This document shows positions 1-32,000 of a stretch of DNA of 32,000 nt, piece after piece. The stretch is from Candidatus Hadarchaeales archaeon. GTDB taxonomy: Archaea > Hadarchaeota > Hadarchaeia > Hadarchaeales > Hadarchaeaceae. Below the pieces are notes generated by a model. It made no database searches. It worked only from the letters and a program-made list of their open reading frames with translations, and was not told the origin of the DNA. The position numbers and the translations under genes were made by a program. Position 1 is the first letter of the stretch. Each line of letters begins with the position of its first letter. The DNA lies in contig JAWBCC010000001.1 of NCBI GenBank assembly GCA_038823825.1, positions 210,001 through 242,000 of the forward strand. Direction: 5' to 3'.

Positions 1-447
1 GACTGGGATAGATCCTGTCCCCGTTCCTCCGCCCAGACCACATGTGACAAAGACTAGGTCTGCCCCATAGAGGTGATCCTTGATTACGTCTTCTTCTTCT
101 CTGGCTGCAGCTTCCCCCTTGTCCGGATCGTTGCCCGCCCCGAGTCCCCGCGTAGTTTCCCTGCCGATTAAAATCTTTCTGTCCGCGACCGTGTAGAGCA
201 AATCCTGTGCATCGGTGTTGATAGCAATCGTTTCGGCGCCCTCTATCCCAACCTTCGCTATTCTCGAAATAGTGTTGCATCCAGCGCCTCCGCAACCAAC
301 CACGAAAATCTTTGCCCTCGCCTCTCTGAGTATTTCCTCGAGCTCCTCTTGTGTCACGCCCTTAGGGGGTGCCGGACCTCTCGTAGGCACAGGGGAAATT
401 CCGGGTTTCCAAATTCCTTCGGGATTAGGAGTAACACTTTTGCTCAT
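1..447 (-). CDS. ftsZ: Cell division GTPase FtsZ, N-terminal 149 codons (the rest of the gene lies beyond the window edge)
   Basis: It is absent from the ORF track because it is open at the window edge. Manual reverse translation from the ATG (complement of 445-447) gives [16 protein letters not shown]...[22 protein letters not shown]...AINTDAQDL...[19 protein letters not shown]. This carries the tubulin/FtsZ GGGTGTG signature, and the frame runs exactly to position 1. Confidence 0.9.
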
Positions 448-480
448 ATCATCCGCCTTTTGAACTAGACAAGTGTCAAT

Positions 481-1266
481 TTAAAGTTTTTTAACGAGGA
501 GGGAACCGGCTTTTACGACTTCTATTCCAAAATTTTCGGAAATTTCCAGACATATCTCTCTCTGTTCTCTTGTCGCACCTTTCCAATCGAGCACGATCAT
601 TCGACTAGAACTCTTTTCTAGAGCCAGTCTTATGAGTTCGACATTTGCTGGGGCATGTTTAGAAAGGATATGTCCGAATCCAATGTTCGACTCGAAAGAT
701 ATTCTCGTATAAAGCGGAGAATAGTGCGGACCACCGACACCGATCGCAAATTTACATGGATGAGGGTCCAATGCGGAGAGGATCGCTCGGGCTACTGCTT
801 CTCCAGCGTTTTCGTTAACCCACTCCTTTTCTTCGCTCCCGATCTCGACGAAAGTTATTGGAACGGCGAAGTCTCCTGGTTCATGGTGTGTGGCTTCTAG
901 CGAAACTTGGTGAGGTAAATTTAAACGCGCCACCTGATTTCTAAGTTCAAGAAGAGCGGCACGAACGGTTGACGGAGATGCTGGTGGTAGTAGCGATTTT
1001 TCCGGGAGTCCTGGGACGTGCACGGTGAGCGAAGGCCTGCCCGACTGGCTTGCATGTCTGGATGCTACGATGACTTCATCAGTTCCGGAAGGAAGCGACA
1101 CGGACTGAGGGCTCGTTTCGATGAGGAGAGCCTTTTGTGATGTGTACACACCTTTTTCGATCTCGATGAAGTTTCCGAGTCTGAGAAGGTGTCTTTTGAT
1201 GTTCTGCGCGGCTGGGTCGCTTTTCGAAGCGAGAATGACTTTCTTTGGGATAGAGGAATCCTTCAT
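481..1266 (-). CDS. dtdA: D-aminoacyl-tRNA deacylase, archaeal type (DTD2/DtdA family)
   Basis: The 261-aa ORF has blocks typical of archaeal DtdA: ASRHASQSGRPSLTVHVPG, EATHHEPG, FVEIGSEEKEW, GVGGPHYSP, FGHILSKHA, LDWKG. Confidence 0.88.
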   Translation of the reverse strand: MKDSSIPKKVILASKSDPAAQNIKRHLLRLGNFIEIEKGVYTSQKALLIETSPQSVSLPSGTDEVIVASRHASQSGRPSLTVHVPGLPEKSLLPPASPSTVRAALLELRNQVARLNLPHQVSLEATHHEPGDFAVPITFVEIGSEEKEWVNENAGEAVARAILSALDPHPCKFAIGVGGPHYSPLYTRISFESNIGFGHILSKHAPANVELIRLALEKSSSRMIVLDWKGATREQREICLEISENFGIEVVKAGSLLVKKL

Positions 1267-1300
1267 CGTTTTACCATTCTTGTTTTATCCCTTGTTTCTG

Positions 1301-2641
1301 TTAAATTCTACGATTTTTTGTTCGACGTTTCACGATAAAAGCACCGATTGCGGAACCGATCGAAGTGAAAAAGATCACCGATGTGACGACTCCAAGATAG
1401 ATATTCGAGAGTTCGGCGAGAGTCGGATTTTGATCGGCGAAGGTTGTTAGCAACGTCGCCAATATGGCCGCCGCCAGTCCTCTCGCGAAAAGAATAGAAA
1501 TTACATCCCTTTCCTCTGCGAGTGGTGAACGGATCGTTGTCATTCTTACGGCTACGCTCCTCACTAGGTAAAGGAGGATTGAGAGACATCCGCCAGCCAA
1601 GAGGATTTTCAAGTCCCGGATGGAGAACATCAATCCTAGATAAAGGAAGAAGAACGTTCTGAGAATAAAGGTCACCTCTGTCTCGAATCTTCTGAAGCCC
1701 GCATCGACAAATTCTCCTCTTTTCACTCTGAATGCTCGGTAGACCCCTCTCTCGTTACCCAAGATGAGTCCGAAGAAAAGGGAGGAGAGAGCACCGCTGC
1801 CTCCAATCCACTCGGAGAAAGCGTAGACAATCAGGACGAGGGCAAAAAGGAGGACGTCGATATTTGGAGTTCCACGCAACCCGTAAAGAGAAGAAAGGCA
1901 GAGCAACCCGGCAAAGAGCCCGACAGCCATACCGATCAAAAATCTAGATCCGATATCTTTGGCAATCTCTGTAAATCCTACAGCCCCTGTGACTGCCTTG
2001 AGAGCCGCCAGAACGAGAACTACGCTGATGATATCGGTTATCACTGATTCAATTGTAACTATCGTTGAACAGGCTTTGCTCACCTTCATGCGTGATACGA
2101 TGGCAATTACGATGACGCTACTAGTTCCGCCCAGTATTGCTCCGAGAATGATTGAATAAATGAAGGGTTTTCCCCACCACAGGAAGATCGCCGCGAAAGT
2201 AGCAACTGTGATGGAGCTGAAAACGTATCCGACAATCGCTAGCGCTATCGCACGGGGCCCTTCGACGAAAACTTGCTTCATGTCAAGCTTCATTCCGCTG
2301 TCAAAAAGAATCAGAACGAGCACAAGAGTGGCGAAGTATTGAATCCATGGGCTGAGGATTTCCGTGTTGATCAGCCCGGTGATCGGTCCGAGCAAGATTC
2401 CGAGGATTATGAGCGGAACGACATCTGGAAAGCCCGAGACTTCAAATATCTTGTCTCCCAGGAAAGAGAAAACGAGTATGACACCGACAAGCAGTAAGAC
2501 TTCAAAAGGTTTTATCTCCCGGCGCATCGTTTGTCGGGATTGCTGAGATGCGCAGACTATAGAAGCCGTTAGAACGAGCACCGTTAGAATTAGCGGAAAA
2601 AATATAGATCTTCCAAATCGATCTTTTGATTTCTTGTACAT
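1301..2641 (-). CDS. Cation:proton antiporter (Na+/H+ exchanger family) polytopic membrane protein
   Basis: The 446-aa ORF is hydrophobic throughout, with at least 10 predicted TM helices. Its length and G/L/I/V-rich helices fit the CPA1/CPA2 family. The ATG is confirmed at the complement of 2639-2641. Confidence 0.7.
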   Translation of the reverse strand: MYKKSKDRFGRSIFFPLILTVLVLTASIVCASQQSRQTMRREIKPFEVLLLVGVILVFSFLGDKIFEVSGFPDVVPLIILGILLGPITGLINTEILSPWIQYFATLVLVLILFDSGMKLDMKQVFVEGPRAIALAIVGYVFSSITVATFAAIFLWWGKPFIYSIILGAILGGTSSVIVIAIVSRMKVSKACSTIVTIESVITDIISVVLVLAALKAVTGAVGFTEIAKDIGSRFLIGMAVGLFAGLLCLSSLYGLRGTPNIDVLLFALVLIVYAFSEWIGGSGALSSLFFGLILGNERGVYRAFRVKRGEFVDAGFRRFETEVTFILRTFFFLYLGLMFSIRDLKILLAGGCLSILLYLVRSVAVRMTTIRSPLAEERDVISILFARGLAAAILATLLTTFADQNPTLAELSNIYLGVVTSVIFFTSIGSAIGAFIVKRRTKNRRI

Positions 2642-2683
2642 CTAAACTAGTCTCGCTTAAATTATTAAAATTCGATCTCGGGA

Positions 2684-3025
2684 TTAGCAGGTGAGATGGA
2701 GCGCAGCAGCAACCTTTTCTTTTTCACTCAAACTATTGTAAAGTTTCACAGCCTCTCCAGTTTTCGCTTCTATTAATCTTATTCCTTTCATCTCCAAGTA
2801 ACGTTTTGTGGAGTCCGGAATCTCCATGCAACCAGAGTAACCGGTGCCCACGATCAGAACAGCAGGTTGGAATTTCAAAATTTCCTCGAGATCATCCACG
2901 TCAAGACGGTGGCCTTCTTTCCTCCACCACTTATCTCTGACCCTGTCTGGGAAGACGAGAACATCAGACGTGTAAGTTTTACCATCTATGATGATTCGTC
3001 CGAATTCGTAGCTTTCGATCTTCAT
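2684..3025 (-). CDS. Mth938-like (DUF498/AAMDC-like) small protein
   Basis: The 113-aa ORF has the family pattern FGRIIIDGKTYTSDVLVFPD...WWRKEGH.L...DLEEIL...P.VLIVGTG..G.M......YL...GI.L......EA...YN......VAAALHLTC. Confidence 0.7.
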   Translation of the reverse strand: MKIESYEFGRIIIDGKTYTSDVLVFPDRVRDKWWRKEGHRLDVDDLEEILKFQPAVLIVGTGYSGCMEIPDSTKRYLEMKGIRLIEAKTGEAVKLYNSLSEKEKVAAALHLTC

Positions 3026-3031
3026 CGCGAG

Positions 3032-3109
3032 TGGTGGGCCCGGAGGGATTCGAACCCTCGACCACCCGGTTATGAGCCGGACGCTCTAACCTGGCTGAGC
3101 TACGGGCCC
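3032..3109 (-). tRNA. tRNA with CAU anticodon (elongator Met, or Ile2 whose C34 is converted to agmatidine), CCA encoded
   Basis: The reverse complement folds by hand as GGGCCCG-TA-GCTC-AGCCAGGTTA-GAGC-G-TCCGG-CTCATAA-CCGGG-TGGTC-GAGGG-TTCGAAT-CCCTC-CGGGCCC-A-CCA. It is not an initiator, since it lacks the AGCGGG start. The GGGCCC acceptor stem resembles archaeal tRNA-Ile genes, so Ile2(CAU) is plausible. Confidence 0.9.
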
Positions 3110-3179
3110 CTATTCATCTTCTTTCAGTCGATTTATTTGATTGTTTCGGCATCATTAAAAACTCACAACTTCCAGTATT

Positions 3180-4157
3180 TTGATAAGCTTGAGAGTAAAG
3201 ATTCTCTGCCACGGAGATGCTGACGGTGTATGTTCTGCGGCTCTTGTCAAGTCCCTCTTTCCTGACGCTGAAATAAAATTTACGAGACCGGTTAACCTTT
3301 TGCGGGATCTTCAAGAAATCAGACCGAATTACACAGTTGTGATTTTAGACATAGCGATAAACGAAACGCAAAAAGAAGAAATACTCGCAACGATTGGTGA
3401 GCTTTCCAAATCTGGCGAAGTAATCTACGTGGATCACCACCCTCTCCCCTACCGCACGCTCAAGAAAGACATACCGGCAACGACTCTCGCCCATGAGCTG
3501 GGTCCAAGCGCCTCAGAGCTGACGTTCAGGCTTTTCAAACACGGTTTCAGTCAGGAACATGAGCGTATAGCCCTCTGGGGTTCGATAGCAGATTATTGTG
3601 AGCAAACTTCCTTTGTTCAGGAGACTCTTGGAAGATATGATCGCCGGACGATTTACATGGAGGCAGGTCTCCTCAGCCAGGCGATAGGTGAGGCAGGTGG
3701 TGATTACGAATTCAAAAGGATGGTCGTCGAATCCCTCTCTAGGCTTGAGTTTCCATCTAGGATGCCGGAGGTGATCAGACGCGCTATTCAGGCTACTGAA
3801 TCAGAGTGGGAGCTTTACAAGTACGTTAAGGCGAATGTTGAGAAAAGGGGTCCTCTCGCGATAGTCCGTGATCTGCCGCGGGGAAGTTTGGGAAAAGCCG
3901 CGATTTTTGCTGTGGGGATTACGGGCGCCGAGGTAGGTGTTTGCGCTAGGAGAAGCGGCGAAGAAATAGATATGAGCTTGAGGAGGAAACGCGACTCGAT
4001 GGTTGATCTGAACGAGATTCTACGCAGGATAGTCTCAAGACTTGGAGGTTCAGGTGGAGGTCACAGCACGGCTGCAGGCGCAAGTGTACCAGTTAACCTC
4101 TTCGATGAATTCTTGGATGCACTCCAGAAAGAACTGACTCCTATCCTGAGAATTTAA
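3180..4157 (+). CDS. DHH/DHHA1 family phosphoesterase (NrnA/RecJ-like)
   Basis: The 325-aa ORF has the DHH motifs HGDADG (I), VILD (II), DHHP (III) and the DHHA1 motif GGSGGGHSTAAGA. No ATG precedes motif I, so the start must be TTG at 3180 (or the TTG at 3189). Confidence 0.75.
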   Translation: MISLRVKILCHGDADGVCSAALVKSLFPDAEIKFTRPVNLLRDLQEIRPNYTVVILDIAINETQKEEILATIGELSKSGEVIYVDHHPLPYRTLKKDIPATTLAHELGPSASELTFRLFKHGFSQEHERIALWGSIADYCEQTSFVQETLGRYDRRTIYMEAGLLSQAIGEAGGDYEFKRMVVESLSRLEFPSRMPEVIRRAIQATESEWELYKYVKANVEKRGPLAIVRDLPRGSLGKAAIFAVGITGAEVGVCARRSGEEIDMSLRRKRDSMVDLNEILRRIVSRLGGSGGGHSTAAGASVPVNLFDEFLDALQKELTPILRI

Positions 4158-5146
4158 TCGAAAATTTCCATTTCCCTCCCGATGCCGCGCTCAAGAGCCT
4201 TCCGGTAAACCAACCAGTCTGTTGCTATATCTTGAACAGCGAGCCCTGTGGAGTCGAAAACAGTTATTTCGTCCTTGGATTCCCTGCCGGATTTTCTACC
4301 CGTCACGATCTCACCAAGTTCTGCGTAAATCTGGGATTTTTTGAATAAACCTTGAGAGATAGGTACATTAATCTCTCCACTGTGTGATGCTTGCTCAATG
4401 TCGTCAACCACCACCTTGGCCCTCCTTAATATTGCCGGATCCAGCTCCTGCTTCCCTGGTGCATCCGCTCCTATAGCGTTTATATGGACGCCTTCGGTTA
4501 TCCACTCGTTCATCACAATCGGTTTCCTCGAAGGCGTAGTTGTTATCACGATGTCCGCGTTTCTCACGGCTCTTTCCGTATCATCAAAAACAATGAAGTC
4601 GGCATCTATCTTCTTTTCCATTTCTCTGCAGTATTCTTCGGCTTTCTCCCTCCTAACATCGTTCACCCGTACTTCTTCGATTTTCATGATTTCGGAGATG
4701 GCTAGAAGTTGGGTTCTGGCCTGAACGCCGGCCCCAACCATTGCTATGATTCTAGAATCCTTTCTAGCGAGATATTTGACCGCAACAGCTCCGGCCGCCC
4801 CAGTCCGCATGTTGGTTATAGTTGTGCCATCCATAACCGCTAGCGGAGTCCCGGTTTTCGGGTCGATGAGAACTATGATGGCCATTACGGTTGGAAGTCC
4901 GTATTTTCTCGGATTGTCCGGATGAGCATTAACAATTTTGACACCGGCAGCTCCTATGCTTTCGAGATAGGCTGGCATCACCCGAAAATCTCCGTTGAAT
5001 TCTTTGAAGAAAACGTAGGACTTCGGAGGCATTTGGACTTTGCCCATTCCCTTTTCTCGGAAAGCTTCTTCAACAGCTTCTATTGTTTCTTTCATCGAGA
5101 GAAGGCTCTCGACTTCACTTTTCGTCAAGATCAGTACTTTTGGCAT
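4154..5146 (-). CDS. ala: Alanine dehydrogenase of the ornithine cyclodeaminase/mu-crystallin family
   Basis: The 330-aa ORF is collinear, from memory, with the Archaeoglobus-type OCD-family AlaDH: LTKSEVESLLSM..EAVEEAF, MPPK, LPTVMA, RTGAAGAVA.KYLARK, GAGVQA Rossmann motif, TTTPSRKP, INAIGADAPGKQELD, DSTGLAVQD. Confidence 0.85.
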   Translation of the reverse strand: MPKVLILTKSEVESLLSMKETIEAVEEAFREKGMGKVQMPPKSYVFFKEFNGDFRVMPAYLESIGAAGVKIVNAHPDNPRKYGLPTVMAIIVLIDPKTGTPLAVMDGTTITNMRTGAAGAVAVKYLARKDSRIIAMVGAGVQARTQLLAISEIMKIEEVRVNDVRREKAEEYCREMEKKIDADFIVFDDTERAVRNADIVITTTPSRKPIVMNEWITEGVHINAIGADAPGKQELDPAILRRAKVVVDDIEQASHSGEINVPISQGLFKKSQIYAELGEIVTGRKSGRESKDEITVFDSTGLAVQDIATDWLVYRKALERGIGREMEIFD

Positions 5147-5215
5147 GTTTCCACGACTCTATTTTGATTTCTCTCATGGTTCAAAAATCTTCTTTAACAG
5201 TAAAACTTAAAAGAA

Positions 5216-5230
5216 AATTTAAAAAAATTT
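5216..5230 (+). promoter_or_regulatory. Candidate TATA/BRE element for the TIP49 gene (divergent from ala)
   Basis: The A/T run aaaatttaaaaaaattt ends about 15-18 nt upstream of ATG 5245. The spacing is compatible with a leaderless or very short-leader archaeal transcript. Confidence 0.3.
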
Positions 5231-5244
5231 GGGGGCGCTTGTGC

Positions 5245-6606
5245 ATGGAGGAGGGAGCAGTTCCGGTTTCTCTTAAAGAATGGGAACGGGTTGCTGCTCA
5301 CACCCACATAACCGGCCTCGGTCTGGAAGGTCTAAAAGCAAAACCAGTGGCTGCAGGGATGGTCGGTCAGATCAAAGCAAGAGAGGCGGCAGGCTTGGTA
5401 GTTCATTTAGTTCGGAAGGGAAAATTTGCCGGACGCGCCGTTCTCTTAGCCGGACCCCCCGGAACTGGTAAAACAGCTCTGGCGATAGCCATCGCAAAAG
5501 AGTTGGGACGCGATGTTCCGGTGGTCCTTCTCACGGCTTCGGAAATCTACTCCGCTGAAATAAAGAAAACGGAGTTCCTCACGCAAGCTCTGCGGAGGGC
5601 TATAGGTGTTAGGATACGGGAGATGAGAAGAGTTTACGAGGGGAAGGTTGAGGAGCTTTCCATTCGACAGGAGCCACATCCCTACAATCCTTATGTCAAA
5701 ATTCCGGTCGGTGGGACGATAAAGCTTGCCACGCTTGATCATTCTCAAAAACTTTCGATGGATCAAGCTTTTGCGATTTCTCTTATACGAGAAGGGGTGG
5801 AAACAGGCGACGTGATTCAGATAGATGTCGATGGTGGTAGGGTCGTCAAGTTAGGAAAATCGAGAGAAGCCGCGGAAAAAGAGAAAATTGATCTCTCCAG
5901 TGTTCAGGTTGTTGATGTTCCGAGCGGTCCCGTATTGAAGAATAAGGAGTTCGTCTACACGGTAACCCTTCATGATCTAGATCTTGCGCACTCCAGAAGC
6001 AGCATCAGCTTCTTTGGACTTCTTTTTGGTGGCGAGGGTAGAAAGGAGATTTCGGCCGAAACGCGTGCAACAGTAGATGAAACTGTTAAAGAATGGGTGG
6101 AGGAGGGAAAGGCCGAAATACTCCCGGGAGTTGTCTTTATTGACGAATGTTCTATGCTGGACATAGAAACCTTTGCATTTCTCGGTAGGGCAATGGAACA
6201 GGAGCTTGCTCCGATTATCATCTTTGCCACAAACAGGGGACTTACCGTAGTCAGAGGAACAGACTTTAAAGCTCCACATGGCATGCCACTGGATCTTCTG
6301 GACAGGCTTCTGATAATAACCACACAACCGTATACGAGGGAGGAGATTTTGGAAATATTGAAGATAAGAGCTAAAACCGAAAAAATAAATCTCTCGCAGG
6401 AGGCGCTGGAATATCTGGCACAAATCGGTGAGGCAAATTCTCTCAGATATGCGATCCAGCTTCTTGCTCCCGCATCCGAAGTCGCCATAGCCGAAGGCGC
6501 GAAGATCGTTGAGAAGAAACACGTGGAGCATGTAAGGGAACTTTTTGTAGACGTAAGCAGGTCGGTTCAATATTTGCGTGAGCATGAAGAACGTATGCTA
6601 AAGTAG
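5245..6606 (+). CDS. TIP49/RuvB-like AAA+ ATPase (archaeal RuvBL homologue)
   Basis: It is strongly collinear with eukaryotic RUVBL1/2: HTHITGLGLEG, GQIKAREAAGLVV, AGRAVLLAGPPGTGKTALAIAIAKELG (Walker A), EIKKTE.LTQALRRAIGVRI, VYEGKV.EL, VVFIDECSMLDIE (Walker B), IIIFATNRG. I chose ATG 5245 (MEEGAVPVS...). The tracked start at 5083 would overlap the divergent ala gene and adds only low-complexity sequence. Confidence 0.9.
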   Translation: MEEGAVPVSLKEWERVAAHTHITGLGLEGLKAKPVAAGMVGQIKAREAAGLVVHLVRKGKFAGRAVLLAGPPGTGKTALAIAIAKELGRDVPVVLLTASEIYSAEIKKTEFLTQALRRAIGVRIREMRRVYEGKVEELSIRQEPHPYNPYVKIPVGGTIKLATLDHSQKLSMDQAFAISLIREGVETGDVIQIDVDGGRVVKLGKSREAAEKEKIDLSSVQVVDVPSGPVLKNKEFVYTVTLHDLDLAHSRSSISFFGLLFGGEGRKEISAETRATVDETVKEWVEEGKAEILPGVVFIDECSMLDIETFAFLGRAMEQELAPIIIFATNRGLTVVRGTDFKAPHGMPLDLLDRLLIITTQPYTREEILEILKIRAKTEKINLSQEALEYLAQIGEANSLRYAIQLLAPASEVAIAEGAKIVEKKHVEHVRELFVDVSRSVQYLREHEERMLK

Positions 6607-6620
6607 GTCAATTTAAGTTT

Positions 6621-6755
6621 TGGCGCCGGGGGGAGGACTCGAACCTCCGACCTCACGGTTTCCGCACGGCCACGCGTCCGTTTTTCGAATGGAGGTTCGT
6701 TCTTCATTCGCGTCCGATTAACAGCCGTGCGCTCTACCTACTGAGCTACCCCGGC
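6621..6755 (-). tRNA. tRNA-Asn (GUU) with a 59-nt intron at the canonical 37/38 position, CCA encoded
   Basis: The hand-folded exons are GCCGGGG-TA-GCTC-AGTAGGTA-GAGC-G-CACGG-CTGTTA[intron]A-CCGTG-AGGTC-GGAGG-TTCGAGT-CCTCC-CCCCGGC-G-CCA, giving 76 nt mature from 135 nt genomic. Confidence 0.85.
6660..6718 (-). other. tRNA-Asn intron (59 nt; the boundary is ambiguous by 1 nt because of flanking A residues)
   Basis: The intron RNA is AUCGGACGCGAAUGAAGAACGAACCUCCAUUCGAAAAACGGACGCGUGGCCGUGCGGAA. It has an internal hairpin CGAAUG/CAUUCG, an 8-nt direct repeat CGGACGCG on both sides of the hairpin, and a 9-nt stretch complementary to the tRNA's own T-arm. Confidence 0.7.
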
Positions 6756-6798
6756 TCCATATACTAATCAATCCGGGATCATCTAATAAAAAGGACAC

Positions 6799-7563
6799 TT
6801 ATTGCCTGCTGATTTTCATCAATCTTTTCTTTATGTGCATGTACGCTTCTTTCAGGTTTTCTTTGTTGTCGAATTCCCTCACAATTTTTTCGAGCCTTCT
6901 CGAGCTCATGTGTCTAAGTTTTTTGACTTCCAAAATTAAAAGCGGAGCGGCTCGTACGATGTTGTCTACTATCGTTATGTTTGCAGCTACTGCTGTTCTC
7001 GAGAGAGGATTCAAGTCGACCGCTATTACGCATTTGCCCATTCTTCTCAGAGCTTCCGTTCTGTCTCCGTCTTCAAGTGGAACGAAAACGACGTCCGCCG
7101 AGTAGATTCCTCTTCTATCTACCACCCTTCTCTCACTATGGATTTCGTCAATTTTTGTGAAGTATCTTTTGTCGGTTCCAAAAATTTCTTTAGCTTCATG
7201 GGCCTTCAACCAGTCTGCAATAGCTTTGACTCTTTCGTCGGTTCTGTGGAAGAGATTGATTTCGATCCTTGCACCTGTCTCTTTTGCCAATTTTACAATC
7301 TCGTTTGGCACAAGCGCTGCAACATTTCCGTTTACAGAAATCACGGGTGAACGAGCTAGAAGAAGCATCGCGGCAGCAGCTCTTATGGCTTTCCTAGCGA
7401 AGGGACAGGTTTTTTCACCGAGAAGATAATCGAAAGCTTCTCCGCGTCCGTGAGCGATCAACCCTTCCGGGACGACGATCCCTCTTCTGAAACCCTCGGC
7501 TAATCTCTCCCTTATTTTTAAAGACCAAGCCCGAGGATGTTCTTCTGAAACCCAACTCTCCAC
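6799..7563 (-). CDS. 4-phosphopantoate--beta-alanine ligase (archaeal phosphopantothenate synthetase, COG1701/DUF137)
   Basis: The 254-aa ORF has HPR..SL..RE.L..G, GLIAHGRGEAFDYLLGE, ISVNGN.AAL, VPLEDGDRTEAL and AVDLNPLSRTA, which are characteristic blocks of the archaeal CoA-pathway enzyme. It uses a GTG start at 7563. Confidence 0.85.
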   Translation of the reverse strand: MESWVSEEHPRAWSLKIRERLAEGFRRGIVVPEGLIAHGRGEAFDYLLGEKTCPFARKAIRAAAAMLLLARSPVISVNGNVAALVPNEIVKLAKETGARIEINLFHRTDERVKAIADWLKAHEAKEIFGTDKRYFTKIDEIHSERRVVDRRGIYSADVVFVPLEDGDRTEALRRMGKCVIAVDLNPLSRTAVAANITIVDNIVRAAPLLILEVKKLRHMSSRRLEKIVREFDNKENLKEAYMHIKKRLMKISRQ

Positions 7564-7632
7564 GATTTTTCCTCTTCTCCAAACTCCAAAAAAGCATTTT
7601 TTAAGTCTTGTTGGTGATAATGAAGTGAGAGG

Positions 7633-8289
7633 ATGGAAATAATCTGGCCGGTCTTTGCTCTGATTGTCGCAATAATCGCGGTCGGAGCATCGGCTTATTC
7701 TGGTACTCCGCTTACGATGGGGATTGCTCTTGCGACGTTGCTAGTTGCTGCAGCATCCGTTTATCTTTACATCTCCGCCTATCCTAAAAAGAGGTTCAAG
7801 GAGATACCGCTGGAGGATTTTTCGTGGTGGATGGATGCAGGAGAACCGCTTGCCTCGCTAAAGAGACTTGATCCAAAATCCATGGCAGTCCCGAGCGTTT
7901 TTCTCTCCGATCTCCGTCCCGTTGCTAAAAATGTTGAGCTTCTCTTTCAGAGGATGAGATTGATCGTTTGGAGGAGAGACTTCGCCGATCTACCGAGCGG
8001 GGACGTGATGACGGAGCTGGATACCGTTCGGAGTTTTCTGCGCGTCATGCTTCAAAGAATTGAGAGGAAAATGGTGCTAGAACCCGAAATCACCGGATAT
8101 TTAACCGATCTGTCCAGCCGGATGAAGAAAATCGCTGAGAAACTCTCGGGATATGCACAGACTAAACCGGAAATTCTTCGTCCTTATGTGGACCCGCTTG
8201 CGAGAGCAGCCGATAGACTCGCGAGAGATCTTGAGATAGCAGCCAAAAATTATCAGGAGTTTGCCAAGGTTGCATTTGGGACAGGGTAG
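7633..8289 (+). CDS. Hypothetical membrane protein (two N-terminal TM helices plus a helical cytoplasmic domain)
   Basis: The 218-aa ORF has an ATG preceded by gtgagagg (SD-like). Its N-terminus is IIWPVFALIVAIIAVGA / IALATLLVAAASVYLYI. I recognise no family. It ends 7 nt before the EF-1alpha start. Confidence 0.5.
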   Translation: MEIIWPVFALIVAIIAVGASAYSGTPLTMGIALATLLVAAASVYLYISAYPKKRFKEIPLEDFSWWMDAGEPLASLKRLDPKSMAVPSVFLSDLRPVAKNVELLFQRMRLIVWRRDFADLPSGDVMTELDTVRSFLRVMLQRIERKMVLEPEITGYLTDLSSRMKKIAEKLSGYAQTKPEILRPYVDPLARAADRLARDLEIAAKNYQEFAKVAFGTG

Positions 8290-8295
8290 TCCTCG

Positions 8296-9537
8296 ATGAA
8301 GCCTCACATAAACCTAGTTTTCATAGGTCACGTAGATCACGGAAAATCTACTCTTATAGGTAGAATGCTTGTCGAAACCGGCGTGATTTCTGAGAAGGAA
8401 CTTCAGGAAGAGGCTGGCAGCTTCAAGTTTGCTTGGATAATGGATAGAGAAAAAGAAGAGAGAGAACGCGGCGTGACGATAGACGTGGCTTATCAGAAGT
8501 TTGAAACGTCGAAAAATATAATAACGATAATCGATGCTCCTGGGCACAGAGACTTCATAAAAAACATGATCACAGGGGCAAGTCAGGCTGATGCTGCGGT
8601 TCTTGTGGTCGCTGCCGATGATGGTATTATGCCGCAGACGAAGGAGCATGCCGTGCTGGCTTTCACTCTCGGGGTTGATCAACTCATCATCGCCATAAAC
8701 AAGATGGATTTGGTGAATTTCGATCAGAACGTTTATGAGAAGCTGAAGAGGGACTTGCAGACTCTCCTTTCCAGCATCGGATATAAGCGGGCGGAGGAGT
8801 TTCCCTACATACCGATATCCGCTTTTCACGGGGAAGGAATAACCAAGCATAGCCCACGCATGCCTTGGTATAAAGGCCCAACCTTTGTGGAGGCTCTTGA
8901 GGCTCTTAAGGAACCGCCGAAGCCGGTCGACAAACCCCTCAGGATTCCGATCCAAGATGTCTATTCCATCACGGGTGTCGGGACAGTTCCGATTGGGAGG
9001 GTTGAGACAGGTGTGCTCAAAGTTGGTGATATGGTTGTTTTTGAGCCACCAGGTGTGAAGGGTGAGGTTAGATCGATAGAAATTCATCACCAACCTGTGC
9101 AGCGGGCGCTCCCTGGGGATAACATAGGTTTCAATGTGAGAGGGGTTTCGAAGGAGCAGATTAAAAGAGGAGATGTGGCGGGACATCCTGATAACCCACC
9201 GACTGTGGCTTCCGCGTTTACTGGAAAGGTTGTTGTTCTTTTTTCTCCGCCCGAGATCGCTCCCGGTTTCACACCCACTTTTCACTGTCATGCTGCGCAC
9301 GCGCCCGGGCGGGTTGTTCAGATTTTGCAGAAGATAGACCCGAGGAGTGGTTCGGTTTTGGAGGAGACTCCCAGAGCTCTGCGCAAAGGGGAGGCAGGAA
9401 TAATTCAGGTCCAGCTACTCAAGCCAATCGTTATCGAGAGGGCTTCCGACATTCCGCACATGAGCAGGTTCGCTATAAGACATGGGGGTCAGACATTAGC
9501 CGCTGGGATATGTATTGATCTCGTGCGTGCGAAATGA
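8296..9537 (+). CDS. tuf: Translation elongation factor EF-1alpha (aEF1A) family GTPase, compact 413-aa form
   Basis: It has G1 GHVDHGKST, G2/effector RERGVTID, G3 DAPGHRDF.KNMITGASQAD, G4 NKMD, and domain II/III blocks KPLRIPIQDVYSI.GVGTVP.GRVETG, GDNIGFNVRG, RFAIRHGGQTLAAG. The VVAADDGIMPQTKEH segment is of the short type, as I recall for methanococcal EF-1alpha. Confidence 0.9.
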   Translation: MKPHINLVFIGHVDHGKSTLIGRMLVETGVISEKELQEEAGSFKFAWIMDREKEERERGVTIDVAYQKFETSKNIITIIDAPGHRDFIKNMITGASQADAAVLVVAADDGIMPQTKEHAVLAFTLGVDQLIIAINKMDLVNFDQNVYEKLKRDLQTLLSSIGYKRAEEFPYIPISAFHGEGITKHSPRMPWYKGPTFVEALEALKEPPKPVDKPLRIPIQDVYSITGVGTVPIGRVETGVLKVGDMVVFEPPGVKGEVRSIEIHHQPVQRALPGDNIGFNVRGVSKEQIKRGDVAGHPDNPPTVASAFTGKVVVLFSPPEIAPGFTPTFHCHAAHAPGRVVQILQKIDPRSGSVLEETPRALRKGEAGIIQVQLLKPIVIERASDIPHMSRFAIRHGGQTLAAGICIDLVRAK

Positions 9538-9581
9538 ACTGGAGAAAATTTTATGAGTTTGTGTGGTTAGATAATTTCCGG

Positions 9582-9658
9582 GCGGCAGTAGTCTAGCTTG
9601 GTTAGGACACGAGCCTGCCACGCTCGTGACGCGGGTTCAAATCCCGCCTGCCGCACCA
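9582..9658 (+). tRNA. tRNA-Gly (GCC), CCA encoded
   Basis: The hand fold is GCGGCAG-TA-GTCT-AGCTTGGTTA-GGAC-A-CGAGC-CTGCCAC-GCTCG-TGAC-GCGGG-TTCAAAT-CCCGC-CTGCCGC-A-CCA. Confidence 0.95.
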
Positions 9659-9668
9659 GAAGTTAAAT

Positions 9669-12600
9669 TCACTTTTTGTTGGGTGAAATCCAACACCAGC
9701 AAATCCTCTTAAGTTTGATTTCCTCCTCTTCTGGTGTTAAAGTTCTCTTTTCCTTTAAGAGAGGAGGTATCACCTTCTTTGCTTCCTCCAGTAACCTTTC
9801 CTCCTTCATGGCTCTGTAGAGCTGGTTCACCACCGTTGTCCTATCGCAAACTTCCCTAAAACCTGCGGCCAGTTCTTCTCCCTCATCACCTAAGGCGCTG
9901 AGCTTCTCAAAGATTTCTCTAACCCTCCGACCGCCTAGAGGACCTTGAGTTCGTTGACGAACTTTTTTCCTTTCCAATTCCTTGATGAGTTCCAGTTTGA
10001 CCAGTTTTAAACGTTCCACTAACTTTTCATAATCTATTCTCTCTCCCTTTCCGTTTCCAGGTCTTCTCAAAATCTCTATGACCTTAATGGGTGAAGTTTC
10101 GGTTTGAGGTTTATCGAAATACCTTAACCTCCAGTAAATCTCCTTTCCGTCGGTAAATGCTACGAAAAGGGCTTCCCTCTCCCCCCTCATGAAGGAACCT
10201 ATGCCGCAAGGCAGTTTCTCCAGCCACTCTTTTCCTTTTTCCCTTAGGATTTCCGCTAGAACGTCAGCAGGATCGTTGGTGAACTGCTCCATCTGGGTTT
10301 CGAGGAACCTGAGTGCTTCATGGTCTTCTTTGGAGAGGGCCCTAATCAGCGTAAAGTCCTTGGGGATTGGTTGCTCTCCCAAAACCGAAGCATCAAGCCC
10401 TACGGTACTCCGGATGGCTTCTAACCTCAGATACAACCTTTCCGTCAGACGGAGGAAGCGCTGTAGAGTGTCTTCTTCCGGGAATAGGTTGGTTAAATAC
10501 ACAACAGGATAAGGAGAACCTATCCTGTCCACCCTTCCTGCCCTTTGGATGAGAACCACTGGGTTCCAAGGGAAATCGTAGTTGATCACGTATTGGGCGT
10601 TTTGTAGGTTTTGGCCGGTGCTGAGAACATCGGTGCTGATCATCAGTCCTCCTCTTTTCTTGAATTCTTCGACTCCTTCAGCCTCCCCCATCCTTTTTCC
10701 TTGAGGCCCTATGGCTCCTTCTCCTGTTACTAGGAAGGGGGAGAGGTGTTTGAATCTCTCGTATAAATACCGAGCGGTGTCGGCGTATTGCGTGAAAATG
10801 ATGATGCCGTTATTTCCGGTCAGGTTACGTGAGGTTTCTTCTACCCAAGCTTTAACCTCCTCGAGCTTGGTATCTCTCTCTGGAAGCAGCTTGAGGAGTT
10901 CTTGGATTTTTTCTTTATCTTTCTCATACCCTTGCTGGAACTCTTCGATTTCCGCAGGGGTGAGCCTACATTTCTCCACAAGCTCCGGGAGTTTGAAGAC
11001 TTCCTCAGGTTCCGGAAGCTCTCCTCCTTCTTCTTCTCCAACCAGCGAAAGTACTTCTCCCCTTACTCGCGGGGGAAGGAAGATTCCCTTCTCCTTCGCG
11101 TACTTGACCGCGTTCTCCAAATAATTCTCCATCTTCTCCAAGGACTTTCGGAAGGCCTCCAAGCTGCTCTCGAGCCTCTTCAGTAGGTTTATTCTTACTA
11201 CCGTCTTCACCAGCTCCTTGAGTTTTTCCAGCTTCTCGGAGGCCACAGCTTTCGAGATGATGCTTCCGTCAGGAAGTCTCAGTTCTCCGCTCAGCTTCTC
11301 GACGGAAAAATCGTAGCACTTGAAATCCATGGATTCTAGAATCTCCATTACCTTCTCGGGGTCGAAGGGCAAAGAGTAGTGGATGCTGAGGAGCTTCCTT
11401 TCTGGGAACTTTACCTCCTTTGAAAGTTCTTTGGCGAAATCTCTTGAGATTCTCACCACGAACCTTCGGAGAACCTCGTCCATGTCCACAGGTTTTCCTT
11501 CTAGCCACTCCTTTTGTCTGGCGGTAAAGTATCCTCTCAGGGATCCTCCTTCCAAGGCTGTATCGGGCAAATAAAGACTTAGGAGGGAGTAAAGGTCCAT
11601 CAAGCTCGTGTTGACGGGAGTAGCAGTAAGCAGAACCACATCGGCTCGATTCTTGTTGATTAACTCCGCCAAAGCCCGATAGCGGTTGGTAGACGGATGC
11701 CTGAATTGATGCGCCTCATCCACTATGATTAGACCAAGGGGATTCTCCGGGTCCGAGAATTTTTCAACTGTTCCCTCAGGGTCGCTGGACAGCCTCTCGG
11801 AGTTGATGCTTTCCAGCTGGATGTTCATCTTCCTCATCTCCTCCTTCCAAGTGGTCTCCAGCACACTCTTGGGGGCTATGAGAAGAGTGCGGTCAGGCAT
11901 GGCATCGTGGGCCAACACCAGACCTACCCTAGTTTTGCCCAACCCCGTAGAGTCCGCGACTAAAACGCCTCCCCATTTTTGAAGCTTCAAGCGGGACTCC
12001 AGCACCGAAAGGCGTTGATGAGGATAAAGTTTCTCAAAAGTTTTCTCCTTTTCTTCTATCTGCTCGAGTCCTTCCTTATAGCTCTCGTAGAGAGCTTTGG
12101 CAAGCACCTCCAAGGGGGTCCAGGTGACGGTATAGTTCTTGAGCATGGAGAGGAACTCCTCCTTGAAATCCTTTGCCATCTCCCAGACTTCTTGGAACCA
12201 GTCGAAGAGCTGTTGAACTGCCATCGGATCCGTGTCTACCATGTTGAGCTCACGGTTCTTGACCAGACCGGCATAGGTGAAGTTGCTAGATCCGACCACG
12301 GCCACTCCGTTGGCTTCTTGTTGGCTGGAAATGCCTAGGTAAGCCTTTCCGTGAAAGAAGGGCATCTCCAAAATTCTCACTTCTACTTCTGGGGACTCAA
12401 AATGGGATATGGCTTCCTGGAGAAGCTTGAAATATTCAGGGTTGTCCTCGTTCTCCTCTAGCTCCTTTAAGATCTCGTCTTCCCACCTCATGCTCTCCGT
12501 GGGCTCCTTTCCCAGCAAGAGTTTGAGAGGTTTTCCAACCAAGGTTTCTTTGATGGCACCCCAGCCCCGGATGTTGAAGTAAGCCGTGGCAATCATAATT

Positions 12601-12677
12601 TCGTTAGCCTTCGCCAGCTCCCTTTTCAGGACTTCCGCCAGAACTTCCCTTCTATTATCCACGATTCTAGCAGTCAA
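9669..12677 (-). CDS. PLD/HKD-nuclease domain fused to an SNF2-family (SF2) helicase/translocase, 1002 aa
   Basis: The N-terminal PLD motif is FH109-G-K111-AYLG...VVGSSN132FT (nt 12282-12353, checked codon by codon). The helicase motifs are I ADSTGLGKT (nt 11931-11945 verified), II IIVDEAHQFR (DEAH at 11709-11720 verified), III LLLTATPVNTS, V STDVLSTGQNLQNAQYVINYDFPWNP and VI QRAGRVDRIGS. The start is TTG at 12677, overlapping the upstream stop (TTGA). Confidence 0.85.
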   Translation of the reverse strand: MTARIVDNRREVLAEVLKRELAKANEIMIATAYFNIRGWGAIKETLVGKPLKLLLGKEPTESMRWEDEILKELEENEDNPEYFKLLQEAISHFESPEVEVRILEMPFFHGKAYLGISSQQEANGVAVVGSSNFTYAGLVKNRELNMVDTDPMAVQQLFDWFQEVWEMAKDFKEEFLSMLKNYTVTWTPLEVLAKALYESYKEGLEQIEEKEKTFEKLYPHQRLSVLESRLKLQKWGGVLVADSTGLGKTRVGLVLAHDAMPDRTLLIAPKSVLETTWKEEMRKMNIQLESINSERLSSDPEGTVEKFSDPENPLGLIIVDEAHQFRHPSTNRYRALAELINKNRADVVLLTATPVNTSLMDLYSLLSLYLPDTALEGGSLRGYFTARQKEWLEGKPVDMDEVLRRFVVRISRDFAKELSKEVKFPERKLLSIHYSLPFDPEKVMEILESMDFKCYDFSVEKLSGELRLPDGSIISKAVASEKLEKLKELVKTVVRINLLKRLESSLEAFRKSLEKMENYLENAVKYAKEKGIFLPPRVRGEVLSLVGEEEGGELPEPEEVFKLPELVEKCRLTPAEIEEFQQGYEKDKEKIQELLKLLPERDTKLEEVKAWVEETSRNLTGNNGIIIFTQYADTARYLYERFKHLSPFLVTGEGAIGPQGKRMGEAEGVEEFKKRGGLMISTDVLSTGQNLQNAQYVINYDFPWNPVVLIQRAGRVDRIGSPYPVVYLTNLFPEEDTLQRFLRLTERLYLRLEAIRSTVGLDASVLGEQPIPKDFTLIRALSKEDHEALRFLETQMEQFTNDPADVLAEILREKGKEWLEKLPCGIGSFMRGEREALFVAFTDGKEIYWRLRYFDKPQTETSPIKVIEILRRPGNGKGERIDYEKLVERLKLVKLELIKELERKKVRQRTQGPLGGRRVREIFEKLSALGDEGEELAAGFREVCDRTTVVNQLYRAMKEERLLEEAKKVIPPLLKEKRTLTPEEEEIKLKRICWCWISPNKK

Positions 12678-15600
12678 GTGGCCAACACCTTCCCTGCTTT
12701 TATTAGCCTATCTTCCACCACTTCGAGGAAGGCCTGGTGAAGCTCGTTGAGAAGGGAATCCAGCTCCAGCTTGGGACGTGTGCCGAAAACTGTTTGGACG
12801 GTGAACCAAGAGGGTGGCTTAGAGACTGGCATACTTAAAAGGCTCTCGATTACCGCCTTATCGAGTTCTTTCCTGTCAGTTTGCTTGATTTCCTCCGCAT
12901 ACTTCAACGGTTTTCTTTCCATCAGCTTGTGTGGGTCGAACTTTATCTTCATGTCACTCAGGTCTGGGACAGTTAACTCCTCGTAGTCCTCCACCATTAT
13001 GTCTGTGGCTGCACCTCCACCTCCAAGCCTCCTGCAGTGTAGCTCCACGGTGAGGTAGAAGAGGGTGGAATTCATGTAAATCCAAACGGTCAAGGGATCA
13101 ATTCCCCTGTTACAATACAAAGCATACAACCTATGGTCACACATCACGGGATTCTTGCTGAAGGGTATGTAGATGAGGTCCCTCCAAGACATGGGAAGGA
13201 GGATGTGGGTGGGCTCGAACTCGGGAAGCTCCCACCATCTTTCCCTCGCCTTGCAGGTGGGACGTTTATGGAATCCCTGCGATTCCCCCCATTTGATGTA
13301 CTTCTTGGTGAAGGGTCCGGGGTCCGAGGTGTAGAGACACAGCGTTTTGACGGAAGGAATCAAGAAGCTCCTTATCTCCTTTGGGCTCCTCACGAGGGGC
13401 TTCGTGTCTTTACGGTCTATTACGAATCTCTCTCCGGCCTCATTTTCTATGTATATCAGCCCCTTTTCCTCCAACTCCTTCCGGTTCTTTGCTGGGATAT
13501 CCCTGAATTTCTGGGGATTCGCGAGCCTGTCGGCTTCATAGAGGTGGCTCACATCCTTCATGTAGAAGAACTCATTTGCTCCCGTTTTAATCCCAAATTT
13601 TATTTCAACGAATTCCTTCAGTTTGTGAGTCAACCTCGGTAAGAAAACTTCCTCGAAAATGCGGGGGGAGCGTAAATAGTACCACTTTCCTGGTTTCAGT
13701 TCTGACCTCCTAAAGGACCTATAGTTTCTAATAGTGTTACCCGTATAGGAGTCCAAGTAGATGAAATCGACACTTTCCTCCCCCGTTTCCCGCTGGAGGA
13801 TGGTTATAACGGTGTTTATGTCAGCCTGAAAGCTCCTCTTCCTTTGCCCGTATACCGCCCTGAGGTGTGGCAGGAGCTCTCGTTGTAAAGTTCTTCCGTA
13901 GCCCGACTCCAACCACTTATCAGAAGAGATGACGGCCACCACCCCGCCCTTTCTGACCAATTGAATGGCTCTTAACATAAAGTAGGCATAGAGATCCGAG
14001 GTCCTGTCCAAACCGTAAATCCCAACATACAAATTCTTCTTTCCCTCCGGTATCTGCTCCTGCCTGACATAGGGCGGGTTCATTACCACGATATCCACCT
14101 TGGAAGGATAGAGGCTTTCGATGGTAAGACCCTCGCGTACCCCCATCTTCTCACTGATTTTCCTCTTCAGTTCGCTCATTTTCTTTCTGAGCAGTTTTTT
14201 CCTTTCCTCTGTGTGCTCTCTGAGATACTCCGCGTTGAGTCTCCTAAATTCATTTATTAATTCCGAAAGCTTTGTCTCCATAAACTCGTCCAGCTTTGGA
14301 CTCTGGGAAGGAGGATATAGGGAATCTTCGATTTCCATGAGGTTCAAGTCTAGGTTTGGAAGAGGCTCAGGTTCCCTCTGGTCTATGACCAAGGAAAGCC
14401 AGAGCCTCAGCTTTGCTATTTCCACTGCCTCAGGCTCTATGTCGAAGCCGCAGAGGTTAGGGAGAATCCTTTTCTTGTATTCCTCTGGGTCCCCTCTCCA
14501 TCCCACAGTAGCCTCGGCTTCGTGGATGAGCTGGATCAGGGTCTGCATCATAATTACCAAAAAACCACCGGACCCTACCGCGGGATCCATTACCCGCAGG
14601 GAGAGGAGCTTTTCTCTGAACTCCCTGACTTTCTTTTCCGATTTTTCTCTCCTAAGTTCATCTAAGAATTCCTCAAGTCCATCCACCAGCTCCAGTCTCC
14701 CATTTCTTTCCACCACTTTATCTTTGAGCCCCAGACAGGCCGCAATGGCTTTCCTGCACATGAACCCTATCTCGTTGGGAGGGGTGTAGAAGGTTCCTTT
14801 CTCTTTTCTTTCCTTTTCCGAAAGGAGGTTCTCAAGCACGGTTCCCAGCAGGAGGGGATCTATGCATACCTCCATCTCCATAGGGGAAGACTCATCCACG
14901 GTGAAATTGTATCTGTTGAAAAACTCCCTAGCCTCCAAAAAGATGGGCTCAAGCTTCTTTTCCGTCTTATCCTCGAGTTCCGGTGTGAAGTATTCTTCTC
15001 GCTCGAAAAGCGATCCATTGAGCAAAGGCATTCCACCTTCTCCTTTGGCGAGTTCCTCGTAACACAGGCGGTTGAAGTCCCGTACATTTTTTATCCTATC
15101 GACGTATTTCCTGTCTCCTTTCAACCATCCCTTCCTTTGAAGGAAGTACAGGAACATGAGTCTGCCCAAGAACCTCTGAGCATAGGAGGATGCTCTTTCC
15201 CCCATACTCGCTTTGAGGACCGAAACCGTTTTCTCGTAGAGTTCACGGTATCCCTCGAAGAACTCATCCCTGACTTTTTCATACGGAAAGAAGCTCGTAT
15301 CATAGGCATCTTTCAGTTTCTCCTTTCCTGGAAACCTGAGAGATTCCAGAACCTCTATGTCGGTGCGATAAAGTCTCTCGTGAAGCCAAAGGATTTTTAC
15401 TTCCCCTCCAGTGCCTTTTCCCGGAACGATCACAGCGTAACTATCTCTCCCGTCCGTGAAGAAGAGGAGGGGCCTGATGAGTCTTTTGCTTTTCCAGTTT
15501 CTCGCCACTTGAGAGCGGACACTCCTCGGAGGAAGTTTGGAGAATTGAAGGATGATCCCCTCCACGTAATCGTCCTTGTAAATCCTCAATACGTCTACAG

Positions 15601-15730
15601 GACTAACGTGGGCAGGAATAACCCCAGCATCCTTCAGTGTTTCTGTGTCCAGCTTCTCTTCTCGAAGCGGATAACCCAGTTTTTGCAGAGTCTCCATCCA
15701 AAAGGACACGTCGAAAGCTCTTGCTTCCAT
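12674..15730 (-). CDS. Gamma-class N6-adenine DNA methyltransferase with C-terminal TaqI-like target-recognition domain (Eco57I/type IIG-like architecture), 1018 aa
   Basis: It has the helical N-domain block RFLGRLMFLYFLQRKGWL, motif X GTFYTPP, motif I VMDPAVGSGGFL (nt 14561-14587) and motif IV VVMNPPY (NPPY at 14069-14080, verified). The TRD block is IKFGIKTGANEFFYM (about nt 13565-13594). A possible PD-(D/E)xK-like motif sits at D93/D96...E110-V-K112. Confidence 0.9.
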   Translation of the reverse strand: MEARAFDVSFWMETLQKLGYPLREEKLDTETLKDAGVIPAHVSPVDVLRIYKDDYVEGIILQFSKLPPRSVRSQVARNWKSKRLIRPLLFFTDGRDSYAVIVPGKGTGGEVKILWLHERLYRTDIEVLESLRFPGKEKLKDAYDTSFFPYEKVRDEFFEGYRELYEKTVSVLKASMGERASSYAQRFLGRLMFLYFLQRKGWLKGDRKYVDRIKNVRDFNRLCYEELAKGEGGMPLLNGSLFEREEYFTPELEDKTEKKLEPIFLEAREFFNRYNFTVDESSPMEMEVCIDPLLLGTVLENLLSEKERKEKGTFYTPPNEIGFMCRKAIAACLGLKDKVVERNGRLELVDGLEEFLDELRREKSEKKVREFREKLLSLRVMDPAVGSGGFLVIMMQTLIQLIHEAEATVGWRGDPEEYKKRILPNLCGFDIEPEAVEIAKLRLWLSLVIDQREPEPLPNLDLNLMEIEDSLYPPSQSPKLDEFMETKLSELINEFRRLNAEYLREHTEERKKLLRKKMSELKRKISEKMGVREGLTIESLYPSKVDIVVMNPPYVRQEQIPEGKKNLYVGIYGLDRTSDLYAYFMLRAIQLVRKGGVVAVISSDKWLESGYGRTLQRELLPHLRAVYGQRKRSFQADINTVITILQRETGEESVDFIYLDSYTGNTIRNYRSFRRSELKPGKWYYLRSPRIFEEVFLPRLTHKLKEFVEIKFGIKTGANEFFYMKDVSHLYEADRLANPQKFRDIPAKNRKELEEKGLIYIENEAGERFVIDRKDTKPLVRSPKEIRSFLIPSVKTLCLYTSDPGPFTKKYIKWGESQGFHKRPTCKARERWWELPEFEPTHILLPMSWRDLIYIPFSKNPVMCDHRLYALYCNRGIDPLTVWIYMNSTLFYLTVELHCRRLGGGGAATDIMVEDYEELTVPDLSDMKIKFDPHKLMERKPLKYAEEIKQTDRKELDKAVIESLLSMPVSKPPSWFTVQTVFGTRPKLELDSLLNELHQAFLEVVEDRLIKAGKVLAT

Positions 15731-15740
15731 TGATATTCAC

Positions 15741-15770
15741 TATTAATTTCCCTTAGTTTAAAAAATTTCT
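15741..15770 (-). promoter_or_regulatory. Candidate TATA elements for the methyltransferase-helicase operon
   Basis: The minus strand reads agaaattttttaaactaagggaaattaatagtgaatatcaATG. The TTTTTTAAAC element lies 27-36 nt upstream of the ATG, which suggests a leaderless or short-leader transcript. Confidence 0.3.
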
Positions 15771-15877
15771 TCGATGTTCCTCTGGCTTTGAGAAAAAACA
15801 GCTGATGCTTTGTGTTTACACTATGAAAAAACTAAAATTCACATCACGCCCAGGGGAAGCACAAATTATGGCATGAA

Positions 15878-15905
15878 GCTTTAAAAAGCAAAGGATTAAA
15901 AGCAT
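15878..15905 (+). promoter_or_regulatory. Candidate TATA element(s) for psmA and the exosome superoperon
   Basis: The sequence gctttaaaaagcaaaggattaaaagc lies about 50-70 nt upstream of ATG 15951. An SD-like aggagagg sits at 15935-15942. Confidence 0.3.
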
Positions 15906-15950
15906 CGTTCTCTTACGATTATTGAGTCGAAGAAAGGAGAGGAATGGAAA

Positions 15951-16691
15951 ATGGTATTTGCACCACCAGGCGCGGGTTATGACCGGGCGATAACCGTCTT
16001 CAGCCCGGATGGCAAACTTTATCAGGTCCAGTACGCTCAAGAAGCGGTAAAACGGGGACTCACAGCTCTCGGGATGAAAGTCAAGGATGGCGTTGTCCTC
16101 GCAGCTGAAAAGATGGTCCGCAGCAAACTCGTTGAGGAGACTTCGATAGAGAAAATTTTCCAGATAGACGAGCACATAGGGGCTGCAGTCTCCGGCCTCA
16201 TCGCTGACGGTCGAGTCCTAATAGATCAAGCAAGACTTGAGGCACAGATAAACAGACTGCGATATGACGAGCCGATAACGGTCTACGCATTGGCCAAGAG
16301 GATCGGAGATATCCAGCAACTTTACACTCAGCACGGTGGCGTTCGTCCGTTCGGGGTGAGAATTCTGATAGGAGGAGTGGATAATGGAACGCCCAGCCTC
16401 TACGAGACTGATCCAAGCGGAGTTGTAGCTGCTTACAAATGTCAGGCAATAGGTAGGGAATCGCAAACCGTGGTTAACTTCTTCGAGGAAAAATACGACC
16501 CGAACCTCGGTTTAGAAGATGCGATAAAGCTTGCGGTCGAGGCCCTATCGAAAGTTGTCGAGCCGCCCTTAACTTCCGACAAGTTAGAAATGGCTGTGAT
16601 TCCAATGGAGACCGCAAAGTTCCGAAAGCTCACGCAGACAGAGATCTCAAAGTATACGAAGCCATACGAAAAAGCCAGACCGAAGGAGTAG
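15951..16691 (+). CDS. psmA: Proteasome subunit alpha
   Basis: It has the N-terminal signature [28 protein letters not shown], is 246 aa long, and sits at the head of the exosome superoperon. Confidence 0.95.
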
Positions 16692-16703
16692 AAGGAGTCT
16701 CCT

Positions 16704-17399
16704 ATGGTCAAGTTAGAGGATGCCGTGATAGCGAGATTTTCAAGTCACGGCATGAACTTCGAAATTTTGGTCGACCCAAACTTGGCTGTTAGTCTGCGAG
16801 AGGGCAAGCAGGTAGACATGAGAGCGATGCTCGCCATTGACAAGGTTTTCAAAGATGCCCGGAAGGGAGAGTCGGCGTCGGAAGAAAGTCTTTTAAAGGT
16901 TTTCGGTACGTCCGACGTTTTCCGGGTTGCCGAACAAATCGTGAAAAACGGTGAAATTCAGCTTACGACCGAGCAGCGCAGAAAGATGAGGGAGGAAAAG
17001 GTGAAGCAAATCGTGACTATCCTTTCAAGAAGGGCGATAAATCCACAGACTGGAACTCCTCATCCTCCGGCAAGGATAGAAGCTGCCCTGAAGGAGGCAA
17101 AGGTTCAAATCGACGAGTTCAAGAGTGCTGAAGAGCAGATTCCGAAGATAGTCAAGGCCTTGCTTCCAATTCTACCGTTGAAATTTGAAATCAGGAAAAT
17201 TGCAGTTAAAATTCCGCCAGCCTACGTCGGAAAAGCTATCCACGTTGTGAGAAAAATGGGCACCATCAAGCAGGAGGAGTGGCTTCAAGATGGTTCTTGG
17301 GTGGTTTTAATGGAGATCCCGGCTGCTGTGGAAGCCGAAGTCTACGAAAAGTTGAACGAGCTAACGAAAGGAGAGGTTGAAACGAAGGTGATAGAATGA
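16704..17399 (+). CDS. SBDS-family ribosome maturation protein (Sdo1 homologue)
   Basis: The 231-aa ORF begins with a typical SBDS N-terminus, [21 protein letters not shown], followed by [19 protein letters not shown]. It occupies the conserved position between psmA and rrp4. Confidence 0.88.
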
Positions 17400-18094
17400 T
17401 TCTCGTTCAGAACAGGGAGCTTGTGATTCCAGGTCAGAAAATCGCGGAAGGAAAGTACAAGATCAAGGAAGGAGTTTACAAGGAAGGTGACGAGATATTT
17501 GCTGCAGTGGTTGGTCTAGCGGAAATCAGCGATGAAACGATTAAGGTGATCCCGCTAGAAGGGAGATATATTCCCAAGGAAGGCGATCTGGTCATAGGAG
17601 TTGTGATAGACGTTCACGCTTGGGGGTGGGTTGTGGACATAAACTCACCCTATACTGGAAATCTGCTGTTTTCCGATTACTTAGAAAGAAAGGTGGATCC
17701 GGTCCGGGAAAATCCACACAAACATCTCACACTTGGTGATGTTGTTGCTCTGCAGGTCAAAGAAGTTAACGAAAGAAAGTACGTTTTACTTGAGGGCGGC
17801 AAAGCTGGTCTCGGGAGGTTGCGAGGAGGCAGAATGGTAGAGATCTCTCCCATGAAAATCCCACGCGTGAGAGGAAAAAAGGGTTCAATGCTCAAGGTTC
17901 TTCAGGATATCGGTGGATGTCGACTTTTGGTCGGACAGAATGGAAGAATAGTTATATGGGCGAAAACACCTGAGCGCACGGCTGTAATAGTTGAGGCTCT
18001 GAAGAGAATTGAGAGGGAAGCGCACATACCAGGTCTGACAGACCGAATACGTTTAATGCTGGAAGGGAGGAATGTAAAGGATGCAGAAACCTGA
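17396..18094 (+). CDS. rrp4: Exosome complex RNA-binding subunit Rrp4 (N-terminal, S1 and KH domains)
   Basis: It has VIPGQ.IAEG, the S1 region [10 protein letters not shown]....W.VDI and the KH region GKKGSM...L......C.L.VGQNG.I. It overlaps the SBDS stop by 4 nt. Confidence 0.9.
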
Positions 18095-18797
18095 AAAGCT
18101 GATAATTGATGGCAGAAGGCTAGATGGTCGGGCACCGGACGAGATGAGACCACTGAAAATAATTGCTGGACCCTTGCAGAGGGCTGACGGATCAGCCTAT
18201 GTAGAGCTTGGAAAAAACAAGGTTCTTGCGGCGGTTTACGGACCTCGTGAGATGCATCCGAAGCATGAAGCAGAGCCCGACCAGTGCATCCTGCGCTGTA
18301 GATATTCCATGGCACCGTTCTCTGTTGAGGAGAGGAAGAAACCAGGACCAGACAGAAGATCGATTGAGATTTCCAAGGTCATAAGAGAAGCCCTTGAACC
18401 GGTTCTTTTCTTGGAATTATACCCAAGAGCTGTCATAGACGTGTTTATCGAGGTGCTTCAAGCCGATGCTGGGACAAGAACAGCCGGGATAAACGCCGCG
18501 GCAGTTGCCCTAGCCGACGCCGGGATTCCAATGAAGGATCTTGTCTCCGCGATTGCCGTGGGAAAGGTCGATGGAACAGTGGTTTTGGATCTTAACAAAG
18601 AGGAAGATCAATTTGGAGAGACAGACATGCCAGTCGCGATGATAGTCAGGAGAAAGGCGATCACGCTTCTCCAGATGGACGGACATTTCACGGAGGAAGA
18701 GTTTAAGCAAGCTCTGGATTTTGCTTTCAAAGGGTGCGAGCAGGTATTTGAGGCTCAGAGACGTGCCTTGAAGGAGAAATATGTGGTGAAGGTGTGA
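18081..18797 (+). CDS. rrp41: Exosome complex exonuclease Rrp41 (RNase PH fold, catalytic subunit)
   Basis: It has [44 protein letters not shown] and [22 protein letters not shown]. Confidence 0.9.
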
Positions 18798-18800
18798 GAA

Positions 18801-19568
18801 ATGGAAGTGGTTTCCAGAATAAAGAAGGATTACATAATGAGTTTGCTGCAGCAAGGGAAGAGAATAGATGGGAGAGCTTTCGATCAGTTCAGAAGTGTTA
18901 GCGTGGAGAAAGGGATTATCCAAACTGCTAACGGATCGGCTCTTGTGAAGATGGGTGCCACGCAGGTGCTTGTTGGAGTGAAGATAGGGAAAGGAGAACC
19001 TTTTCCCGACCAGCCGGAAGAAGGAATTCTGGTCGTGAACGCGGAGCTTCTTCCTTTGGCCTCACCGACTTTTGAGCCAGGTCCGCCGGACGAAGATGCG
19101 ATAGAGCTTGCGAGGGTCGTCGACCGCGGTATCCGGGAGTCTAAATGCTTGGAGCTTGAAAAGATGGCGATAGTTCCGGGCGAGGAAGTCTGGACGGTTT
19201 TTATAGATATTTATGTTCTGGATCACGACGGAAACCTTATTGATGCCTCGGCTCTCGCAGCCATAGCCGCTCTGACTGATACGAAGCCACCGGCCGATGA
19301 GGCTTGGAAGCTTCAAGGTTTTCCGCTGAGAAAGTATCCTGTAGCCGTGACTTTTGCGAAGATTGGCGATCAGCTTCTGCTGGATCCAAATCTTGAGGAA
19401 GAGCAGGTGATGGATGCTAGACTGACGATGGCTTTCACGGAGGATGGAGCCTTGTGCGCTATGCAGAAGGGAGGAAAGGGATACTTTACCAGAGAGGAAG
19501 TGGAGAGAGCCTTTCAGATTGCAAGGCAAAAGTCCGCGGAGCTCAGAAGATTATTAGGAGTAGGTTAA
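18801..19568 (+). CDS. rrp42: Exosome complex subunit Rrp42 (RNase PH fold)
   Basis: It has GKRIDGRAFDQFRSVSVEKGII..ANGSALVKMGATQVLVGVK, is 255 aa long, and holds the conserved position after rrp41. Confidence 0.9.
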   Translation: MEVVSRIKKDYIMSLLQQGKRIDGRAFDQFRSVSVEKGIIQTANGSALVKMGATQVLVGVKIGKGEPFPDQPEEGILVVNAELLPLASPTFEPGPPDEDAIELARVVDRGIRESKCLELEKMAIVPGEEVWTVFIDIYVLDHDGNLIDASALAAIAALTDTKPPADEAWKLQGFPLRKYPVAVTFAKIGDQLLLDPNLEEEQVMDARLTMAFTEDGALCAMQKGGKGYFTREEVERAFQIARQKSAELRRLLGVG

Positions 19569-19569
19569 A

Positions 19570-19800
19570 ATGGCTAGAAAGAGGACGAAAAAGGTTGGAA
19601 TAGCCGGAAAATTCGGCCCGCGCTATGGATTCACTCTGAGGAGGAGATATGCCGAAGTTGCGGAGAAGGCCAGGAAACAGTATCCGTGTCCGAACTGCGG
19701 TGCGGTGAAGGCCAAGAGAATAAGCACGGCGATATGGCAGTGCAGACGATGCGGGACGAAATTCGCAGGTCGGGCATACTATCCGACTGAATCCGCTTGA
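19570..19800 (+). CDS. rpl37ae: Large-subunit ribosomal protein L37Ae (eL43)
   Basis: The 76-aa ORF reads TKKVGIAGKFGPRYG with the zinc ribbon CPNCG...WQCRRCG. Confidence 0.92.
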   Translation: MARKRTKKVGIAGKFGPRYGFTLRRRYAEVAEKARKQYPCPNCGAVKAKRISTAIWQCRRCGTKFAGRAYYPTESA

Positions 19801-19810
19801 AAGAGATTGT

Positions 19811-20311
19811 ATGATATTGCTTACGACCTCAAGGAGGCCGTATCACGAGACGCGAATTCTTGCCCGTGAACTCTCAAGAGTCCTCCCGTCTTCCCGCTAC
19901 CTTCCGCGGGGAACTAAAACGGTCAACGAACTTCTCTCGCTCGCATTCCGCTTCGGGCTCAAAGGGGTGTGGATAGTGGAGAACTCCGATGGGAAGCCAG
20001 GATTTCTCAGGTGTATATTGCCAACCCGTGGCAGCCTCTGGGAAGAACTCCAAATCGACTTCTCGGATTTTGTTCTTCAAAGAGGAACCGGAAAGAAGAT
20101 AGAAATCAGTCCTACGCACTTGAAGATTCTTCCTGGGGGAGAACCCCTTGCCCACGAGATATCAAAGTTTCTGCAATTACAGATTGCTGAAAAATCCGGA
20201 GAACCTGCGGTGCTCGTCGGAGAAAGAGAAATAGCATTCTGGGATGGACAGGGAAGGATTCCTCCGGAGTTATATGTTTCTTCTTGGAGGAAAGTCGGTG
20301 GCGAAGCCTAA
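19811..20311 (+). CDS. Brix-domain ribosome biogenesis protein (Imp4-like)
   Basis: The N-terminus MILLTTSRRPYHETRILARELSRVLPSSRYLPRGTKTVNELL matches the archaeal Brix pattern (Mth680-like). It holds the conserved superoperon position. Confidence 0.75.
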   Translation: MILLTTSRRPYHETRILARELSRVLPSSRYLPRGTKTVNELLSLAFRFGLKGVWIVENSDGKPGFLRCILPTRGSLWEELQIDFSDFVLQRGTGKKIEISPTHLKILPGGEPLAHEISKFLQLQIAEKSGEPAVLVGEREIAFWDGQGRIPPELYVSSWRKVGGEA

Positions 20312-20627
20312 AAGAGTTTCTGCAAAGCTTTATTTCGACTTTGAAGACACGAAAAAAGCAGAAAGTGTATTCAAGGCGGTTCTACCGGAGAAGGATATAG
20401 AGAGATCAAGATGCAGAGTTTCCATGTTTTTAAGGGAAAGCGTTTTATATGTTGAGATAGATGCTCCAAACACGGCTTCGCTGAGAGCTGCCATAAACTC
20501 CGTGGGGAGGTGGATAGCTCTAGCGGATGAGATGGTGGAGAGGTGTGAGGAATGGAAGAGCTTTCCCCGCAGGTTAGACATCAGCTCGTCCAGTTCCAGC
20601 AGGCGCAGCAGCAGGCGCAGGCGATAA
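20298..20627 (+). CDS. pcc1: KEOPS subunit Pcc1 homologue with an unusual S/R-rich C-terminal tail
   Basis: The sequence KPKRVSAKLYFDFED...AESVFKAVLPE...LYVEIDAPNTASLRAAINSVGRWIALADEMVE is collinear with Pyrococcus Pcc1 as I remember it. I chose the GTG at 20298, which has GGAGG 7 nt upstream. The tracked start at 20244 lies deep inside the Brix gene. The last 24 codons overlap pfdB. Confidence 0.72.
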   Translation: MAKPKRVSAKLYFDFEDTKKAESVFKAVLPEKDIERSRCRVSMFLRESVLYVEIDAPNTASLRAAINSVGRWIALADEMVERCEEWKSFPRRLDISSSSSSRRSSRRRR

Positions 20628-20917
20628 TCGCGCAGAGACAGCAGCTCGAGATGCTGATTAAGGAAACAGAGATGGCGCTGCAGGAGCTGCAAAAGTTACC
20701 TGACGATGCTGTGGTTTACAAGAGCGTTGGGACAATTCTGGTCAGGGTGAACAAGCAGGAGCTGCAACAGAGTTTAACTGAAGAAAAAGAGGAGCTGGAC
20801 TTGAGAATAAAGACGCTGGCAAGGCAGCAGGAGAGAATTCTGGAGAGACTGGAGGAAATGCGCCAGAAGCTGGAAGAGGCTCTCAAGGGACAGCCGAAAG
20901 GTGGGGCGGCCGGTTAG
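20552..20917 (+). CDS. pfdB: Prefoldin subunit beta
   Basis: It has LSPQVRHQLVQFQQAQQQAQAIIAQRQQLE....E...AL.EL.KLPDDAVVYKSVGTILV and a coiled coil at each end, and is 121 aa long. Confidence 0.88.
   Translation: MEELSPQVRHQLVQFQQAQQQAQAIIAQRQQLEMLIKETEMALQELQKLPDDAVVYKSVGTILVRVNKQELQQSLTEEKEELDLRIKTLARQQERILERLEEMRQKLEEALKGQPKGGAAG
20597..20620 (+). repeat. Perfect tandem duplication, 2 x 12 nt (cagcaggcgcag)
   Basis: I read it directly at 20597-20608 and 20609-20620. It encodes QQAQQQAQ in pfdB and the S/R-rich tail in the overlapping pcc1 frame. Confidence 0.9.
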
Positions 20918-20924
20918 CTTGTCG

Positions 20925-21911
20925 ATGATGGAGGTAGCGGAAGCCCTCAGGTCGCTTTCGGGCAAGCGGGCGTTAGTTCTCTGTCACCACTTTGCCGACC
21001 CGGATGGGGTAGCAAGCACTGTCGTTCTCTCCGAGGTTCTCTCTACGCTTGGAGCAAAATCAGTGGCTGCTGTCGCCGATGACATATCCCTGCCAGCTCG
21101 GCAGATATTGGAGTATTTCGGAAGGAAGGTGGAAATCAACCCGGAGCTCGATTTTGATGCCATAGTCCTCGTGGACACTTCCAGTTTTGGTCATCTCGGA
21201 AGTTTTGGTGAAAAAGTCGAAAAATTTCAGGGTTTGAAGATAGTAATAGACCACCACCGACCAAATGAGGAAACCAGAAAAGCCGTGGATTTTCATTTTG
21301 TTTTTGAAGAGTACATTTCCGAATGTGAACTGCTTGCGGATCTCGTGAAGGAGATGGGACTTAAGTTAACCCCCGAGCAGGCCTCCATGCTTCTCGCCGG
21401 TATTCTTACGGACACGGCGCATTTCAGGTTAGCTAAACCAAAGACCTTTCTCGTGGTTTCAGAGCTTTTGAAGGCGGGAGCGGATTATCAAAAAGTTGTA
21501 GAATTACTCAAGCCTCCGGAGGATAAGTCAAAGAGGGTAGCGGTTCTTAAGGCGATTGAAAGATCGGAGGTTAAAAGAATTCACGGTTTTCATTTCATTT
21601 TTTCAGAGGTCGGAGCTTTTGAGGGTGATGTGGCTTCGATTTTCGTGAAGATCGGTGCGGACGCTGCCTTTGTCGCATCTGAGGATAAGGGTAAGCTAAG
21701 GATGAGCATGAGGGCAAGCGAGCAGTTCATCGAGGAGACCAAAATTCATCTTGGTGAAGTGGCGGAAGAACTCGGGAAGATTTTCAACGGAAGCGGTGGG
21801 GGACATCCAGGGGCGGCAAGCATGATGGGAGAAGGAAGGCTCAAAGATCTCAAAAGAAATTTGTTTAATCTTCTTCAGAAGAAATTGGCTAGGTATGCAC
21901 TTGGAAAGTGA
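20925..21911 (+). CDS. DHH/DHHA1 family phosphoesterase (second paralogue; NrnA/RecJ-like)
   Basis: It has the DHH motifs CHHFADPDG (I), VLVD (II), DHHRP (III) and the DHHA1 motif GSGGGHPGAAS. I prefer ATG 20925, 7 nt after the pfdB stop, over the tracked GTG at 20901. Confidence 0.75.
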   Translation: MMEVAEALRSLSGKRALVLCHHFADPDGVASTVVLSEVLSTLGAKSVAAVADDISLPARQILEYFGRKVEINPELDFDAIVLVDTSSFGHLGSFGEKVEKFQGLKIVIDHHRPNEETRKAVDFHFVFEEYISECELLADLVKEMGLKLTPEQASMLLAGILTDTAHFRLAKPKTFLVVSELLKAGADYQKVVELLKPPEDKSKRVAVLKAIERSEVKRIHGFHFIFSEVGAFEGDVASIFVKIGADAAFVASEDKGKLRMSMRASEQFIEETKIHLGEVAEELGKIFNGSGGGHPGAASMMGEGRLKDLKRNLFNLLQKKLARYALGK

Positions 21912-22806
21912 ACGTCTACAGAAGGCGGGCTACAGGATAATCGGAAGACATAGCGCTGTGAAGGTTTGCCACTGGACGAAAAAGAGCTTGTTAGACCGGG
22001 GCGTTTGCTACAAAGAGGAGTTTTACGGACGTGAGCTCGGGATAAAGAGTCACTTATGTCTCCAGATGACGCCTGCTTTGTGGTTTTGCGACCACAAATG
22101 CGTCCACTGCTGGAGAGACACCAGAGTGACCTCCAGTGTTTGGGAGGGGGAACCTGACGATCCTTCCCTGATCTTGGATTTAGCCATCAGAGCGCAGAGA
22201 GAACTCTTGAGCGGTTTCGGCGGGAATCCGGTAGTTAACAGAAAGAAATTTGAGGAAGCGAAGAATCCGAAGCATTGTGCGATATCGCTCGCTGGTGAGC
22301 CCACGTTTTATCCTAAGATTGCCGAACTGATCGAAGAATGCGCGAAACGTGGAATGACAAGTTTTCTTGTCTCTAATGGCATGCATCCAAAAGTCTTGGA
22401 GAAGATACCAAGTCCGAGTCAACTCTACATCTCCGTTCTTGCTCCCAATGAGGAACTTTACAGAAGACTGTGTTCTCCACTCATTCAGGATGGGTGGAAC
22501 AGGCTTTTGCAAAGTTTGGATGTTCTCAGGAGTTTTAAAGGTCGTACGGCTATAAGGATAACTCTAATCAGAGGAATGAATATGGACGATCCAGCGGCGT
22601 ATGCTCCGCTTGTCATTCGCGCTGAGCCGGACTTTGTTGAAGTGAAGGGATATATGTGGGTTGGTTACTCTAGAAGCAGACTCAAATTGGAGAACATGCC
22701 TTCTCACGCAGATGTTACAAGTTTCGCAAGCGAACTTTCCTCAGCGACGGGATATCGGATACCAGGTGAGCAACCGGCGAGCAGAGTTGTCCTACTCAAG
22801 CGCTGA
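21895..22806 (+). CDS. taw1: tRNA 4-demethylwyosine synthase Taw1 (TYW1 homologue, radical SAM)
   Basis: It has GYRIIGRHSAVKVCHWTKKSL, the radical-SAM cluster CDHKCVHCWR, CAISL.GEPT.YP and EVKGYMWVG.SR.RL, and is 303 aa long. Confidence 0.85.
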   Translation: MHLESERLQKAGYRIIGRHSAVKVCHWTKKSLLDRGVCYKEEFYGRELGIKSHLCLQMTPALWFCDHKCVHCWRDTRVTSSVWEGEPDDPSLILDLAIRAQRELLSGFGGNPVVNRKKFEEAKNPKHCAISLAGEPTFYPKIAELIEECAKRGMTSFLVSNGMHPKVLEKIPSPSQLYISVLAPNEELYRRLCSPLIQDGWNRLLQSLDVLRSFKGRTAIRITLIRGMNMDDPAAYAPLVIRAEPDFVEVKGYMWVGYSRSRLKLENMPSHADVTSFASELSSATGYRIPGEQPASRVVLLKR

Positions 22807-22839
22807 TCAAAAACAATTATTTCGTGCTTTATTTTTGAA

Positions 22840-22960
22840 ATTTGGGAAAATTTGGACCATTTGAACGGTCTAAAGGAAAATTTTCTTCAATTTTTTGGAA
22901 AAGTTTTGTTTTTGCAGAAAGAAAATTAAAATATCGAACCGTTTTTGGAGATTTTCTAAA
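22840..22960. repeat. Dispersed GGAAAA(T/G)TTT-type motifs in a 250-nt AT-rich intergenic region
   Basis: The copies are ggaaaattt at 22845-22853, ggaaaatttt at 22875-22884, ggaaaagtttt at 22897-22907, agaaaattaaaa at about 22920-22931, and ggagatttt at 22947-22955. Confidence 0.5.
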
Positions 22961-23055
22961 TACTTCCTCCTACACAAATTTCTTCGGAATCAATGAGTCG
23001 TGCGGTGACAGGGGCCGCACGAGGAGCTGCACCCGAAATGAAAGGAGGGAGAACA

Positions 23056-24456
23056 ATGCTGGGAGAACACGGATTTGCGGCCGTGGTGGTCGTAATAGTG
23101 CTGGTCTCGGTGGGCGCGGGAATGGCGATACCGGTTATCGTAGATTCCATCGATGTTAATCCAGACAGTCCGCTGTACGGACTGGAAAGGATCGGAGAGA
23201 GAATCAGAGAATCGTTTGCAGGTGGACAGCAGATGGATATCTCTCTCGCAAAAGAGAGAACAGCGGAGCTAGAGCTCATGGTCAGACGTCAAAAGGCCGA
23301 GAGATACGCATGGCTTGCAGACGAGATCGCTGAAAGACTGGAGAAGGCGACGGAGAGGGCTGCTGAAAACGTCGGTCTCGTCAGGGCGATGGAGGCGGTC
23401 CAGATACACACGAGAAGACTAGAGACTCTTCTGGAGAACGAGAATCTGCCGGAGAAAGCCAGGCTTGCGGTTTCCTTTGCGCTTTGCAGGAGCAGTGCAG
23501 TGATGGGCGTTCTTTCAGAAGTTCAGGCTCGCGTTGAGGCTCGCGAGAGGATCCGCGAGAGAATCAGAGAGATGCGTGAGGAGTTCGCAGATCTCAAGAA
23601 AGAAGCGGAAGAGAACCTACGAATGAATTTGCCGATAGAGCCGGCTCTGCACAGAGTCCATATGATGGTCGCCACAAGGTTGATGGCCAGAATAGAGAAC
23701 ATTATTGTTGTGAAACCAGAGAACGCTGAAAATCTCGCAGAACTCATACAGAGAAGGCTAGAGGAAGCGCTGACAAACTGCACGGATAATCAGCTCATCG
23801 AAGAAGTGCTGGAGAAACTCGCTGAATACCGGGAGAAGCTCGAGAATATCCGCGAAAACATGCCAGAGATCCTGCCATGGATTCCACCTATTTGCAACAG
23901 GATCGTTATAGTAATAGTCGTTGTGGAGAACAAAGTTGTAAACATTCCTCAAGTACCTCCGATAGAAATGCGTGAGAACATCAAGGAAACGTTGCGCCAG
24001 ATCAGAGAGGAAATCAGAGAAATCAGGCAAGAGTTCAAGCAGATCAGAGAGGAAATAAGAGAAAGGCTGCGTCAGGGTGAGAACATTCAAGAAATTATCG
24101 ATAATCTCGATCTCTCAACAGTCGAGGTCTTGATCAAGAATCTCCAGATGCAGGTCGAAAATCTCAGAAGCATGCGATCATTGGACATGGCGAGCGAACA
24201 TGTCTACAGAATCGTTAGGAGAGTGAATAAACCGGAACAACTGGAAAGGGTCAGAAATCTCTTGGAGCACAAGATATTGCCACTTAAAGAGAACGTTCCG
24301 GCCGGTGCACCAGTCGAAAATCTCATAGAATGGACGGAGAACTGTTTGCAGAGTATCAATCAGATTCAGCAGGGAGTTGAAGCTGGAGAGATACCTCCGC
24401 AGCAGATACAGTCCACGATCGTAGATATGATAAAACCGCCGCACTGGAGAAGGTGA
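23056..24456 (+). CDS. Hypothetical membrane-anchored coiled-coil protein (possible DUF5667-like N-terminal motif)
   Basis: I chose the start at ATG 23056 because of the strong SD aaaggagggag 6 nt upstream. It has an N-terminal TM helix (FAAVVVVIVLVSVGAGMAIPVIV), then PDSPLYGLERIGERIRE, then long E/R/I-rich heptad-like segments (IREEIREIRQEFKQIREEIRERLRQ). The family assignment is from memory only. Confidence 0.5.
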   Translation: MLGEHGFAAVVVVIVLVSVGAGMAIPVIVDSIDVNPDSPLYGLERIGERIRESFAGGQQMDISLAKERTAELELMVRRQKAERYAWLADEIAERLEKATERAAENVGLVRAMEAVQIHTRRLETLLENENLPEKARLAVSFALCRSSAVMGVLSEVQARVEARERIRERIREMREEFADLKKEAEENLRMNLPIEPALHRVHMMVATRLMARIENIIVVKPENAENLAELIQRRLEEALTNCTDNQLIEEVLEKLAEYREKLENIRENMPEILPWIPPICNRIVIVIVVVENKVVNIPQVPPIEMRENIKETLRQIREEIREIRQEFKQIREEIRERLRQGENIQEIIDNLDLSTVEVLIKNLQMQVENLRSMRSLDMASEHVYRIVRRVNKPEQLERVRNLLEHKILPLKENVPAGAPVENLIEWTENCLQSINQIQQGVEAGEIPPQQIQSTIVDMIKPPHWRR

Positions 24457-24460
24457 AACG

Positions 24461-24637
24461 ATGAGGCAGGACGCAGGGATAGTCATACTCTCGATGATCT
24501 TACCAGTGGTCATCCTCGCTGGGTTGTTTCAGGGTGTCGAAGACCTTTCAGCCAAAGTTCTTGCTCTTCTGCTGCCGGCGGTGGTCTCAGGGGGGATAGC
24601 TCTTCTGATGGTCGCCGCCACGCGTCGCCAGAAATAA
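24461..24637 (+). CDS. Small two-TM membrane protein, 58 aa (below the ORF-track size cut-off)
   Basis: Manual translation gives MRQDAGIVILSMILPVVILAGLFQGVEDLSAKVLALLLPAVVSGGIALLMVAATRRQK*. The ATG lies 4 nt after the upstream stop, with aggtga 5 nt upstream. It has two hydrophobic helices and a basic tail. Confidence 0.45.
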   Translation: MRQDAGIVILSMILPVVILAGLFQGVEDLSAKVLALLLPAVVSGGIALLMVAATRRQK

Positions 24638-24663
24638 AAACACAGAATGTCAAGATAAAATCG

Positions 24664-25089
24664 ATGGATACCAAGGAGATGCTAGCGATCGTCGCGGTTG
24701 TCGTGGTTCTTCAGCTTTGTCTGAGCTTTATTGTTTATCTTTTTTCACCTTTTTTTGATCTTTCAGCCTTGGTTGTTGCTGTGGCGATCATGGCGTCTGT
24801 AGCTGGTTCGATTGCGGCAATTCTGCTTTTTCTTTTCAAACGCTACGCAACTGAGCGAGCGGTTAGGGTGGCAATGCTCACTTTGAGTGAGGATGAGAGA
24901 AAAGTTTTGAATGAGATATTAAGAGAAGGAGAGATAAGGCAGGACGTTCTTAGAAGGCGGGTCGACATGTCGAAGTCAAAACTCAGTGCTCTTGTCAACA
25001 ATCTCGAAAAGAAGGGTGCAATCATCAAAATAAGGTATCATAAGACAAACATTTTGAGGGCAACGAAGGAGTTCGGCGGGAAATCTTAA
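24664..25089 (+). CDS. Membrane-anchored winged-helix (MarR/TrmB-like) DNA-binding protein
   Basis: Two N-terminal TM helices are followed by LSEDERKVLNEILREGEIRQDVLRRRVDMSKSKLSALVNNLEKKGAIIKIRYHKTNIL, a typical wHTH pattern. Confidence 0.6.
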   Translation: MDTKEMLAIVAVVVVLQLCLSFIVYLFSPFFDLSALVVAVAIMASVAGSIAAILLFLFKRYATERAVRVAMLTLSEDERKVLNEILREGEIRQDVLRRRVDMSKSKLSALVNNLEKKGAIIKIRYHKTNILRATKEFGGKS

Positions 25090-25130
25090 TAGTGTTGGGG
25101 CAGAAAAGATTTTGTTTGGAGGTGGATTGC

Positions 25131-25577
25131 ATGCCCGTGACGGTTGAAGATTTCATGACGAGAAAGGTCGTGAAGATAGAGGCTTCTAGAACGATTGCGG
25201 AGGCGGCCAGATTGATGGCAGAGGAAAAAGTTGGAAGCATCATAGTTTTCCAGGAAGATCGGCCTGTCGGAATTGTCACGGATAGGGACATCGTGGTCAG
25301 AGCGGTGGCTCGAGGTTTATCGATGGACGAAAAAGTAGAAAAGATAATGTCCCAGCCGCTGATAACTGTGGAATCTAAAACACCCATAATAGAAGCCATC
25401 CAGCTGATGGACAAGCATATGATAAGACGGTTGCCGGTGGTCGAGGAGGGCAAAATAGTTGGAATTTTGACATCGACAGATATTGGCAGGGCATCGAAGA
25501 TCTTAGCTCCCTTCCTTCTTCCCAGAATTCCGGAGATATATCTAATTCCGCTGAAAGAGGGGTCAAAGCCAGATTGA
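25131..25577 (+). CDS. CBS-domain pair protein
   Basis: I chose ATG 25131, preceded by ggaggtgg. It has two CBS repeats: VEDFMTRKVVKI......IAEAARLM.E.KVGSIIV and IMSQPLITVE....I.EAIQLM.KH.IRRLPVV..GKIVGILT..DI. Confidence 0.8.
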   Translation: MPVTVEDFMTRKVVKIEASRTIAEAARLMAEEKVGSIIVFQEDRPVGIVTDRDIVVRAVARGLSMDEKVEKIMSQPLITVESKTPIIEAIQLMDKHMIRRLPVVEEGKIVGILTSTDIGRASKILAPFLLPRIPEIYLIPLKEGSKPD

Positions 25578-25587
25578 GGGAATTCTC

Positions 25588-26169
25588 TTGAGAAGAACGA
25601 TAGGAAGATTGAGGAAACACTTCGCCCGGCAAGAGAGGATACAGGAAAATGTGCAGAAACTCTCCCGCGAGATAATAAGAAATGCGTCGAGAGCTATTAG
25701 CGCTATTCACAGGGGAAATTTCAAGACCGCTAATGCTTTGATCAGAAAAAGCGGTGAAAATCTAAAAAGTTTCGAAGCACTTTTGGATGAAGAGGGTTGG
25801 GGAATGTTCTATAATGTCCTCGTTTCAGCTCAGCAGGAGTATGCCGAAGCGGTTATGCTAGCCTCTATCTTGAAAAACGGGACACTTCCGGATCTTGAGA
25901 GTCTTGGAGTTTTTCCAAGAGCGTATGCATTCGCCTTGGCAGACGTTGCCGGAGAACTTTACAGGGTTTTTCTCAATGGTGTGAGAAATGGAGATAGGCG
26001 TGAGAGCGAAAAAATCTTGGGGGTTATGGAGGAAATTTTTGAGATGTTAATGGAGCTTGATTTCCCACAGTCTGTTTTACCGGGCATGAAACACAAACAG
26101 GATCGGGTGAGGAGGATAGTAGAACAGGCTAGGAGGGATTTTACTCTGGCCTTCATGGAGGGTGGTTAG
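25588..26169 (+). CDS. Translin-family protein (archaeal translin/TRAX-like)
   Basis: The 193-aa all-helical ORF has AQQEYAEA and LADVAGELYR blocks reminiscent of PF01997 members. It uses a TTG start at 25588. The assignment is by recollection of the family pattern. Confidence 0.6.
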   Translation: MRRTIGRLRKHFARQERIQENVQKLSREIIRNASRAISAIHRGNFKTANALIRKSGENLKSFEALLDEEGWGMFYNVLVSAQQEYAEAVMLASILKNGTLPDLESLGVFPRAYAFALADVAGELYRVFLNGVRNGDRRESEKILGVMEEIFEMLMELDFPQSVLPGMKHKQDRVRRIVEQARRDFTLAFMEGG

Positions 26170-27745
26170 TTTGCCGTTTGATGTCGGAAAGTTGCGTGAA
26201 CTTGCGGAGAAGGATTTCAGGAAGGCTTGGGAAGAAAGCGCGAACCTTGTCAGGAAATCGGGCAGGGTTTTCGAGCTCCAACCTAGCGGAAAGCCAAACC
26301 CACTCTTCGAACTTGTACAAAGATTCAGACAGGCTCTGATTAGACTTGGTTTCAGGGAGATGATTGTCCCGATTATCGTCGACAAGCGTGAGGTCTATAA
26401 GCAATACGGATCGGAGGCGCCGATAATATTGGACAGGGTTTTCTTCCTCGCAACGCTTGAGCGTCCTGACATTGGAATCGGGAAGAAAAAGATAGAGGAG
26501 ATAAGGAGCTTTCTTCCATCGTTCAACAAGGTTGAGAAGCTTCAGGAAATTTTTAGGAGGTATAAGCTGGGGGAGATTCCTGCGGACGACCTGATAGAAA
26601 CGATTTCGAGCGAGCTTTCGATTTCCGATGCGGAGGCGGAGAAAATTTTATCACTCTTTTCTGAGCTGAGAGATCTTAAACCTGTTCCTGGCGATCTCAC
26701 GCTGCGCTCGCATACGACGGCCGGCTGGTTCGGGATACTCGCAGAGCTCTACCGGAGAGAGTCTCTTCCAATCCAGCTCTTTCACGTCGGGCCAAAGTTC
26801 AGGAGAGAACAAAGACTCGATGAAACGCATCTGTATGAGTCTTGGACGGCGTCAGTTGTCGTGATGGCGAAGGAGATAACGCTGGAAGATGGAATGGAGA
26901 TAACAAGGAGAATCTTTGCCGAAGTTGGGTATCCGCGTGTTGAGATGAAGATCAAAAAGTCGACTTCGCGTTATTACGCTCCCGGGACGGAATTCGAAGT
27001 CTTCCTAGAACATAAGTCTGGTCCTGTTGAGGTTGGGGATGGAGGGCTTTACAGTCCGGTTGCTCTGGCGAACTACGGGATACCGTATCCGGTTTTCAAT
27101 TTGGGAATCGGGCTTGAACGTCTTCTCATGATCGAGACGGGGGAAACGGATATACGCAGGCTGGTTTATCCGTATCTCTACACACCTGTTGTTCTTTCCG
27201 ATGAAGAGATAGCGAAGATGATTCACATGGTGGAGATTCCTAAAACAGAGGTCGGGAGAAAGATCGCCGAAAATTTGTTTGAGATAGCGAAAAAATATGC
27301 CGATGCTCCCAGTCCGTGCGGATTTCTTGTCTTCGAGGGTGAAATCGGCGGGAGACGGGTGAGCGTTAAGCTTGTGGAACCGGAGGAGAATAAAAAGCTC
27401 GTGGGACCCGCAGGTTTTAACGAAATCTTTGTTTATGACGGAAACATCATAGCGGTTCCGCCAACTGGCTGGGAGGAAAAAGAATTCGTCAGAGTAGTCA
27501 GGGAGAAGGGGATCTCGACTGGGATAAAGTTCATGTCGGCTTTTGCAAACTTGGTCGGAAGGAGAGCGGAGGAAGCCGTTGAGAGTGGGGAGAAAATGGT
27601 GGAGGTTCAGATTAAAAATGTGAAGCTGCCATCGGACATAAATTTGGAGATAGAAGAGCCCGCGAGGAACTTTATAACATCGAACAAGAAGAGGGTGGAT
27701 GTTCGCGGTCCCTTCTTCACAACGGCCGTGATAGAGGTGGAGTGA
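26162..27745 (+). CDS. sepS: O-phosphoserine--tRNA(Cys) ligase (SepRS)
   Basis: It has LRELAEKDFRKAWEES, HPLFELVQRFRQALIRLGF.E, the class II motifs LRSHTTAGWF and FHVGPKFRREQ, and GIGLERL. The length is 527 aa. The start is GTG 26162 or in-frame TTG 26171. Confidence 0.9.
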   Translation: MVSLPFDVGKLRELAEKDFRKAWEESANLVRKSGRVFELQPSGKPNPLFELVQRFRQALIRLGFREMIVPIIVDKREVYKQYGSEAPIILDRVFFLATLERPDIGIGKKKIEEIRSFLPSFNKVEKLQEIFRRYKLGEIPADDLIETISSELSISDAEAEKILSLFSELRDLKPVPGDLTLRSHTTAGWFGILAELYRRESLPIQLFHVGPKFRREQRLDETHLYESWTASVVVMAKEITLEDGMEITRRIFAEVGYPRVEMKIKKSTSRYYAPGTEFEVFLEHKSGPVEVGDGGLYSPVALANYGIPYPVFNLGIGLERLLMIETGETDIRRLVYPYLYTPVVLSDEEIAKMIHMVEIPKTEVGRKIAENLFEIAKKYADAPSPCGFLVFEGEIGGRRVSVKLVEPEENKKLVGPAGFNEIFVYDGNIIAVPPTGWEEKEFVRVVREKGISTGIKFMSAFANLVGRRAEEAVESGEKMVEVQIKNVKLPSDINLEIEEPARNFITSNKKRVDVRGPFFTTAVIEVE

Positions 27746-28593
27746 TGATTTCTGAGAGGGAGTTCCGCGCCTGTATTGTCGAACTTGTAAAAAAAGCTGA
27801 AACTAGAGCCCCTCAAGACGTGCGGAAAGCTCTTCAGAGGTGTGTGAGGATCGAGCGTTCAAGGGTTGCGAGGCTGCAGCTCGAGATGATGCTGGAGAAT
27901 CTAAAGCTGGCTGAAAAGAAGGAAGCACCAATATGTCAGGATACTGGAGTTCTCTCCTTTTTCGTTCGTGTTGGGGAGAGGCTTGATTTTGATGTTGCTC
28001 GTTCAATCGGTGCAGCGGTTCTAGAGGCGGAGGAAAAGGTACCTCTGAGGATGAGTGCCGTGGATCCGCTGAGCCGTGTGGCGATTTCTGGAGGTGTGTG
28101 GTCTGTCAACATAGAACCAGCAGATGAGGGGCTTGAAGTGGCTTTGCTTGTTAAGGGTGCCGGAACGGAGAACTTTTCAAAACTTTTCATGTTTTCACCA
28201 TCGAATGGCTTGGAAAAGGTAGAGGCGCAACTTTTGGAAGTCTTGCGGGAGGCTGGTGGTAAAATCTGTCCTCCCGTTATCGTTGGTGTCGGAATCGGGG
28301 GTGATGCTTCTCGCGCGATCCTGTTATCGAGACGAGCGCTCCTCAGGCGGTTGGATGTGAGAAATCCGGATCGAAGACTTGCGAAGTTGGAAAGATCGTT
28401 AACTGAAAGGACGAACTTGTTGAGAATTGGTCCGATGGGTCTTGGTGGAGTTTGTACTGTTCTCGGTGTGAAGATCGAAACCGCTCCGACTCACACGGCA
28501 TGTTTTCCTATTGCGTTTTCCTTCCAGTGCTGGCCGGGGAGAAGGGGACTGGCTAGGCTTGTTGACGGAAGGATGGAGGTGATAGAGCCTTGA
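27742..28593 (+). CDS. fumA: Class I (Fe-S) fumarate hydratase / hydro-lyase, alpha subunit
   Basis: It has the signature APICQDTGV, then VKGAGTEN and VGVGIGG. It overlaps both neighbours by 4 nt. Confidence 0.85.
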   Translation: MMISEREFRACIVELVKKAETRAPQDVRKALQRCVRIERSRVARLQLEMMLENLKLAEKKEAPICQDTGVLSFFVRVGERLDFDVARSIGAAVLEAEEKVPLRMSAVDPLSRVAISGGVWSVNIEPADEGLEVALLVKGAGTENFSKLFMFSPSNGLEKVEAQLLEVLREAGGKICPPVIVGVGIGGDASRAILLSRRALLRRLDVRNPDRRLAKLERSLTERTNLLRIGPMGLGGVCTVLGVKIETAPTHTACFPIAFSFQCWPGRRGLARLVDGRMEVIEP

Positions 28594-29129
28594 AAATCCT
28601 TCATCCTCCGGTAACTCTAAGAGATATATCCAAGCTTCGTGCTGGAGATCTCGTGAAAATTTCTGGGAGAATTTTCACGGCGAGAGACAAGGCATATGTG
28701 AGGGTCGTTCAATCGGGTAAGGCGCCTGTTGACATGAGAGGGGGCGTGGTGTATCATTGTGGTCCGCTTGTTGTCAGACATGAGGAAAAATATGAGGTTA
28801 TCTCCGCAGGGCCGACAACGAGTTCTAGGATGGACGAAATTCAGGAAAGGTTTCTGCGAATCACCGGAGTAAAGGTTTTGATTGGCAAGGGAGGTGTTGG
28901 GGAAAAAATTGCCGCCAGACTTCCCGAGCTTGGATGTGTTTATCTCTCATTTCCAGGGGGCGCCGGGGTGCTTGCTGCCGGATTTGTTGAAGAGGTCGAG
29001 GAGGTAATCTGGGAAGATCTGGGGCCAGCCGAGGCCATTTGGGTCTTAAGAGTCAAGGATTTTCCTTGTGTAGTAGCTATAGACATACACGGCAAAAATC
29101 TCTACACTGGGAGAATGAAAAGAAAATAA
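28590..29129 (+). CDS. fumB: Class I fumarate hydratase / hydro-lyase, beta subunit
   Basis: It has LRAGDLVKISGRIFTARDKAY, VYHCGP, SAGPTTSSRMD, LIGKGG and FPCVVAID, and is 179 aa long. Confidence 0.85.
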   Translation: MKILHPPVTLRDISKLRAGDLVKISGRIFTARDKAYVRVVQSGKAPVDMRGGVVYHCGPLVVRHEEKYEVISAGPTTSSRMDEIQERFLRITGVKVLIGKGGVGEKIAARLPELGCVYLSFPGGAGVLAAGFVEEVEEVIWEDLGPAEAIWVLRVKDFPCVVAIDIHGKNLYTGRMKRK

Positions 29130-29171
29130 AAAAGAAAAAAAGGCTAGAGGGCCGGTTTTAAATCGACCCTC
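29128..29171 (-). terminator. Hairpin plus T-tract terminator candidate between convergent fumB and the surface-protein gene
   Basis: The stem pairs gagggccg (29147-29154) with cgaccctc (29164-29171), 7 of 8 bp, with a 9-nt loop. On the minus strand it is followed by ccTTTTTTTcTTTTTTaTTTT. Oligo-T tracts are the known archaeal termination signal. Confidence 0.45.
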
Positions 29172-32000
29172 AGGCTCTCCTGAAGATAGCGATTGCGGCC
29201 AGGATCAGTGCGATGATGACGATGACGATTGCGTAAGTTGCCCATGGTGTAACAGTCTTTGTGATTATAGCAGCGTCGGAGCCGGAGTTGCCTACCAGGT
29301 CCGTGGCGGTTATAGTTATCTGGTTCTTACCCTCGGCCAGCGGGATGCTTGCCGTGAACTTGCCTGTAGTTCTGTCAAGGTTCACGGAAGCGCCAGCCGG
29401 GCTAACCGTCACGGTGATGTCGTCGTAGGTCTCCCACTCGTCGATTGTGATTGTTCCTTCGATGACGACGGAGCTCTGACCAGTCTTCATGTTCTTATAC
29501 TTCGCATCGATTGTCACTCTTGGCGCGCTGGCATCGTATAGCAGATAACCGTAGCTAGTGCGGGATGTGCTGACGTTTCCTGCGACGTCGATCGTTTCGG
29601 TCAGGACTTCGACGACTTTACCCTGGTATTGGCTGATGTCAATGATGATCGTCCAGCGGTTGTCGCTGCCGGCTGTTGTGGAACCCAGAACAACTCCAGA
29701 CTGGATGAGTTGGCCGGTTCTGAAGTTGTAGAGGTTGGCTAGCACTCTCACGGTCGCACCAGCCTCCGCGGTTCCGGAGATGGTGTAGGAGAATCTCCTC
29801 GACCTCTCCGGGGATTCCTTCGTGGTTCCCACGTACTGTGTGGTCGTGAGAACCGGCGCGGAAGGTGGTGTTATGTCGACCGTGAAGCGCAGGACAACCT
29901 TTGTTCTCTGAGCTCCCTTACCGTAGTTCGAGAACATACTGTCTCCGGCAATTGCAACGATCTCGTACGTTCCCTCTGGCAGGCAGATAGTGTTTTCTAG
30001 AACGTAGGCTAGGAAGACGTTCGGTACGGCGTTTTCAACGTTCTCCTCAACGGGGTAGATCTTCGGGAGGAGAACGAAGTTGTCTGCTGGCAGAACTCCC
30101 TTGTTATCGATAGCTTTCAGGACGACGACATAACCGTTGTCAAGGTTCTCGTTTTCGAAGAGGTCTGGCCAGTTGAGCTTATTCTCTATTCCCAGAACCT
30201 CGTCGCTGAAGGTCACTTTGATCACCAAGACGTTTTCGTTGGCGTAACCTCCGTCAGAGATGCTCTCCCCTGAGACGTTCTCTTTTACTTCTACTGTCAC
30301 ATTTGGAGCACGTGTGTCGACGACCAAGTTGTCGATGCTTTCTTCACCGATATTTCCGGCCTTGTCGATTATTCTTGCCGCGATCTTGTGTTTGCCGTCC
30401 GGAATAGTAAGCTCAAAGCTTACCAGTCCGGTCCAGTCCGCAACTCCACTGGCGACTACTTCGTTGTCCAATAGGACCTCGAGCTTCAGGCCTTCAGGTG
30501 TGTAGCCCGATGGTGTGAACACTAGGTTATCATCGGTATCGGAGAGAGTTACGTTGACCACGTAGTCGTTCTTGTTCTCGATGCCTACGGACAGTCCAAT
30601 ACCAGTCAGACTGGGAGCTATCGGTCTGCGTCTGTCGACGAATATCTTGTCAGCGAAGATGGCAACAGTATTCTCGTTCCCGAGCACATCTTTTGCCTTG
30701 TTTACTCTCACGGTTATGTAACCGTCGTTGTCCCAGTAATCCGTGTTCTCGGTTGTGTAGACTCCAGTCCACTCGGTGTTGTCTTCGTTCGGTGTAAGGG
30801 TGAGCAGCCTGGGAGCCATTCCGTTCTCCCAGATTTCTACGTTTTCGAAGGTGAACGATTCATTGCCCTTCAGCTTGATTGTCACGTTTTCGCTTCCGCC
30901 CACCCAGCTCTTGTCAACCTCGAGGGTGAGCACTGGCGGGTTACTGTCGACCTCAACTGAGGTAGTCCAGTTTCTGGCAAGATTTGTCGTATCCGTTGTT
31001 GTCACTGTGAAGTTGTAAAGACCGCTTGAAGTTGCTGACTCTACGGCGATCTTGAAGGTCACGGTTGAGCCGGGAGCGATTTGACCACCGGTCCACTCTA
31101 CATAGGTTGCCGCACTACTCGCGGACCATCCGCTCGGGATGTTCTCCACGGTTGCGGCGCTAACATCGAGTTCCTGACCCTTTTTTCTTATGACCACTGT
31201 GTTGTCTGAGACTCTGATTATTTCGAATGTTGTTGCTCTAGTGAGCTGTACCAAGGTACCAGCGGGTATGACAACTTCGTTGTCAATCAATTGTAGACTG
31301 CGCCCGCTGGGCAAGGTCCAGTTCATCACGTTCTGTGGTCTGTCTGTCACCAGAGTCACAGCATTGTCCTTTATGACCGCGGTTATGTCTGTAGCCGGTT
31401 TCACTGCGTTGTCGGACAATTTGATGTTCATATCGCCAACAGTTCTAAGCTTTGCATTCTCTGGAAGCATTACGATACTGGGACCGGTTTTGATCGCCAA
31501 AATGTCTTGATCCACAACTAGAGCCGTGCCGACGGGGTAACCAAAGCTTACGTCTTTGGCAACCTCAAAGTTTTCCCAGTCAACATTCTCTGTGAAAGTT
31601 CCTCCGCTAGCAGCGATTTTGACCTCGACGTCTTCAAGTAACTGCGTCTGTCCAAGTGGAGGCACCCAAACCCACTTGTTCTCCTTCACGATGACCACGG
31701 TGTTCTCCGGCAGGAAGATATTGTCGTTCTCGATCAGAAGCACGGTGGTTCCTGCGGGGATGTATACAACGTTATCAGCTGCAACAACGCATACATTGTT
31801 CTCCTTTGGAATCCGCACGACCGGGTATGGTTTTGACCATCCAGACGGAATGGTGACTCTCACTTTGCTGATGGCATGCACGCTATCTCCAGAGTTTGTT
31901 ACTGTGACGTCGAGAATCACGTTTTCTCCGCCACGGACTCTGCTTGGTGTGATCGAGATTGTTGCTGTGTGCGCTGCGCTGGTGAAACTCGTCGAAAGAA
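29170..32000 (-). CDS. Very large cell-surface (S-layer-like) protein with C-terminal TM anchor; the N-terminus lies beyond the window
   Basis: The frame stays open upstream of the tracked GTG at 31920 to the window end (manual translation ...TATISITPSRVRGGENVILDVTVTNSG...). The protein is T/V/N/S-rich and predicted beta-rich, with repeated ...V.V.V.N.G... strand patterns. I counted at least eight N-x-S/T sequons by eye (NVT, NES, NWT, NFT, NVS). The C-terminus is TPWATYAIVIVIIALILAAIAIFRRA. Confidence 0.6.
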   Translation of the reverse strand, partial: LSTSFTSAAHTATISITPSRVRGGENVILDVTVTNSGDSVHAISKVRVTIPSGWSKPYPVVRIPKENNVCVVAADNVVYIPAGTTVLLIENDNIFLPENTVVIVKENKWVWVPPLGQTQLLEDVEVKIAASGGTFTENVDWENFEVAKDVSFGYPVGTALVVDQDILAIKTGPSIVMLPENAKLRTVGDMNIKLSDNAVKPATDITAVIKDNAVTLVTDRPQNVMNWTLPSGRSLQLIDNEVVIPAGTLVQLTRATTFEIIRVSDNTVVIRKKGQELDVSAATVENIPSGWSASSAATYVEWTGGQIAPGSTVTFKIAVESATSSGLYNFTVTTTDTTNLARNWTTSVEVDSNPPVLTLEVDKSWVGGSENVTIKLKGNESFTFENVEIWENGMAPRLLTLTPNEDNTEWTGVYTTENTDYWDNDGYITVRVNKAKDVLGNENTVAIFADKIFVDRRRPIAPSLTGIGLSVGIENKNDYVVNVTLSDTDDNLVFTPSGYTPEGLKLEVLLDNEVVASGVADWTGLVSFELTIPDGKHKIAARIIDKAGNIGEESIDNLVVDTRAPNVTVEVKENVSGESISDGGYANENVLVIKVTFSDEVLGIENKLNWPDLFENENLDNGYVVVLKAIDNKGVLPADNFVLLPKIYPVEENVENAVPNVFLAYVLENTICLPEGTYEIVAIAGDSMFSNYGKGAQRTKVVLRFTVDITPPSAPVLTTTQYVGTTKESPERSRRFSYTISGTAEAGATVRVLANLYNFRTGQLIQSGVVLGSTTAGSDNRWTIIIDISQYQGKVVEVLTETIDVAGNVSTSRTSYGYLLYDASAPRVTIDAKYKNMKTGQSSVVIEGTITIDEWETYDDITVTVSPAGASVNLDRTTGKFTASIPLAEGKNQITITATDLVGNSGSDAAIITKTVTPWATYAIVIVIIALILAAIAIFRRA

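Follow-up and report, generated by a model that had tools for sequence, protein, structure and literature searches.

An accessory cassette of two genes among housekeeping genes

The window, the whole 32-kb stretch of DNA that we analysed, carries two long ORFs (1018 and 1002 aa) on the minus strand. They overlap at a TTGA (12674-12677) in which the stop of an upstream methyltransferase (MTase) gene runs into the start of a helicase gene. Both ORFs were recovered where a first-pass annotation had placed them, and each motif that it quoted occurs exactly once in its protein. These ORFs and motifs are real: they stand far above chance, have Pfam matches, and for each protein the full-length homologues, which share 45-60% identity, number in the hundreds. 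The features of the locus are the following.

9582..9658, plus strand: tRNA-Gly(GCC), found with ARAGORN; the cassette has its left border at the 3' end of this tRNA gene
9660..15883, no strand assigned: whole accessory cassette, 6224 bp, delimited by blastn against the empty-site locus L037
12674..15730, minus strand: gene 1, gamma-class N6-adenine DNA methyltransferase with a C-terminal target recognition domain (TRD), Eco57I/MmeI/PglX-like; 1018 aa, ATG start
9669..12677, minus strand: gene 2, fusion of an HKD/PLD nuclease and a SNF2-family ATPase; 1002 aa, TTG start
12686..12694, minus strand: SD-like GGGAAGGTG, 8 nt upstream of the helicase TTG, within the end of the MTase ORF
15756..15765, minus strand: TATA-like TTTTTTAAAC, 26-35 nt upstream of the MTase ATG, within the inserted segment

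The host is a hot-spring archaeon. The neighbours in the window include eIF2-gamma, tRNA-Gly, proteasome alpha, SBDS, exosome genes, and TIP49, and the pair is, as the first reading had it, the sole accessory element among them. A strain with 99.2-99.5% identical flanks lacks precisely the MTase and the helicase and has an unrelated 123 bp in their place (by blastn, L037 1-2468 corresponds to window 7192-9659, and L037 2592-13396 to window 15884-26688). The two-gene cassette is horizontally mobile, being present or absent between near-identical strains. Neither terminal direct or inverted repeats nor an integrase was found at its ends.

The TTG start of the helicase is supported because homologues beginning with MTKIIDN align with the (M)TARIVDN of the window. 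Of the 14 loci that carry both genes in full, 12 have the two ORFs overlapping or abutting, and the SD-like site together with the TTGA overlap suggests that MTase and helicase are translationally coupled. The TATA-like element could possibly be the cassette's own promoter, giving a near-leaderless mRNA.

The methyltransferase and its N-terminal domain

The ORF of gene 1 matches the Pfam families Eco57I (7e-26), MmeI_Mtase, and N6_Mtase. Its parts, all on the minus strand, are listed below.

15326..15730: N-terminal alpha/beta domain, aa 1-135, from AF2 secondary structure
14831..15325: helical domain, aa 136-300, N-terminal to the catalytic domain (AF2 helices at 150-271)
13781..14830: catalytic domain, aa 301-650, with motifs X, I, and IV
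14777-14797: motif X, GTFYTPP, aa 312-318
14561-14587: motif I, DPAVGSGGF, aa 382-390
14069-14080: motif IV, NPPY, aa 551-554
13031..13780: TRD, aa 651-900, with a weak M_Eco57I_C match
13565-13597: TaqI-like loop FGIKTGANEFF in the TRD, aa 712-722

Among 120 sequences, Y315, T316, G386, G388, and N551-P-P are invariant, and Y554 is kept in 117. The AF2 model (pLDDT 85) retrieves CamA, BrxX/PglX, MmeI (TMq 0.45), M.BseCI, BpuSI, and DrdV from the PDB with Foldseek. The helical domain occupies the same position as the helical spacer of MmeI and the Type IIG enzymes.

The N-terminal domain has no Pfam match even at E<=10 and is confined to the tight family, the distant MTases aligning only from about aa 148 on. 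In the AF2 model, its order of helices and strands is like that of a REase-like fold, with D93 and E110-x-K112, so that the window protein has a complete D-E-K triad at 93/110/112. The three positions read D-E-K in 14 of the 120 homologues, D-E-R in 41, and N-E-K in 41, and the D/N93 and K/R112 exchanges are anticorrelated (n=120). The domain may be a nuclease that has degenerated, or it may serve for docking, and the triad of the window protein means that this subunit may have nuclease activity.

The nuclease-helicase

The ORF of gene 2 matches PLDc_2 (4e-11), SNF2-rel_dom (5e-15), and Helicase_C (1e-15). Its features (minus strand where coordinates are given) are these.

12168..12677: single HKD/PLD nuclease domain, aa 1-170, with PLDc_2 and RE_NgoFVII matches
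12345-12353: H109-x-K111 (HGK, aa 109-111), the sole HxK of the helicase protein
12282-12293: GSSN of the PLD domain, aa 129-132
12243-12257: NRELN of the PLD domain
10398..12032: SNF2 ATPase core, aa 216-760, with SNF2-rel_dom, ResIII, and Helicase_C matches
11931-11945: GLGKT, lobe 1, aa 245-249
11709-11720: DEAH, lobe 1, aa 320-323
11616-11627: TATP, lobe 1, aa 351-354
aa 421-600: helical insertion in the SNF2 core
10560-10583: NYDFPWNP, lobe 2, aa 699-706
10518-10547: QRAGRVDRIG, lobe 2, aa 711-720
9672..10397: C-terminal alpha+beta domain, aa 761-1002, from AF2 secondary structure
9690-9707: RICWCW, the invariant R991-x-C-W-C995 strand that ends the C-terminal domain

In 119 sequences, the PLD residues H109, K111, G129, S130, S131, E143, and N145 are invariant, and N132 and N141 are kept in 118; K248, D320, Q711, R712, R715, and R718 of the helicase core are likewise invariant among the homologues. 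The AF2 model (pLDDT 79) is closest in the PDB to SauUSI, followed by RapA, SNF2 remodellers, and ZorD (Foldseek), and by sequence the SNF2 core matches the Sulfolobus Rad54-like ATPase, ISWI, and RapA. SauUSI, an ATP-dependent REase that combines PLD and SF2 helicase, is the closest solved architecture to this subunit. The C-terminal domain has no Pfam match. Broader HKD-SNF2 relatives align with the helicase only up to about aa 850-870, and the last ~130 aa are confined to the tight family; this domain may dock on the MTase or bind DNA.

The two genes travel and evolve together

Across about 120 homologues, all listed motifs of both proteins are near-invariant. As predicted, the helicase has an MTase gene next to it in 64/64 related loci with enough flank, and every member of the tight helicase family with that much flank has one. 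In 63 of these loci the MTase gene is the immediate upstream neighbour, in the same orientation (16/16 in genomes, 47/48 in metagenomes); the exception, a metagenome locus, has it divergent yet adjacent. The pairwise identities of MTases and helicases are correlated (r=0.69, a value reached in 0 of 2000 Mantel permutations), and no conserved third gene was found across 105 loci. Strict pairing, ORF overlap, co-evolution, invariant motifs, and presence/absence between strains bear out the proposal of a self-contained two-gene module.

At about 50% identity, the pair is spread patchily over archaeal phyla and some bacteria, a distribution that resembles horizontal transfer. Distant relatives (~27-35% identity) show this pairing too, as do 4/4 informative samples of the wider family. 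Such distant pairs lie on plasmids of Deinococcus, Thermococcus, and Planktothrix, with cargo genes between the two genes; on pHV4 of H. volcanii, where the genes overlap; on further plasmids, from cyanobacteria and Halorussus; and on Lactococcus pJM1F, with a TRD shufflon. Viral contigs and phage genomes yielded no member of the family. Three loci (L004, L005, and L012) combine a frameshifted MTase with an intact helicase ORF; this would fit a nuclease that does no harm when its methylase is missing, or alternatively MAG assembly errors.

The suggested enrichment in defence islands held only in part: some loci have defence-type add-ons (OLD ATPase, a second PLD nuclease, EVE, DUF365, DUF4145), but a defence-island context is occasional only. 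Housekeeping genes surround the cassette in the window as well as at loci L007 and L022, and at the latter two RNA polymerase genes lie beside it.

The TRD is a hot spot of differences between strains. Between the window and locus L032, 59 of the ~80 differing cassette alignment columns fall within 12500-14000, and 23 of 28 amino-acid changes fall, in patches, at aa 709-927, with the TRD loop reading FGIKTG in the window versus RGFTSG in L032. The helicases of the two strains are almost identical. This patchiness fits what would be expected of a specificity determinant.

Comparison with named systems

DISARM, BREX, DUF499-centred BR/Hma, Type III, and Type ISP were considered in turn, and the cassette belongs to none of them. 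In agreement with the first-pass annotation, DrmA/DrmB, PglZ/BrxC, and a separate S subunit are absent from the window locus; they are absent from 105 related loci too, and DUF499 is found in neither. Neither protein matches any named system of PADLOC or NCBIfam over the full length or with a score above the cut-off. There are partial matches to DrmD, DrmMI, HmaA, and BrxHII models, and the scores are low (DrmD 126 bits against a curated cut-off of 610; PglX 71 against 500). The best PADLOC models are Type IIG REase-MTases for the MTase and, for the helicase, the 'HKD+Snf2' cluster, which occurs beside type III CRISPR loci (PMC6546367); NCBIfam NF042964 matches the helicase weakly.

A candidate two-subunit restriction-modification system

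We consider that the cassette is probably a self-contained, mobile, two-subunit ATP-dependent restriction-modification system. The MTase would read a short DNA site through its own TRD and methylate it as a mark of self. Like those of MmeI, PglX, DnmA, and the Type ISP enzymes, this site is probably asymmetric, with methylation of one strand; among homologous MTases, DnmA methylates GACGAG (PMC7261158) and RM.Aco12261II the likewise asymmetric CCRGAG (as cited in PMC5867850). The second subunit, a SNF2-family dsDNA translocase with one N-terminal HKD (PLD-type) half active site, would be made through translationally coupled expression, and it probably docks on the MTase, with contacts that may involve the family-specific N-terminal domain of the MTase and the C-terminal domain of the helicase. 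At an unmethylated site, the complex would begin to translocate, driven by ATP. Two nuclease domains would be required for cutting, because a single HKD motif is half a PLD catalytic centre, and these could be brought together by dimerisation or by the meeting of two translocating complexes. Such a two-site rule would leave hemimethylated daughter DNA protected. Complex formation, methylase-dependent cutting, the two-site rule, and a role against viruses or plasmids are what we infer from the comparative evidence.

The two genes might instead be independent systems that travel together, gene 1 as a complete Type IIG/IIL enzyme and gene 2 as a SauUSI/Hna-like nuclease. The Type IIG best models, the filing of distant homologues as Type IIG in REBASE (PMC5867850), and the existence of single-protein PLD-helicase defence proteins (the weak NF042964 match and SauUSI as best structural match) speak for this reading, but it leaves the universal adjacency, ORF overlap, correlated evolution, and constant presence of an MTase beside tight-family helicases unexpected, and we regard it as unlikely. 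In this reading, gene 1 would cut by an N-terminal PD-(D/E)xK domain of its own: D93, E110, and K112 have the order and spacing of a REase triad, but few homologues keep it, positions 93 and 112 vary in opposition, and the PADLOC Type IIG profile aligns from aa 153, leaving the nuclease part uncovered. A role outside defence, with regulatory m6A marks of the kind proposed for DnmA of B. subtilis and SNF2 remodelling or repair, seems quite unlikely. SNF2 proteins are classically remodellers, the cassette's neighbours are core information-processing genes in the window and RNA polymerase genes at L007 and L022, and in the analogous DnmA-YeeB-YeeC trio of B. subtilis, DnmA influences promoter activity and plasmid transformation is not restricted (PMC7261158). 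Against this, presence or absence between 99%-identical strains and a patchy, transfer-like spread are at odds with such a role, and the invariant PLD motif, TRD variation, and defence-type add-ons better suit a restriction system.

We give very little weight to a reduced or satellite module of class 1 DISARM or DUF499-centred BR/Hma, with DrmA/DrmB or the DUF499 ATPase elsewhere in the genome. The partial DrmD, DrmMI, HmaA, and BrxHII matches point that way, and Type-2 BR (Hma-like) systems have as their hallmark effector a Swi2/Snf2 helicase with an HKD at its N-terminus (PMC12839542). Yet the matches lie far under the curated cut-offs, the MTase is Eco57I/MmeI-like whereas BR systems have a DUF1156/COG1743-type MTase, genes for DUF499, DUF3780, and DUF1998 are absent from the 32-kb window and do not recur in the 105 loci, and the cassette moves as exactly two genes. 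Least probable of all is a Type IV-like reading, in which the helicase C-terminus reads foreign base modifications, as a modification-dependent nuclease like SauUSI would, and the methylase does something else, for instance blocks a rival system or serves as an antitoxin. In its favour, SauUSI ranks first among the structural matches, and PUA-like readers (EVE, DUF365) adjoin the pair at several loci; however, these are occasional separate genes and not core components, Pfam and PDB sequence searches of the helicase C-terminus found neither SRA nor EVE nor any other reader domain, and an obligate sequence-specific MTase partner is the signature of modification-protected, not modification-dependent, restriction.

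The novelty first claimed for the cassette was somewhat overstated. Besides the Type-2 BR effector, nuclease-less MmeI-like methylases with a flanking helicase were described by Morgan in 2009 (PMC2731913), and Milman in 2023 lists a bacterial 'Type II RM CDS with adjacent PLD + SNF helicase CDS' (PMC9881135). The methylase HVO_A0079 of Haloferax volcanii, a putative "Type IIG" in REBASE, for which methylation was not detected in that organism (PMC5867850), belongs to the distant haloarchaeal homologue pair, and its partner gene is interrupted by an IS element in H. volcanii. Earlier papers mention the layout in passing, and the family itself looks unnamed and widespread; relatives of the cassette are now catalogued as "Type IIG" enzymes.

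Two overlapping genes encode a methyltransferase and a nuclease-helicase fusion

The two long ORFs that the first-pass annotation had read from the sequence are borne out, both on the minus strand:

12674..15730, minus strand: gene 1, N6-adenine methyltransferase (MTase) with TRD, 1018 aa, ATG start
9669..12677, minus strand: gene 2, PLD-SNF2 protein (the helicase), 1002 aa, TTG start

The stop codon of gene 1 and the start of gene 2 share a TTGA overlap, read directly in the sequence, and the two chains are separate ORFs, with a stop codon followed by a restart. An SD-like GGGAAGGTG lies 8 nt 5' of the helicase TTG. This start is credible because the homologues of the helicase begin with MTKIIDN, which aligns to (M)TARIVDN in the window.

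The motifs listed in the first-pass annotation are each present once, at the expected place, in both proteins. Gene 1 matches the Pfam models Eco57I, MmeI_Mtase (4.8e-11), N6_Mtase and, weakly, M_Eco57I_C, and it carries the N6-adenine MTase motifs X, I and IV and the TRD on a single chain. The order X-I-IV followed by a C-terminal TRD places it in the gamma class. Gene 2 matches PLDc_2 (aa 25-165), then SNF2-rel_dom (5e-15)/ResIII and Helicase_C, and has only one HxK motif. Its motor is of the SNF2 type, with motifs I, II, III and VI and, in the predicted model, a helical insertion (aa 421-600) between the RecA lobes; the best matches among PDB sequences are the Sulfolobus Rad54-like ATPase and ISWI. 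Pfam revealed no DNA recognition domain in this subunit, and searches of Pfam and of PDB sequences revealed no modified-base reader domain. At E<=10, the Pfam searches of the MTase N-terminus, the helical spacer, the helicase insertion and the helicase C-terminus returned nothing meaningful.

We aligned 119 helicase and 120 MTase sequences. In the PLD domain, H109, K111, G129-S-S, E143 and N145 are invariant, and N132 and N141 are each kept in 118 of the 119 sequences. In the motor, K248 (Walker A), D320 and the motif VI residues Q711, R712, R715 and R718 are invariant, whereas E321 and H323 of the DEAH box are found in 118/119. The MTases show the same pattern, with Y315/T316, G386/G388 and N551-P-P invariant and Y554 present in 117 sequences. 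The near-invariance of these catalytic motifs argues that both enzymes are maintained as active. The helicases also share an invariant R-x-C-W-C at aa 991-995, in the final beta strand (RICWCW, window 9690-9707; 119 homologues).

Predicted structures and family-specific ends

The predicted structure of the MTase (pLDDT 85) matches CamA, BrxX/PglX, MmeI (the best overall TM), M.BseCI, BpuSI and DrdV. The model of the helicase (pLDDT 79) has SauUSI (PDB 7CLG) as its top Foldseek match, followed by RapA, eukaryotic SNF2 remodellers and ZorD, and the structural alignment with RapA is full-length.

For the first 135 residues of the MTase, the model predicts an alpha/beta domain with confidence. The Type IIG profiles match gene 1 only from aa 153 onwards, and aa 1-153 have no Pfam match. 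At the level of predicted secondary structure, the domain is reminiscent of a PD-(D/E)xK core, both in the order of its elements (helix 69-83, strands 86-92, 97-101 and 111-117, helix 122-129) and in where D93 and E110-x-K112 fall. Positions 93, 110 and 112 read D-E-R in 41 of the 120 sequences, N-E-K in 41, D-E-K in 14 and N-E-R in 9. Because positions 93 and 112 vary in an anticorrelated manner across the family, a conserved nuclease function of the domain appears unlikely, although the window protein itself retains D-E-K. Two regions, the N-terminal domain of the MTase and the C-terminal ~130 residues of the helicase, are restricted to the tight clade of close homologues and are hence candidates for a mutual docking surface.

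The two genes form a conserved pair

Relatives in genome contigs were gathered with an alignment-based query. Full-length homologues of each protein number in the hundreds, at 45-60% identity, and their hosts are Hadarchaeota, Aigarchaeota/Nitrososphaerota, Bathyarchaeia, Thermoplasmatota, Marsarchaeota, Archaeoglobaceae and a few thermophilic bacteria. Where at least ~3 kb of sequence precedes the helicase gene, its immediate upstream neighbour on the same strand is an MTase homologue, in 16/16 genome loci and 47/48 metagenome loci; in the single exception, the MTase gene is adjacent and divergent. The conserved MTase neighbour, which the first-pass annotation had proposed as a check, is hence found in all 64 loci with enough flank. 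Both genes are complete in 14 loci, and in 12 of these the two ORFs abut or overlap. The pairwise identities of the two proteins are correlated over 14 loci (Pearson 0.69), with none of 2000 Mantel permutations giving a value as high.

The clustering of flanking ORFs in 28 and then in 105 loci revealed no third conserved gene. We rejected DUF499, DUF3780, DrmAB and an S subunit as a third component because the clustering gave only antisense shadow ORFs and lineage-specific neighbours. The lack of a separate specificity subunit, first noted in the window, extends to these loci, since none recurs among the 28 or the 105.

Some genomes depart from a single intact pair. Candidatus Caldarchaeum subterraneum and one Nitrososphaerota MAG have two paralogous copies each; the copies are on a contig of 1,680,938 bp and in loci L005 and L018. 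In L004, L005 and L012 the MTase ORF is frameshifted or interrupted, without N runs, and the helicase ORF is intact; in Thermogymnomonas acidicola JCM 13583 (L026) both genes are fragmented. These interruptions may correspond to real decay or to MAG assembly errors. The split MTase of L034 (GCA_038843305.1) was dropped as a frameshift, since the scaffold has an N run at 7290-7363.

Additional genes are found in individual loci, namely an OLD ATPase, an extra PLD nuclease, EVE, DUF365 and DUF4145. An OLD-family ABC ATPase with a TOPRIM domain lies between methylase and helicase in L010 (7659-10001), after a 94-aa ORF that duplicates the helicase N-terminus. In one subclade, a stand-alone PLDc_2 protein of 344-380 aa lies between the genes of the pair (L066 3467-4609, L072 6908-7942, L096 6819-7934) and consists of a second HKD nuclease and an uncharacterised C-terminal half. 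Small PUA-like proteins recurrently adjoin the pair (L068 3058-3714, L069 881-1537, L048 11081-11920, L083, L084, L093, L062 7519-7998, L030 10050-10508); several of these loci encode EVE-like proteins, whereas the protein of L062 and that of the Thermococcus profundus plasmid belong to DUF365, and they recall the EVE/ASCH association published for DUF499 systems. A DUF4145 (HEPN-like) protein is encoded 3' of the helicase in Tardisphaera (L011 13012-14103), and in the complete genome CP117708.1 (L012 9971-14062), where the methylase is frameshifted, DUF4145 is fused in frame to the helicase C-terminus. The search of 144 flanking ORFs with PADLOC gave only a few defence matches (OLD/AriA/GajA, HerA, AbiL). 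We do not claim the enrichment in defence islands that the first-pass annotation had proposed to test; a defence context is occasional.

The cassette is polymorphic among closely related strains

The neighbours of the cassette encode housekeeping functions: D-Tyr-tRNA deacylase, TIP49, phosphopantothenate synthetase, eIF2-gamma, proteasome alpha, SBDS, Rrp4/Rrp41/Rrp42, Pcc1, prefoldin, Tyw1 and SepRS. Elsewhere in the window, we observed:

5083-6606, plus strand: TIP49/RuvB-like ATPase (archaeal)
22993-24456, plus strand: DUF5667 protein
26162-27745, plus strand: SepRS
29170-31920, minus strand: 916-aa protein with Ig-like repeats (Big_13, Big_6)

The DUF5667 protein has 466, 472, 483 and 487 aa in near-identical strains, a spread that suggests a variable, possibly repeat-containing region.

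The cassette is 100% identical to a contig of the MAG GCA_038822855.1, and the nearest named relative of the helicase is in a Hadesarchaea MAG (86% identity). An empty-site strain was traced via its identical proteasome alpha subunit. In this strain (GCA_038854855.1, locus L037), the flanks are 99.2-99.5% identical to those of the window and the cassette is absent: window positions 9660-15883 (6224 bp) correspond to 123 unrelated bp (L037 2469-2591). Hence, the unit gained or lost is exactly the two genes and their short flanks. One of these flanks includes a TATA-like box 26-35 nt 5' of the MTase ATG. The left border of the cassette is the last base of a tRNA-Gly(GCC) gene (window 9582-9658, plus strand). 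Site-specific integration targeted to the tRNA is unsupported despite this position at its 3' end, because we found neither att-like direct repeats nor terminal inverted repeats at the borders. There is also no integrase at the cassette, and neither repeats nor an integrase explain how it moved. Scans of viral contigs and phage genomes found no members of the family, and we therefore do not claim carriage by viruses.

The co-occurring strain variants L032 and L038 have a helicase gene almost identical to that of the window and a different TRD allele. Of the ~80 alignment columns of the cassette that differ from the window, 59 are at window 12500-14000, and 23 of the 28 amino-acid changes in the MTase are at aa 709-927, in patches, some of them at aa 841-927. 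The conserved TaqI-like loop lies in one of the patches and reads FGIKTG in the window and RGFTSG in the variants; the RGFTSG allele is in JGI 3300008000. The changes in the TRD are patchy and mix synonymous and non-synonymous differences, which suggests that TRD segments were swapped between alleles. This variation is the behaviour expected of a determinant of sequence specificity.

Comparison with known systems

The first-pass annotation had held that none of the known layouts it listed equals the pair, and the searches agree: the PADLOC and NCBIfam matches to DrmD, DrmMI, PglX, BrxHII, HmaA, DpdE and ZorD are partial and below the cut-offs. Among the PADLOC models, "C3a139 HKD+Snf2" fits the helicase best; this cluster was found beside type III CRISPR-cas loci (Shah et al. 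2018, PMC6546367). Of the architectures described so far, that of the Type-2 BR system comes closest, composed of a DUF499 ATPase, a DUF1156/COG1743 MTase, an HKD-Swi2/Snf2 helicase and DUF3780 (Rakesh & Krishnan 2026, PMC12839542), a layout noted earlier by Bell et al. (2020, PMC7641849). In both Type-2 BR/Hma and the pair, an HKD endonuclease precedes a Swi2/Snf2 helicase on the same chain, and self is predicted to be protected by an N6-adenine MTase; both occur in archaea, with occasional EVE/ASCH-type readers. Yet what they have in common is the effector layout only. The window and 105 related loci lack both the DUF499 AAA+ ATPase and the DUF3780 protein that form the BR core, and the BR MTase is of the DUF1156/COG1743 type with an inserted TRD, whereas gene 1 is Eco57I/MmeI-like with a C-terminal TRD and has no DUF1156 match in Pfam. 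The HmaA model of PADLOC covers only the core of the helicase (aa 314-768).

Class 1 DISARM has the same set of activities, i.e., an Eco57I-like adenine MTase, an SNF2 ATPase and a PLD nuclease. However, its PLD is encoded by a separate gene (DrmC), whereas here it is fused to the SNF2 N-terminus. As the first-pass annotation had noted, DrmA and DrmB (DUF1998) are absent from the 32-kb window; neither recurs in the 105 loci. The DISARM_DrmD model (NCBIfam) scores 126 bits against a cut-off of 610, and the DrmMI match (PADLOC, 4.8e-14) spans only aa 365-464. The BREX core was likewise found missing, with no PglZ phosphatase or BrxC ATPase in the window and 71 bits for BREX_1_MTaseX (NCBIfam) against a cut-off of 500.

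The MTase has the layout of MmeI and other Type IIL/IIG enzymes: N-terminal domain, helical spacer, gamma-class MTase and TRD. It differs from them in that the PD-ExK triad, though present in the window protein, is not conserved across the homologues and in its low sequence similarity, MmeI_Mtase being the only MmeI Pfam model that matches. Type IIG/IIL enzymes act alone, whereas here a PLD-SNF2 gene adjoins the MTase in 64/64 loci with enough flank. Morgan et al. (2009, PMC2731913) described nuclease-less MmeI homologues (YeeA) that have as neighbours a helicase and another conserved protein, in which they saw GIY-YIG motifs, and mentioned others with only a helicase beside them; they proposed that nuclease-less homologues cut via the neighbouring helicase and nuclease. 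YeeA/DnmA makes m6A at GACGAG, and no restriction of transformation was found (Nye et al. 2020, PMC7261158). The YeeA(DnmA)-YeeB-YeeC system has a separate helicase and a separate conserved protein, in contrast to the single PLD-SNF2 fusion here. Two bacterial loci were listed as "Type II RM CDS with adjacent PLD + SNF helicase CDS", Cj0031-like (Milman et al. 2023, PMC9881135). No such system is described in a 2025 review of R-M biology, which mentions that PglX homologues were formerly Type IIG in REBASE.

In Type III and Type ISP systems, as here, the MTase/TRD gives the specificity and is accompanied by an SF2 ATPase-nuclease. By analogy, the site is probably asymmetric and methylated on one strand, and a two-site or collision rule is plausible. 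The parts are different: the Type III Mod is of the beta class with an internal TRD, its Res is a non-SNF2 helicase with a C-terminal PD-ExK, and Type ISP carries an Mrr-like nuclease, helicase, MTase and TRD on one polypeptide. The pair is instead divided over two chains and uses an SNF2 motor with a PLD nuclease. That restriction might depend on the MTase for site recognition, as it does on Mod in Type III, is hinted at indirectly by the missing recognition domain in the PLD-SNF2 subunit and by the frameshifted MTase beside an intact helicase in L004, L005 and L012. SauUSI also joins an N-terminal single-HKD PLD nuclease to an SF2 ATPase, but it has a C-terminal SRA reader and cuts modified DNA without an MTase partner; here, the MTase is adjacent and no reader was found. 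Finally, in CglI/NgoAVII a PLD R-protein works with a helicase-like H/N-protein (SF2 ATPase), but the nuclease subunit carries a B3-like DNA recognition domain and the MTase is separate and conventional.

The claim of novelty made in the first-pass annotation thus stands in part. The layout is a new, unnamed variant among ATP-dependent R-M-like systems that was never defined as a system; it is not entirely unseen, since earlier papers had glimpsed it.

A wider family of HKD-SNF2 and methyltransferase pairs

The exhaustive search for the helicase resulted in 1,167 clusters (50% identity) at E<=1e-30. Only ~5 of them are in the tight clade and include the C-terminal ~130 residues; the others align over aa ~5-870, i.e., the HKD and SNF2 regions. 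The distant relatives that we sampled show the same partnership with a large Eco57I-like MTase.

Table. Arrangement of the pair in sampled distant relatives.
L125: MTase followed by helicase
L126: MTase followed by helicase, with a small ORF in between
L124 and L127: reverse order, with the helicase first
Plasmids of Deinococcus, Thermococcus profundus and Planktothrix: both genes, separated by cargo (DUF262, AbiEii or other)
Halorubrum: helicase homologue after a protein of 1375 aa whose similarity to MTases is only weak
Halorussus and several cyanobacteria: distant pair
Lactococcus cremoris pJM1F (L128 1737-10230): helicase and N6-methylase, then an inverted TaqI-like TRD fragment and an Mpi-family invertase
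Haloferax volcanii pHV4 (L122 5436-12440): HVO_A0079, with an 11-nt overlap into a PLD-domain gene that an IS4 transposase truncates

The arrangement in L. cremoris is likely a TRD shufflon for specificity switching. HVO_A0079 is a putative Type IIG enzyme in REBASE for which methylation was not detected (PMC5867850), and the literature on this H. volcanii locus does not mention its partner gene. The unnamed bacterial and haloarchaeal pairs have the same two-component design, with both proteins ~26-35% identical to those of the window. They differ in lacking the MTase N-terminal and helicase C-terminal domains of the tight clade, and cargo genes or TRD shufflons are often inserted. So far, these pairs have been mentioned only in passing or given a Type IIG annotation, and were never defined.

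A proposed two-subunit ATP-dependent restriction-modification enzyme

The best-supported reading of these comparisons is that the pair constitutes a two-subunit ATP-dependent R-M enzyme. The comparative evidence favours the interpretation of the first-pass annotation, in which methylation marks self and a translocase with a PLD nuclease is the effector. In the mechanism that we infer, step by step, the MTase-TRD would recognise and methylate the site, and the SNF2 motor would translocate along double-stranded DNA. The single-HKD nucleases Nuc, BfiI and SauUSI form their active site by dimerisation; here, two single-HKD domains would similarly pair into one PLD active site. Such pairing, by collision or by dimerisation, would impose a two-site rule. 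Type III, Type ISP and MmeI enzymes combine one-strand methylation of asymmetric sites with a two-site rule, which is what this mode of methylation would need to protect newly replicated DNA.

The databases file the methylases of this class as Type IIG or as orphans. We advance a broader proposal tentatively, giving it somewhat less credence than its negation: that the cassette is a compact thermostable archetype of an unrecognised and very large class of two-subunit ATP-dependent R-M systems (Eco57I/MmeI-like MTase-TRD and PLD-SNF2), in which modification and restriction both require the methylase and in which the HKD half-site makes cleavage depend on the meeting of two SNF2 translocases, a mechanism unlike those of Types I, III and ISP that would merit its own R-M type. 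If so, many archaeal and bacterial "Type IIG" or orphan methylases would be the specificity subunits of a motor-nuclease system, and the inventories of R-M and defence systems, as well as methylome assignments, would need to be re-read. The activities of the multi-gene DISARM (DrmMI-type methylase, SNF2 ATPase, PLD nuclease) and a BREX-like, PglX-type methylase would be reduced to two thermostable proteins, and the pair would thereby be a tractable model for how a one-strand methylase of asymmetric sites signals foreign DNA to a motor and a nuclease. The presence/absence polymorphism and the TRD alleles within one hot-spring population would then provide a natural experiment, in uncultured archaea, on the gain of defence and the switching of specificity.
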